Below, in pieces: positions 1-64,000 of a stretch of DNA of 64,000 nt. Within the stretch, counting starts at the first letter, position 1, and the number at the start of each line of letters is the position of its first letter. The stretch spans positions 139,359,418 to 139,423,417 of the forward strand of contig CP092864.1 in NCBI GenBank assembly GCA_030710605.1, in the 5' to 3' direction. Source of the DNA: Cordylochernes scorpioides (taxonomy: Eukaryota). Below the pieces are notes generated by a model that worked only from the letters and a program-made list of their open reading frames with translations, was not told the origin of the DNA and did not search any database. A program made the translations under genes and the position numbers.

Positions 1-24
1 GAGGATAAACAGCACAGCAAAACT

Positions 25-392
25 TCTTCTTTCATATCTCCACTCAATCATATTAGGGTATCAAGTTGTGACCCTTGATGGTGTCTGTTTGACAACCATC
101 ATGACTAGGTGAAGTAGAATGCGTCTGCCTTTATCATTAAGACTGGGAACACTACTCAGTAGCAGACCGACTTAGCTCCAAAAGAAATGGCCGCCTCTGA
201 CATGAAGAACAGATGCCATGTGCAGCCACTCCTAACGTGGAGTACAAACGCTGCTCATCCTGTATCCCTGGATTAGGAGCCCTACAGGGTACTATCAGCA
301 GGGCCAGCTGAACCCAGGTTTTTTAGCGAGCTTGTTACTGCTCCCCCTCCTCCTTTTTCATCCGGGCTCGGGACCGGCAAAGGCGAAGCAAA
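25..392 (-). mobile_element. SINE-1 (~370-bp SINE with (GAA)n 3' tail), full copy
   Basis: The + strand reads 'cttctttcatatctccactcaatcatattagggtatcaag…gggtgaagtagaatgcgtctgcc…catccgggctcgggaccggcaaaggcg', the reverse complement of the family consensus. The family has about 17 copies in the window. Confidence 0.7.
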
Positions 393-469
393 ACTTCTGA
401 ACTCCTTGAAATCTTTCTGTTACTGAAAAAGTCTCAGTTTATTTAGTCCCACATTTGAAAAGGCACAAT

Positions 470-612
470 TTTGATTAGAGATTATAAACACAAGGTAATA
501 AGAACAAATCCAATTAAATAAATAGTGTATGACATTTTGGTAACAGCGTTGTTACCGAAACATCACACACTATTTATTTATTTGTATTTGGTCTTATTAC
601 CTTGTGTTTGGT
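470..612. mobile_element. MITE-1 (foldback MITE; arms 'ataaacacaaggtaataagaccaaatccaaataaataaatagtgtgtgacgtttcggtaacagcgttgttacc')
   Basis: The hairpin has its two arms back to back. The family has about 20 copies in the window. Confidence 0.7.
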
Positions 613-672
613 CACACATTTGATTCTTTCATTTTTAATTTTTCCATATTTTTCAAAAATATATATTTATAT

Positions 673-1265
673 CTTACTAGCGGACGTACCCGGCTTCGCC
701 CGGGTTTTACCCGAGTAAAAGTTTGTCTAACGAATCTCTCGATAAAGTGAACATTTTTTTCCCGGTCCCTTGAAAAATACTCGATAAGTTGAATAAAATC
801 AATATTAATTGGTTCCCTCGGTAATTGGAAGTAAAAGGAATAGTATCTTGCCTTGGAATTGTATCATTATTCTTGTATGGATGTACCCGGCTTCGCCCGG
901 GTTTTACCCGAGTAAAGGTTTGTTTAACGAATCTCTCGATAAAGTGAACATTTTTTTCCCGGTCCCTTGAAAAATACTCGATAAGTTGAATAAAATCAAT
1001 ATTAATTGGTTCCCTCGGTAATTGGAAGTTAAAGGAATAGTATCTTGCCTTGGAATTGTATCATTATTCTTGTATGGATGTACCCGGCTTCGCCCGGGTT
1101 TTACCCGAGTAAAGGTTTGTTTAACGAATCTCTCGATGAAGTGAACATTTTTTTCCCGGTCCCTTGAAAAATACTCGATAAGTTGAATAAAATCAATATT
1201 AATTGGTTCCCTCGGTAATTGGAAGTTAAAGGAATAGTATCTTGCCTTTGAATTGTATCATTATT
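673..1265. repeat. Tandem repeat, about 3 × 190 bp, inside Helitron-like family A
   Basis: The unit 'gtacccggcttcgcccgggttttacccgagtaaaggtttgt…ggaattgtatcattattcttgtatggat' repeats at about 690, 880 and 1070. Confidence 0.8.
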
Positions 1266-1590
1266 CTTGTCTCAAATAAATTGCCGTGTCATCCTGAATT
1301 TTGTCTTTCCTAATTTTCTACATTACAAAATCATCGTATCATCATGATAATATTTAGAGCAGATTGTTGAATTATAACAGATAAATTAGAATATTTATCT
1401 TGATTATTTCTAGGCGAAAAGTTATTTCAAAAATTTTATTTGCTAGAAACCTTCCCAGTACTATACTAAATAACTTCCCAAAGTTTCATGGCGATCCAAT
1501 GAGTGGTTTGGTCAGGCATAAAGGACAAACAAACAAACAAACAGACACACATACATTCATTTTTATATATATTATCTTATTTAATGCTTA
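673..1590 (-). mobile_element. Helitron-like non-autonomous element, family A (3 internal ~190-bp tandem units)
   Basis: On the - strand it ends …CCGGGCGAAGCCGGGTACGTCCGCTAG followed by T (CTAG at 673-676 on +). The other end is …acattcatttttatatatat (1560-1585). Copies of the same ~900 bp are at 41640-42330 and 62405-62896. Confidence 0.55.
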
Positions 1591-1599
1591 GAACTAGTA

Positions 1600-1740
1600 A
1601 AGATACATTTCCAGTCTTTGATTTCCAGACTTAAGTCTGGTCATCTACGGACAATGACTTTCCAGAATGGTTGCAAAGTTTTCCCACTATGTACTAAGTG
1701 CAATTCTCAACCTGCAACCCCAAAACACATTATTGACTGT
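1600..1740 (-). mobile_element. LINE-b internal fragment
   Basis: Reverse complement of the 42690-42800 block. Confidence 0.4.
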
Positions 1741-1747
1741 ATTGACT

Positions 1748-2036
1748 TATTTTCGACCGCTACGACCCAGGATTGAATCCTGCATTGGGAAATTTTTGTT
1801 ATAAAAAATAATTTTAAAAAATGCTCTAATGGCCCCTGATTCTTGCAAAAGTCCAACTCCATCAGCGAGTGCAAGTAACCAAATGGGGCTCTGGCACATT
1901 TGCAAGTGCAAAAGTTAAACTGCCTTTCACATGTGTAGACATGTGGTGCACTTACAGTAAAAGCAGTTACCTAACTTCTACCCACCCCATGATTATCATA
2001 GCTTGTACTGTGTGTACTAAGGATAAGTAAAAATTG
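1748..2036 (+). mobile_element. SINE-2 (tRNA-derived SINE), 5'-truncated
   Basis: …ttttcgaccgctacgacccaggattgaatcctgcattggg… gctctaatggcccctgattcttgcaaaagtccaac… ctacccaccccatgattatcatagc…ctaaggataagtaaaaa. Confidence 0.65.
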
Positions 2037-2454
2037 TTCCATAAATTATGGGTTACCCATGGTGAGCCAATGAGCTGAGGTAAAGGCTGGAGTTCCCCCA
2101 TAAGGGTTAAAATGAAAACAATTCTCATTTAATATAGGTTCTCTCTGGGCAACTCTGTGCTTCACTCCCATCAATAATTGACAATATGACCCAGAATAAG
2201 TATATTGCTACGGCGTTTTATGGTTTCCACAAGTCCATATCTCAGAAGAAGGCCAAGTGACACTCACTCCTCACTTTCTTAATGCTACTCTTTTTGTGTT
2301 GTTTTTCTTGCTTCCCTCTTTCTCTTTCTTGTTTTTTTTTCTCTTTTTTTTTTCTTTTTCTTCTGTCTATATCGTTGTTTCCTTTGTCTCACTGCTTTGT
2401 TCTTATGCATACCTCTGGTGAATCCTGTATAGGTTCTCTCACACACAAACATCT

Positions 2455-2690
2455 ACAAGGTAATAAAGACCAAATCCAAATAAATAGTGTGTGGCATTTC
2501 AGTAACAGCGTTGTAACCATCATCAGACAAAAGACCTGTCTTTATTATCTTGTAGTTCTAATCTATAATCTAGTATTTTTTTCTGATGATGGTAACAACG
2601 TTGTTGCAGAAACATCGCACACTATTTATTCATATGTATTTGGTGTTATTACCTTTTAGATTTAATCTATAATCCAAATTGTGCTTCTTT
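2455..2690. mobile_element. MITE-1 copy
   Basis: Arms 'caaggtaataaagaccaaatccaaataaatagtgtgtggcatttcagtaacagcgttgtaaccatcatcagacaaaag' and its reverse complement. Confidence 0.65.
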
Positions 2691-2799
2691 ATCAGGTTCT
2701 TTTTTTTTTTTTTGGCAATTGTGATAGAATATAGGTCACCTGCTGTTTGGCACAGTACCTAAATAATGGTATTGTCGAACCTCTTTAAATTAACACCCC

Positions 2800-2895
2800 A
2801 AAGAATCAAAAGGTAATAAGACCAATCCCAAATTATTGAAATGTTTGTGTCATTTTGTAAACAGGATTGTTACCATCATCAGACAAAGTACTAAA
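2800..2895. mobile_element. MITE-1 half copy
   Basis: aaaaggtaataagaccaatcccaaattattgaaatgtttgtgtcattttgtaaacaggattgttaccatcatcagacaaag. Confidence 0.5.
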
Positions 2896-2965
2896 TACAG
2901 TCGAACCTCTTTAATTCAACACCCCAAGGGATCAGGGCTTTCGGTTGAATTAAAGGAAGTGTTGA
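2890..2965. mobile_element. 'ttaattcaac' mini-MITE (palindrome 'ctttaattcaacaccccaagggatc|agggctttcggttgaattaaagg')
   Basis: Relatives at 25790-25895, 33960-34150, 34950-35040 and 53490-53610. Confidence 0.45.
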
Positions 2966-3699
2966 ATTAAGGTTATATGATTAGGTAATCATCTAACTCG
3001 CTAAAATAATATTTTTTTTAAATAGCTTTGTAATATAAATTAATGATATTAATTGAAACCATTGTGTGTTTTTATATTATTTTCATGATTAACTTTTAGA
3101 ATCAGTGACCAAATGGCATTAATACATATTTTAGAAACATAAATAATTGTAACAAATAAATTTATTGGCAATGTGTTTCTTTTCAGTAATATATTCAAAT
3201 ATTAACTCTACAGACATTAAAATATTAAATATAATATATTAAATAATATTTTATTCTAATTGAAAAATATAGCAGTTGAAAGGAAATAAATATGGTAAAT
3301 ATATAAAAAGAAAATTTTAAAATATTATTTTAAAATAATCATGAAGAGATCTTTTAAAAAATTCCTTTATAGATATCTGTTTTTGCACTGAAATCCTATT
3401 CAGGATGTATTCCAGATGGCATTTTGAAAAAACATGCATGCCTTTCTTCCTCTGAAATGTCTTTTAATAAATAAATTTTAATGTATTAAAGGCATCCACT
3501 GCTGCTGCAGGTGTTATTGATTTTGTGTTTAAATCTTTTATAATAACACAGAAATGGAATATTGAAATAAAATGTTATCATAATTATTGTTGGATCATTT
3601 TATAAAGATTTATTTATTTAAAAAGAAATTATTTATAAATTTAAAAATAGCTAAAATATTTTAATGTTAAAAATAAAAAAATAAAATTATTATTAGTTA

Positions 3700-4070
3700 G
3701 CGCATGATGCCGAAATTCCCGCGTAAAAAAAAACCAACAATAACATCCGCGAAATTGCGCAACGGCACTGCAAAGTGAAACTTAAACTAACCAGAAACCA
3801 AAAGTGCGCAGGCGCGATCGTATCGGCGCCCGCCGATGCCGATCGTCGCCGCCGTAATACCGTTTAGCGGTAAAGTTGCATGTAAAATAACATTCAACTG
3901 TCGAAATTCGAATTTTAAAATGGTCGAACTATCGGAACTGTCGTATTATCGATACTGTCGAATTACGGTTTGTTATTTGATAGGCTGGAGGTCGGGACAT
4001 CGGAACATGGTCGAATTATCGCCGAGTGTCGAATTGGGGTGTGTCGAATTAACGAGGTTATACTGTATTT
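3700..4070 (+). promoter_or_regulatory. Candidate CpG island / promoter region upstream of the syntaxin-1-like gene
   Basis: High local CpG density (gcgcaggcgcgatcgtatcggcgcccgccgatgccgatcgtcgccgccg) in an otherwise CpG-poor, AT-rich window. It lies about 3.8 kb upstream of the first coding exon, of which about 1.8 kb is TE. This is an inference only. Confidence 0.3.
3895..4065. repeat. CpG-rich cluster of about 7 reiterated 'GTCGAA(T/C)TA' motifs
   Basis: ctgtcgaaattcgaa / ggtcgaactatcgg / ctgtcgtattatcgatactgtcgaattacgg / ggtcgaattatcgccgagtgtcgaattggggtgtgtcgaattaacg. Confidence 0.6.
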
Positions 4071-4074
4071 TATT

Positions 4075-4172
4075 CTATTTAAGACTTTTGTCTAAGGATG
4101 ATAACAATGCTATTACCGAAATGTCACAAACCTTTCCTTTATTTAGATTTGATCTTGTTACCTTTTGATTCT
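4075..4172. mobile_element. MITE-1 half copy
   Basis: tctaaggatgataacaatgctattaccgaaatgtcacaaacctttcctttatttagatttgatcttgttacctttt. Confidence 0.5.
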
Positions 4173-4183
4173 AATACAGTAGA

Positions 4184-4353
4184 ACCTCCCTGTAAAGGAC
4201 ATCTAATTGTAGAGCCAAAGTGTCCTTTAGAGAGAGGTGACCTCTTACAGGAGAGTTGCTAAATATTAAAAATGGTAATTTTACAAATGAAAACTGTCCT
4301 TTATAGAGAGGTGTCTACTAGCAGGTTGTCCGCTAAGAGGAGGTTCTACTGTA
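4184..4353. mobile_element. MITE-2 (Tc1/mariner-like Stowaway-type MITE; TIR 'atacagtagaacctccctgtaaaggacacctaattg.agagccaaagtgtcctttagagagaggtg')
   Basis: Long TIRs, about 170-200 bp in total, TA at both ends. About 13 copies in the window. Confidence 0.7.
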
Positions 4354-5212
4354 TATAATCCAATTTATATACACCTTATCATTTTGACACCACCCCAAAG
4401 GTTAGATGCTTCTGGTTAAATTAAAGTAGGTAATTTGGTTGAAACTTGAAAACTCTGACTGAACTATGGTATGTGTTGAATTATAGTCTGTTGAATTAAC
4501 TGTACATTAATACCAATTAGTACCAATTAGGTTAATTAAGAAGATGTTTGTCTGCTACGCAGTCTTGCTTGCTTTTATACAGACAAACCCTACATTTAAA
4601 ATTATCTGAAATAAAGATTGAGGATCTGAAATTACTCCACCTCCAAAGAGAAGATAACCAAAAGTTTGAAGGTTTTTTTTTTTAGTTATTTCCACATGTT
4701 GATTAGTTTGGTGTCTATTTTGATGGGAGAGACAACCTTTATTTTTATAGATCAATTTACTCACCGCAAGATCTATATATATGTTATATATAAAAACAAA
4801 TGAGATTTGATTTTCTGCTTGATTTTTGATCATGTTGAGGATTATGGTAATGTAATGCAGTCGTGGTTAAATCTTGAAAGTATATGATAATAAAAATAAT
4901 TTTGATCAGTAATTTAATTGAACTAAAGGAATATATAAAAGAACATAATTTGATAAAAGTAATGCCTGGCTTAAGGCAAGTAAAACAAGGAAAAACAAAA
5001 GAATATTTACATAATGTAAAAAAGTTTTGAGCCGGCCATTGGGATAAAACAACAACAATGAGTATTTATAGAGAAAGCGTGACCTCTGGCGGTCGATTTA
5101 AACAGAGTATTTGAATCGATGAAATATAATTTTAAAATAATACCTTTATATAACATACTAAACGAATGACCCGGGCAACGCCCGGGTTTACACGATTAAA
5201 TGTATATTATTA

Positions 5213-6468
5213 GGAGTACAAATAAGTTTTGAGGGATTTTTTTATAAATTCGAAGCTTTATTCAGAGAAATTAGTACAATATATTTCATTCAAAGTATTG
5301 TCCATCTTTAGCTACGACTTTTTCCCATCTTTCAGGCAGCATACGGATATCGTGTCGAAAAAATTCCTCGTCTTTTGAGGCGATCCAAACATTGACCCAA
5401 TTTTTCGCCTCTTCGTAAGAAGTGAAGTGCTGCTCGGCCAGGCCATGTGTCATCGAACGGAACATGTGGTATTCTGAAGGAGCAATGTCTGGTGAATACA
5501 GCGGGTGGGGTAGGACATCCCATTGAAGCGCCTCCAAAGTCTCCTTGACAACTTTTGCAACATGTGGCCGAGCGTTGTCGTGCTGATAGATCACCTTGTC
5601 ATGTCTTTTGGCATATAGTGGGCATTTAATCTTCAATGCTCGGCTTAATCGCATCAATTGTTGTTGGTAACGTTCTCCAGTGATGGTTTCGTTAGGCTGA
5701 AGTAGCTCATAGTAGATCACTCCGAGCTGATCCCACCAGATGCACAGCATTTGCTTCTTGCCATGAATATTCGGTTTGGCCGTTGAAGTTGATGCATGAC
5801 CGGGCTTAACCCACGATTTTCCGCGCTTTGGGTTGTCGTAGTGAATCCACTTTTCGTCCCCCGTCACGATTCGATGCAAAAAAACCCTTCCGATTTTGTC
5901 TTTTGAGCAGTAGTTCGCACGTGCAAATACGGCGCTCGATGTTTCCTGGCTTGAGTTCATATGTAACCCAATTTCCTTGTTTTTGCACCATACCCATGAC
6001 CTTGAGACGGTTCGAAATCGCTTGTTGAGTCACTCCCAAGGTTTCAGCGAGCTCCTCTTGAGTTTGGCTTGAATCTTCGTCCAATAAAGCCTCCAACTCA
6101 GCGTCTTCGAACTTTATTGGCCTCACTCCGCGTTCTTTGTCTCTGGTGTCAAAATTGCCACTTTTGAAACGCCGAAACCAGTACTCACATGATTTTATTG
6201 ATAGAGCATGTTTACCATATGCCTCACACAGCAATCGATGTCCATCAGTTGCACTTTTCTTCAAATTAAAACAAAAAAGCAGCGCTTCCCGCAAATTGTG
6301 TTTTGTTGGCAAAAAAGTTGACATGGTTAGAGCACCAAAAAAAAGTTCCTTACACTTGAGTAAAAGACTTCTTCTGATTTTTTTGGGGAAATGATGAAGG
6401 TCTGATGCTATTTATATAATATTTGTTGTGGCTTCTTTTGCAAATCCCTCAAAACTTATTTGTACTCC
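5213..6468 (-). mobile_element. Tc1/mariner (Mos1-like) DNA transposon, defective copy
   Basis: About 27-bp TIRs: ggagtacaaataagttttgagggattt (5213-5239) and its reverse complement (6442-6468). The internal transposase shows close similarity to Mos1. Confidence 0.85.
5286..6324 (-). pseudogene. mariner (Mos1-like) transposase, frameshifted. N-terminal HTH part is ORF 5806-6324; DDE/D part is ORF 5286-5960.
   Basis: Peptides match Mos1: 'LLFCF.LKK.A...HR.L.EA.G', 'HRIVTGDEKWI.Y.NPKR', 'WWDQ.GVIYYELL', 'HDNARPHVA', 'PHP.YSPD.APS.YH'. The two ORFs overlap in different frames, which indicates a frameshift. Confidence 0.85.
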
Positions 6469-6929
6469 AAATACATATGGAAGATGGACGTAGTTCCCGC
6501 AGGTCACCCGCGAGGCTTTTTTCTGTGTCACCAACTCTGCCCCCGCGCGCCAGGACCTCTTGATCCCTCTGATTGGTCGGTGGGAACTTGGACTGTCCAA
6601 CCGGCCGGCAGCCAGACGATTACATTTTCTCGGAGGGGGGGGGGGCCCGGGGGCAGGGAAGTCACATGCTTGCCGGCAGCCAATGGGCGCGTGCCGCCGT
6701 CAGATCGCCTGCGTTCTAGAGGGCGCTGCTCGTGAGCTAAGTAGAATAATTTGAATATATAGTTTTAATAATTGATTTATATATTTTTTAAAATAGCCTA
6801 TCGTCATCCCCGTTAATTTTTACCTATGTATGGAAATTTTGGTTTGAATTAGTGAACTACTGCGAATTTGTATACCGTGCATACAGACCAACAGACAAAC
6901 ATACAAACATTCATTTTTATATATATAGA

Positions 6930-7210
6930 TATATATGTGGCAATATAATAAGGTGGGGAAAGAGAAATAATCACACCACAAGTTTGGAAGAGGAACCCAG
7001 GCAACCAGAGAGAGAGAGAGAGAGAGCCGGGCCCGGCAAAGCCGGGCGTCCGTTCGTGTCGCCCACAATCCCCCAACTGTCTTAATAGTCCCGAGGTTCC
7101 AAGTAACAGGCCCCAGTGGTCGCCCCTTGGAATGTCGCTGATGTCTAAAGGGACCGGACTTTACCCGCCTGTCTCTCTCTGGGTCGACTGTAGGTTTGCT
7201 TTATTATTCC
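6930..7210. repeat. Unclassified ~280-bp interspersed repeat (2 copies: here and 49935-50245), flanked by (TA)n
   Basis: About 85% identity between the two copies. It contains (GA)n and 'gggcccggcaaagccgggcgtccgttcgtgtcgc'. Confidence 0.6.
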
Positions 7211-7504
7211 TGGAAGAGTATATATTGTGACATATACCTATATCATTTTGTGAAAATATAAGAAAAAAATAGAAAAATCCTGACCTTTCACAAGAACATT
7301 TAAGATTGCAGAGTGCCATCTAGTAGAACAAATATCACATGATTAGCATGACCTTTATACCAAGTGTACTAGGGATAATAATAATAATTATAAGAAGACA
7401 TTTGTCATTTTCATTTTGTAGTTTCCCCATTGAATATAGGTCAATAAAATATATTGAGAATTTGAAACTATTATAGATGCGTATGATTATTATTATTATT
7501 TTTT

Positions 7505-7690
7505 TTTTATTTAACAATTTTCTACTGCCCTTACTGCAATAAAAAAATTAATAGGAGAAGCTCATCAGTGGTGACCCCTCATAGCAGTTTCGCCAGTTTA
7601 ATCTACCATTCACTGCTGAGCCAGGCCCTACCATTAATTTTTCATTGCAGTAAGGGCAGTAGAAAATTGTTAAATAAAAAAAGAATCATA
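7505..7690. mobile_element. Palindromic foldback element P1 (arms 'caattttctactgcccttactgcaat.aaaaattaat.g…ctcatcagtggtgacccctc')
   Basis: Near-perfect inverted arms. Relatives are at 10848-10915, 27290-27360, 28346-28547 and 54180-54320. Confidence 0.6.
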
Positions 7691-7814
7691 CGCGTCTATA
7701 ATAGTTTCAAATTTTCATGACAGATGGCGCGCTAAAATATATTGAGTTGTCCCTCTTATGTGGGAGATTGGTTGTGCTATAGAAGAATATCTTTCCACTT
7801 CCAAGGTCCACTTG

Positions 7815-7907
7815 ATGTTCCAGAAACTGGCTCCCAGGAGTGAGGAAGATAGCTGCAGAGTCCAGATCTACACGGATAGTCCGAGGTTGGAGGAATTCTT
7901 CACGGAG
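7815..7907 (+). CDS. STX1: syntaxin-1-like t-SNARE, first coding exon (N-terminus 'MFQKLAPRSEEDSCRVQIYTDSPRLEEFFTE')
   Basis: ATG at 7815. The exon ends ...acg gag|gtaagt (donor GT at 7908). 'RLEEFFTE' aligns with the conserved syntaxin-1 'RDRFMDEFFEQ' that precedes the Habc helix. The phase-0 end joins the next exon in frame. The 5' boundary is uncertain: an in-frame ATG also exists at 7758. Confidence 0.5.
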
Positions 7908-8340
7908 GTAAGTCCCAACCTCCAGGAATGCCCATAATATGAGGAGTTACCATTATGGTTGAACACTAGGACACACAAGGGACATCTTAGAAACATATGG
8001 CCTCCCTGACATTTCTGTCCATAAGTCTGCCCTCACAGAGAAATTTGTTGATCCAAAATGCTGAACTTGTTTGAAGTCTCTCCCATACTTTCCAATAATA
8101 ACATTTTTTTAAAATAAAAAAGTCATTAAGAGCTGAAGTTTGAAAAAGGAAGGAACTCTATGAATAAAACTGACACCTAGAAAATCTTTAAGACTCTAAG
8201 CTTTTTCTACAGGCTAAATAGCTCGGCTATTTCAGATTTAAAAAGTTTTCTAATATGGAATGTCATCATCTTCCTTCTTGGACAAGTTAATTTTCACATC
8301 TACCTGTTTAAGGCCCAACATTTCTTTAGCTTATTTAAAT

Positions 8341-8444
8341 ATACAGTAGAACACCTCTTTGTAAAGGAAAACACCTAGTTGCTGGGCCAAAGTGTCCTTT
8401 AGGGTGAGGTGTGCTCCAATGGAAAAGTTTCTTTTTAGTAAAAA
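8341..8444. mobile_element. MITE-2 left half, a duplicate of 8848-8951
   Basis: 104 bp identical to the start of the full copy downstream. The two are separated by the Helitron-like element. Confidence 0.6.
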
Positions 8445-8850
8445 CTAGCCGAATGACCCTGGCAACGCCCGTGTTTTACCCGATTGATTGTTTTGATTCA
8501 AATACTATTTGTTACAATTATAAATTGGCGCCTTAAATAAATGCATATATTAGTTAATAACTATAGCCTATGTGCTTTATCTGTCTATGTACTGTTGGCT
8601 TCCGTAGGCGTCTCTTACTGGGAAAAAGAAAGAGAGGATTCCATTTAGTTATTAACTAATATATGCATTTTTATTTAAGGAGCGACCTGCTCCAACACAA
8701 TAGTTACAAAAACCAAAAAGCGAGTGGGGGGGGGGCAAAGGTGGCGTGATCGTAGCCAACCAATAGGAGAGCGCCATTCCAGAAAAAAAGCAAACGGTGA
8801 CAGAGATGAAGAATTAAGAATGCATGACGCTCGTAACTGTATATAGAATA
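8445..8850 (-). mobile_element. Helitron-like element, family X (~410 bp)
   Basis: It begins CTAGccgaatgaccctggcaacgcccgtgttttacccgatt (reverse complement: hairpin, ~8 nt, CTAG|T). It ends …caaacggtgacagagatgaa…gacgctcgtaactgtatatagaata. Near-identical copies are at 10062-10470, 38440-38865 and 27764-28165. Confidence 0.6.
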
Positions 8851-9036
8851 CAGTAGAACACCTCTTTGTAAAGGAAAACACCTAGTTGCTGGGCCAAAGT
8901 GTCCTTTAGGGTGAGGTGTGCTCCAATGGAAAAGTTTCTTTTTAGTAAAAATGGTCATTTGGGTGATATGAAAACTGTTCTTTGTAGAGAAATGTCTGAT
9001 GAAAGTCTCTTCCTCTCATGGAGGATTTTCTACTGT
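8848..9036. mobile_element. MITE-2 full copy
   Basis: atacagtagaacacctctttgtaaaggaaaacacctagttgctgggcc… through …catggaggattttctactgtat. Confidence 0.7.
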
Positions 9037-9828
9037 ATCATAAAATAGTGTTCAAATGCTCTCAAGAGCCCCTTAGACTACAGTAGGTTCCCAAACACCT
9101 TCAACTTCACATCTATTTTATAATGCCCCCCCCCCCCCCCAACAAAGTCTTCTATAAGAAGAACTAATCCCCTCTAAAAGTTTTCATTGCCCACTGGAAG
9201 GTTGAACTTACCGCCCACTTTGAGATAATTCCTATCTTTTCTTGTTTCTTGGAAAGTTCCCCTCCAAGAGTTGGTTTACTACCAGACCCACAGTCCACTC
9301 CTGACACTTGGTGGGTTTGCCAGTCTGCAGGTTTAACAGGAGCCACCAAAAGGGATTTATTACAAATATCTATCTTACAGTAATTTGTGGATTTACCCTA
9401 GAATTTGATATGCTTTGGTTAATGCCTCTCCTTTTACCCCACTGAACCGAGAGACTAAAAATGCTCACTAATCTTGGAAGTTGTCATTCTTTGGAAGATC
9501 ACAACTGCATGTATATATCTTACAAACTCTTTATTTTCCTTCAATTTGTTTTCTAAGCAATCTCTGTAAAGAACACTTGGCTTATGACTTGGCATTATCT
9601 AAGTTATCCCAATTTCATACATGCTCTGCAGCTTCTCACATTCAAGTCTAGCAGCTTTAACAACACCTAGCTATGAGAATGATGTAAAACTGATCTGTAT
9701 CAGTGAAATAGAAAATGTGAATTGACAGAAGTGGAGTACTAGCATTAAAACACATTGAAACTAATGCCATATATCAACCATTATCTGAACTACACTCATG
9801 GACAATACATAAAGAAGTTGTACCTTGA

Positions 9829-10058
9829 TTAGGCACAATTTGGATTATAGATTATAAACACAAGGTAATAAGACCAAATCCAAATAAATAAATAGTGTGT
9901 GACGTTTCGGTAACAGCGTTGTTACCATCTTCAGACAAAAGTACTGAATAAGAAAATTTTACCACAGCATGTGGCTGAAAATGGTAACAACGCTGTTACC
10001 AAAACGTCAAACACTATTTATTTATTTGGATTTGGTCTTATTACTTTGTGTTTATAAT
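9829..10058. mobile_element. MITE-1 full copy
   Basis: Both arms are near-perfect. It abuts the Helitron-like element at 10062. Confidence 0.75.
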
Positions 10059-10061
10059 CTA

Positions 10062-10470
10062 CTAGCCGAATGACCCGGGCAACGCCCGTGTTTTACCCGA
10101 TTGAGTGTTTTTATTCAAATACTATTTGTTACAATTATAAATTGGCGCCTTTTATAAATGCATATGTTAGTTAATAACTATAGCCTATGTGCTTTATCTG
10201 TCTATGTACTGTTGGCTTCCGTAGGCATCTCTTAGTGGGGAAAAAGAAAGAGAGGATTCCATTTAGTTATTAACTAATATATGCATTTATTTAAGGGGCG
10301 ACCCGCTCCAACACAATAGTTACAAAACGAAATAGCGAGTGGGGGGGGGCAAAGGTGGCGTGATCGTAGCCAACCAATAGGAAAGCGCCATTCCAAAAAA
10401 AAAGCAAATGGTGACAGAGATGAAAAATTATTAAAAACGCATGACGCTCGTAACTGTATATAGAATAATC
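10062..10470 (-). mobile_element. Helitron-like element, family X
   Basis: Same termini and body as 8445-8850. CTAG at 10062-10065 is preceded by T on the complementary strand. Confidence 0.6.
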
Positions 10471-10919
10471 CAAATTGCGCCTTATCAACTAATAGAGAGT
10501 ATTATTTTTCATGGAGTGGGGGAATAATTCTGACCCATGATTTAGCATCTTGTGTTGCCAACACATAAAACATTGCTAGTTGATGGCCTTTCTTGTACTG
10601 CCTAGTGTATGGTACTAACTATGAGAGGGAGGGATTGGTTTCTGAAAAGCAAGCCTAGAGTGTTTTGACATTTCCCAGGTGTTCACTATATCCAGTTTCA
10701 CTGAGCTACCCACTCACAAAATAAACACAGCTCTAATTGCTGCTGCATAAACTGACCAGAAAGTTTCCTCAAGTGAAACTATAAATAAGGATAGATCTAT
10801 GAGAAATTAACACTATTTTTGTAGTGTATGATTCTTTTCAAAATAAAATAATTTTCTACTGGCCTTATTGCAATGATAAAATTAGTAAGGGCGACAGAAA
10901 ATTATATATATATTTTTAA

Positions 10920-13339
10920 CCCTTAAGCGGTCGCAATGGGTAAAAATTACCCAGAAGGAACTTTTCGAAAATATTTCTATATTAAAAAATATATATATTT
11001 AAAATATATTCTCAGTACCTTTCTAAATCTATCTAAAGATTATTATAATAAACCTATAATTTTAATTTTATGACATATATTCATTTTATTAGCATGTTTG
11101 GGTCAATTTTACCCAGTGCGACCTTTTGAGTTCTCATCATTGGGTAATTTTTACCCAGCGCGACCTTTTAACGCTTTTGGTTTTGGTTTGCGTAATTAAG
11201 TTTCGAGTTACTTTCTGGCTTCTTGTTGTTTGGTTTTGCTGCCCCAAGTGCAATAATACAATCTATTCTTCCAACAATAAGGTAGGATTTATATTTTATT
11301 TCCTCTTTTTACATTATTTTACATAAAATGCTTTCAAATGCTGATTTTCTCCGTGATTATAATAATATTCCAAATCCCGATGATGAGGAATCAGAAACTG
11401 ATGATCATATAGAAGAGAGGAATTGGAGTACAGACACTGAACAGTATACATTATCAGAAGAAGAAAACAATGAGGATCCAAGCTTCAATTACTATATAGG
11501 AAAGGACCAAAAGACTAAATGGAAGAAAGCTCTTCCCCCAAAAAATGTTCGAACTCGCAGTGAAAATATTATCACCCATCTACCAGGGGTAAAGGGTGAA
11601 GCAAAAAATGCTAAATCGATATTAGATTGTTGGAATCTCTTTATAAATGACAATATACTTGAATGCATAGTTACAAATACTAATATTTACATTAGGAATA
11701 TTCAGCAGAACTATAGCAGAGAAAGAGATGCTAATTTGACAAACCTACAGGAAATTAAAGCTTTATTGGGAATTATTTACTTTCTTGGGGTCATGAAAGC
11801 GAATAAATTGAATGGGCAAGAGATAGTACTGGATTTGAATTGTGTAGAATAGCTATGTCTGAAAACAGATTCCGATTTCTTCTCAGAGTAATTCGTTTTG
11901 ATGACAAAGCTAAAAGAAATGAAAGACTTCGTCAAGATGAATTAGCAGCTGTGAGATTGATTCTTGATACTTTTGTAAAAAATTGCCAAAAGCATTATTC
12001 TCCTTCGGAATATATAACGGTGGATGAAAAGCTTGACGCTTTCAGAGGGAAATGCAATTTCAGGCAGTATATTCCGAGTAAACACAATAAATATGGAATA
12101 AAATTATTTGCTCTCGTGGATTCAAAAATGTTTTATACTTGTAACTTGGAGATTTATTCAGGAAAAAACCCTGAAGGTCCTTACAATGTCAGCAACAGTC
12201 CAAGTGACGTTGTGGAACGATTGTGTGAGCCAATCAAGGGAACTGGCCGCAATGTAACAATGGATAACTGGTTCACCAGTTATTCTTTAGCTCTAAAACC
12301 TTTACAACAATTTTGACTAACAATTGTTGGTACCTTAAAAAGAAATAAAAAGGAAATCCCCTCAGAGTTTGTCATCAGCAGAGGTAGAAATGTACACACT
12401 AGTGTTTTTGGCTTTCAAAGTGAAATGACACTTCTTTCATACAAGCCTAAAGAGAATAAAGTTGTACTTATGCTTTCAACTCTGCACCACGATGCAAATA
12501 TAGATGATTCAACGGGAGAATTGAAAAAGCCAGAGATGATAATGTTTTATAATATGACAAAGGGTGGTGTAGATATGATGGACGAAATGACAGCTACATA
12601 TAACTGTGCTAGAAATTCAAGAAGATGACCCATGGTTATTTTTTATTCACTTTTAAATATTGGGGCAATAAATTCCCAGATAATTCATTTTGCAAATGGC
12701 AACGCATCAAAGGTTAAATCAAGACGTCATTTTTTAAAAACCTTATCCTTAGATCTTATTGAAGTGATGGTCAAAGTTCGCACAGTAAACGGAAGAATAC
12801 CATGTGAAATAAAGGAAAAGGCATCCGATATTTCTAATTTGTTAGAGCCTGGTCCATCTAAAAAGCCAAAAATAGGAAAAAGACATCGATGCAAGAAATG
12901 CCAGAAAGAAAAAAAGGACAAAAACTATTCAACATTGCCAGTACTGTTTTGCTTTTTTGTGTAAGGAACACTCTGTAATAATTTGTCAAGAATGTCATAA
13001 AGGACGAAACAAGTCCTAATTTCTATGAAAGGAAGTGATAACTTTCATACAAATTTATATTTTATAACCTATCTTCAATATATATTTTTATTTTCATAAA
13101 ATAGTCGAATATATCATAAATATTTGATATTTTGATTTGTTATTAATAAAATAAATAAAATATGATTTTTATATCTCAAAATTTTATGTAAAGTTATTTA
13201 ATAGACAAATCATTATTCTAACATAGAAAACAATAAAAATATTGAAAAGAATATTTGATTTATTTAGGTTTTTAAAAGTGGGTAAATTTTACCCACCGCG
13301 ACCTTTCAAGGTATAAAAGAGGGCGCGACCGCTGCCGGG
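10920..13339 (+). mobile_element. piggyBac-superfamily DNA transposon (family 1), near full length but decayed
   Basis: Flanked by TTAA (10916-10919 and 13340-13343). Termini are cccttaagcggtcgc… and …gcgaccgctgccggg (TIR ccc..agcggtcgc). Subterminal repeats 'gggtaaa(a)ttttacccag.gcgacctttt' occur at 10940, 11100-11170 and 13275. Confidence 0.8.
11328..13018 (+). pseudogene. piggyBac transposase (DDD domain plus C-terminal Cys-rich domain), broken into 4 ORFs
   Basis: Peptides 'FRFLLRVIRFDD', 'VDEKLDAFRGKCNFRQYIPSKHNKYGIKLFALVD', 'NVTMDNWFTS', 'MFYNMTKGGVDMMD', and the C-terminal 'RCKKCQKEKKDK…CQYCFAFLCKEHSVIICQECHKG' CRD. The ORFs sit in different frames. Confidence 0.85.
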
Positions 13340-13365
13340 TTAAAGAATCATACGTGTCGATAAGG

Positions 13366-13700
13366 CACAATTTGGATTATAGATTATAAACACAAGGTAA
13401 TAAGACCTAATACAAATAAATAAATAGTGTGTGACGTTTCGGTAACAGCGTTGTTACCATCTTCAGACAAAAGTACTGAATCATATATATCAGAAATGGA
13501 AATTTGCACATCACATACTTTGAGGACTATTAGAAGATCATCTTTTGACCATTTTCTATGACTGTCCTAACTCTACACAGAAGTGAGATTGTTTGATTCA
13601 GTACTTTTGTACTAAGATGGTAACAACGCTGTTACCGAAACGTCACACACTATTTATTTATTTGGATTTAGGTCTTATTACCTTGTGTTTATAATCATAC
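13366..13700. mobile_element. MITE-1 full copy with a ~120-bp internal insert shared with 18445-18545
   Basis: Both arms are intact. The internal 'atcagaaatggaaatttgcacatcacatactttgaggactattag…' also occurs at 18448. Confidence 0.7.
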
Positions 13701-13758
13701 GTGTCAAAAATAGTTTAGATATCTCATAACAGATGACATGCTAGTGCATCATATGTAG

Positions 13759-13934
13759 TACAGTAGAACTATCTCCCTATAAAGGACAGCACCTAGTTGC
13801 AGAGCCAAAGTGTCCTTTAGGGAGAGGTGTCCTCTTACTGAAGAGCTACTAAATAGTAAAAATGGTAATTTTTCAAATGAAGTGTAGAGAAGTGTCCTCT
13901 AGCGCGAGTGTCCTCTCATGGAGGTTCTACTGTA
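13759..13934. mobile_element. MITE-2 full copy
   Basis: TIRs 'tacagtagaactatctccctataaaggacagcacctagttgcagagccaaagtgtcctttagggagaggtgtcctc' and its reverse complement. Confidence 0.7.
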
Positions 13935-14079
13935 TCTATCAACAAAGATTCAGATTAAGCTGGAGTTTAAAATTAATAGCTTGATTATTTTAGACCTTTT
14001 ATTACCCACCCTATGTATTAGTTCCGCTCTGTGTATCTGAGCTTATACTATTGGTTATTACGAAAATGATAACGCACAA

Positions 14080-14285
14080 TTTGGATTATAGATTATAATA
14101 AAAGAAAATAAGACCTAATCCAAATAATTTATTAGTGTGTGACGTTTCAGCAACAACATTGTCACCATCATCAGACAAAAGAATAAATGTTGAATAAAAT
14201 TTGTCTGATGATGGTGACAATGTTGTTGCCGAAACGTCACACACTAATAAATTATTTGGATTAGGTCTTATTTTCTATTATTATT
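14080..14285. mobile_element. MITE-1 (divergent subfamily 'taataagacctaatccaaataatttattagtgtgtgacgtttc.gcaacaa.attgtcaccatcatcagacaaaagaat')
   Basis: Perfect foldback with both arms. Confidence 0.7.
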
Positions 14286-14402
14286 GGTTATTACATCCAT
14301 CTTTGAGATTGGGACGGTCCAAGGACATTAAAATGTAGCCCTGATTACAAAAATAAGTATTTTTGTCAAATGAAAAGTTAACAAATTGTGTTTTTATTCA
14401 AG

Positions 14403-14960
14403 ACTAGACGAATGACCCGGGCAACGCCCGGGATTATTCGATTAAATGTTTTATTCAAACACTATGCGTTATAATTATAAATTTGGCGCCGTGGATGTCA
14501 CTCTTGTGAAACGTCCCGTCCAAACTTTACATGTACATTAGGTCAGCTGATATTACCTCCCATCTTCACCGCTAGAGGCGCTTCTCGCGAGCAAAAGGGC
14601 AAACTCGACGAATATTCGGGAAAGAGACCTGAAAATTTCACTAGAAGTTTTTCCAGATTCTACTCTATATACTGTTAAAATTTCAGTCAGATTAGTTACG
14701 ATATAAATCTTCAAATCGAGCGAGCGTCTATAAATATTTCGATTTAGATCAACTATTCTAAATATTAAGCGAACTATTATTAAGAAACCTTTTTAGAAGA
14801 TTTCAATTTTAAATGTATTTATAACCTTGATAGAGGGCGCTGTTCGTGAGCTAAGTAGAATAATTTGAATATACAGTTTTAATATTTAATTTATATATAA
14901 TTTAAAATAACCTATCGTTTTCCTCGTATTTTTTTTTTTTACCTATGTATGGAAATTTAG
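14403..14960 (-). mobile_element. Helitron-like element, family B-type, divergent or truncated
   Basis: CTAGacgaatgacccgggcaacgcccgggattattcgattaaatg terminus. The body shares '…ttggcgccgtggatgtca…' and 'tagagggcgctgttcgtgagctaagtagaataatttgaatat…' with the other copies. Confidence 0.45.
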
Positions 14961-15169
14961 GTACTGTAAAAAAAAACTTTGCTTCAATAATATATATATA
15001 AAAAAAAACCACCCAGGTTAAGTTTCGAACCAAGGTTGCAGAAATACGAAGCCATACACCTAACCATTAAGCTACGCTTGGCATAATAAATATTCGCATG
15101 TAAAGCTATTTCAGGCCTTACATATTACTAACGACCTTTTTGAAACATGGAAATTATAATACTTCAAAT

Positions 15170-15420
15170 AAATAGAAATAGAGTGAACACAAATAAAGCG
15201 TACCAAATATTTCGAATTAGAGCAGGCATTTTAAACGGCGAATTAGATAAGTTATATCTAAAGATGAAAATATATAAATAAATAAAACATACCAAATATT
15301 GCAAGAGAAGTTATTTTAAACGGCGAATTAGATCAGTTATAGCTAAAAATGAAAATATATACGTAAATAAAACCTACCAAATATTTCAAATTAGAGCAGC
15401 TATTACAGTAAAACCCCTCT
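15170..15420. repeat. Tandem ~80-bp units (taccaaatatttcgaattagagcag…ttttaaacggcgaattagat.agttat..ctaaa.atgaaaatatat) belonging to the family-B body
   Basis: About 3 units. The same unit recurs at 18040-18125. Confidence 0.6.
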
Positions 15421-15668
15421 ATAGTGAACCCCAATGGGACAGAGCTTTTGGTTCACTATAGCCACGGTTCACTATAGCCACGGTTTGGCTATTTTTTTTT
15501 ACTTTTCAAAATTTTTAGACCGTATAATTAAAGGACAGCTATACACACAAGAAGAGGCTTCTTCTTAATAGTGGTCACTTTGTTTTAATTCCCTTAATTG
15601 ACCAATTTCCTTACAATAATACTGAATGATAATAGAAATCATTAGATGATGGTTCTTCTTATCATTAA

Positions 15669-16964
15669 CCCGTAATTACTGGCGTTCGGCTTGAAAGGCC
15701 GTGTGAAAATTTAAAATGTTTGCGAAATTTTCAAAATGCAATATTTTTCATCAAAATTTTAGGTAGCTTAATAAAATGCATTTATTTGAAGAACTTTTCA
15801 TTTTAAGAGAAATCTCTTTTGTATACCCCGAGTTATTAAATCAAACGGCCTTTAAAGCCGAGCGCCAGTAATTACGTCACTGGGAATTTTAGCGCTCCTA
15901 TTATTGGCCGTTTCACTTTTGGTTTTATAGACGTTCAAACGCAACAAATAAGTTGAGCATTCGTTTTTTTATTACTCTTGCTTCAATTATATGCATTCTA
16001 AATTGTGTTTTGTGATTGTAATTTTGTATAATATAATAGAAGTTCGGTTCCACTTTTGGTTTTTCAAAAAACAAAAATTTGGTATCCTATGTCTCTAAAA
16101 TTGGAAAATCTGTTATATTACTCTCCACAATGCATTTGACCACAACAATTGATCAAGAAACTGCTGAACAATAAAAGCCCGAGATAATCACATTTTATAA
16201 TATGACCAAAGGTGGTGTAGATGTAGTTGATCAGACATGTATTCAGTTGGAAGAAGAACCAAAAGATGGCCTCTGTGTTTATTTTTCAACTTTTTGGATG
16301 TGGTTGCAATAAATTTAGCAGTAATTTATAAGGCTGTCAACCAAGACGGTGGAATGGCTCGAAAAGATTTTATAAAGCAGCTTGCTCTACAACTAATGAA
16401 AGATGCCTTGAATATGAGAAATCAAGCCAAATATTTGTCAAGAGATCTGCAAGTATTAATTCAGAAGCATGCTGGAACTTCATCACTTGAGGTAGGCAAA
16501 TATTTATTTGATATTCAAAGGAAATATCAATAATATGTGTTATCTAGGAATCCACAAGCGGCAGTCCTTGGTCCAAAAAAACGCAAAAGATGCTACCCAT
16601 GTAAAAAAGATCGTCGAACTCAAATGCAATTCAAAAAATGCAAAGAACCAATCTGCAAAGATCATTCTATTGAAATATGCTTGAATTGTGCATCTAATCT
16701 TGAATAAAATATTTTAGATAGAATTTTTTAGAATATATATAGAATATTTTAGATAGAAAGAGTTTCTTGTACATTTTCATTTAATTTTGTTTAGAGCTCT
16801 GTTTATTTGAAAAAAACAAAATATTTATTCTTTGTAAATTATGTGTATACGTTTAATTTCTTTTTATTTTATAAATAACATGGTTTATTATTGATTTTAA
16901 AAGACGGCCTGAGAGGCCGAACGCCAGTAATTGTGTAAGGAAAATAGGCGCCAGTAACTAAGGG
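15669..16964 (+). mobile_element. piggyBac-superfamily element (family 2), internally deleted non-autonomous copy
   Basis: TTAA at 15665-15668 and 16965-16968. The TIRs are cccgtaattactggcg… and …cgccagtaactaaggg. A subterminal inverted copy 'gccgagcgccagtaattacg' is at about 15860. Confidence 0.7.
16190..16682 (+). pseudogene. piggyBac transposase C-terminal fragment (…FYNMTKGGVDVVDQ… plus Cys-rich domain CYPCKKDRRTQMQFKKCKEPICKDHSIEICLNCASNLE)
   Basis: It carries a C-terminal cysteine-rich domain and a …NMTKGGVD… motif of the same kind as family 1's transposase, but at clearly different nucleotide sequence. It has a stop codon and is missing the N-terminal two-thirds. Confidence 0.75.
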
Positions 16965-17799
16965 TTAACATACATGTACCTCTATGTCTAATTTAAAAAT
17001 TAAGACAAATCCTAGGCAAAGTTTTATTAAATATATATTCAAATATATAAAATGATTTTAAAGCATCGTTATCACATTATATAAAACATTGTTTACTTGG
17101 AAAAATGGCTCTAACACCTTGTTGCTTCAAAACATTCTTCAAGCATTGCACCATTCAAATAAAGTTAGTGTTTTTCTTCCATTTCATTTTCCCACATATA
17201 CTTCTAGGTCTAGATTTCGTTTTTTTTTTTTTAAACCTGTCATGCAAAACATTGCTGACTTTAAAATCACCATAGTTAATGGCATAAAAATAGTTTTTGT
17301 TTCATCACGGGACTATTTATTTGTATTTTTTTTTTTTTTAGCCCTAAAACGTACGATCGCGTTCGCGGCAAAAGTTGAGGTCGATTTCTCTTTGTAACAA
17401 TTTTTAATAGCTTTATATTTTGTCTTTTATAATAGAAATTCTTAACATTTTGCCTGTGTTGTTTCACTTTGAAAAGTTCTGAAAATGGCCTTTTTTTTTT
17501 TAAAGAAATAACGCTTTTGTTTTTAAAATGCCTTTGTTTTCTTCATTTTGGAAGCCATTTGTATTTTTATATTTCAAATTTAATGGATGCAAATATATTT
17601 TATTTAATAAAAAGTATAATGTGTTAAAATTTATACAACATACAGCAAAAATAAAGTGCAAAATTCAAAGCAAACAATGCCGCTAAATGTATTGTTTTGA
17701 AATCGCGATCCGCGAGCTGAAACATGCGTAAAATTTGGTTGTTTTAATTTTTTTTTAATTACAAAATTCAAGTTCGTTATAAGCATAGTATTTTAAATA

Positions 17800-17990
17800 G
17801 ATTTTATCATTTTGGGACCAAAAATAGGTTCGTTATAGGGGTAGTTCGTTATTCTAAAAATCGCAAAGTTCGTTATAACGATGGTATTTTCAATGAAATG
17901 GAATTGGGAATCGACGTGGGTTCGTTATAAGGGAAGGTTCGTTATATCCAGGGTTCGTATTAGAGGGGTTTTACTGTATATAAATATTTA
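17800..17990. repeat. Repeat family with reiterated 'GTTCGTTATA' motif (6-7 times), ending '…gggttttactgtat'
   Basis: Copies at 33385-33530 and 61265-61345. A CpG-decayed relative 'gttcactatagcca' is at 15400-15490 and 26335-26600. Confidence 0.5.
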
Positions 17991-17994
17991 TATT

Positions 17995-18442
17995 ATATGT
18001 GTTATTAAGCGAACTATTATTAGTTATTTTAAAAGGCGAATTAGATCAGTTATATCTAAAAATGAAAATATATAAATAAATAAAACCTACCAAATATTTC
18101 AAATTAGAGCAGTTATTATATAAATATTTATATTATATGTGTTATTAAGTGAACTATTATTAATAAAATATTGAGAAGATTTAGATTTTAAACGTATTTA
18201 TAACCTTTTAGTACTTGATAGAGGGCGCTGTTCATGAGCTAAGTAGAATAATTTGAATATATAGTTTTAATAATTGATTTATATATTTTTTAAAATAGCC
18301 TATCGTCATCCCCGTTATTTTTTACCTATGTATGGAAATTTTGGTTTGAATTAGTGAACTACTGCGAATTTGTATACCGGGCATACAGACCAACAGACAA
18401 ACATACAAACATTCATTTTTATATATATAGATAGATATATAT
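17995..18442 (-). mobile_element. Helitron-like family B partial copy (5'-terminal part)
   Basis: It ends '…caaacattcatttttatatatatag' at 18440 and shares the 18215-18440 block with 6716-6928 and 38235-38420. Confidence 0.45.
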
Positions 18443-18595
18443 ATCAGAAATGGAAATTTGCACATCACATACTTTGAGGACTATTAGGTGATCATCTTTT
18501 GACCATTTTCTATGACTGTCCTAACTTTACACAGAAGTGAGATAGTTCCCAGATCTAAATGATTTACTCTCTTATACCAACCACTTTGTTTATAT

Positions 18596-18951
18596 CTTCT
18601 TCTTCTTTCTTATCTCCACTCAATCATATCAGGTTATCAAGCTTGTAGAGCTTGAAACTTGACAACCACCATGACTGGGTGAAGTAGAATGCGTCTGCCT
18701 TTGTCATTAAGACTGGGAGCACTACTCAGTGGCAGGCCGACTTAGCTCCAAAAGAAATGGCCGCCTCTGACATGAGGAACAGACGCCATGTGCAGCCGCT
18801 CCTAACATGGAGTACAAACGCTGCTCATCCTGTATCCCTGGATTAGGAGCCCTTACAGGGTACTATCAGCCGGACCAGCTGAACCCAGGTTTTTTAGTGA
18901 GCTTGTTACTGCTCCCCCTCCTCCTTTTTCATCCGGGCTTGGGACCGGCAA
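18596..18951 (-). mobile_element. SINE-1 full copy
   Basis: Same consensus as 25-392. It ends 'ccgggcttgggaccggcaa' at 18951. Confidence 0.7.
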
Positions 18952-19744
18952 GTGTTTATATACATTTTATAAACTGTTGCTTCATAAAGAACAGTATCAA
19001 CAGGAGAATAGACATCCCAGAATAATTCTGTTATACTCCAAATCAAGATTAAATAGCAACCATTTAATAAATCTTTCCCCCCCTTCCCTTCCCGTGCTCA
19101 CTGTTACTTTGCCTGTTGAAAAGTGAGAGCTCAAAAGCTCACGCTGTTTTTGTAAAAAAGAAACATATTGTGTACACTCTCAGATTGGTGCACTATGATG
19201 TTGGTACGTTTAGATTAAAATGGTCTCAAGCAAAGGTGACAATATATATATTTAAAGAGGATCAACTTTGTATACAAAAAGCAAACTAAAACGAATAAAA
19301 ACAACTGGTTTCTTTTTCCCGTAGATTACATAAGGCCTAGCGACGAAGTACGTCCATCTCATCAAGCAAGCTGTGCGCTCTACTCTACAAGCCTCACTAC
19401 CCTACCACGACAACTGCCGGCACAGGCAACATCGCCTTTTATATAGGCAAAAGATAAAACAATAGAAAAATGCAAAATAGCTATTTACATAAAATATAAA
19501 ATACAAATTATCTATGTTCCTAACAAAACATATTGTGTAAAGTTTTTTAAAATATTTTATACATGTAAATCTGTAAATATTTAATGCTAAGTTTCAGTTT
19601 GTTTGTTATGTTTCCTCTGTAATAGCCACAAATACTTCAATACTGCGTCTTAGAGGATAATAAATTTTAAAAATAATAAATCTTTTGACCCTCCATGTAA
19701 TGGAGAGCTATAGGCCTCTTGGAGAATGAAGGAAGAACCAATAA

Positions 19745-19835
19745 AGAAACAAGGTAATAAGACCTAATCCAAATAAATTAATAGTGTGTGACGTTTCGGC
19801 AACAGTGTTGTTACCATCATTAGACAAAAGAATTG
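19745..19835. mobile_element. MITE-1 half copy (divergent subfamily)
   Basis: aaacaaggtaataagacctaatccaaataaattaatagtgtgtgacgtttcggcaacagtgttgttaccatcattagacaaaag. Confidence 0.5.
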
Positions 19836-19864
19836 AAATCTCATGATAAGGAGATGCCTTTTTA

Positions 19865-20625
19865 AAAATGTATCCACCTAAAACCGGTACAATTTCACAT
19901 TTGTACTATTTTTTCACATTAAAGAAGTGTTGTTCTCAAAGGGAGGTCTGAAATAGGTAATTTTTTTTTGTTGCTTATCCCAAGTACACGTGGTACAGGC
20001 CATGATAATCATGGTGGGTAGAAGTACCTAAACCCAGTACAATTTCACATTTGTACTATTTTTTTCACATTAAAGAAGTGTTGTTCTCAAAGGGAGGTCT
20101 GAAATAGGTAGTTTTTTTTTTGCTTATTCCTAGTACACGTGGTACAGGCCATGATAATCATGGTGGGTAGAAGTACCTAAACCCAGTACAATTTCACAAT
20201 TGTACTATTTTTTTCACATTAAAGAAGTGTTGTTCTCAAAGGGTGGTCTGAAATAGGTAGTTTTTTTTTGCTTATTCCTAGTACACGTGGTACAGGCCAT
20301 GATAATCATGGTGGGTAGAAGTACCTAAACCCAGTGCAATTTCACATTTGTACTATTTTTTTCACATTAAAGAAGTGTTGTTCTCAAAGGGAGGCCTGAA
20401 ATAGGTAGTTTTTTTTTGCTTATTCCTAGTACACGTGGTACAGGCCATGATAATCATGGTGGGTAGAAGTACCTAAACCCAGTACAATTTCACATTTGTA
20501 CTATTTTTTCACATTAAAGAAGTGTTGTTCTCAAAGGGTGGTCTGAAATAGGTAGTTTTTTTTTTGCTTATTCCTAGTACACGTGGTACAGGCCATGATA
20601 ATCATGGTGGGTAGAAGTAGGCGAA
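19865..20625. repeat. Satellite, ~127-bp unit × 6, derived from a SINE-2 3' end plus flanking sequence
   Basis: Each unit contains the reverse complement of 'ctacccaccatgattatcatggcctgtaccacgtgtactagg' and 'gggataagcaaaaaaaa'. Confidence 0.85.
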
Positions 20626-20775
20626 TGCTTTTACTGTAAGTACACCACATGTCTACACATGCGAAAAGCAGTTCAACTTTCACTTACAAATGCGCCAGAG
20701 CCCCATTTGATTACTTGCACTCGCTGGTGGGGTTGGACTTTTGCAAGAATCGGGCCATTGGAGCATTTTTTTTTA
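20560..20775 (-). mobile_element. SINE-2 copy (3' part) abutting the SINE-derived satellite
   Basis: Reverse complement of 'gctccaatggcccgattcttgcaaaagtccaaccccaccagcgagtgcaagtaa… gtagacatgtggtgtac…ctacccaccatgattatcatggcctgtaccacgt'. Confidence 0.6.
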
Positions 20776-21383
20776 GAATAGTTAGTATATGTAGAGAGGT
20801 AAATTACATAGTGGGATGGTGTTCCATGATGACCAGAGATGGCTGTACTAAAATGATTGGGAATGACTTGTTGAATGAAATGGACCACTGAGAGTTAGTT
20901 AACTGTCAATGTAACCAAACAGGTCAGCACTCTATTGGTGTGTTGCTTCATATTAATCCCATTTGTCTTAATTAGTGCATTGAGAGAGATTTGAGATTTA
21001 AAAATATTTTATTGACCTCATACACAAGTCAATGGTGGCAGTATATAATAATTATAAAAGAGGGATAAAATAAATTAGGGATAAAATAAAAGAGTAAAAT
21101 ATATACAGTTATGTACAGTCGAGGAGATTCCCCCAACGACAGAGAGTCCTCCTCCAGACAGTAAGGAGGTTTTCACGTTTCTCCCCTCATCTCAAGGCTC
21201 AGAAAGAACCTGTGTATGGATGACTTGGCAGCCGCAAGGATTGCGAGGGCGTCGTCATCCAGCCCTTGACCGAAAAGCCAGCCCTGCAGGTCGGGTGGTT
21301 GCTGTATGATGTTGAAGGCCTCCCGTATGAGGGGCCTGATGGAGCTGCAGGACCAGTAGAGGTGGAGTGCATTGAGAGAGATA

Positions 21384-21520
21384 TACAGTAGAACTTCCCT
21401 GTAAATGACATCTAATTGCAGAGCCTTATTGTCCTTTAGGGAGAGGTGTACTCTTACTGGAGAGTTGCTAAATAGTAATAATGGTAATTTTCCAAATTGT
21501 GTAGAGAGACCTGATGTAGG
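21384..21520. mobile_element. MITE-2 partial copy
   Basis: atacagtagaacttccctgtaaatgacatctaattgcagagccttattgtcctttagggagaggtgtactcttactggagagttgctaaatag…. Confidence 0.55.
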
Positions 21521-21904
21521 ATGTTGAGTAACTTATAAATAACTCTAGGACTTAGAGATAGTTGTTCCATCCTGTTAGATTTCACCTCCTGTGCTCAATT
21601 CTACTCTCATCCTCTCTCTCTCTCTCTTGAGTTGGGTAATGTCAGCCATCACATCGACCTGCCCACTCTGTGGGAAAGAACTCTCGCAGTCCATCGGTGG
21701 TAGAGTCTTTCTCGCGGTGGGCGCCACCAATGAAGACCTTGAATATATATATGTATATTTATCAATTATTGTATCTATTCATATCTATTTATTCATATAT
21801 CTATCATTATTAATCTTATTTATTCATTTTATGTATTTAAACTTATATAATCTTATATGGACACTTTGAAATAAAAAACAGTTCAATCAATCTCTCTCTC
21901 TTAG

Positions 21905-22232
21905 TTAGAAAAAGGAGGAGGGGGAGCAGTAACAAGCTCACTAAAAAACCTGGGCTCAGCTGGCCCAGCTGATAGTACCCTGTTAGGGCTCCTAATCCAG
22001 GGATACAGGATGAGCAGCATTTGTACTCCATGTTAGGAGCAGCTGCACATAGCGTTTGTTCCTCATGTCAGAAGCGGCCATTTCTTTTGAAGATAAGTCA
22101 GCCTACCACTGAGTAGTGCTCCCATTCTTAATGACAAAGGCAGACGCATTCTACTTCACACAGTCATGATGGTTGTCAAACAAGCTTGATACCCTAATAT
22201 GATTGAGTGGAGATAAGAAAGAAGAAGAAGAG
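21905..22232 (+). mobile_element. SINE-1 copy (+)
   Basis: aaaaaggaggagggggagcagtaacaagctcactaaaaaacctgggctcagctggcc … gattgagtggagataagaaagaagaagaag. Confidence 0.7.
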
Positions 22233-22323
22233 ATCATTATGCTACTTCCCCTCGCAGTAAGGACAGTTGAAGTTTGTTTTATATTTTAAAGAAACATTTG
22301 TTCTTTAATGCCTTCATTTCTTA

Positions 22324-22503
22324 TACAGTAGAACCTCCATGAGAGGACACTCCTGCTAGAGGACACCTCTCTACAAAGGACAGTTTTCATTGTCAAAATT
22401 ACCATCTTTTCTATTTAGAAACTCTCCGGTAAGAGGACACCTCTCCCTAAAGGACACTTAGGCTCTGAAATTAGGTGTCCTTTACAGGGAGGTTCTACTG
22501 TAT
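22324..22503. mobile_element. MITE-2 full copy
   Basis: atacagtagaacctccatgagaggacactcctgctagaggacacctctctacaaaggacag… through …ctttacagggaggttctactgtat. Confidence 0.7.
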
Positions 22504-22575
22504 ATAGATGGCACATTATCGGCTTATAAATAATTATACTACTTCTTGAGCTAGGTCCATTACAGATGATACATT

Positions 22576-22885
22576 ATCTTCTTCTTCTTTCTTATCTCCA
22601 CACTGGGTGAAGTAGAATGCGTCTGCCTTTGTCATTAAGACTGGGAGCACTACTCAGTGGCAGACCGACTTAGCTCCAAAATAAATGGCCGCCTCTGACA
22701 TGAGGAACAGACACCATGTGCAGCCGCTCCTAACATGGAGTACAAACGCTGCTCATCCTGTATTTCTGGATTAGAAGCCTTTACAGGGTAATATCAGCCG
22801 GGCCAGCTGAGCCCAGGTTTTTTAGTGAGCTTGTTACTGCTCCCCCTCCTCCTTTTTCATCCGGGCTTGTGACCGGCAAGGGCGG
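22576..22885 (-). mobile_element. SINE-1 copy with an internal/tail deletion
   Basis: tcttcttctttcttatctccacac|tgggtgaagtagaatgcg… It lacks the 'tcaatcatattagggtatcaag…' segment. Confidence 0.65.
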
Positions 22886-22894
22886 AGTTATGAT

Positions 22895-23120
22895 ACATTA
22901 TGATAAAGCACAATTTGGATTATAGATTAGAAACATAAGGTAACAAAATCACCTCCAAATCAATACATTGTTCATGAGGTTTGGGTAACATTATTGTTAC
23001 CATCTTCAGACAAAATACTGGATTTAGTGAATGAAGAATCATTTAGTACTTTGGTAACAAAGCTGTTACTGAAATGACACACTATTTATTTGGATTTGGT
23101 CATATTTCCATGTGTTTCTG
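22895..23120. mobile_element. MITE-1 copy (diverged)
   Basis: Arms 'gattagaaacataaggtaacaaaatcacctccaaatcaatacattgttcatgaggtttgggtaacattattgttaccatcttcagacaaaatac' and '…ggtaacaaagctgttactgaaatgacacactatttatttggatttggtcatatttccatgtgtttc'. Confidence 0.55.
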
Positions 23121-23194
23121 ATACAGTAGAACTTCTATAAGAAGACCCCCTGTCTACAAAGGACAGTTTTACCTATTATTGTACTTCTTCTTCT

Positions 23195-23815
23195 TCTTCT
23201 TTCTCATCTCCACTCAACAATCATATTAGGGTATCAAGCCTTTAGAGCTTGAGAGGTTTGATGGTATCTACTGAGTAGATCTCATCATCAGCCTGGTGAT
23301 CTGAAGATAGAAAATAACAACAAAATCTACTCCACTTGCACAAAATGTAACTTGTCACCTGCAGCTCCAGAACACATTTTGGCTTGCATTGGATGTACCA
23401 AACAGGACCTTTGGGAGAGGCCTCTGCTTATGATCAAACAGCTCGAGGAGCATGAACTCATGGAATTCGTGTAATTTTTACACAAGGGGATAAGAAACAC
23501 AGATCTCATCGAAAGAAATTTGACTTTCATAATGATCGGGTGAAGTAGAATGCATCTGCTTTTGTCAAAAGGACTGGAAGCACTACTCAGTAGCAGGCTG
23601 ACTTAGCTCCAATATGAAATGGCCACCTCTGACATGAGGAACAGATGCCATGTACAGCCGCTCTAACATGGAGTACAGACTCATCCTATATACCTGGATC
23701 AGGAGCCCATACAGGGTACTATCAGCCAGGCCAGCTGAGCCCAGGTTTTTTAGCGAGCTTGTTACTGCTCCCCCTCCTCCTTTTTCATCCGGGCTTGGGA
23801 CAGGCAAAGACGGAA
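23195..23815 (-). mobile_element. SINE-1 copy split by a LINE-a 3' fragment at 23300-23530
   Basis: SINE tail part at 23195-23290, SINE body at 23530-23815, LINE-a coding 3' end between them. Confidence 0.55.
23300..23535 (+). mobile_element. LINE-a 3' end (ORF2 C-terminal CCHC zinc knuckle plus 3' UTR)
   Basis: Translates to 'CTKCNLSPAAPEHILACIGCTKQDLWERPLLMIKQLEEHELMEFV*' (C-x2-C-x9-H-x3-C) and then 'tttttacacaaggggataagaaac'. There are 8 such fragments in the window. Confidence 0.55.
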
Positions 23816-23939
23816 TTAATTATACCTATGAAACAATTTAATAGGGGCTAACTAATATTTTGTTAATGAGAATGGCCTGTGAAGAGAGTCCTGTCATGGT
23901 ATTAAGGAATGTTGCAAGCAAAGAGGGAAGGTAGATTTT

Positions 23940-24253
23940 AACTGTCTTCTTCTTCTTTCTTATCTCCACACTGGGTGAAGTAGAATGCGTCTGCCTTTGT
24001 CATTAAGACTGGGAGCACTACTCAGTGGCAGGCCGACTTAGCTCCAAAAAAAAAATGGCCGCCTCTGACATGAGGAACAGATGCCATGTGCAGCCGCTCC
24101 TAACATGGAGTACAAACGCTGCTCATCCTGTATCCCTGGATCAGGAGCCCTTACAGGGTACTATCAGCCGGGCCAGCTGAACCCAGGTTTTTTTAGTGAG
24201 CTTGTTACTGCTCCCCCTCCTCCTTTTTCATCCGGGCTTGGGACCGGCAAAGG
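23940..24253 (-). mobile_element. SINE-1 copy, short-tail variant
   Basis: Same deletion variant as 22576-22885. Confidence 0.65.
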
Positions 24254-24284
24254 CGAAAGTAGATTTTAACTGTAAGTTTTGCCA

Positions 24285-24560
24285 GTGTGCAAACTGTCCC
24301 ACACACACAATGTGTAATTTGGCTCTCACCAATCAGATCAGATTACTCCCAAATAGAATGGGAGATTAGGTGACTGTTTTAATCTCATTGCTTCCATAAC
24401 AATTCTTTTAGTCACAAGAATTTTTTTTTTATTGGGCTTAATGACTTTTTTAAAGTAGCAAGTAACTTATTTATTTCAATTTAAAGTGCTATGTCCCCCT
24501 AGGGACACTTGCACTGTCAAACATGTATGTCTTTACATTTGTATATACATATTTACGATA
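24285..24560 (-). mobile_element. LINE-b 3'-UTR fragment
   Basis: Contains the reverse complement of 'cgcaagtgtccctagggggacatagcactttaaattgaaataaataagttacttgc'. Confidence 0.4.
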
Positions 24561-25346
24561 ATTTTAGGCCATGAAGAATAGTCATATGATATTAACAAGG
24601 AGAAAGAGGGGGAAAAAAGTGAGAACAGAAAATTGTGTACAAAAGAAAGAAATGTCTGGCAATATATACAATCAACATAATATAAATTATCAGTTTCTTA
24701 AAAGATGTTTGTTCCCCATGTTTCCCACTCTCATACACAGAGAAATAAAAATAATAAATCAGAAGAAAAAGAGTAAATTAAAAGAAGATTTTTTTTCATT
24801 CAAAAGAAATATGTTCTACAATTAACAGAATGGAAGAAAAAAAATTATTAATAGCATTTACACAAATATGCTTTCAATTATATCCATCTATTTTTTTTTT
24901 GTCACCTATACTTTTATAAGTATATTAGGGATCTTAGAAAACATATTTTTCATCAGTACTTTTATTTTCTATTCCTGTTTACACAACTAATAACAGTACC
25001 AACTATCTAAATTACCAATAAATAAACCAATTATGCACTTTTTTTTATACACCTTTCCCCCGATTTACACGGTAGATACGTTCCTGAGAAAAACGTGTAA
25101 ATCGGGGGATAGGTGTACACAGAAATAAAAAATAAAATGCATTGACAGGTTAAAATATGTAATCAGCACATAAGCTCGGGATTCCTCGTGAGATGTGTAC
25201 ACAGCGCATGTGTTCAATCACAGTAGCATTTAGTATAGTGCGATAAAAACAAAAAAAAAAACTTATTTGGAAAACCGTGTAAAAGCGAAAACGTGTAAAA
25301 CAAGTACCGTGTAAATCGGGGGATAGGTGTATATATTTATATATAT

Positions 25347-25560
25347 AAAAAGCTCAATGTCCCCAAATTCTTGCAAAAGTCCAAAACCACTAGTGAGTGC
25401 AAGTAATCAAATGGTGCTCTGGCAAACTTGTAAGGGCAAAAGTCAAACCAATTTCTATATATGTAGAGGCATTTGGTACACTTACAGTAAAAGCAGTCGC
25501 CAAATTCTACCCACCATGATTATCATGGCCTGTACCACGTGTACTAGGGATAATAATAAG
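25347..25560 (+). mobile_element. SINE-2 copy, 5'-truncated
   Basis: aaaagctcaatgtccccaaattcttgcaaaagtccaaaacc… ctacccaccatgattatcatggcctgtaccacgtgtactagggataataat. Confidence 0.6.
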
Positions 25561-26143
25561 AAGAAAGAGGTCATGCTATATATTTTTTAACCATTTTCTA
25601 TGATTTTGCTCTCATCTCTCTCTTTATCTGGGGTGCATAGCTTTCTTCTGACTGCTTTCAAACTTTAATCTGATTTTCTTGAGAGCTTTTAAAATAGTTA
25701 TTTTTATAATATACATAACCCCCCTCTTTTTTTTTTTTTTTTTATTCATCAACCTTATACTATTTTTGATTAAAATTAACTGTCGTTAAAACAATTTTTC
25801 AAATCGCAATCAGGCTATTTACTTTAATTTAGCCAACTATAATTCAATACTGACAGAAATTTCTGATCCCCATCGGGTGTTGAATTAAAGAAGTTTGATT
25901 GTATTTTGGTACATCTTGTCATTCTATTGGTTCACTTTTGAACAATCAGGTTTGAATATAGGGAAATGTTTCAAATGAATCTTTTTTTTTTTTGTTTATG
26001 CTCTCAAAATATCACTTTGTTAGCTTGCATCTACAATATTGCCTGAGGCATAGTTCCCATGAAATGTCTGGAAGAGGTATTGCTGTTCACTCCTTCTGTA
26101 CAAAGCATCTTCACAGAGTTTTCAAGTTGGAAGATGTTTGCAG

Positions 26144-26243
26144 CTTCAAGAGGTCTATGACATCCTGACCAGCCTTTTCATCGACATTGAAGAACTCAAG
26201 AAAGACCATTCCATAATCCTCACTTCACCCTATGACAATAAAG
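26144..26243 (+). CDS. STX1: syntaxin-1-like exon (Habc region: LQEVYDILTSLFIDIEELKKDHSIILTSPYDNK)
   Basis: Acceptor tttgcag|ctt at 26143, donor aaa g|gtaggt at 26244. 'EELKKDHSIILTSPYDNK' aligns with syntaxin-1 'EEVKRKHSAILASPNPDEK'. The exon ends in phase 1, matching the next exon. Confidence 0.7.
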
Positions 26244-26469
26244 GTAGGTTCCTCTCTTCCCTGCACTCACTAATCAAGAAATTGTTGTTGATGTTCCTTT
26301 TCTTTTTCTAAAATGATTAAAAACTACAATAAAATCCCTCTATAGTGAACCCCAATGGGAGTGAACCTCTAGTTCACTATAGCCATGGTTTGTAATAGCC
26401 ATAGTTCACCGTATTATAAAATGAGGATTATTTCAGGTTTGGTAAAGCCCCTCTATGGCCAATAGCCAT

Positions 26470-26565
26470 TTCTATGCATGTTGGAGCTCGAAGAGCATGA
26501 ACTCATGGAGAATTTGTGTTATCTTCAAACAAGGGGATAAGAAACATGGTTCACATCGTTATAGC
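26470..26565 (+). mobile_element. LINE-a 3' fragment
   Basis: …ggagctcgaagagcatgaactcatggagaatttgtgttatcttcaaacaaggggataagaaac. Confidence 0.5.
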
Positions 26566-26756
26566 CATAGTTCACTGCATTTTAAAATAAACATGGGGAT
26601 TATATCAAACATATATAAAATGGACTTATTTTTGTGAATTTTTGGGTGTTTTAGAGCATACTTACTAAAATATCAGGTGTATGTCGTTCAGCATAACCTT
26701 CTAAAGAGATAGCGCAGAGAGAAAGGCACACACAAGAGAATAAATTAATACAAAGT

Positions 26757-27072
26757 CTTCTTCTTCTTCTTTCTTATCTCCACACTGGGTGAAGTAGAAT
26801 GTGTCTGCCTTTGTCATTAAGACTGGGAGCACTACTCAGTGGCAGGCCGACTTAGCTCCAAAAGAAATGGCCGCCTCTGACATGAGGAACAGACGCCATA
26901 TGCAGCTGCTCCTAACATGGAGTACAAACACTGCTCATCCTTTATCCCTGGATTAGGAGCCCTTACAGGGTACTATCAGCCGGGCCAGCTGAGCCCAGGT
27001 TTTTTAGTGAGCTTGTTACTGCTCCCCCTCCTCCTTTTTCATCTGGGCTTGGGACCGGCAAAGGCGGAGTTA
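26757..27072 (-). mobile_element. SINE-1 copy, short-tail variant
   Basis: tcttcttcttctttcttatctccacactgggtgaag… through …gggaccggcaaaggcggagtta. Confidence 0.65.
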
Positions 27073-27763
27073 ATACAAAGTAATAACGCGTCACTATATA
27101 TAACGAATGAAGACATTATTTAAATGTAATTCTACTATCCTAAAAGCTTATATCCATAGTTTGCTTAAATACCATTTCTAAGATTCCACCCTTCAGCGCA
27201 GCATATAAAAGCAAAATGATCCAATACAGTATTGGTGCTCTAAAGAAGCGGTCTGGTAGATTAAAAAAAAAAAAAATTGGCAAAATCACTAGGAGGGTTC
27301 ACCACTGATGAGCCAAGCTCTCCTAATATTTTTCATCGCAGTAAGGACAGTAAAAGTTTGATTTATGTATGAAAAGAAACATTTGCATCTTAATGTCTTC
27401 AAGAGAATAAATGATCATTATAAAGCATCAATGCCACAAAATCTTGATTTTTTAGATGAAAAGTCAAACCCTAGAACAAATACGCCATTGGACATCATGT
27501 TGACATCAGCAGCTGTAGATTCCTCCATTGTACAAGCCGGCCCAACTTGATACAGCAAATGTCTGACAACAACCTCAGGTAGGGAAGTTGAATCAGGAGG
27601 AAGGAGCGTGGAGACAATGGAGGTGTTGGTTGGGTCAGCTCCCCCATACCAATTAAGAATTTCATCACAGAGTTGAAATACTTCCTCCCACATATCATTA
27701 TTTTTGGTGGTGGTGGTGGTCATTGAATCACACTTCTTTCTTCCCCTTCCCCCTTTAAGGAAT

Positions 27764-28165
27764 TCTATATACTGTTACGAGTGTCATGCGTTCTTAATAA
27801 TTTTTCATCTCTGTCACCGTTTGCTTTTTTTTGGAATGGCGCTCTTCTATTGGTTGGCTACGATCACGCCACCTTTGCCCCCCCCCCCACTCGCTTCTTC
27901 GTTTTTGTAACTATTGTGTTGGAGCGGGTCGCTCCTTAAATAAATGCATATATTAGTTAATAACTAAATGGAATCCTCTCTTTCTTTTTCCCAGTAAGAG
28001 ACGCCTACGGAAGCCAACAGTACATAGACAGATAAAGCACATAGGCTATAGTTATTAACTAACATATGCATTTATTTAAGGCGCCAAATTATAATTGTAA
28101 CAAATAGTATTTGAATCAAAACATTCAATCGGGTAAAACACGGGCGTTGCCCGGGTCATTCGGCT
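27764..28165 (+). mobile_element. Helitron-like element, family X, + orientation
   Basis: Reverse complement of the 10062-10470 copy. It ends …cgggcgttgcccgggtcattcggCTAG|T at 28165. Confidence 0.6.
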
Positions 28166-28345
28166 AGTGTGAAGAGAAGAGAGATTAAGGTTGAAACTAC
28201 TTTATTACAATCCATATAAGTTTAAATATAAAATACTGAATATAAATAAGGCTAAATAATGATAAATATATGGATAAAATAAATATAAATGTATAAGGTA
28301 ATTTATAAATATACATATACAGTTATTTAAGAGGCGTAATATTCT

Positions 28346-28547
28346 TTTTAAAATAAAACAATTTCTACTGTCCTTACTGCGATGGAAAAATTAAAGGGAG
28401 GGCCTGGCTCATCAGTGGTGAACCCTCCCAGCGGTTTCGCCAGTTTAAACTGGCGAAACCGCTGGGAGGGTTCACCACTGATGAGCCAGGCCCTCCCTTT
28501 AATTTTTCCATCGCAGTAAGGACAGTAGAAATTGTTTTATTTTAAAA
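28346..28547. repeat. Perfect ~200-bp palindrome (P1 family), centre at 28446/28447 in 'cagtttaaactg'
   Basis: Arms 'aaacaatttctactgtccttactgcgatggaaaaattaaagggagggcctggctcatcagtggtgaaccctcccagcggtttcgccagttt' read identically on both strands. Confidence 0.8.
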
Positions 28548-28615
28548 AGAATATTACGCCTCTTAAATAGTTTTATAATTTGATAACAGATGGCGCTCTA
28601 GTACATCGTAATACA

Positions 28616-28797
28616 TATACAGTAGAACCTCCATGATAGGACACTCATGCTAGAGAACACCTCTCTATAAAGGACAGTTTTCACTTGCAAAATTACCATT
28701 TTTACAACTTAGCAACTCCCCGGTAAGAGGACACTTCTCCCTAAAGGACACTTTAGCTCTTCAATTATGTGTCCTTTACAGGGAGGTTCAACTGTAT
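28616..28797. mobile_element. MITE-2 full copy
   Basis: Both TIRs present. Confidence 0.7.
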
Positions 28798-29046
28798 CTA
28801 TAATTATATAAAAGTTCTTCATTGGTGGCCCCCCACTGCAGGAAAGATACCACCACCGCAGAGTTCTTTCCCCACAAAGTGGGCAAGTCGATGTGATGGC
28901 TGGCGTTACTCACCTCAAGACCAAGATGGTACTTGTAGAGAGAGAGAGAGCACTATGACTTTATTTTAAGTTATTCCTATTAAAGAAATAAGATTTTTAT
29001 CTTTAGAGCTATCAAGGGTTACTATTTTTAAAATAATTGTTTTTAT

Positions 29047-29372
29047 TTGTGTTGGGGGGGGGGGGGTCAGTGGAAGGCTGGTTAAACCGTTTGGTTTTCG
29101 ACCACTACGACCCGGGTTCGATTCCCGCATTGGACACTTTTTTCTGTTTAAAAAAAAAAAAATGCTCCAATGGCCCCCCCGATTCTTGCAAAAGTCCAAC
29201 CCCACCAGCGAGTGCAAGTAACCAAACGGGGCTCTGGCACATTTGTAAGTGCAAAGTCGAACTGCTTTTCACATGTGTAGACATGTGGTGCGCTTACAGT
29301 AAAAAGCAGTCGCTAACTACCCACCATGATTATCATGGCCTGTACCACGTGTACTAGGGATAAGCAAAAAAA
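29047..29372 (+). mobile_element. SINE-2 full copy (tRNA-like head plus body plus 'gggataagcaaaaaaaa' tail)
   Basis: The head 'gggtcagtggaaggctggttaaaccgtttggttttcgaccactacgacccgGGTTCGATTCCcgcattgg' has box-B-like GGTTCGATTCC, which indicates tRNA derivation. The tail is poly-A. Confidence 0.7.
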
Positions 29373-29509
29373 ATTGTGTTGGGAAAAAAATGACGCTTTT
29401 CAATCTCATTCGTCTCTTTTGAGTTATTATATAGAAGTTATTTTGAGAGATGCAGGAAAAGAATCATGGAAGTAATACATTTATTTGGAAGAGCAGATAG
29501 TCTTCTTCT

Positions 29510-29872
29510 TCTTCTTTCTTATCTCCACTCAATCATATTAGGGTATCAAGTTGTGACCCTTGATGGTATTTGACAACCATCATGTCTGGGTGAAGTAGGA
29601 TGCGTCTGCCTTTGTCATTAAGACTGGGAGCACTACTCAGTGGCAGGCCGACTTAGCTCCGAAAGAAATGGCCGCCTCAGTCATGAGGAACAGACGCCAT
29701 GTGCAGCCGCTCCTAACAAGGAGTACAAACGCTGCTCATCCTGTATCCCTGGATTAGGAGCCCTTACAGGGTACTATCAGCCGGGCCAGCTGAACCCAGG
29801 TTTTTTAGTGAGCTTGTTACTGCTCTCCCTCCTCCTTTTTCATCCGGGCTTGGGACCGGCAAAGGCGGAGTT
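29510..29872 (-). mobile_element. SINE-1 full copy
   Basis: Consensus match along the full length. Confidence 0.7.
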
Positions 29873-30059
29873 AGAGCAGATAGTAGAGTGTGGTAACAGT
29901 GGTTTGGTCTTGATGATGGAGATCTCCTTGTAGTGAAGCCACTGAGGTTGTTGAGAGGATCTTCTTACATGTTCACACCATTGCCCACACTGGGATGTTG
30001 TCCCTGAGTCAACAGCCTAGTCACAAATATATTTCTCTGTCTCTATGATAAACATGATA

Positions 30060-30365
30060 GACCCCCCCTAGTACACATGGTCCAGGCTATGATAATCATC
30101 TTCTTCTTCTTTCTTATCTCCACTCAATCACACTAAGGTATCAAGCTTGTAAAGCTTGAGATATGATAATCATGTTGGGTAGTAGTTGGCAACTGCTTTT
30201 ACTGTAAGTGTACCACATGTCTATACATGGGAAAAGCAGTTTGACTTTTGCGCTTATAAGTATGCTGGAATCCCGTTTGGTTACTTACACTTGCTGGTGG
30301 AGTTGGACTGTACAAGAATCAGGGGCCATTGGAGCATATTTTTTTTTATCAGAAAAAAGTTCTCA
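30060..30365 (-). mobile_element. SINE-2 copy carrying an inserted SINE-1 tail fragment (30090-30160)
   Basis: Reverse complement of the SINE-2 3' region, interrupted by 'cttcttcttctttcttatctccactcaatcacactaaggtatcaagc…'. Confidence 0.55.
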
Positions 30366-30419
30366 ATGCAAGATTCTCATGGAATATTATAGTTACTACG
30401 TATATAACATCTCTATGAT

Positions 30420-30545
30420 AAGGTACAATTTGGATTATAGATTAGAAACATATGTAACTAAAGTACTTTTGTCTGATGATGGTAACAATGCTGTTACCGA
30501 AACGTCACACACTATTTATTTGGATTTGGCCTTTTTACCTATGTT
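30420..30545. mobile_element. MITE-1 partial copy
   Basis: ggtacaatttggattatagattagaaacatatgtaact…ctgatgatggtaacaatgctgttaccgaaacgtcacacactatttatttggatttggcc. Confidence 0.55.
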
Positions 30546-30774
30546 TCAAACCCTCAAATAAATAAAGAGCCCGTATATAAAGGTAATATTCTGAGGAAAA
30601 CAAAATTAACAAGTCTGTTGATTAAAGCTTCCTGTTGCAACATCATGCTCTCTTCCTGACTCCAGTTTATCTGTGCTGTGGTTTCCATCTCAAGTTTTAC
30701 AAATTGATGAGACACAAGAGTTTCCATTTCCCCCATTGTTGCTTACATTCAACTGGATAGAAACTCCACCTTTG

Positions 30775-31165
30775 CTGGTCCCAAGCCCAGATCAAAAAGG
30801 AGGAAGGGGAGCAGTAACAAACCCACTAAAAAACCTGGACTCAGCTGGCCCGGTTGATAGTGCCCTGTAAGGGCTCCTGATCTAGGGATACAGGATGAGC
30901 AGTGTCTGTACTCCATGTTAGGAGCGGCTATATCCTGTATCCCTGGATCAAAAGCCCTTACAAGGTACAGGATGAGCAGCGTCTGTACTCCATGTTAAGA
31001 ACAGTTATACTTTGCGTCTGTTCCTCAAATCAGAGGTGGCCATTTCATATTGGAGCTAAGTCAGCCAACTAATAAGTAGTGCTCCCAGTCTTAATGACAA
31101 AGGCAGACACAATATAGCTTGATACCCTAATATGATTGTTGAGTGGATAAGAAGGAAGAAGTACA
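30775..31165 (+). mobile_element. SINE-1 copy with an internal ~60-bp duplication (30900-30990)
   Basis: 'ggatacaggatgagcag.gtctgtactccatgttag' occurs twice. Confidence 0.6.
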
Positions 31166-31589
31166 GGTTAGAAACTCCTGGTGGCTTCCTCGTTGTCCTT
31201 TTGGTTGGGTCAGTTTTGTACTGGTGGTTGGTCAAATAGGAGATTATTTTCTAAGATTTGTAACTCCTGAGATCATGTGACATGGGCAGGAAGTAGGTCT
31301 CCCGATAAACCTTGTTGAATGATTCAGTGAGAACTTGTGGGAAATCCCATCCATAATTCAACAAACCTTCCGGTTGTGTCAAATACAAGCTGTGAACTCA
31401 TTACATGTCATTTCAATACCTTTGTTCTGTAAACTTCCTGCACAATTCCCACTGACTCTCAATTAAACTCACTGTGGGGAGGAGATGATTAATCTTATTG
31501 CTTATTTTTTTCTATACTCTCCTAATTTGACTTACAATAACTGAAATTACTACTTTTCACATGTGTAGACATGGTGCGTGTACAGTAAA

Positions 31590-32280
31590 AACAGTCACCT
31601 ACTTTTATCCACCGTGATTATCATGGCCTGTACCATATTTGTGTGTATTAGGGATAATAATAAAAAATAGTAATAACTGAAATGGGCATGTGTCAAAATA
31701 AGCAGTCGCCAACTACCCACCATGATTATCATGGCCACATGTACTATGGATAATAATAAAAAATAGTAATAACTGAAATGGGCATGTGTCAAAATAAGCA
31801 GTCGCCAACTACCCACCATGATTATCATGGCCACATGTACTATGGATAATAAGAAAAATAGTAATAACTGAAATGGGCATGTGTCAAAATAAGCAGTCGC
31901 CAACTACCCACCATGATTATCATGGCCACATGTACTATGGATAATAAGAAAAATAGTAATAACTGAAATGGGCATGTGTCAAAATAAGCAGTCGCCAACT
32001 TCCCACCATGATTATCATGGCCACATGTACTATGGATAATAAGAAAAATAGTAATAACTGAAATGGGCATGTGTCAAAATAAGCAGTCGCCAACTACCCA
32101 CCATGATTATCATGGCCACATGTACTATGGATAATAAGAAAAATAGTAATAACTGAAATGGGCATGTGTCAAAATAAGCAGTCGCCAACTTCCCACCATG
32201 ATTATCATGGCCTGTACCACATGTACTATGGATAATAAGAAAAATAAAATAACTGAAATGGGCATGTGTCAAAATAAATA
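31590..32280. repeat. Satellite, ~121-bp unit × ~5.5, derived from the SINE-2 3' region
   Basis: Unit 'aaaaatagtaataactgaaatgggcatgtgtcaaaataagcagtcgccaactacccaccatgattatcatggccacatgtactatggataataag'. It causes the spurious overlapping ORFs at 31595-32272. Confidence 0.85.
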
Positions 32281-32496
32281 GTCGCCAATTATTTGTAGAA
32301 GGAGCATGGGAATATCAGAACCTTGTGGCACATGGTTTGCCATGGATCAAGAAATGCCAGGATGCTCAATCACCTCACAATGCTCTGAAGATTTTACCAT
32401 ACACAAAAAGAGAAATCGAATTTCAAAATCTCAAAAGAGATGAAATAATCTCAATAGAACTAGGCATATATCAATTTGTTTCAAGTCTCCCTGTAA

Positions 32497-32665
32497 CCTC
32501 CCTGTAAAGGACACCAAATTGTGGAGTAAAAGTGTCCTTTAAGGAGAGGTGTCCTCTTACCGGAGAGTTGTTAAATAGTAAAAATGGTAATTTTGATAAT
32601 GAAAACTCTCCTTTGTAGAGAGGTGTCCTCTAGCTGGAGTGTCCTCTCATGGAGGTTCTACTGTT
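32497..32665. mobile_element. MITE-2 copy, left end truncated
   Basis: cctccctgtaaaggacaccaaattgtggagtaaaagtgtcctttaaggagaggtgtcctcttaccgg… through …catggaggttctactgt. Confidence 0.6.
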
Positions 32666-32699
32666 TATGTAAAAAGAAACACATTTCCAAAAAAATAAT

Positions 32700-33050
32700 T
32701 TTTACAAATTTTTAAACACAAGGTAATAAGACCAAATCCAAATAAATAAATAGTGTGTGACGTTTCGGTAACAGCGTTGTTACCATCTTCAGACAAAAGT
32801 GCTGAATGAGAAAAAATATCATAGCATGTTTTAAATAGTTACTGTTATCAAGTGAATATATTACACATGATATATTTACTTATATACACTTATATTCACT
32901 TGATAACAGTAACTATTTAAAACATGCTGCGATATTTTTTCTCATTCAGTACTTTTGTCTGAAGATGGTAGCAATTCTGTTACCAAAATGTCACACACTA
33001 TTCATTTATTTGGATTTGGTCTTTTATTACCTTGTGTTTATAAATTTATA
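32700..33050. mobile_element. MITE-1 full copy with a ~150-bp palindromic internal insert (32815-32945)
   Basis: Arms are at 32705-32810 and 32945-33045. The internal 'atcatagcatgttttaaatagttactgttatcaagtgaatata…' is itself a palindrome. Confidence 0.7.
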
Positions 33051-33384
33051 TACACAAAAAAAATCCTTTAATTTTAAATTATCCCTATATATAGGATGGA
33101 TTTTATTTAATTCAAAGAAAGAGGTTAGATAAGCAGAGAGAGAGCTGTTAAATAATCAATGAGAGGGAATCACATAAAGGATTTCCATGTTTCCATCCTT
33201 TAAGTAACGGTCAGTGTCACAAGGAGCAACAACAATGGAGTTATTGCACATCTCCAGTAAATCATCTCTTTGTCCCACATACTCTGGTACCTTCATTTAC
33301 CTCACAGTTCTGAAGATCATTGGAAGTTGATTCAGAGAAAAACAGCCACATCAAACAATCTTACCTCACATTGCCATTATTATT

Positions 33385-33530
33385 TTGGGACTTGAAATAG
33401 GTTCGTTATTTTAAAAATCGCAAAGTTCATTATAACGATGGTATTTTCAATGGAATGGAATTGGGAATCACCTTAGGTTTTTTATAAGGGAAGGTTCACT
33501 ATACCAAGGTTTTACTGTATTTACAAATTA
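33385..33530. repeat. Second copy of the 'gttcgttata' family
   Basis: Colinear with 17810-17990. Confidence 0.5.
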
Positions 33531-34152
33531 TTTGTATCAGACGAATCCCACTGGGTGTCGTCTGGTTCAATGTCACATTCTGCCTTGAAGTCGGACAGGT
33601 CTAGATCGGAGTCCTTGTCCCCGACATGGGCGATTGCCATGTCAAGGAATTTCTTCAGAGTAGAACTCTGCTCGGACGAGAGAAACTCGAGAGAGAGAGA
33701 TTGACACAAAAGTTTAAATTATTAACATACAAAGTGTGTGACTGCTAGAATGGAAATAATGATAGAGGAAAACCATTGTCTCTTTGTCACACCATCCATT
33801 TCCCTAAGAAGTTATAAAATAATTATGGCCGAATAAAATTGGACAATATATTTTTATTGAATTTGACTTTCTTTTAATAAATGCTTAGAGCCTAAAAGTT
33901 TCTGTTTGTGGAAACTGAAGTTTCCTAAATTTGCTGCCTTTAAGGACACCACAATATATTACAGTATAATCTCTTTAATTCAAAATTTACCTTAATTCAA
34001 CACTTACTTTAGTTCAATCATTTTTTTATTTTTCAAATTGCAATCAGCCTATTTACTTTAGTTTAACCACCTATAATTAAATACCAACTTTAATTCAACT
34101 ATTTTTCTTAGTCCCAATCAGCCTATTTAGTTTAATTCAACCACTCAACACT

Positions 34153-34408
34153 TGCCGGTCCCAAGCCCGGATGAAGAAGGAGGAGGGAGAGCAGTAACAA
34201 GCTCGCTAAAAAACCTGGGCTCAGCTGGCCCAGCTGATAGTACTTTGTAAGGGCTCCTAATCCAGGGATACAGGATAAGCAGCGTTTGTACTCCATGTTA
34301 GGAGCGGCAGCTTCACTTGGCGTATGTTCCTCATGTCAGAGGTGGCCATTTCTTTTGGAGCTAAGTCGGCAATTTCACCCAATCATGAAGTTAAGAAAGA
34401 AGAAGAAG
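34153..34408 (+). mobile_element. SINE-1 copy, internally deleted, adjacent to the minisatellite
   Basis: The head 'ttgccggtcccaagcccggatgaagaaggaggagggagagcagtaac…' runs to 'gaagttaagaaagaagaagaag'. Confidence 0.6.
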
Positions 34409-34950
34409 ACTCAACACTGACTTTAATTCAACCACCTATAACTCAACACTGACTTTAATTCAACCACTTATAACTCAACACTGACTTTAATTCAACCACC
34501 TATAACTCAACACTGACTTTAATTCAACCACCTATAACTCAACACTGACTTTAATTCAACCACCTATAACTCAACACTGACTTTAATTCAACCACCTATA
34601 ACTCAACACTGACTTTAATTCAACCACCTATAACTCAACACTGACTTTAATTCAACCACCTATAACTCAACACTGACTTTAATTCAACCACCTATAACTC
34701 AACACTGACTTTAATTCAACCACCTATAACTCAACACTGACTTTAATTCAACCACCTATAACTCAACACTGACTTTAATTCAACCACCTATAACTCAACA
34801 CTGACTTTAATTCAACCACTTATAACTCAACACTGACTTTAATTCAACCACCTATAACTCAACACTGACTTTAATTCAACCACCTATAACTCAACACTGT
34901 CTTTAATTCAACCACCTATAACTCAACACTGACTTTAATTCAACCAATTT
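34395..34950. repeat. Minisatellite, 31-bp unit 'tcaacactgactttaattcaaccacctataac' × ~18
   Basis: Strictly contiguous units with occasional single-base variants. It is embedded in a 'ttaattcaac' MITE-family element (33960-35040). Confidence 0.9.
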
Positions 34951-35529
34951 TTCACTTACCAATTAGCCTTTTTACTTAAGTTCAACCAACTATTAAAGCA
35001 ACCAAAAATTGGGATCCCATGGGATGTTGAATTAAAGGAGTTGGAGAGACTGTATACATCTACAGAGTATAAGAGAAAAAGACTGATGATCCTTGAGTAG
35101 AGAAACATCTACAAACACATAATTGTATAAAGTAATGGCAGGTATGTTGCATTCTATGTCGCTGACGGGGAAAGTTAAATAAAGAGATGATGAGAGAGTG
35201 GCCAGCCATTTAGAATTGGCTTCCAGGGTCACGCCGTCAGGCTGCTGAGGTGGAGGAAGTTGGTTGACTCATTCAAGGTTTCCCACTCTGGGAATTTCTT
35301 CTGACTGACAACTACCTGTTGTTGTGACTACACTTAGTGCATGTGAGAAATGGTCTGCCCTGTTCATTTAAATAACTCTGAGGAATGTGCTCTATAGCCT
35401 AAACTTGATCCTTTTTTCAAGTCCAATTCTCTTACTTTCCAACTTCTACATCTGCTGCTTCTAAAAACATTGTAGCAAATTACACATGACTAAAAATATA
35501 TTTTGAGAAATCCTTTTTTTTTTTAATAA

Positions 35530-35835
35530 ACTAGCCGAATGACCCGGGCAACGCCCGGGTTTTACCCGATTAAATACTTTTATTCAAATACTATTCGTTA
35601 CAATTATAAATTGGCGCCGTGGATGTCATTCTTGTATAATATATAAATGAGTTTTAAAAATTGTAAAAAAATGCATCGGCCGGGAATTGAACCCGGACTG
35701 CCCTCGTGGCAGGCAAGCATTCTACCACTGAACCACCGATGGTTATGAGAAATGGCCATATTTGGGTATTTATTCCATTCACAAAGCAAACGGTGACAGA
35801 ATTGATTAAGAAAGAATTGATTATGACGCTGATAA
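35530..35835 (-). mobile_element. Helitron-like element, tRNA-Gly-carrying variant
   Basis: CTAGccgaatgacccgggcaacgcccgggttttacccgatt terminus at 35530. The internal family-X segment is replaced by '…ggcgccgtggatgtcattcttgtataatatataaatgagttttaaaaattgtaaaaaaa' plus the tRNA-Gly-like copy. It then rejoins 'caaacggtgacagaattgatta…gacgctgataactgtatat'. Confidence 0.55.
35672..35743 (-). pseudogene. tRNA-Gly(GCC)-like copy inside a Helitron-like element, acceptor stem degenerate
   Basis: Reverse complement is accatcggtggttcagtggtagaatgcttgcctGCCacgagggcagtccgggttcaattcccggccgatgca. The 5' end CCATCGG fails to pair with the 3' end at position 1. Confidence 0.55.
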
Positions 35836-36232
35836 CTGTATATATTAATACTCTAATGAATGTATCACAGTTAATAGATTTTTTAAAAAGTATCCTTGCA
35901 ATACACTTGAATCTCTCTGTAACAACATCACTTGGGACCAATACACTCGAGGACATAACTGAAGAATCTGTTCCTTTTAGCACATATATCAGGATTCAGA
36001 CAATAACTGAAAAATGTTTGGTACAAAGTGACCTTTATTGAAGACACATGAGATAACCAATGTGAACAAAATTGCCTGTCTCCTTAAAAAAATAGATGAC
36101 AGGTGGCATCAAAGACTTTCCACTTCTTCAAGTTTTGTCCGTGAGTGTATTTTATTTTGTTATAAACAACATTAGTTATTAAAGAGGTTTTATAAGGACT
36201 TCGATATATATATATATATTGTTTTGAAAATA

Positions 36233-37098
36233 GAGCAATCCATACTTAATTCATTAGATAATAAATGGCATATATTGGATTTAATAAAATATTTATTTTG
36301 CCAATATTTCGGCTGGCTGAACGCCAACCTTTATCGAGGCATTACATTTTTGTATACACAAACTCAGCGCCGCATAGTGTTATAATATCACAGTTGAAAT
36401 CAATTAAAATACAGAGTAGGTGGAAGAAAATTTGTGTATGAAAAAATTATTATAAAAAATGCAATCAAAAATGTAAAATATCTTAAAATATAAAAGGAAA
36501 AAAAGTTCTATCTTATATTTAAAAAATTGTAATAAGTACATAAAATAATTCATTAATAACTCATAAAGAGATAAATGTAAAAATGTGTGTATCTATTAAA
36601 ACATTTGAAAATAAATTTTAAATGATTTAAACAATAAACTGTAAGAACCTTATAAAAAGTTTTTAAATACCCACATTTTTAAAAACTTTTTATAAGGTTC
36701 TTACAGTTTATTGTTTAAATCATTTAAAATTTATTTTCAAATGTTTTAATAGATACACACATTTTTACATTTATCTCTTTATGAGTTATTAATGAATTAT
36801 TTTATGTACTTATTACAATTTTTTAAATATAAGATAGAACTTTTTTTCCTTTTATATTTTAAGATATTTTACATTTTTGATTGCATTTTTTATAATAATT
36901 TTTTCATACACAAATTTTCTTCCACCTACTCTGTATTTTAATTGATTTCAACTGTGATATTATAACACTATGCGGCGCTGAGTTTGTGTATACAAAAATG
37001 TAATGCCTCGATAAAGGTTGGCGTTCAGCCAGCCGAAATATTGGCAAAATAAATATTTTATTAAATCCAATATATGCCATTTATTATCTAATATATAT
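36233..37098. repeat. Giant near-perfect palindrome (about 430-bp arms, about 9-nt centre 'tacccacat' at about 36672)
   Basis: I checked the right arm against the reverse complement of the left arm at several points (36300-36660 vs 36680-37040). The left arm at 36210-36400 is homologous to 46205-46400. Confidence 0.8.
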
Positions 37099-37099
37099 A

Positions 37100-37437
37100 T
37101 ATATTAAAAATAAAAAAGGCATCTCCTGACCACGAGCACATGTGCTTTTTATAAATTTGGCCTTAAATACCCATTTTCTGATTTCTCAGGAAGCCATTGG
37201 GACCAAAAATCTTTTTTGGTCGCAGTTGTTACAGCCTTCTCCACGCTGACGAGCGCCAACAGCGCGAAACGCGTTCGTGGATGGCTTTTCTTGATAAATC
37301 AAGAAATTGGGTTGGCCAAATATCACGGAGCAAGCTAAATAAACGTTTAGTTTATTTTTGCTCCACTAGATGGCGCTCTGCCATCTAAAAAGCACATGTG
37401 CTCGTGGTCAGGAGATGCCTTTTTTATTTTTAATATC
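37100..37437. mobile_element. TIR-MITE (~50-bp TIR 'atattaaaaataaaaaaggcatctcctgaccacgagcacatgtgcttttt')
   Basis: The TIRs at 37100-37150 and 37388-37437 are reverse complements. Related 'aggcatctcctgat…' ends occur at 52885-52960, 55610-55680, 59340-59400 and 59790-59880. Confidence 0.65.
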
Positions 37438-37494
37438 AACACCTGATCCACTTATCTTTAATTTTTTCTATTGTTTTTTCATATATATATATAT

Positions 37495-37785
37495 ATATAG
37501 ATGGAAAATTTCCCGAGAGGAAATTGATCCATAGAAGCATAGGGCGCCTCTCCCGTCAAAATAAACGTCAAAACCTGACGCCATCTATTGACCGTTGCCG
37601 CAACTAGTGGCCTCGGGTCGGTGACAAAGCCACAACACCAGCTTTGGCAAACTGAGAAGTGTCCACCTAGAGACCATGGTTTCGGGCTAATGGCCCTCGT
37701 CATGGCGCCTCGTCGTTGACTTTTATTTTGACGGGAGAAGCGCCCTATGCTTCTATGAATCAATTTCCTCCCAGCAAATTTTCCA
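37495..37785. mobile_element. Foldback element P2 (~75-bp TIRs 'agatggaaaatttcccgagaggaaattgatccatagaagcatagggcgcctctcccgtcaaaataaacgtcaa')
   Basis: Inverted arms at 37497-37570 and 37712-37785. Relatives are at 62895-63110, 56580-56690 and 4690-4790. Confidence 0.65.
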
Positions 37786-37830
37786 TCTATATTCTAGCCA
37801 TAGATTAATCTATATTCTAGCCATAGATTA

Positions 37831-38075
37831 AGACTGGGAGCACCACTCAGTGGCAGGCCGACTTGGCTCCAAAAGAAATGGCCGCATCTGACATGAGGAA
37901 CAGACGCCTTGTGAAGCCTCTCCTAACATGGAGTATAGACCCATCCTGTATCCCTGGATCAGGAGCCATTACAGGGTACTATCAGCCAAGCCAGCTGTGC
38001 CCAGGTTTTTAGCAAGCTTGTTACTTACTGCTCCCCCTCCTCCTTTTTCATCCGGGCTCAGGACTGGTAAAGGCA
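37831..38075 (-). mobile_element. SINE-1 copy lacking the 3' tail part
   Basis: It starts within 'agactgggagcaccactcagtggcaggccgact…'. Confidence 0.6.
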
Positions 38076-38224
38076 GAGTTATATATTATACTAGATGGGT
38101 GACCCGGGCTTCGCCCCGGGATTGACCTGTGTGCATATCTACCCGAGTGATATATATTTAGATAAGATTTTTTTTTATAATTGTTTGTTATTAGCATTAT
38201 CTATTTATTTGCATCAGAATAATT

Positions 38225-38425
38225 TAATCTAATCTTTTATAGAGGGCGCTGTTCGTGAGCTAAGTAGAATAATTTGAATATATAGTTTTAATAATTGATT
38301 TATATATTTTTTAAATAGCCTATCGTCTTCCCCATATTTTTTTACCTATGTATGGAAATTTTGGTTTGAATTAGTGAACTACTGCGAATTTGTATACCGG
38401 ACATACAAACAAACAAACATTGATT
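38225..38425 (-). mobile_element. Helitron-like family B fragment (5'-terminal part)
   Basis: Shares 'tagagggcgctgttcgtgagctaagtagaataatttgaatat…ccg.acatacaaacaaacaaacattgatttatatat' with the 6716-6928 copy. Confidence 0.45.
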
Positions 38426-38439
38426 TATATATTATTACT

Positions 38440-38865
38440 AGCCGAATGGCCCGGGCAACGCCCGTGTTTTACCCGATTGAATGTTTTTATTCAAATACTA
38501 TTTGTTACAATTATAAATTGGCGCCTTAAATAAATGCATATATTAGTTAATAACTATAGCCTATGTGCTTTATCTGTCTATGTACTGTTGGCTTCCGTAG
38601 GCGTCTCATACTGGGAAAAGGAAAGAGAGGATTCCATTTAGTTATTAACTAATATATGCATTTATTTAAAGAGCGACCCGCTCCAAAACAATAGTTACAA
38701 AAACGAAAGAGCGAGTGGGGGAGGCATGATGGGGGGGGCGAGGGCAAAGGTGGTGTGATCGTAGCCAACCAATAGGAGTGCGCCATTCCAAAAAAAAAAG
38801 CAAAAGATGACAGAGACGACTGATGAGGAATGACGCTCGTAACTGTATATAGAATTACTATATGA
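38440..38865 (-). mobile_element. Helitron-like element, family X
   Basis: CTAGccgaatggcccgggcaacgcccgtg… through …gacgctcgtaactgtatatagaat. It lies directly adjacent to the previous fragment. Confidence 0.6.
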
Positions 38866-39342
38866 GTAATAATGGTTAAAGAAGGCAAATTTATCCCATT
38901 AAAAGAAATAAAATCACGGCACTTTTTGAATTTGTCAATTGGTTCTGACAGAATCAGATTATTTTGAATATGCTGCCCAACCAGCTTCAAGAAAATAATT
39001 TTGAAAAAGCTATGGTGTTGTGAATGAGCTATGCCATTAATAATAAAGTAAAATTAGGTTTTAATGAGATCCTATGGGACAATATATACGGATCATCCAA
39101 ATCTGCTAAAAATATATTTCAGCACACCAAAAATCTTATGAAATTCTAAGGGAAAATACATGTACTTAATATGGATCGAGGGCTATCCAGCTTTTTTCTC
39201 TCTCTCTCTATATATAATCTTATTTATTCATATTTTTATTTATTCTGTATTTAACCTTATATAATCTTATATGGACGTTTAAATAAATCAGTTTCAATCT
39301 CAATCTCTCTCTCTCTCTCCCTCTCTTTTTTTTTTCTTTTAT

Positions 39343-39590
39343 TAACCCTTAGTACACATGGTACAGGCCATGATAATCATGGCGGGTAGAAGTTGGCGAC
39401 TGCTTTTACTGTAAATATGCTACATTTCTGCACATATAGAAAGCAGTTTGACTTTTGCACTTACAAATGTGTTAGAGCCCCGTTTGGTTACTTGCACACA
39501 ATGGTGTTCTTGAACTTTCACAAGAATCGGGAGCCATTGGGGAGCAATTTTTTATTCGGAAAAAAGAAGAGCCCAATGCAGGATTTGACC
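39343..39590 (-). mobile_element. SINE-2 copy (3' two-thirds)
   Basis: Reverse complement of '…gctccccaatggctcccgattcttgtgaaagttcaag… ctacccgccatgattatcatggcctgtaccatgtgtactaaggg'. Confidence 0.6.
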
Positions 39591-39691
39591 CTGAGTTGTT
39601 GCTGTTAGAAAGTTTTTACCATTCGTTGAATGAATCTATTGAGCCCAGCAGAGTCCATCAGTGTTGTGAGACCTTCCTTCTAATGTTCCAG

Positions 39692-39766
39692 AGACCGAGG
39701 CCAAGGTGGACGAGCTGATGCAGGACTTCAAGGTCAGGTCAAAGAAGGTGAAGACCAAGTTAAAAG
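39692..39766 (+). CDS. STX1: syntaxin-1-like exon (…TEAKVDELMQDFKVRSKKVKTKLK)
   Basis: Acceptor tgttccag|ag at 39691, donor aaaag|gtgagt at 39767. The peptide aligns with syntaxin-1 '[25 protein letters not shown]'. Phase is consistent with the flanking exons. Confidence 0.75.
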
Positions 39767-39889
39767 GTGAGTAGTTGATCCATTCTTTCTTTTCCACTTA
39801 ACTTCACCCTCTCGCTGATTAACATGATTGTTTAAAAGGCATTGTCCTTTTATTTATGAGTCTTATATCCATTGTTTTGCCAACCTATA

Positions 39890-40265
39890 TACTCAGAGAT
39901 GGCTAAACCTGACACCTCTACATCTCAAATTTTTGTATCAATTGACTAAGAGGGTCAATAAAATATTCTTGAATTGTCAATTGTCTACATCTCAAATTTT
40001 TGTATCAATTGACTAAGAGGGTCAATAAAATATTCTTGAATTGTCAATTGTCTACATCTCAAATTTTTGTATCAATTGACTAAGAGGGTCAATAAAATAT
40101 TCTTGAATTGTCAATTGTCTACATCTCAAATTTTTGTATCAATTGACTAAGAGGGTCAATAAAATATTTTTGAATTGTCAATTGTCTACATCTCAAATTT
40201 TTGTATCAATTGACTAAGAGGGTCAATAAAATATTTTTGAATTGTCAATTGTCTACATCTCAAAT
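39890..40265. repeat. Tandem repeat, ~61-bp unit × 6 ('tctacatctcaaatttttgtatcaattgactaagagggtcaataaaatattcttgaattgtcaattg')
   Basis: Near-identical units about 120 bp downstream of syntaxin exon 3. Confidence 0.85.
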
Positions 40266-40429
40266 CCCCTAAATATCAAACAAGAATTTGCGATTATTAA
40301 GGTGGTAAATATCGTGCACTTCCAGGTGGAAAAGTTTCTTTTCAAAATCTTCAATTCACAAATCCCACAAGCTTCACCTTAATAATGATGCAAGAGATTA
40401 TTTTGTTGAAGCATTTGTGGTGATGATTA

Positions 40430-40525
40430 GGTACAATTTGGATTATAGATTAGAAACACTAGGTATAATACGACCAAATAACATAGTGTGTGATGTTTCT
40501 GTAACAGCATTGTTACTACCAATCT
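40430..40525. mobile_element. MITE-1 half copy (left), immediately upstream of the nested composite
   Basis: ggtacaatttggattatagattagaaacactaggtataatacgaccaaataacatagtgtgtgatgtttctgtaacagcattgttac. Confidence 0.5.
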
Positions 40526-40671
40526 TCAAATGCAAGACACAAAGCCACAACCTCACAAATGCTTAGAAACACAAGGAAATAAGACCAAATAAATAGTGTG
40601 TGGCATTTCAGTAATATCACTGTTATTTTATCATCAGACAAACGCACTAAATGATTTTAAAAAATCATCAT

Positions 40672-40968
40672 GTAGAGGGGGTCGGTTGAAGGCTCGTTAA
40701 ACCGTTTGGTTTTCGACCACAAGGACCCGGGTTCGATTCCCGCATTGGGCACTTTTTCTGATAAAAAAAAAAAAAATGCTCCAATGGCCCCCGATTCTTG
40801 CAAAAGTCCAACCCCACCAGTGAGTGCAAGTAACCAAACGGGGCTCTGGCACATTTGTAAGTGCAAAGTCGAACTGCTTTTCACATTACAGTAAAAGCAG
40901 TCACTAACTACCCACCATGATTATCATGGCCTGTACCACGTGTACTAGGAATAAGCAAAAAAAAAAAA
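40672..40968 (+). mobile_element. SINE-2 full copy nested inside a MITE
   Basis: Head 'ggggtcggttgaaggctcgttaaaccgtttggttttcgaccacaaggacccgggttcgattcccgcattggg', tail 'ctaggaataagcaaaaaaaaaaaa'. Confidence 0.7.
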
Positions 40969-40970
40969 TC

Positions 40971-41283
40971 ATGTATCATTCTGTGCATAACCCGGACTCT
41001 TGAAGTGTGCCAAAGTCACCAACTGTTCAGAAGAGAAAAAATATCACAGAATGCTTCAGAAACTTCTAAGAATAATATTTTAGGATTCTTAGAAAACTAT
41101 TTACTTCTGATTAGCTATTTTTATCATACACTTTTGTTAGAAGCCTGTAAAACCATTTTCTCTCCATCTTTGTTCACACATTTGATAACTGCACTAAAAG
41201 CATTCTGTGATATTTTTTCTCTTCTGAACAGTTGGTGACTTTGACACACTTCAAGAGTCCGGGTTATGCACAGAATGATACAT
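40971..41283. mobile_element. Nested TIR-MITE (~85-bp TIRs 'catgtatcattctgtgcataacccggactcttgaagtgtgccaaagtcaccaactgttcagaagagaaaaaatatcacagaatgc')
   Basis: The TIRs are reverse complements of each other at 40971-41057 and 41197-41283. Confidence 0.65.
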
Positions 41284-41639
41284 GATGATTTTTTAAAAAT
41301 CATTCAGTACTTTTGTCTGATGATAAAATAACAGTGATATTACTGAAATGTCACACACTATTTATTTGATTTGGTCTTATTTCCTTGTGTTTCTAAGCAT
41401 TTGTGAGGTTGTGGCCTTGTGTCTTGCATTTAAGGATTGGTTGAGAACAATTGCTGGAAACAGAATGTGAGCAGAGAAACTTGTGTTTTGCACATTAACT
41501 GGAAACCTCCTCCCAATATTACAAATTACAGTAGAACCTGGCTTTAACAACATCCCTTGACATCATGATATCATGTTGTTGTTAACCAGGGTTAAAACAA
41601 TAGGAATTTATAACTTTGGACCACTTAGAATTATAATGG

Positions 41640-42330
41640 TACTAGCGGACGTACCCGGCTTCGCCCGGGTAAAACCCGAGTAAAGGTTTGTCTAACGAAT
41701 CTCTCGATAAAGTGAACATTTTTTCCCGGTCCCTTGAAAAATACTCGATAAGTTGAATAAAATCAATATTAATTGGTTCTCTCGGTAATTGGAAGTTAAA
41801 AGAATAGTATCTTGCCTTGGAATTGTATCATTATTCTTGTATGGATGTACCTGGCTTCGCCCGGGTTTTACCCGAGTAAAGGTTTGTCTAACGAATTTCT
41901 CGATAAAGTGAACATTTTTTCCCGGTCCCTTTAAAAATACTTGATAAGTTGAATAAAATCAATATTAATTGGTTCCCTCGGTAATTGGAAGTTAAAAGAA
42001 TAGTATCTTGCCTTGAAATTGTATCATTATTCTTGTCTCAAATAAATTGCCGTGTCATCCTGAATTTTGACTTTCCTAATTTTCTACATTACAAAATCAT
42101 CGTATCATCATGATAATATTTAGAGCAGATTGTTGAATTATAACAGATAAATTAAAATATTTATCTTGATTATTTTTAGGCGAAAAGTTATTTCAAAAAT
42201 TTTATTTGCTAGAAACCTTCCCAGTACTATACTCAATAACTTCCCAAAGTTTCATGGCGTTCCAATGAGTGGTTTGGTCAGGCATAAAGGACACACACAC
42301 ATACATTCATTTTTATATATATAGATTTAC
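41640..42330 (-). mobile_element. Helitron-like element, family A (2 internal tandem units)
   Basis: CTAGcggacgtacccggcttcgcccgggtaaaacccgag… through …cacacatacattcatttttatatatatag. Colinear with 673-1590. Confidence 0.55.
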
Positions 42331-42606
42331 ACAAGTTGTGCTGTAATAATGACTTTTTTGGTCAGATATTTTGTAAGAATATGTTTTTAATACCTGCTAG
42401 TTGACAATTGATTGACAACCAAGGTGACATCAGCACAAAATAGCAGGCTTCCTGGTGTAGACAGAGCTTCTCACAAACTTCTGCTGATAGCTTATTTAGA
42501 GACAAAAGCCTCATTTAACTACCTTCAATCAGCTTGCAGGAAACCCTAAATTAATATCCCATTTAATTCAGCTCTCAAATTTACATTTTAAAAACTTTGG
42601 GAATTG

Positions 42607-42668
42607 TCCTCTTCTTCTTTCTTATCTCCACTCAACAATCATATTAGGGTATCAAGTTTGTAGAGCTT
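42607..42668 (-). mobile_element. SINE-1 3'-tail fragment
   Basis: tcttcttctttcttatctccactcaacaatcatattagggtatcaagtttgtagagcttg. Confidence 0.5.
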
Positions 42669-42669
42669 G

Positions 42670-43430
42670 TTGATGTGGTTGATGTGGTTTGGGGTTGCAG
42701 GCTGAGAATTGCACTTAGTACACAGTGGGAAAACCTTGCAATCATTCTGGAAAGTCATTGTCTGTAGATGAGCAGACTTAAGTCTGGAAATCAAGGACTG
42801 TTGTTCTCTTGGGAGGACAGAATTGGTGCTTGTCCCTCCTGCTCTGTACCAGTCATGTGAAGCAGTAGATTTCCAGTTTGGGACTTGAGCTAATTAGGAT
42901 TGATATTCTGCTTTCCCAGCAAATGCCATTTAATGGGGATTTTCAGAATGATTTTCAGATGGGAATTTCAGAAGCTTTTTAAAAAGAATTAAAGCAGTGG
43001 AAGACTCGAGTTGTTTTTTGTGGACATGAGGAACAAACCTCAATACATCTTTTACTAGATTGCCCTGTTTTTCCAGACTATAGAATCAACAATAATTTAA
43101 TAGTAACAGATGTAAGTATTTTTATTTCCAGTAAAGAAATGTATATTAAATTTAATACCTTTGTAGATATATTTTAAATTATATAGCAACAAATATCTTT
43201 TAAGAAACTGATCATTTATATTATGTTGATTGTACATATTGCCAGACACTTCTTTCTTTTGTACACAGTTCTTTTTTCTCGTTTTTTTACTCTCTTTCTC
43301 ATTGTTAACATCATTTGACTATTGTATTCTCGGCCTAAAATTATTGTATATATATGTATACACAAATGTAAAGACATACATGTATGACAGCGCAAGTGTC
43401 CGTAGGGGGACATAGCGCTTTAAATTGAAA
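42670..43430 (+). mobile_element. LINE-b 3' region (second non-LTR family)
   Basis: It contains '…FCGHEEQTSIHLLLDCPVF…' (zinc-knuckle-like) and a 3' UTR ending 'gtgtccgtagggggacatagcgctttaaattgaaataaaat'. Homologous blocks are at 48185-48680, 44995-45160, 1600-1740 (-) and 24285-24560 (-). Confidence 0.45.
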
Positions 43431-43918
43431 TAAAATTAAAAAAAAATAAATAAAAATTTAATGAGGATTTAACAACAGTGTAAACACAAGTAATGTAAGT
43501 ATGCAACAGTGTTAGCCAGCCACCACATTTCATTAACCTAGTCACATATTTCCCTTATCTCCCAGCAGGGTGATCCAGAATCTCTTATCTCTCCCACCAC
43601 TTATCTCTTATCACTTCTTGCCTTATAACAGCTTCCTTTTGGTTCATCAGGTATTATAACTAAACCTCGTTTAGTCAAATAATTCAGGGTTGAATCTAAT
43701 TAATGACAATTGTGACACTTTCCAAATATATTTTATTGACATTGGTTAAATATTAAAAGATAAAAGAAAAAAATGATTAGGAAAGATATTTAAAACTTTT
43801 TCTCAGTAAGGAGGCTTCTCTATTTTGTGAGAGTCTTCCTCCAGACAAGGACAGGATCTACCTGAACTGCTGCAGTTTAATATTGAGATGGGACCTATAT
43901 AGGCAACTCTTGGCAGAT

Positions 43919-44165
43919 GCCTTCTTCTTCTTTCTTATCTCCACTCAATCATATTAAGGTATCAAGCTTGTAAAGCTTGAGATTTTTGATGGTGTCTGAT
44001 TTGACAACCATCATGATTGGGTAAAGTAAAATGCGTCTGTCTTTGTCATTAAAACTGGGAGCACTACTCAGTGGCAGGCCGACTTAGCTCCAAAAGAAAT
44101 GCCGCCTCTGACATGAGGAACAGACGCCATGTGCAGCTGCTCCTAACATGGAATACAAACGCTGC
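43919..44165 (-). mobile_element. SINE-1 copy, head truncated
   Basis: Consensus from the tail to '…catggaatacaaacgctgc'. Confidence 0.6.
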
Positions 44166-44223
44166 AGATGCCTGGATTGCCAGGTAGCCTAATTAATGAT
44201 ATATAGTTATATATATCATTTAA

Positions 44224-44392
44224 TACAGTAGAACCTCCATGAGAGGACACTCTACAACGGACAGTTTTTATTTGTAAAATTAAATTTTTTACTATTTAGC
44301 AACTCGCTGGAAAGAGAACACCTCTCCCTAAAGGACACTTTGGTTCTGTAATTAGATGGCCTTTACAGGGAGGTTCTACTGTATATCATTTA
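44224..44392. mobile_element. MITE-2 full copy
   Basis: Both TIRs present. Confidence 0.7.
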
Positions 44393-44789
44393 ATAAATAT
44401 TTTACATAACATACCTCTAAAACCTAGTTATAAAGGGACAAAACTTTGATACTTACAGTGGAACCTCTCTATAGCAGTAATTTGGTTAGAACCTATTTTA
44501 TTCTCAATACCTTTTGAAGGTGATCATCTTGAAATTTCTTGGAAGAAAATTGTTCAAGCTGTTAGAAGTTATGTATGCAAATTCCTTATTGTAAAAAGTA
44601 TTTTTTTAATTAGATTTATTTGCATATCTGAAGAATGTATATAGAATTTTTTTTTTCTTCAGTTAGTTGCTGGTGAAGTGTAGATGAGTGTATAGCAATG
44701 TACAATAAATAATTTTTTTGTGGGATAATAGAACTTATTGATTTTATAGAAGATTTAATTTAAAAAGGTAAGATAAAAAATCACTGCAC

Positions 44790-44945
44790 AACAACAATAC
44801 CTTTATATAACTACAACGTAATAAGACCATATCCAATTGAAGATTCTGTTTTAAAGAGTTCAGGATCTGAAGCTTTGGATTTGGTCTTACATATAGATAG
44901 AACTTACATTGTATTTCTAATTTAATCCAAATTGTACCCTATCAA
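44790..44945. mobile_element. MITE-1-related degenerate copy
   Basis: caacgtaataagaccatatccaattgaag…tggatttggtcttacatatag…ctaatttaatccaaattgtaccc. Confidence 0.4.
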
Positions 44946-44994
44946 CATTAGTGGGTGCAATGAGAAGAAAGTGAAGATGCAACCATGAAGAGCC

Positions 44995-45160
44995 AAAGCC
45001 AACTTTAATCACAGAATTTAAACAAAACTCGGACAAGATTTCCAGACTCAAGTCCAGACAATGACTTTCCAGAATGGTTTCAAGGTTTTCCCACTATGTA
45101 CTAAGTGTCAACCTGCAATCCCAAACCACATCATTGACTGTATTAACTCATCCATTGATG
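44995..45160 (+). mobile_element. LINE-b internal fragment
   Basis: Matches 42700-42790 and 1600-1740 ('…gacaatgactttccagaatggtt.caa.gttttcccactatgtactaagtg…'). Confidence 0.4.
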
Positions 45161-45164
45161 AGCT

Positions 45165-45250
45165 CTACTCATCCCCAGCAGATACCATCAACAAGCTCTA
45201 CAAGCTTGATACCTTGATATGATTCAGTGGAGATAAGAAAGAAGAAGAAA
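45165..45250 (+). mobile_element. SINE-1 3' fragment
   Basis: …caagcttgataccttgatatgattcagtggagataagaaagaagaagaaac. Confidence 0.45.
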
Positions 45251-46139
45251 CAAAACTCGGAAACTGTAAAAAAAAAAGCCTTTCACAAAGGATGTTTGGA
45301 AACCTACAGGAAAATTTAAGAAGTTGAACATAAATGTTGAAGACTTATGAAAGTTTAAAACTGACCAGTTTCTGAGTATTTTTTAAGAATAAAATAAAAT
45401 TTCAATGTTTAATTGAATTTAACAAGTACAACAACAACAAAAAGCTTTATTAAGACAATTTAGTCTTATACAGATTCTCCAAGCACAGAAATGTAGGGTA
45501 CATACAAGAATAACAGTAGTAACAACAACAAAAGTCCCTGTTATGACCTTTTGGTCTTATACAACTTTTCCACGTAGAAGAGAATATGTACAATAGTTAC
45601 AATAATTAGCAATGTTATTTACAATGTGTAAAGGGAGATAGTAGCAGGAAAGGGGTTGTTGGGGAACTAGAATATTAACATGGGTAGATGTTATTATATC
45701 TCTTGAGGAAAGATTACGCGACAATAAAGTTGGGATATCCAGCAGGTTAAGAAAGTCTCCAAGATGGTTGGTGCGAATGTTTAGTTCACCATATAAAATT
45801 ATCTCCAGTCCATTGTGTATCTTGATCATAATATATATATTCTCTAGTTGGAGTTTGTTAGGAGGTAGATACATAAAAGTTATACAAGTCAGCAATGAAT
45901 CTAAGTTTGGTTATTTTTGTTATAAATTCCTACAATGATGCCTTCAGAGCTTCTTCCCTGACCCAAGGTTTTTCTGAATTTAACAAGTATACTTTTTTAT
46001 AAACAAGCAGATAATAAGGAAACAAAAGCCTATCCTGATCGTGCAACTGAATATTGCTGATGTCATAAAGCCATCTGCAACTTTTAGTTGCATAATCAGG
46101 AGATTCCTTTTCCTTAATTTATCCACCTGTGATCCCAGT

Positions 46140-46420
46140 ACAATATCATATTAGTACTATTTATTTTAATGCTTATAAGGCTATTTTACAAATTTTAACA
46201 TAAATAATGGTTCTGAAAATAGAGCAATCCATATTTAAATCTTTAGATCATAAAAAGGCGTATAGTGGATTAAATAAAAGATTTATTTGCTAATATTTCG
46301 GTTGGCTAAACGCCAACCTTTGTCAAGACATTACTACATTTTGTATAAACAAACTAAGCGCTGCATAGTGTTATAATATCACAGTTTAAATAATAGTTTG
46401 ATTTTTTTTAAAGGCAATCC
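46140..46420. repeat. Single-arm copy of the giant-palindrome family, abutting the mariner-2 TIR
   Basis: '…aatagagcaatccatatttaaatctttagat…ttgctaatatttcggttggctaaacgccaacctttgtcaagacattac…cgctgcatagtgttataatatcacag…' versus 36215-36400. Confidence 0.55.
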
Positions 46421-46427
46421 ATTGAAT

Positions 46428-47776
46428 ATACAAGGTGTGTCCAATAAATAATGAGACCGGTCAAAAATAGAAAGCTTCAGCTACACTGCGGTATATCACA
46501 TCACGTTATTGCGCGCGCAGTCGATAAATTGTAAGCTTGTAAAAAGAACGCCTTGCATAACAACTTCTAATTTGTAATGGATAGAAAATTCGAACAACGA
46601 ATTTGTATTAAATTTTGCTACAAAATTGGGAAATCAGCTTCAGAAACTTTAGATTTGTTGAAATTGGCATTTGGAAAGGAAAATGTAAATAAGCCCACCA
46701 CATTTAGATGGTTTTCACGATTTAAAAAAGGAATGGAATCGGTGAAAGATGAGAAGCGTGTTGAACGTCCATTTCTGCACAGGAACCCTGAAAAGGTGAG
46801 CCAAATTTCAAATTTTATAAAAGATAATCCACGAATAGGGTTACGGGACATTGAGGAAGAAACAGGGATATCAAAATCATTAGTTGGATCGATAATTAAA
46901 GAAGACACCTTCAAAATTTATCCCTAAAATGCTCACAATCCAACAAAAGGAGAATCACGTTGAAGTTGCCAAAAAAATGCTTGAAATGGTGGAAGAAAAC
47001 CCTAATTGGAAGGAAAAAGTAATAACTGGAGACGAGACATGGGTTTACGGGTATGACCCGGAAACAAAACGCCAATCCATGGAGTGGAAAGGAAAATATG
47101 AAACAAGAACGAAGAAATCCCGACTTTGCAAGTCAAAAAACAAAGTCTTATTGGTCACGTTCTTTGACATAAAGGGAATTGTGCATTATGAATATCTAAC
47201 AGAGCTCCAACATCGGGTCGCTCGAATCAGCTTCCGCCTTTTTTTAGGCATTACTCGGCCGAGTCCGTTTAAATCAGCCCTGCCAGGCTCCTAGAGGAAG
47301 GTCAAACAATCAATAAGGAGTCTTATTTAAACATTATGAGACGTGTACATGAATCAATTCGTCTGAAAAGAAGTGAAATGTGGAGTTAAAAATTGGATTA
47401 TCCATCATGATAATGCACCACCACACACCGCTACATCTGTACTGACTTATTTGGCTAAACACGGCATCCAAATACAACAACCTCCCTATTCCCCAGACCT
47501 AGCTCCAAATGATTTTTTTCTCTTTCCAAAACTCAAAATGGCTCTAAAAGGAAGGAGATTTGACACTAGAGTCCATCATAGCGGATTCGAAAAAGGTCTT
47601 GAAGAACATCCTGAAAGATGCCTTTTATAAATGTTTTAAATCATGGGAGAAGAGATGGAAATTATGTATAGATGCGGGAGGGGACTATTTTGAAAAATAC
47701 TAATAAAATTTTTTTTATCATTCTATTTTTTCTTTATTTTTGACCAGTCTCATTATTTATTGGACACACCTTGTAT
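46428..47776 (+). mobile_element. Tc1/mariner-superfamily DNA transposon (second family), defective
   Basis: About 40-bp TIRs: tacaaggtgtgtccaataaataatgagaccggtcaaaaata (46429-46469) and its reverse complement (47735-47775). TA is at both junctions. Confidence 0.8.
46577..47630 (+). pseudogene. mariner-like transposase, split over three frames (ORFs 46577-46927, 46929-47294, 47373-47630)
   Basis: Peptides 'ITGDETWV', 'HHDNAPPH', 'PPYSPDLAPNDFFLFPKLK' are typical of the mariner/HTH_48+DDE_3 type. Frameshifts and stops separate the ORFs. Confidence 0.8.
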
Positions 47777-47994
47777 TTATATAAAAAAGACGCACCTTGA
47801 TCTGTATAAGAAAGAAAAATAATTTTTCTCAAAATATTTTGAGAATACCTAAAGAATTTTTGTAAATTACTTTTTGAGTTTATTGTGCAATAAAGAGGGA
47901 GAATTCCCTCAAAATATTTTGAGATAAAATTGCTTTTTTTTTTTCTTTCACAATTCCATGTAGACCTTTTCATATAAAAAATAATAGTGACTCT

Positions 47995-48077
47995 TTGGTA
48001 AGAGGACACCTCCCCCTAAAGGACACTTTGGCTCTTCAATTAGGTATTGTCTTTGATAGTGAGATTCTACTGTACCA
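47995..48077. mobile_element. MITE-2 right half
   Basis: ggtaagaggacacctccccctaaaggacactttggctcttcaattaggtattgtctttgatagtgagattctactgtac. Confidence 0.5.
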
Positions 48078-48184
48078 CACTAGCTTTAAAATACGATTAG
48101 AAACTGAAAATGCAGTCGAACCTTTCTATAGCAACATCGCTTGGGACAATGATTTTATATTGTTATAACCATGTTGTTTTTTCT

Positions 48185-48680
48185 TAAGAAAATTCAGGCT
48201 ATACAAGATTCGACATGTTTCTGTGGATTGGGGGAACAAACTTCAATACATCTTGTGCCCTGTCTTTCAAGATTACAGAGTCAACAACGGTTTAATAGCT
48301 TTAGGCCCTAGTGATTTAATTTCAAGTAAGGACACATATATAAAATTTAATTTCCTTTGTAAATATATTTTGGATTTCATTAAGAAAAATGGTCTTTGAT
48401 GTAACGATCTCAAGGAAATATTGGACATATCTTGTGGTTGTAAAAAATATATAGGTGTATGCGTGTATATATGTGTATATATGTATATTTTTTAAAATTT
48501 AATGATGCAACTGTAAATCAAATTCAAAGAATATCTCTATATGTAAATAATATTTATGATTCTTTCTAAGTCACTTTCTGTGTAACTTTCCATGTTGAAT
48601 ATTTTCTTTGTTATATTTGTATGTACATTTAGCGTAAGTGTCCCTAGGGGGACATAGCGTTTTGAATTGAAATAAATAAA
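48185..48680 (+). mobile_element. LINE-b 3' region
   Basis: '…CFCGLGEQTSIHLVPC…' and the tail 'gtgtccctagggggacatagcgttttgaattgaaataaataaatg'. Confidence 0.45.
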
Positions 48681-48956
48681 TGTTGTTGTTGTAAAATATT
48701 TATAATTGGGTGGAGAATTTAAAACTTGGAACTTGATAATTATGATGCTAGAACCAAAGTTACTGTACTTTATCATAGCCTCATCCATGCAAGTTTCCAA
48801 ACTTTTCAACAAGCACATCTACCCAAATTGCTCTATTCCCCACCATACTTTATATACTGGCACCAACATCAAACAAAAGGAACCATTAGTTAGATTAAAA
48901 AAAAAGTTGAAATTAAGAGTGATACAACTACAAGTTGATAACGGTTCTATTTAAGA

Positions 48957-49100
48957 ACATGCTGTAATATTTTTTCTCATTTATTCTTTTGTCTGATATG
49001 GTAACAACGCTGTTACCGAAAGGTCACACACTATTAATTTATTTGGATTAGGTCTTATTTTCTTGTAGCTATAATCTATAATCCAAATTGTGCTTTATCA
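48957..49100. mobile_element. MITE-1 partial copy
   Basis: …tctgatatggtaacaacgctgttaccgaaaggtcacacactattaatttatttggattaggtcttattttcttgtagctataatctataatccaaattgtgc. Confidence 0.55.
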
Positions 49101-49559
49101 TAAGAGTGATACAAGTTATTTTATTTTATAGAAGATACATATGTCACCTATTCTCTTCAAAGCTATCTTCCCCCAATGATGAAGTAAAGAAAGTGTTGGA
49201 GAAGGATGTATGTTGGAGGATGGCAAAGACATGGTGGGTCCACTGAAGAGGATTCCAATGGCATTCTGCCAAGTTCCACCTCACCTTGTCACTGGCTCCA
49301 CCCAACTTGTCCCATCCTTGTTCCTCACCCTTGCTGATGAGCTAACTCTCACAGCTTTGTTTGATGTGCTGCCAGAGCTTTGCTTTTACAAATGGTTTAA
49401 ACTTTGCTCAAATTCAAAGTAGTTTCACTCTCGAACAAGATCAGGATTAACCCTGGAATTCCTTCTTTAATAAATATTTTTTAAGAAAATGGTGAGGATT
49501 CAATTTGGATAAGAATCACAAAGTAGCATGACCAAATCTAAATAAGTAAATTATAGTTG

Positions 49560-49725
49560 ATGAGGCACAATTTGGATTGTAGATTATAAACACAAGGTAA
49601 TAAGACCAAATCCAAATAAATAAATAGTGTGTGACGTTTCGGTAACAATGCTGTTATCGAAACGTCACACACTATTTATTTATTTGGATTTGGGTTTATT
49701 ACCTTGTGAAGTAAATTATAGGTGA
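49560..49725. mobile_element. MITE-1 copy with a deleted central loop
   Basis: gcacaatttggattgtagattataaacacaaggtaataagaccaaatccaaataaataaatagtgtgtgacgtttcggtaacaatgctgttatcgaaacgtcacacactatttatttatttggatttgggtttattaccttgtg. Confidence 0.65.
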
Positions 49726-49934
49726 TGTTTTGGTAATGACGCTGTTAATGAAATGTCCCTTTTTATTTTCTTTTTGGTCTTGTTGCCTTGTGTGGTTCTT
49801 AAAGGATCTTTTTGTTGGATTAGAGATGGGGAGTGGATTTAAACCTAAAGCAATCTCTCTCTCCTATCCAACCTACTAGAACACTTGTGTAGAGCAGTAG
49901 TCTTATATTTCAACGCCCCAATGAAACAACAATG

Positions 49935-50245
49935 GGTATAATCCGGTATATATATATGTGGTATAATATAATAAGGTGGGAAAAGAAATAATCACACCGC
50001 CAAGAACCCAGACAACCAGAGAGAGAGGGGGAGAGACGGGCCCAACAACAGTTGGGCGTCCGTTCGTGTTGCACACAATCCCCAACTGTCTTAATAGTCC
50101 CGAGGTTCCAAGTAACGGGCCCCAGTGGTCGCCCCTTGGAATGTCGCTAATGTCTAAAGTGACCGGACTTTACCCTCCCGTCTCTCTCTGGGTTGACTGT
50201 GGGTTTGCATTATTATTCCTGGAAGAGTATATATTATGACATATA
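49935..50245. repeat. Second copy of the ~280-bp repeat
   Basis: Matches 6930-7210. Confidence 0.6.
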
Positions 50246-50403
50246 TATATATAAACCAGACTATAATGGCATATTGATTTCTCTCCATGACAACCTGGAT
50301 CAATAGCTCTCCAATAGAGGATTCATTACTATAATAAGAACACCAAACTGAAAACTTGTGTTTGTGAATAATTTTTAAAATAATTAACTTTAAATATACA
50401 CAC

Positions 50404-50586
50404 AGTGTAGAACTCTCATAGGATAACACTCTCACTAGAGAACATCTCTCTACAAGGAGAGTTTTCTTTTTTAAAATGACCGTTTTTACTATTTAACAGC
50501 TTTCTGGTAAAAGGACACACCTCTCCCTAAATGACTCTTTGACTCTGAAACTAGATATCCTTTACAGAGAGCTAGTTCTACTGTAT
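50404..50586. mobile_element. MITE-2 full copy
   Basis: Both TIRs present. Confidence 0.65.
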
Positions 50587-50895
50587 TTGTAAGTTTTGGA
50601 GACAAATTTTGCAAATTCAATAAAAATATCTTTATAAATAGAAAAATGATAGGCACAATTTGGATTATCTCTATATATATAAAAGTCAATGTCTGTCTGT
50701 TTCGTGATAAACTCAAAAACTACTGAACCAATTGGTACCAAATTTTGTATGTCGCTTTTTATAAACCTGAGGAAAATTTTAGGCTACATTTTGATTAGTA
50801 TTTTTGGCTATTTCTTTTTTTCATTTGAAGAACTTTTTTTTACGCAGAGTAATCCGGAATTGAATGAATACCCAAATATGGCCATTTTTTTATAA

Positions 50896-50966
50896 GCATC
50901 CGTGGTTCAGTGGTAGAATGCTCGCCTGCCACGCGGGCAATCCGGGTTCGATTCCCGGCCGATGCA
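50896..50966 (+). tRNA. tRNA-Gly (anticodon GCC), near-canonical, embedded in a Helitron-like repeat
   Basis: gcatccgtggttcagtggtagaatgctcgcctGCCacgcgggcaatccgggttcgattcccggccgatgca. It is close to the canonical eukaryotic tRNA-Gly-GCC. The D-arm and T-arm (GGTTCGATTCC) are intact, with one acceptor-stem mismatch (C6:C67). An oligo-T follows immediately. Confidence 0.65.
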
Positions 50967-50983
50967 TTTTTTTTTTTTTTTTT
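50967..50983 (+). terminator. RNA polymerase III terminator (T17 run) directly after the tRNA-Gly
   Basis: An uninterrupted run of 17 T starts one base after the tRNA 3' end. Confidence 0.6.
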
Positions 50984-51237
50984 ACAATTTTTAAAACTCA
51001 TTTATATTATATATAATATAAATATATATTATTATATCAACTATATTAATTAAATCAAATACCTAAACACTAATATAATATAATTTTTGCCATCACACAC
51101 ACTTTTTTCCTGTAGTTTGTGTTACTTCTGTATTGCTATTCTATGGCACTTCTAATATTTATTATTGATGTACTTTCAGTATGAAGGAAATTGCAATCCG
51201 GGGAATTCTCTGGCGAAGCCGGGTCATACGTCTAGTA

Positions 51238-51333
51238 GATTATAAACACAAGGTAATAAGACCAATTCCAAATAAATAATTTATATTTATTTATTTGGAT
51301 TTTGTCTTATTACCTTGTGTTTATAAATAGAAA
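51238..51333. mobile_element. MITE-1 mini copy (arms fused)
   Basis: agattataaacacaaggtaataagaccaattccaaataaataatttatatttatttatttggattttgtcttattaccttgtgtttataa. It lies immediately after the CTAG end of the Helitron-like element. Confidence 0.55.
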
Positions 51334-51630
51334 AACTTTCTCAGAACTTGCCCACCCATCCTTGTTTCACCATGTTGTGGTCACACCATACTTACTTTTT
51401 ATGTAAGGAAGGAAAAACACGTGGAAACTAAAAAATCCACAGAAAAAATTAATGAGTTTCTATATTTGGAGATAACATCTTTTTTTTTATTAATCTACAA
51501 AACAAATTTATAAGCACCTTAGGAAATCATTTAAGAATTTAAAAGATTTAAGATTGAAGGTGTTTTTATAGCAAAAAAAACTGAGATTTAAAAAGAATTA
51601 TATATAAAAGAACCTGAAATTCTTCCCTTA

Positions 51631-51813
51631 TAGTAGAGCTTAAATGAGAGAACACTCTTGCTAGAGGACACCTCTCTACAAAGGACAGTTTTCATCACCA
51701 AAATTGACATTTTTACTATTTGGCAACTCTCCAATAAGAGGACACCTCTCTCTAAAGGACACTTTGGTTCTGCAATTAGGTGATGTACTTTACAGGAAGG
51801 TTCTACTGTATTT
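51631..51813. mobile_element. MITE-2 full copy
   Basis: Both TIRs present. It is adjacent to the LINE-a fragment and a SINE-1. Confidence 0.65.
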
Positions 51814-51834
51814 ATAATTTTTCTCCAAAATCGA

Positions 51835-51975
51835 CTCACTTGCCCAAAATGTAACTTGGCCCCTGCAGCTCCAGAACACATTTTGGCTTGCATTAGATGC
51901 AATGAATAGGACCTTTGGCAGAGGCCAATGCTTATCATCAAACAGCTTGAGGAGCATGGGCTAATGAAATTCATT
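51835..51975 (+). mobile_element. LINE-a 3' fragment (degenerate)
   Basis: ccaaaatgtaacttggcccctgcagctccagaacacattttggcttgcattagatgcaatgaatag…caaacagcttgaggagcatgggc. Confidence 0.5.
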
Positions 51976-51980
51976 TAAAG

Positions 51981-52322
51981 CCCGGATGAAAAAGGAGGAG
52001 GGGGAGCAGTAACAAGCTCACTAAAAAACCTGGGTTCAGCTGGCCTGGCTGATAGTACCCTGTTAGGGCTCCTAATCCAGGGATACAGGATGAGCAGCGT
52101 TTGTACTCCATGTTAGGAGCGGTTGCACATGGCGTCTGTTCCTCATGTCAGAGGCGGCCATTTCTTTTGGAGCTAAGTCGGCCTGCCACTGAGTAGTGCT
52201 CCCAGTCTTAATGACAAAGGCAGACGCATTCTACTTCACACAGTCATGATGGTTGTCAAACAAGCTTGATGACCTAATATGATTGAGTGGAGATAAGAAA
52301 GAAGAAGAAGAGATTTAATCTT
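51981..52322 (+). mobile_element. SINE-1 full copy (+)
   Basis: It starts immediately after a LINE-a 3' fragment and ends '…gattgagtggagataagaaagaagaagaag'. Confidence 0.7.
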
Positions 52323-52989
52323 TGCACAAAGGGATAAGAAACAACAACAATAATTATTCCCTAAGCTCTTTGAAATAATGTTTTATATCCCCATTTATTT
52401 TGTTTGTGCCACACATCACTGTCAAATGGTTTCTCCATAAACCAGTGATCTATTCTCCAAGAAATCCCTGAAATGATCAAAACATTGCTGAGAAATGACA
52501 AAGGTATTTGTTAACTCACCTTTTTTATAGGTTCTCCATGCTTCTCTGAATAATTTTGCTGTTCCTTCAAGATGTTATACAAAACCATTTTAATTGGGCT
52601 TTACTCTTTGAATTATGTGTTTTTGTCCCCTTTCTACAGATTACTTTTGATTCTATACAGTAAACCATCTGACCTCTTTAACAACTCTACCTCGTTCAGG
52701 AAAAAAAAAAGAACAGCTCTTTTTTGTGCTGTTGAATGTTACCTTTTATTGAGAAAATATAAACTGGTCGTTCAATTTTTTCCAGAAAAATTGACCAATA
52801 CTCTTTCTTTTGAATTATCAGGAGAAAAAAGACAACCCTATACAGCATAATTTTCTAATTCAAACTATTTTGATTGATATTATGAAAAATGCATCTCCTG
52901 ATTGTTCAACTAAAATCAGCAACTTTTAGTTGCAGGATCAGGAGATGCCTTTTTCATAATTTATCAACCTGATCTCAGTACATTTTTAC

Positions 52990-53092
52990 TTTTGTACCAT
53001 CTATAAAAGGAAATAAGACCTAATCCAAATAATTTATTAGTGTGTGACGTTTCGGCAACAAAATTGTCACCATCATCAGACAAAAGAATCTT
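52990..53092. mobile_element. MITE-1 half copy (divergent subfamily)
   Basis: ggaaataagacctaatccaaataatttattagtgtgtgacgtttcggcaacaaaattgtcaccatcatcagacaaaagaat. Confidence 0.5.
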
Positions 53093-53099
53093 CTTCATT

Positions 53100-53410
53100 C
53101 TTCTTCTTCTTCTTTCTTATCTCCATTCAATCATATTAGGGTATCTAGCTTGTAAAGCTTGAGACTTTTGATAGTGTCTGCTGACAATCATTAGACTGGG
53201 TGAAGTAGAATGCGTCTGCCTTTGTCATTAAGACTGAGAGCACTACTCAGTGGCAGGCCGACTTAGCTCTAAAATAAATGGCCGCCTCTGACATGAGGAA
53301 CAGACGCCATGTGCAGCCGCTCCTAACATGGAGTACAAACGCTGCTCATCCTGTATCCCTGGATTGGAGCCCTTACAGGGTACTATCAGCAGGGCCAGCT
53401 GAGCCCAGGC
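53100..53410 (-). mobile_element. SINE-1 copy, head truncated
   Basis: Tail 'ttcttcttcttctttcttatctccattcaatcatattagggtatc…', truncated at '…gccagctgagcccagg'. Confidence 0.6.
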
Positions 53411-54179
53411 AAATGCGGAGTTTGAAAAAAGAATAAATTCATACAATCCAAACTGTGCTTTGTCATTTTGTACCATCTTTTCACTTAATTCAAATGTTTC
53501 TCGTAATTCCAATTAGCCTATTTGCTTTAATTTAACCGGCTTTAATTCACCATGACTTTAATCCAGCCAAAAATTCAGATCCCTTGGGCTGTTGAATTAA
53601 AGAATTTTGACTGCATAGGCTGTTGGCCATCATCATTTAGCAACTCCCTTCGGGTTGCCTTGCCCAATCCGAGGTCGATAGTTGTGGTAAAATCTAGCGC
53701 GCCACTCTCCTGACGCGCGTGGTTCGTTTCGCTCCAAACCCGCCAAAGACGATGATCCCTCCGTTATATCGCTCGCACAGACCACCACGAGATCCGTGAA
53801 ACAGGGGACCCGTCCGAGCTCCCGCGGATTTTCGAACAGCGACAGATGTACCGCCCCAGCCAAGCTCCCCGCCTGAAAGATGCATATTCTCTTCCTATAC
53901 AAATACTTATTGCCTTGATAAACACCCCAAATTCTTGGTTACATTGTCATTGAGGAGGTTTAAAATGATCAGAGAATGGTGTGTGAGAATAGTTATTTCA
54001 GGGCTAGACATATAGGTTAGGGCAGGGATCATCAAACTTTTGGGTTAGAAGAGTCAAAAAGTACAATTTACAAAATTTCAAAGTTTTTTAAAGAGCCACA
54101 TAATTTGTTCTTGCCAACAATAAATAGTTAAAATTTTACACAAATAAATTTACTGGTAATGCGTTTCTTTTAAATATCA

Positions 54180-54320
54180 TCAAATATTATCTCTACTATT
54201 ATCTCCACAGACCTTACTGCAATGATATGAGTTATTGAATGAGAGGGCTTGGTTCATCAGTAGTGAACCCTCTCAGCGGTTTCGCCAAATTAATCTCTAT
54301 TTATCTCTAATATATCTCTA
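54180..54320. mobile_element. P1-family half copy
   Basis: ctccacagaccttactgcaatgatatgagttattgaatgagagggcttggttcatcagtagtgaaccctctcagcggtttcgccaaattaatc. Confidence 0.45.
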
Positions 54321-54560
54321 TCCAGTAAATTTATTTGTGTAAAATTTTAATGATATGTGGCAATAAAATTTAATTTACTAAAACAATAAGTAGTACCCAC
54401 ATAAAAAATATTTACATATGAAACTATATAAACAGTTTCACATCCAAAGAACTACATGTGGCTCGCCAGCCACAGTTTGCCGACCCTGGTCTGGACATAT
54501 AAGTTAGGGAAGATTACTCTAAGGAAAGACCTGTTGTCTGACAATATTGTTGTGGTGCAG

Positions 54561-54637
54561 AGATTGAACAAGAAAAGAAGAAGCTGGAGAAAGAGGAATC
54601 CACCAACTCAGCCGTGTACAGGATATACCAGATGCAG
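54561..54637 (+). CDS. STX1: syntaxin-1-like exon (EIEQEKKKLEKEESTNSAVYRIYQMQ)
   Basis: Acceptor ggtgcag|ag at 54560, donor atgcag|gtagct at 54638. The peptide aligns with '[25 protein letters not shown]'. The 1-base carry-over from the previous exon restores the frame. Confidence 0.7.
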
Positions 54638-54961
54638 GTAGCTACTATACCACCTCTTATCACCACTTCCCTATTGATATATTTATTGTGTTTTCCTTTC
54701 CATGGTTACCATAGCCCTTTCTAGTTATTGTGGATTGGTGGCTAATTACCTTTAAGACACCAAGAAAATAATGTTTTTCTGTTGCAGAACATATTGATGC
54801 TGCTAACAGAGTATTCTAGATGTCTTTAATTAAGTTGCAATGAACATTGGATTCTATGTTGATAATGTTCTGTTCTTTCTTACACAGAAATCTTCTAGTC
54901 TATTTGGTATTGCTCTCTTGTTACCTTCAAATCTTTCTTTTGATTTATTACTTCCTTTATC

Positions 54962-55185
54962 TGATAAAGGCACAATTTGGATTATAGATTATAGCTACAA
55001 GAAAATAAGACCTAATCCAAATAATTTAATAGTGCGTAATGTTTCTGCAACAGCATTGTTACTATAATCAGATAAAAGAATAAAATCATTTTTATTCTTT
55101 TGTCTGATGATGGTAACAACCGAAATGTCACACACTATTAAATTATTTGGATTAGGTCTTATTTTCTTGTAGCTACTTCCTTTAT
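54962..55185. mobile_element. MITE-1 full copy (divergent subfamily)
   Basis: Arms are 'gcacaatttggattatagattatagctacaagaaaataagacctaatccaaataatttaatagtgcgtaatgtttctgcaacagcattgttact' and its reverse complement. Confidence 0.65.
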
Positions 55186-55890
55186 CTCTTTGTTAGGGTC
55201 GCAGCGGACAAATGGTCTAAACCGTTGGTTCCCACAGTTCAACTGGTTCACAACTTCTATCTCTTTGTGCAAAAATATACAAATGTGAAATTGTACTGGG
55301 ATAAGATGCATAAATTAAGAAAAAGGCATCTTCTTATAATGCAACTGAAAGTTCTGTCGGAATTTATCCACCATATCCCAGTACAATTTCACATTTTTTG
55401 CGTTCTCACGTTCTTCTGGCCTTAACTACCTGTTTCATGATTTTTCAGGATGCCTTAATGACCAGTTTTTGGTCATTGAGGTACAGCTTGCACCACACTG
55501 ACGAGGGCCAACAGCCTGAAACCCATATATGGTTAGCTTTTCTTGGTTAATCAAGAATGAGTATTTGGCCAATTGTGTAATAATTAAAAATCAACGAATA
55601 GTTGATATTTATTCTGGCAGATGGCACAAGCCATCAGCAATTTTAAGTTGCACGATAAAGAGATGCCTTTTTTTCTTATTTTTATCTCTCTGTTTACTTT
55701 CTCCTTGTCTTTTTTCAACACTTTCCTTGAATCAACTAATTTATTAGCTTTTCTCTGAATTATTCTCTACACTTTTTCTCTTACAAAGGTGATGAGGGCT
55801 CTGCTAACATCTCGTGGTGTGAAATTCTCTATTATTCCCATGGATGGTTGTTTGTACACAGCTGAAACAGAGTGTTGTACCTGTGTGCAG

Positions 55891-55999
55891 CACATGGCCA
55901 TCCTATACTGGTTCACCCAGGCCATGGTAACTTACAACAAGGTCCAGACTGATTTCCGAGATGCCTGTAAAAGCAGGATCAAACATCATTTGAAAATTA
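55891..55999 (+). CDS. STX1: syntaxin-1-like exon (HMAILYWFTQAMVTYNKVQTDFRDACKSRIKHHLKI)
   Basis: Acceptor tgtgtgcag|cac at 55890, donor att a|gtaagg at 56000. 'F..AMVTYNKVQTDFRDACKSRIKHHLKI' aligns with '[29 protein letters not shown]'. Confidence 0.8.
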
Positions 56000-56058
56000 G
56001 TAAGGCATTATTTTTATGTTTGTTTATTTTTGTTTCTTTTCTTTATTTATTTATTATA

Positions 56059-56246
56059 TACAGTAGAACCTCCATGAGAGGATACCCGCGCTAGAAAACA
56101 CCTCTCTACAAAGGACAGTTTTCATTTGCAAATTGATCATTTTTACTATTAACAACTCTCCGGTAGGAGGACAACTCTTCATAAAGGAAATTTCGGCTCT
56201 GCAATTAGGTGTCCTTTACATGGAGGTTCTACTGTATTTTTGTTTA
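56059..56246. mobile_element. MITE-2 full copy, 60 bp downstream of syntaxin exon 5
   Basis: atacagtagaacctccatgagaggatacccgcgctagaaaacacctctctacaaaggacag… through …catggaggttctactgtat. Confidence 0.7.
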
Positions 56247-57839
56247 TTTTTATATATTTTATTTTTTGTTTTGTTTGAGGTAGGTAAAAAGTAAAAAAAA
56301 AGCTTCCGACTCCTACTAATCTATAGAAAATGTGGGACAAGCTATTTGGTCCCCTTAATATATTAGAAATTATTTTATTTATTGCAGTTTTTTTTTTTTA
56401 TTTCCCCGTATTTGATTTGTGAACAAGAAATGTGAAGCTGATGCATTTTTTTCAGCACACTTTTGTTAGTCCATAATCAAACTCTTAACTTTACCAGTAA
56501 TATCCCTTTTATAAATATTTATTTTATTAAAAAAAAAAAAAAAGGTAAATCTCCCATGATAATAGATACTAATGTCAAAGCTAAACCCCATCTATTGACC
56601 GTCGCCGCAAACTAGCGGCCTCAGGCATCCTTTGTCTTTTTAGATCAATATCCTCCCAGGAAAATTTCCATATATATATATATATCGTAATTTAAACAAT
56701 GTGATATGTAAATAATAAAGTATGACGTCCTTTCTAGTCATCTCAAAGTGACACCAGCTTGCGACCTGACACCTGGGGGATCCAGGTGGGGGAAAAAAGG
56801 GCGTTGGTCCAGATGTTGACAGTTAGTCAACATACAGGGGATATTTTCGGACAGCCTCGCTCAGTGGTACGCCATCATCATCTCATGACGGTCCCAGCAG
56901 CTTCAGGCTGGACGCCGAGCTTTTCCACAGTTAATTCTCAACTTTCCCCTGGCCCTGGTGCCACGTGAGACGTACTAGGAGAGCGTCTTTTGATCCCAAA
57001 CTTTGTCGTTACTGTCCCGTGCGGACTTCCCACTCTGGACACCTTGCCACTCAACCCCGACTGCTTCCAACTCACTGGTTGTCTTACCCAGGTTTACGAA
57101 ATATATATATTTCAATTCTTTCTCCTTTAGTTTCTTTTTTCATATTGCAGCCTTTTGAAGGACATATTATCCGAAAGCTCGCCAAGCTTACACCTCTTCA
57201 ATAAGGAAACTAGTTACTTTTACCTTTGGTCTCTTCCTAGCAATGGTACCCTGCGATTCCTCTCTCTCTCTCATACGAATCCTACTCAAAACCTTCAAGA
57301 CCCTGCTGAAAAATCAGCAAAAGAATCAAAGGAGGTGGTGGTGTCTTGTCCAATCATGGAAAGGGGAGTGCCATTGCCCCATTAGTCAGCCACATTTAAG
57401 AGTTCCCTGTTCACAGTTACCGTAGCAGCTTGGGGTTCACGGCACTGTACTTTGCCCTATAGGGCAGGCACTTACTTGTGCTGCTTCTCCCGCCTGCCAA
57501 GGAGGGGTTGGACTTCTGGGGAGCAAAAGAATCAATGACAAACATTTCAATTTTGAGCCTGAGGCAGACAACAAGCATGCAAATTCTTGCCACAATTGGG
57601 CTGATTGCCTGGAGCAGGAAGACCAGCTTTTCTCTCTCTCCTTTTGGAATTAGGCCCTATGTATTGACATCGCTCCAACCTAGCTGACTGACTGCAGTCT
57701 TCTAGATGGGGCAAAGCCTGTCAACTCATGTTATCTAGTTTTTGTGTCTTTTTTGATAGGAGATTTATTTTTCCTCTCTTTTCAATTATTGATTTTTCTC
57801 TCCAGGAAAAAAAATCATCTCTATTCGGTCATAATATTT

Positions 57840-57958
57840 ATTTTCACATTTGTAGACATGTGGTGCACTTATAGTAAAAGCAGTCACTTACTTCTACTTC
57901 TACCCACCTTGATTATCATGGCCCGTACCACGTGTACTAGGGATAAGCAAAAAAAAAA
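57840..57958 (+). mobile_element. SINE-2 3' part
   Basis: tttcacatttgtagacatgtggtgcacttatagtaaaagcagtcac…ctacccaccttgattatcatggcccgtaccacgtgtactagggataagcaaaaaaaaaaa. Confidence 0.6.
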
Positions 57959-57959
57959 A

Positions 57960-58245
57960 CCCGATTAAATGCTTTTATTCAAATACTATTCGTTACAATT
58001 ATAAATTGGCACCGTGGATGTCATTCTTGTATAATATATAAATGAGTTTTAAAAATTGTAAAAAAAAAAAAAATGCATCGGCCGGGAATCAAACCCGGGC
58101 CGCCCGCGTGGCAGGCGAGCATTCTACCACTGAACCACCAATGGTTATGAGAAATGGCCATATTTGGGTATTTATTCCATTCACAAAAGCAAACGGTGAC
58201 AGAATTGATTACGAAAGAATTGATTATGACGCTGATAACTGTATT
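57960..58245 (-). mobile_element. Helitron-like tRNA-Gly-carrying variant, 3'-truncated (no CTAG or hairpin)
   Basis: It starts 'cccgattaaatgcttttattcaaatactattcgttacaattataaattggcaccgtggatgtcattc…' and is colinear with 35569-35835. It abuts a SINE-2 tail at 57958. Confidence 0.5.
58074..58145 (-). pseudogene. tRNA-Gly(GCC)-like copy inside a Helitron-like element, acceptor stem degenerate
   Basis: Reverse complement is ccattggtggttcagtggtagaatgctcgcctGCCacgcgggcggcccgggtttgattcccggccgatgca. It has an A-run (oligo-T on the - strand) after the 3' end. Confidence 0.55.
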
Positions 58246-58416
58246 ATACTTAATAATAAAGTCTCTGAAATGTTTGCCTAATGGAGATGTGACATGTCAT
58301 CTCATGGCTTATTGGATCTCCCTAGCTACTACCAGCTGTCAGAGTTGGTGGTATCTAGGAGTTAAACACGTGGATCTACTCTCACTTTGATAAACTGACT
58401 GTCTTCTGTGTGCCAG

Positions 58417-58490
58417 CCGGCAGACTCACCACAGACGATGAAGTGGAGGAAATGTTGGAATCCGGTAATGCTGAGGTCTTCTCTCAAGGA
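58417..58490 (+). CDS. STX1: syntaxin-1-like exon (TGRLTTDDEVEEMLESGNAEVFSQG)
   Basis: Acceptor tgtgtgccag|cc at 58416, donor caa gga|gtaagt at 58491. The peptide aligns with 'TGRTTTSEELEDMLESGNPAIFASG'. Confidence 0.85.
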
Positions 58491-58859
58491 GTAAGTTTAT
58501 AAATTTATGATTAAAACATCTCTAAAAAACTCAATAGCATAAATAAGAAAATAGACAATCCTGACATCTATGGTGTTTTCCTTACTGGTATCTCTTAAAG
58601 CTTTAATGTAATAGTTTCTGTGTTATCTCGAGCCTTTTCTCCATCTATATTTATTTAATAGCATTTTTTTCTACTTTGCATCTTCTTTCTTTTCACGCTG
58701 TTTATACAAATTACCTCTGCTATATATATTTGAGAAGCTCTTGCCATTGGTATCCATCTTGCTATGTGATAGCCGCCTGTAGAAGGGTTTTTACCCGAAA
58801 GCTTGTGCTCGTTTTATATAAAAAAAGACACCCATCTTCCTTATCGCCTGGTTCATTTA

Positions 58860-59230
58860 AAAAAAACACAATTTGGATTATATATAATCCAAATATATAT
58901 ATATAATAGTGTGACATTTCGGTAGCAGCATTGTTACCATCATCAAACAAAAGAATAGATGAGTTATTTATTCTTTTGTCTGATAATGGTAACAATACTC
59001 TTACCAAAACGTCACACACTATTAAATTATTATAAAGAATAAATGAGTTATTTATTCTTTTGTCTGATGATGGTAACAATGCTGTTACCAAAACGTCACA
59101 CACTATTAAATTATTATAAAGAATAGATGAGTCATTTATTCTTTTGTCTGATGATGGTAACAATGCTGTTACCAAAACGTCACACGCTATTAAATTATTT
59201 GGATTAGGTCTTATTTTCTTGTATTAATAA
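58860..59230. mobile_element. MITE-1 copy whose right arm is triplicated in tandem (~88-bp unit × 3)
   Basis: The unit 'aatagatgagttatttattcttttgtctgatgatggtaacaatgctgttaccaaaacgtcacacactattaaattattataaag' repeats at 58965, 59040 and 59125. Confidence 0.6.
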
Positions 59231-60049
59231 ATGTATATAGTAGCTCTATAGATAACTACTTCTCTACACCAAATTCCCTGATAGGTTCTTTACTCAAACA
59301 TGGACAAAGCTTAAGGAAGTGGAAAGTCTTTGATGTTGTCTTCAAAGAAACTTTGAATGAAACAGAGGCATCTCCTGATGGTGCAACTAAAAGTATCTGA
59401 TGGCTTTCACCAAGCATGTCAAACTCAAATCCTAACACTGGCCAAATAAAAAAGTAATAAGATTATGTGGGCCGCAAAAAAAAAGAAAACAAGTAATTAA
59501 ATTTTTATAGTAACATATATGTAGGCTTATTTTAAAAAATACTAATAAGAAAAAAGAAAGTAAAGTTAATATTTTCTCCCTGATATTTGGCATCTCTTTT
59601 CTGCTACCATCTTTCCTACTTATTTTATATTTTTTTTTATTAAAATATATTGTCTGGTGGGCCGCAAATTTATTCGTTGTGGGCCGCATGAGGCCCGCAG
59701 GCCGCAAGTTTGACATGCTTGGCTTACCCCATCTGTCAGAAATAATATCATCGTTGATTTTTAATTATGCCAGAAAAATCAATGATTAGGTGATATATAT
59801 TCCAACAGATAGTACAAGCCATCAGCAAATTTCAGTTGCACCATCAGGAGATGCCACTTTCTTAATTTATCAACCTGATCTCAGTACAATTTCACTTTTG
59901 TACTGTTTTTTTTTCACGGAGGCAATTTTGTTAACACTTAGTTATCTCATGTCTTAAATAAAGGTCACTGTAATATCTTTCAGAGTTATTGTCTGAATCT
60001 CGATATTCCTGCTAAAAGGTACAATTTCCTTGTTGTTGTTGTTGTTTCT

Positions 60050-60145
60050 TATCCCCTCATGTAAAGATTACACAAATTCCATGAGTTCATGCTCCTCGAG
60101 CTGTTTTATGATAAGCAGCGGTCTCTCTCAAAGGTCCTGTTTAAC
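60050..60145 (-). mobile_element. LINE-a 3' fragment with (AAC)n tail
   Basis: + strand 'gttgttgttgttgtttcttatcccctcatgtaaagattacacaaattccatgagttcatgctcctcgagctg…'. Confidence 0.5.
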
Positions 60146-60466
60146 AACTTCCTTAAGTTTTCATTATGTTTTTTTTTTTTTGGCTTAATTTCCGAGTTGA
60201 GTACTTCATTTTTTCTTTTCAGGGAAGAATTTTTCATTAATAAAATCAATTTCTTTATACTTGCAGAATAATTTTAGCATGTCATTGTTTCTTTAAAATA
60301 CCTTCTTTCTTTTTAAAATGGCCTTTTTGAATTTTTAAGCTCTAAATTCACTTTAAAATGATGTTTATTATTTCAAAAGATAGGTGGATGACTCCATTTT
60401 ATTTATTAATCAGGAAAGTGAACAAAAAAATATTGGATACTTTCAACGATGTGTGAAACTCCACCT

Positions 60467-60770
60467 TTGCCGGTCCCAAGCCCGGATGAAAAAGGAGGAG
60501 GGGGGGGCAGTAAAAAAGCTCACTAAAAAAACCTGGGCTCAGCTGGCCCGGCTGATAGTACCCTGTAAGGGCTCCTGATCCAGGTATACAGGATGAACAG
60601 CGTTTGTACTCCGTGTTATGAGCGGCTGCACATGGTGTCTGTTCCTTATGTAAGAGGCAACCATTTCTTTTGGAGCTAAGTTGGCCTTGCCACTGAGTAG
60701 TGCTCCCCATCTTAATGAATAAGGCAGATGCATTCTACTTCACCCAGTGTGGAGATAAGAAAGAAGAGAA
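60467..60770 (+). mobile_element. SINE-1 copy, short-tail variant (+)
   Basis: ttgccggtcccaagcccggatgaaaaaggaggagggggggg… through …cacccagtgtggagataagaaagaagagaac. Confidence 0.65.
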
Positions 60771-61089
60771 CAATCTATGTCCTGATATCAATTCCTTAAG
60801 ATTTGTCCATGAGTGTATCTTCTCAGAATTGGATGTGGGGAAAAATGTTTCCTACCTTGGAAAACTCTTGCAATAAAGAACCTCATTGAAGCCTTCTCTT
60901 TTCAAAGTCAATGAAGAGTTATAGAGAAGAATCCTAAGGTAACAAGACAAATGATTATTCTAGAAATGATGTTTTAATCAGAAATATTGCATATAGAGTA
61001 ACCTCTGTAATATACAACACTTGCAATAATTCCATGGTCAAGTTCATACCCAATTTAACAGCCTATAAATCAACATCCCCTCAAATGCC

Positions 61090-61235
61090 CTCTAGAGTTT
61101 AGATTTTTTTGGCTTGCATTAGATGCACTAAAAAAGGACCTTTGGGACAGGCAGCTGCTTATCATGAAATAGCTCGAGGAGCATGAACTCATGAAATATG
61201 TGTAATTTTTACACAAGGGGATAAAAAACGTCAGA
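61090..61235 (+). mobile_element. LINE-a 3' fragment
   Basis: ggcttgcattagatgcactaaaaaaggacctttgggacaggcagctgcttatcatgaaatagctcgaggagcatgaactcatg…ttacacaaggggataaaaaac. Confidence 0.5.
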
Positions 61236-61439
61236 GTTCAGAGAGATATTTGCAATGAGTATAATTGGAGATTACCTTAGGTTTTTATAAGGGAAGATTC
61301 ATTATATCCCAGGTTTGTTTTAGTGGGGTTTCACCGTACTTGTAACAAAGATACTTGTTGCTCTTTTATTTTCTTTTTATCAAATGTGGATAGATAGATA
61401 TATTCCCCTTCCACTTGATCTGGTGGACTGTAAGAGCAA

Positions 61440-61545
61440 TTAAAGAATGCATAAAGCTGCTTATCATCAAACAGCTCGAGGAGCAGGAAACTCATGGAAT
61501 CTGTGTAATCTATGCACAAAAGGATAAGAAACATCACAAAGCTGC
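61440..61545 (+). mobile_element. LINE-a 3' fragment
   Basis: …gctgcttatcatcaaacagctcgaggagcaggaaactcatggaatctgtgtaatctatgcacaaaaggataagaaac. Confidence 0.5.
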
Positions 61546-61602
61546 TGCCTGCTTTGAATCCAAGTTATCGCTACAACTTGTGTTTGCTGACTTGTGTTGT
61601 TT

Positions 61603-61758
61603 CTTATCCTCTTGTGTAAAGACTCAACAAATTCCATGTGTTCATGCTCCTCGAGCTGTTTGATGATAAGCAGCGGCCTCTCCCAAAGGTCCTGTTTAAA
61701 TGCAAGACAAAATGTGTTCTGAAGCTGCAGGTGCCAAGCTATATTTTGGGCAAGTGGG
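61603..61758 (-). mobile_element. LINE-a 3' fragment, inverted relative to the 61440-61545 copy
   Basis: Reverse complement of '…ccacttgcccaaaatatagcttggcacctgcagcttcagaacacattttgtcttgcatttaaacaggacctttgggagaggccgctgcttatcatcaaacagctcgaggagcatgaacacatggaatttgttgagtctttacacaagaggataagaaac'. Confidence 0.5.
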
Positions 61759-61952
61759 GTAGATTTTGTTATTATTTTCTATCTTCGATGGGCTGTTCTA
61801 AATCTTGTTAGTGTTTTGATGCTGTCTATTTCTGAATTTCAGAGCTCCTCCTGGGTCCACTTCATTGTACCAGTTGTGCTTATGTGGGATCTTCCAGTTC
61901 TTGTTTATTTTTGTTTTAGCTACTGTCTCTATTTTGCTGGGTGTGGTGGCAG

Positions 61953-62087
61953 ATCGTGATCACCCAGAATGCCAGACAGACCCTGGCAGACATCGAAGCT
62001 CGCCACGAGGACATCACCAAGTTGGAGAAGAGCATCAGGGAACTCCACGAGATGTTTGTGGACTTGGCACTTCTGGTGGAGAATCAG
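61953..62087 (+). CDS. STX1: syntaxin-1-like exon, SNARE motif ([45 protein letters not shown])
   Basis: Acceptor ggtggcag|atc at 61952, donor aat cag|gtagct at 62088. The peptide is near-identical to the conserved syntaxin-1 SNARE helix '[37 protein letters not shown]'. Confidence 0.9.
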
Positions 62088-62339
62088 GTAGCTTACCTCT
62101 GCTCTGCTCTGGCTTCCTTCTAGCCCCTTCTTCTTCTTCTTTTTTTTTAATTAAAATCTAAATTGTTTTTGTATAATGTGTTCTTTCCCAATTCTTACAT
62201 AATTAGTATCATCACTGAATCTTTATTAAACCCTCTCCTCTCATTTGTTGGACTTCAAATGGGTTGGAATGGTTTTTCAATGAAGCTATTGAATCTTAAC
62301 CCAAACTTGACAATCTTGTTATGGAAATACCAAATTGAT

Positions 62340-62400
62340 TATAACTAGAGTAAAATACAATTTAGATTAAAATCACAAGGTAACAAGACTTGAAACATAT
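62340..62400. mobile_element. MITE-1 fragment
   Basis: ctagagtaaaatacaatttagattaaaatcacaaggtaacaagacttgaaac. Confidence 0.35.
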
Positions 62401-62404
62401 ATAA

Positions 62405-62896
62405 GCAATGGATGGATATAATCTATATTTATATAAAAATGAATGTATGTGTGTCTGTCCTTTATGCCTGACCAAACCACTCATTGGAACGCCATGAAAC
62501 TTTGGGAAGTTATTTAGTATAGTACTGGGAAGGTTTCTAGCAAATAAAATTTTTGAAATAACTTTTCGCCTAAAAATAATCAAAATAAATATTCTAATTT
62601 ATCTGTTATAATTCAACAATCTACTCTAAATATTATCATGATTTTGTAATGTAGAAAATTAGGAAAGACAAAATTCAGGATGACACGGCAATTTATTTGA
62701 GACAAGAATAATGATACAATTCCAAGGCAAGATACTATTCCTTTAACTTCCAATTACCGAGGGAACCAATTAATATTGATTTTATTCAACTTATCGAGTA
62801 TTTTTCAAGGGATCGGGAAAAAATGTTCACTTTATCGAGAGATTCGTTAGATAAATCTTTACTCTGGTAAAACCCGGGCGAAGCCGGGTACATCCT
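62405..62896 (+). mobile_element. Helitron-like element, family A, + orientation, 5' part shortened
   Basis: The 5' end is 'atatttatataaaaatgaatgtatgtgtgtctgtcc'. The 3' end is …aaacccgggcgaagccgggtacatcctCTAG|T (62893-62896). Confidence 0.55.
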
Positions 62897-63110
62897 CTAG
62901 TGATCTATAAAAATAAAGGTTGGCTCTCCCATCAAGTAGATGTCAAAACTAGACACCACCTAGTGACTGTCTCTGTAACTAGTGGACTCGAGTCGTTGAC
63001 AAAGCCAGAACACCCTCACTGATATGAGTTCACTAGTTAGTCTAGACAGTCAATAGATGGTGTCTAGGTTTGACATCTACTTTGATGGGAGAGCCAACTT
63101 TTATTCCTAT
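62895..63110. mobile_element. P2-family foldback element
   Basis: Arms are 'aaaggttggctctcccatcaagtagatgtcaaaactagacaccacctagtgactgtc' and its reverse complement. Confidence 0.6.
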
Positions 63111-63571
63111 ATATAATTAATCTGCCAAATACATATTTGACAATGACAATGAAAAGAAACTTTATTGACTATTTAGTCAATGATTACACTCAGCCAAGAG
63201 TCAATAATGGAAATATTTACAATCATCTGGATTCCGTCAGGAGCCCAGAGCCAGCCTGAGTTCAGACAATCCCCTGTGAATCATGGGATGGCAGTCGCGA
63301 ACATGCTCGGTGACAGTGCCGAGAAACTCAGCAAGAGCCAAATACATATTTGGATTTGGTCTTATTATCTTGGGGTTTTAGATCATATTTTAATGTGACC
63401 TATGTTCAAATTTTGATAACCATATTCATTGCAACAAGGATTTGATTAAGTTTTTATTAACCTTTTTGTGTTTTTAAATAGAAGTTTGTCATATTGTGAT
63501 CCATTCCTCTCTTCTTTCTCTCTTCTGAGCATCATTGATGATGAACAAACCAACCAAGTGAGACTGTGTAG

Positions 63572-63682
63572 GGGGAACTGATCAACAACATAGCCAGGAA
63601 TGTATCTACCACTGTGGACTACACTGTCAAAGGCAAGGAAGACATCGTCAAAGCACGGACACTACAGTCCAAGTACCTAAAG
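63572..63682 (+). CDS. STX1: syntaxin-1-like exon (GELINNIARNVSTTVDYTVKGKEDIVKARTLQSKYLK)
   Basis: Acceptor ctgtgtag|ggg at 63571, donor cta aag|gtaact at 63683. The peptide aligns with '[38 protein letters not shown]'. The TM-domain exon must be downstream of the window. Confidence 0.8.
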
Positions 63683-63769
63683 GTAACTACATTGTTTGAG
63701 AAAGGCTCAAGTATCCCTTTGTCCTGTAGGAATCCCTTTGATTTTGTTCATCTATAATCTCTCTCTGTT

Positions 63770-63885
63770 GTTGTTGTTGTTTCTTATCCCCTTGTGTAAA
63801 GATTACACAAATTCCATGAGTTCATGCTCCTCGAGCTGTTTTATGATGAGCAGCGGCCTCTCCCAAAGGTCCTGTTTAGTGCATC
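63770..63885 (-). mobile_element. LINE-a 3' fragment with (AAC)n tail
   Basis: + strand 'ctgttgttgttgttgtttcttatccccttgtgtaaagattacacaaattccatgagttcatgctcctcgagctgttttatgatgagcagcggcctctcccaaaggtcctgtttag'. Confidence 0.5.
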
Positions 63886-63944
63886 TCTCTCTGTGGATAA
63901 CTTAATCTCCAGCTTGTTTACATTGTTGAGCTACCGCACTATAT

Positions 63945-64000
63945 ACAGTAGAACCTCCACGAGAGGACACTAATGCTAGAAAACACCTCTCTATAAAGGA
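63945..64000. mobile_element. MITE-2 copy truncated by the window end
   Basis: atacagtagaacctccacgagaggacactaatgctagaaaacacctctctataaagga. Confidence 0.6.

Follow-up and report, generated by a model that had tools for sequence, protein, structure and literature searches.

Three tRNA genes in the 64-kb window

Exactly three tRNA genes, each a tRNA-Gly with a GCC anticodon, were identified by ARAGORN in the 64-kb window, i.e., the whole stretch of DNA that was analysed. All three copies, referred to here as A, B, and C, scored above the 29-bit gathering score of Rfam family RF00005, and together they span less than 23 kb. The window is AT rich and CpG depleted (35.7% GC; CpG observed/expected ratio of 0.54, relative to 1.02 for GpC), and it is crowded with interspersed and tandem repeats. 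Among its ORFs of at least 130 amino acids, the only transposase-like translations were mariner-like and piggyBac-like, and no Rep/Hel gene was found in this set. The piggyBac-like ORF (11328-11852), which was the one ORF used in a protein search, gave top matches to proteins of the pseudoscorpion Cordylochernes scorpioides (69 to 97% identity), which makes this species or a close relative the probable source of the DNA.

In every copy, a T-run directly follows the discriminator base of the tRNA; the 17 T residues of copy B look like a Pol III terminator, and the downstream flank of this copy begins right after them, at position 50984. Exact matches to an upstream flank (AATACCCAAATATGGCCATTT) and a downstream flank (ACAATTTTTAAAACTCATTTATAT) border all three tRNAs, and such matches arose by chance in 0 of 100 shuffles. 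The initial annotation had described the same tRNA-Gly(GCC), with its T-run and in a constant relative orientation, in three copies with common flanks. ARAGORN, Rfam, and the sequence itself agree with the first part of this description, and the flank matches bear out the second. The tRNA sense strand was also the 5′-to-3′ strand of the surrounding Helitron in all three cases (Table 1).

TABLE 1 Coordinates of the tRNA genes, their carrier elements, and related features in the window
Feature	Position	Strand	Description
tRNA-Gly(GCC), copy A	35672-35742	-	Rfam RF00005, 44.6 bits; T7 at 35665-35671; most degraded
tRNA-Gly(GCC), copy B	50896-50966	+	Rfam RF00005, 59.9 bits; T17 at 50967-50983
tRNA-Gly(GCC), copy C	58074-58144	-	Rfam RF00005, 54.7 bits; T14 at 58060-58073
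Element A, putative nonautonomous Helitron with tRNA module	35531-35844	-	314 bp; starts TATATACAG (no TC), ends ...CCCGGGCGTTGCCCGGGTCATTCGGCTAG, then T
3′ subterminal hairpin of A	35542-35560	-	8-bp stem, 3-nt loop, 11 nt from end
Element B, putative nonautonomous Helitron with tRNA module	50668-51235	+	568 bp; 5′-TCTCTATATATAT...; 3′ ...GGCGAAGCCGGGTCATACGTCTAG
tRNA module in B	50857-51016	+	160 bp: ~39 bp upstream, tRNA, T-run, ~33 bp downstream
Element C, A-type carrier	57959-58248	-	3′ truncated; hairpin and CTAG lost
tRNA-less family member	8445-8848	-	Head and tail as in A and C; ~250-bp interior different
tRNA-less family member	10062-10465	-	5′-TTCTATATACAG ... GGCTAG-3′
tRNA-less family member	27763-28167	+	Shared head and tail
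tRNA-less family member	38438-38854	-	Shared head and tail
Intact paralogous target GGATTA/TAGATT	9842-9853	+	Junction 9847/9848
Intact paralogous target	13374-13385		Junction 13379/13380
Intact paralogous target	49574-49585		Junction 49579/49580

The element spans given in the initial annotation proved to be close, and their end points were refined to those in Table 1. Elements A and C were 93% identical over 297 bp including gaps (blastn), and their outer flanks were unrelated, with the shared sequence stopping at the element head. At the lost 3′ end of C, a poly(A)-tailed repeat (D11 copy, 57885-57956) abuts the element. In B, the resemblance to the other two was confined to a 160-bp module around the tRNA that was 85% identical to A and 88.8% identical to C (blastn); beyond this module, B matched A and C only in generic termini, and the rest of its body was unmatched. 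These alignments indicate that there are two carriers, with A and C on one backbone, B on an unrelated one, and the same tRNA module on both. The initial view that these were three copies of one variant must therefore be abandoned, since the module is all that B has in common with the other two.

The backbone of A and C is not restricted to tRNA carriers. Its 75-bp head and 88-bp tail were also found in four tRNA-less copies (8445, 10062, 28167, and 38438), whose interiors of ~250 bp differ entirely from the tRNA-bearing interior. Element A was 73 to 77% identical to these members in the head and 91 to 93% identical in the tail. Such a combination of conserved ends and a swapped interior is typical of cargo-carrying Helitrons.

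Termini and insertion sites of the carrier elements

Canonical Helitrons start with 5′ TC, end with 3′ CTRR, insert between A and T without a TSD, and have a palindrome of 16 to 20 nt that lies ~11 bp short of their 3′ terminus (Thomas et al. 2014, PMC4067079). In the window, the core 3′-end motif CCGGGTCATWCGKCTAG occurred 9 times, relative to 0.11 occurrences expected by chance, and at all nine sites a GC-rich hairpin (consensus CCCGGGC-GTT-GCCCGGG) preceded the terminal CTAG, which was TTAG in one case, by 8 nt. Three further 3′ ends belonged to a sister type, CCGGGCGAAGCCGGGTACGTCCGCTAG followed by T. The base after CTAG was T in every 3′ end, whereas the sequence beyond it varied between copies. 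Hairpin/CTAG ends followed by T thus mark 12 elements in the window, A and B among them.

The subterminal hairpin of A was intact (-10.1 kcal/mol, z = -2.66 by DNA folding), and the tRNA-less relatives were similar, whereas that of B had decayed through C-to-T changes and folded no better than shuffled sequences (-2.4 kcal/mol). Given that the hairpin of B has decayed and that C has no 3′ end, A is the only structurally complete tRNA carrier. At the 5′ end, B and the heads at 6929, 18431, 42325, and 62422 start with TC, and the tRNA-less subfamily starts with TTC; several heads start with TCTATATATATAAAA. Elements A and C start with TATATAC or TATAATAC, without TC.

These elements share with canonical Helitrons the 3′ CTAG, the GC-rich palindrome ~11 nt before the terminus, and an insertion site between A and T that shows no TSD, while a TC or TT start is seen in part of them. 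On the strength of these features, they appear to constitute a new family of short nonautonomous canonical Helitrons with an uncommon cargo, namely, a complete Pol III gene. The head of B (GTCTGTCTGT...) presumably resembles those of Helentron/DINE-1-like elements. The Helentron pattern consists of insertion within TT, variable terminal T runs, and subterminal inverted repeats (PMC4067079). We rejected a Helentron/HINE/DINE-1-like identity because the target here is A followed by T, the junction having just one T, and because subterminal inverted repeats were absent: a search with a seed of 7 and a length of at least 10 detected no terminal or subterminal inverted repeats linking the ends of A, B, or the tRNA-less element at 38438.

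Comparison with paralogous empty sites established the insertion mode. In a MITE-like repeat, GGCACAATTTGGATTA runs straight into TAGATTATAAACAC at three sites in the window (9854, 13386, and 49586), and a diverged copy lies near position 484. Element B (TCTCTATATAT...GTCTAG) splits that repeat exactly between A and T with 0 bases duplicated, such that, compared with the empty sites, B and the tRNA inside it make up an insertion of 568 bp. The tRNA-less element at 10062-10465 (TTCTATATAC...GGCTAG) splits the same repeat at the same A-T step, again with 0 bases duplicated. Element A and the tRNA-less elements at 8445, 28167, and 38438 likewise have A and T as flanking bases, while the empty-site comparison covers B and the 10062 element. 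These data fix the boundaries of B to the nucleotide and place its tRNA in the interior of the inserted DNA. The earlier proposal that the tRNA is part of a mobile unit is well supported by the empty sites of B, by the near-identical A and C units in unrelated flanks, and by the 12 shared 3′ ends. As a separate observation on the target, B and the 10062 element occupy the identical nucleotide of one repeat family, though their interiors cannot be aligned.

Sequence decay of the tRNA module

Between A and C, which share a backbone, 7 of the 10 substitutions fell inside the 71-nt tRNA, even though this segment makes up 25% of the alignment (P = 0.0037, binomial test; P = 0.003, Fisher test). Identity was 90.1% in the tRNA, relative to 99.0% and 98.1% in the two carrier flanks, which amounts to an ~7-fold faster divergence of the tRNA segment than of the AT-rich carrier. 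CpG transitions accounted for 5 of the 7 tRNA substitutions, and the tRNA contained 9 CpGs in 71 nt, relative to 6 in 210 nt of carrier. The tRNA is thus the fastest-decaying part of the element, the reverse of the outcome expected if purifying selection kept the gene in working order, and its decay fits a loss of CpGs through methylation in a region already depleted of them. Since the tRNA decays faster than its carrier and does so largely through CpG transitions, these observations argue for a neutral passenger rather than for a SINE precursor or for a source of tRNAs that is being maintained. The suggestion in the initial annotation that the element is a mobile source of tRNA-Gly loci is thus contradicted insofar as a maintained source was meant.

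We then compared each tRNA with an ancestral sequence derived by parsimony and base pairing, in which the state at positions 1, 44, and 46 (linear numbering) is ambiguous. This inferred ancestor is a canonical tRNA-Gly(GCC) in which all stem positions pair. Of the 10 variable positions, 8 have two of the three copies in agreement with the canonical sequence used for comparison. Copy B differs from the ancestor by 4 changes, 3 of which are in the variable loop, and has a broken 6:67 pair (C.C) with the A and B boxes intact. Copy C differs by 3 changes, with a broken 1:72 pair (C.C) and a C-to-T change in the B box, and copy A differs by 6 changes, with the same broken 1:72 pair (C.C), a mismatched anticodon-stem pair (G.A), and a G-to-A change in the B box. 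Although the initial annotation had described B as nearly canonical and only A and C as having lost acceptor-stem pairing, exactly one acceptor-stem pair is broken in each of the three, B included at 6:67. None of the copies folds into the fully paired cloverleaf of a functional cytosolic tRNA-Gly(GCC).

When judged against the general consensus sequences of the A and B boxes, the A-box region was the same in all three copies, and the B box GGTTCGATTCC was present in B only, with A reading GGTTCAATTCC and C reading GGTTTGATTCC. B alone therefore appears to have kept both Pol III boxes. The variants diagnostic of each type are C6 together with variable loop CAAT for B and C1 for A and C, with variable loop CAGT also listed. 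Two variable-loop changes are common to A and B, even though A has the same carrier as C, and the variable loop of C is canonical. This sharing between A and B suggests gene conversion, which complicates a simple decay reading. From the condition of the three tRNAs, we infer that all are decaying without purifying selection and that they probably lack function.

Origin of the module and relation to known systems

The reading that we consider very likely is that a Helitron family acquired a host piece of ~160 bp carrying a tRNA-Gly(GCC) gene and spread it on two backbones as a decaying passenger. We infer capture from a host locus, in which a host tRNA-Gly locus would have been copied into a Helitron by template switching, filler-DNA repair, or chimeric transposition. 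The acquired piece would have comprised the complete tRNA-Gly(GCC), ~40 bp of 5′ flank, the T-run terminator, and ~35 bp of 3′ flank. Given that the module resides on two different backbones, it must have either switched backbone or been acquired twice; it may have moved by recombination or template switching, or it may have been taken twice from loci with shared flanks. Carrier and module would then have multiplied by rolling-circle transposition through an unseen Rep/Hel partner, an autonomous version of which would be expected to have termini matching TCTATATA... and ...CCCGGGCGTTGCCCGGGTCATTCGGCTAG. Since the Pol III promoter of a tRNA is internal, it would travel along with the terminator, and each fresh insertion would in principle be a potentially expressible gene at birth, wherever it landed. 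The presence of the three copies within 23 kb might also reflect local events.

Searches of contig collections with a 21-mer from the upstream flank returned one metagenome contig (OFEQ01089736.1), with which 25 nt are shared; this contig has no tRNA and no homology beyond these 25 nt and was therefore uninformative. Neither the downstream flank nor the 3′ end of the Helitrons had a match in the genome and viral contig collections scanned.

That both backbones carry one module could alternatively point to a module that is favored rather than neutral. The tRNA module would then be a selected accessory that Helitrons exchange or retain, either as an expressed source of tRNA-Gly or tRNA fragments or as a TFIIIC/Pol III chromatin barrier or accessibility site. 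This idea would account for the retention of the same module by two unrelated carriers and for the state of B, which has both promoter boxes, the anticodon, a long T-run, and a score of 59.9 bits; the canonical variable loop of C, relative to the changed loops of A and B, could likewise reflect gene conversion with active genes. However, an acceptor-stem pair is broken in every copy, conserved B-box positions are changed in A and C, and the tRNA segment evolves ~7 times faster than the carrier, opposite to the effect of purifying selection, such that we regard a selected module as unlikely.

A lower probability still attaches to the module being an independent mobile unit of ~160 bp, MITE-like or another type of DNA element, that carried the tRNA and inserted separately into two Helitrons. 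While the sharp boundaries of the module and its same extent on both carriers would fit such a unit, no terminal inverted repeats or TSDs were detected, the search for inverted repeats or duplications bounding the module having revealed only 4 to 5 nt of microhomology (GGAAT on the left and ACAA on the right). With such edges, the module is better explained by recombination or a switch of template than by a transposon of its own. In addition, no solo copy of the tRNA module was found outside the elements in the window.

The proximity of the three copies, all inside 23 kb, would be expected of a local tRNA-Gly cluster generated by segmental duplication, and tRNA genes are frequently clustered; the Helitron ends would then be coincidental, or Helitrons would prefer to land beside tRNA genes. 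For B, this scenario is contradicted by the empty sites, which show that the element was inserted together with its tRNA. It is also difficult to reconcile with the loss of similarity between A and C at the element head and the unrelated outer flanks, and with the element sequence on both sides of the tRNA, which also occurs in tRNA-less copies. We therefore consider a local cluster highly improbable.

Least probable of all, and contradicted by the structure of the copies, is a tRNA-derived SINE, established or incipient, spread by retroposition, as the initial annotation had entertained in proposing a SINE precursor: although the copies are repeated tRNA-like sequences with an internal Pol III promoter, their upstream homology extends ~40 to 100 bp rather than starting at the tRNA head, with the ~40 bp shared upstream expected to be absent from any Pol III transcript, homology runs past a T-run terminator that comes right after the tRNA, and there is neither a LINE-like or A-rich tail nor a TSD, the ends being Helitron ends. 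A different repeat in the window, the abundant ~300-nt repeat exemplified by 18590-18962, was considered as a tRNA-Gly-derived SINE and rejected, given that ARAGORN and Rfam detected no tRNA in it; its Rfam matches were to twister-P1 and mir-67, which were below threshold at 25 bits.

Capture of host DNA by Helitrons is routine, for example in maize and bats, and protein-coding gene fragments are well documented as cargo. The elements described here resemble canonical capturing Helitrons in their conserved ends, swapped interiors, and lack of coding capacity. They differ from the maize and bat captures in that their cargo is a complete Pol III unit, comprising a tRNA and its terminator, rather than a protein-coding fragment; they are also very short, at 0.3 to 0.6 kb, and the A/C subfamily lacks the 5′ TC.

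The closest parallel that we found is in Arabidopsis thaliana, where a tRNA-Cys cluster on chromosome 5 overlaps the Helitron annotations ATREP5, HELITRONY1D, and ATREP10B, and where the authors discuss tRNA capture by Helitrons and note a CTAG per unit (PMC10701932, PMC7544208). [quoted passage not shown] Both systems have tRNA genes inside repeats annotated as Helitrons, but the Arabidopsis genes are clustered in tandem at one locus, whereas the present copies are dispersed, have defined ends, and include one with empty-site proof. Our full-text literature searches found no Helitron carrying tRNA-Gly and no study of transposable elements in a pseudoscorpion. A complete noncoding RNA gene as Helitron cargo is barely documented, the Arabidopsis tRNA-Cys work being the one paper in the literature searched that discusses it.

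Other known systems overlap with this family in part. Proto-Helentron of Phytophthora infestans has a 5′ TT, a 3′ CTAG, and insertion between A and T (PMC4067079), and the TT start, the CTAG end, and the insertion between A and T are also seen in the tRNA-less subfamily of this window. Proto-Helentron is, in contrast, an autonomous element of ~14 kb from an oomycete, and the comparison made here is of DNA ends and insertion site. Dada DNA transposons, which insert into tRNA and snRNA genes as targets (PMC3706591), are also DNA transposons associated with tRNA genes, but the tRNA here is uninterrupted internal cargo. Targeting of the Dada type, in which the element sits at a fixed position of such a gene and has that gene sequence duplicated as its TSD, was accordingly rejected, since the tRNA is unbroken and occupies the element interior. 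Lastly, tRNA-derived SINEs are likewise repeated tRNA-like sequences with A and B boxes, many of which are scored as pseudogenes. Unlike SINEs, the present copies moved as DNA within a Helitron, their upstream flank is conserved, and the terminator abuts the tRNA.

Taken together, the cargo of these Helitrons is uncommon and cleanly delimited, but it does not represent a new kind of system, and its biological impact is probably small because the copies observed are decaying. Such copies inflate the counts of tRNA genes and pseudogenes in arachnid annotations, and they can pass as SINEs where tools assign every tRNA-like repeat to that class. They could also seed new tRNA loci, and if the reading of the module as functional were true, Helitrons would be a DNA-level route for the expansion of tRNA gene families. 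As a decaying passenger acquired from the host, which is the reading we favor, and with defined boundaries and an empty-site proof for one copy, the module would offer a clean case of a Pol III gene that is self-contained, internal promoter and terminator included, and that is spread at the DNA level.

Variants of the tRNA and the flank of copy B

The tRNAs of copies A, B, and C, the three short non-autonomous Helitrons that carry tRNA-Gly(GCC), form a reticulate pattern. Copies A and C have in common their carrier and C1 (a C at base 1 of the acceptor stem); two variable-loop substitutions are common to copies A (CAGT) and B (CAAT), and copy C reads CGGC. Gene conversion between copies of tRNA-Gly, or parallel decay, may underlie this pattern.

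The upstream flank of copy B has an exact 25-nt match at positions 214 to 238 of a 1-kb, eukaryotic-looking metagenome contig (L001; OFEQ01089736.1). The contig is without any tRNA and has no similarity to the window outside the 25-nt string.

A common insertion point for two Helitrons

Copy B and a tRNA-less Helitron are inserted at the same nucleotide, between GGATTA and TAGATT, in two copies of one MITE-like palindromic repeat, and their interiors cannot be aligned. The identical insertion point could reflect a strong target preference; alternatively, a composite could have been amplified and its interior then replaced. Intact sites are present in the MITE-like repeat at four positions, of which the one near 484 belongs to a diverged copy.

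Features of the window
Feature	Position	Strand
tRNA, copy A	35672-35742
tRNA, copy B	50896-50966
tRNA, copy C	58074-58144
Copy B	50668-51235	+
tRNA-less Helitron	10062-10465	-
Intact sites in MITE-like repeat	near 484, 9854, 13386, 49586
Sister Helitron subfamily	677-1367, 41641-42325, 62422-62900
Helitron hosting mariner-like element	5158 (tail) to 6929 (head)	-
Further Helitron head	18431
Mariner-like TIRs	~5212-5240, ~6453-6480
Mariner-like ORFs	5286-5960, 5806-6324
piggyBac-like transposase	11328-12316	+
SINE-like repeat, examples	18590-18962, 79-378, 22577-22876, 26759-27058, 29560-29859, 53170-53469
SINE-like repeat, inverted copies	21908-22207, 51978-52287
Inverted repeat	36253-37092
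Array, 32-bp unit	34281-35080
Array, period 95	31663-32233
Array, period 67	39850-40332
Array, period 148	19964-20565
Array, period 84	58950-59201

Other repeats and CpG depletion

In a sister Helitron subfamily, whose heads are TCTATATATATAAAAATGAATG, the body is a tandem array of ~197-bp units, each with a copy of the 3' hairpin, and only the last ends in CTAG. Another Helitron, with a hairpin/TTAG tail, hosts a nested mariner-like element, and its head is 97.7% identical across 220 nt to a further Helitron head. The two ORFs of the mariner-like element overlap, which suggests a frameshifted transposase. A piggyBac-like transposase is split into two ORFs, the first of which has Cordylochernes scorpioides proteins as its top database matches (69 to 70% identity across most of the ORF and 89 to 97% in short stretches).

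An abundant SINE-like repeat, ~300 to 380 nt long and bearing (CTT)n/(AAG)n at one end, is represented by the copy at 18590-18962 and at least nine others in the window. No tRNA was detected in this repeat, and its only Rfam matches, both subthreshold, were to twister-P1 (25 bits; gathering threshold, 67) and mir-67 (25 bits; gathering threshold, 53), most likely by chance.

Approximately 400 bp from copy A lies a 415-nt inverted repeat with perfect (100%) complementarity, a 10-nt spacer, and (TA)n on either side. It may represent a foldback or palindrome of very recent origin, or else an artifact of assembly. A tandem array of ~25 nearly identical 32-bp units (identity, nearly 100%) lies ~450 bp beyond the 3' terminus of copy A, and arrays of four other periods were found.

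Across the whole window, the observed/expected ratio was 0.54 for CpG versus 1.02 for GpC, which indicates that CpG has been lost over the long term. Such loss in a repeat-rich window is consistent with germline cytosine methylation.
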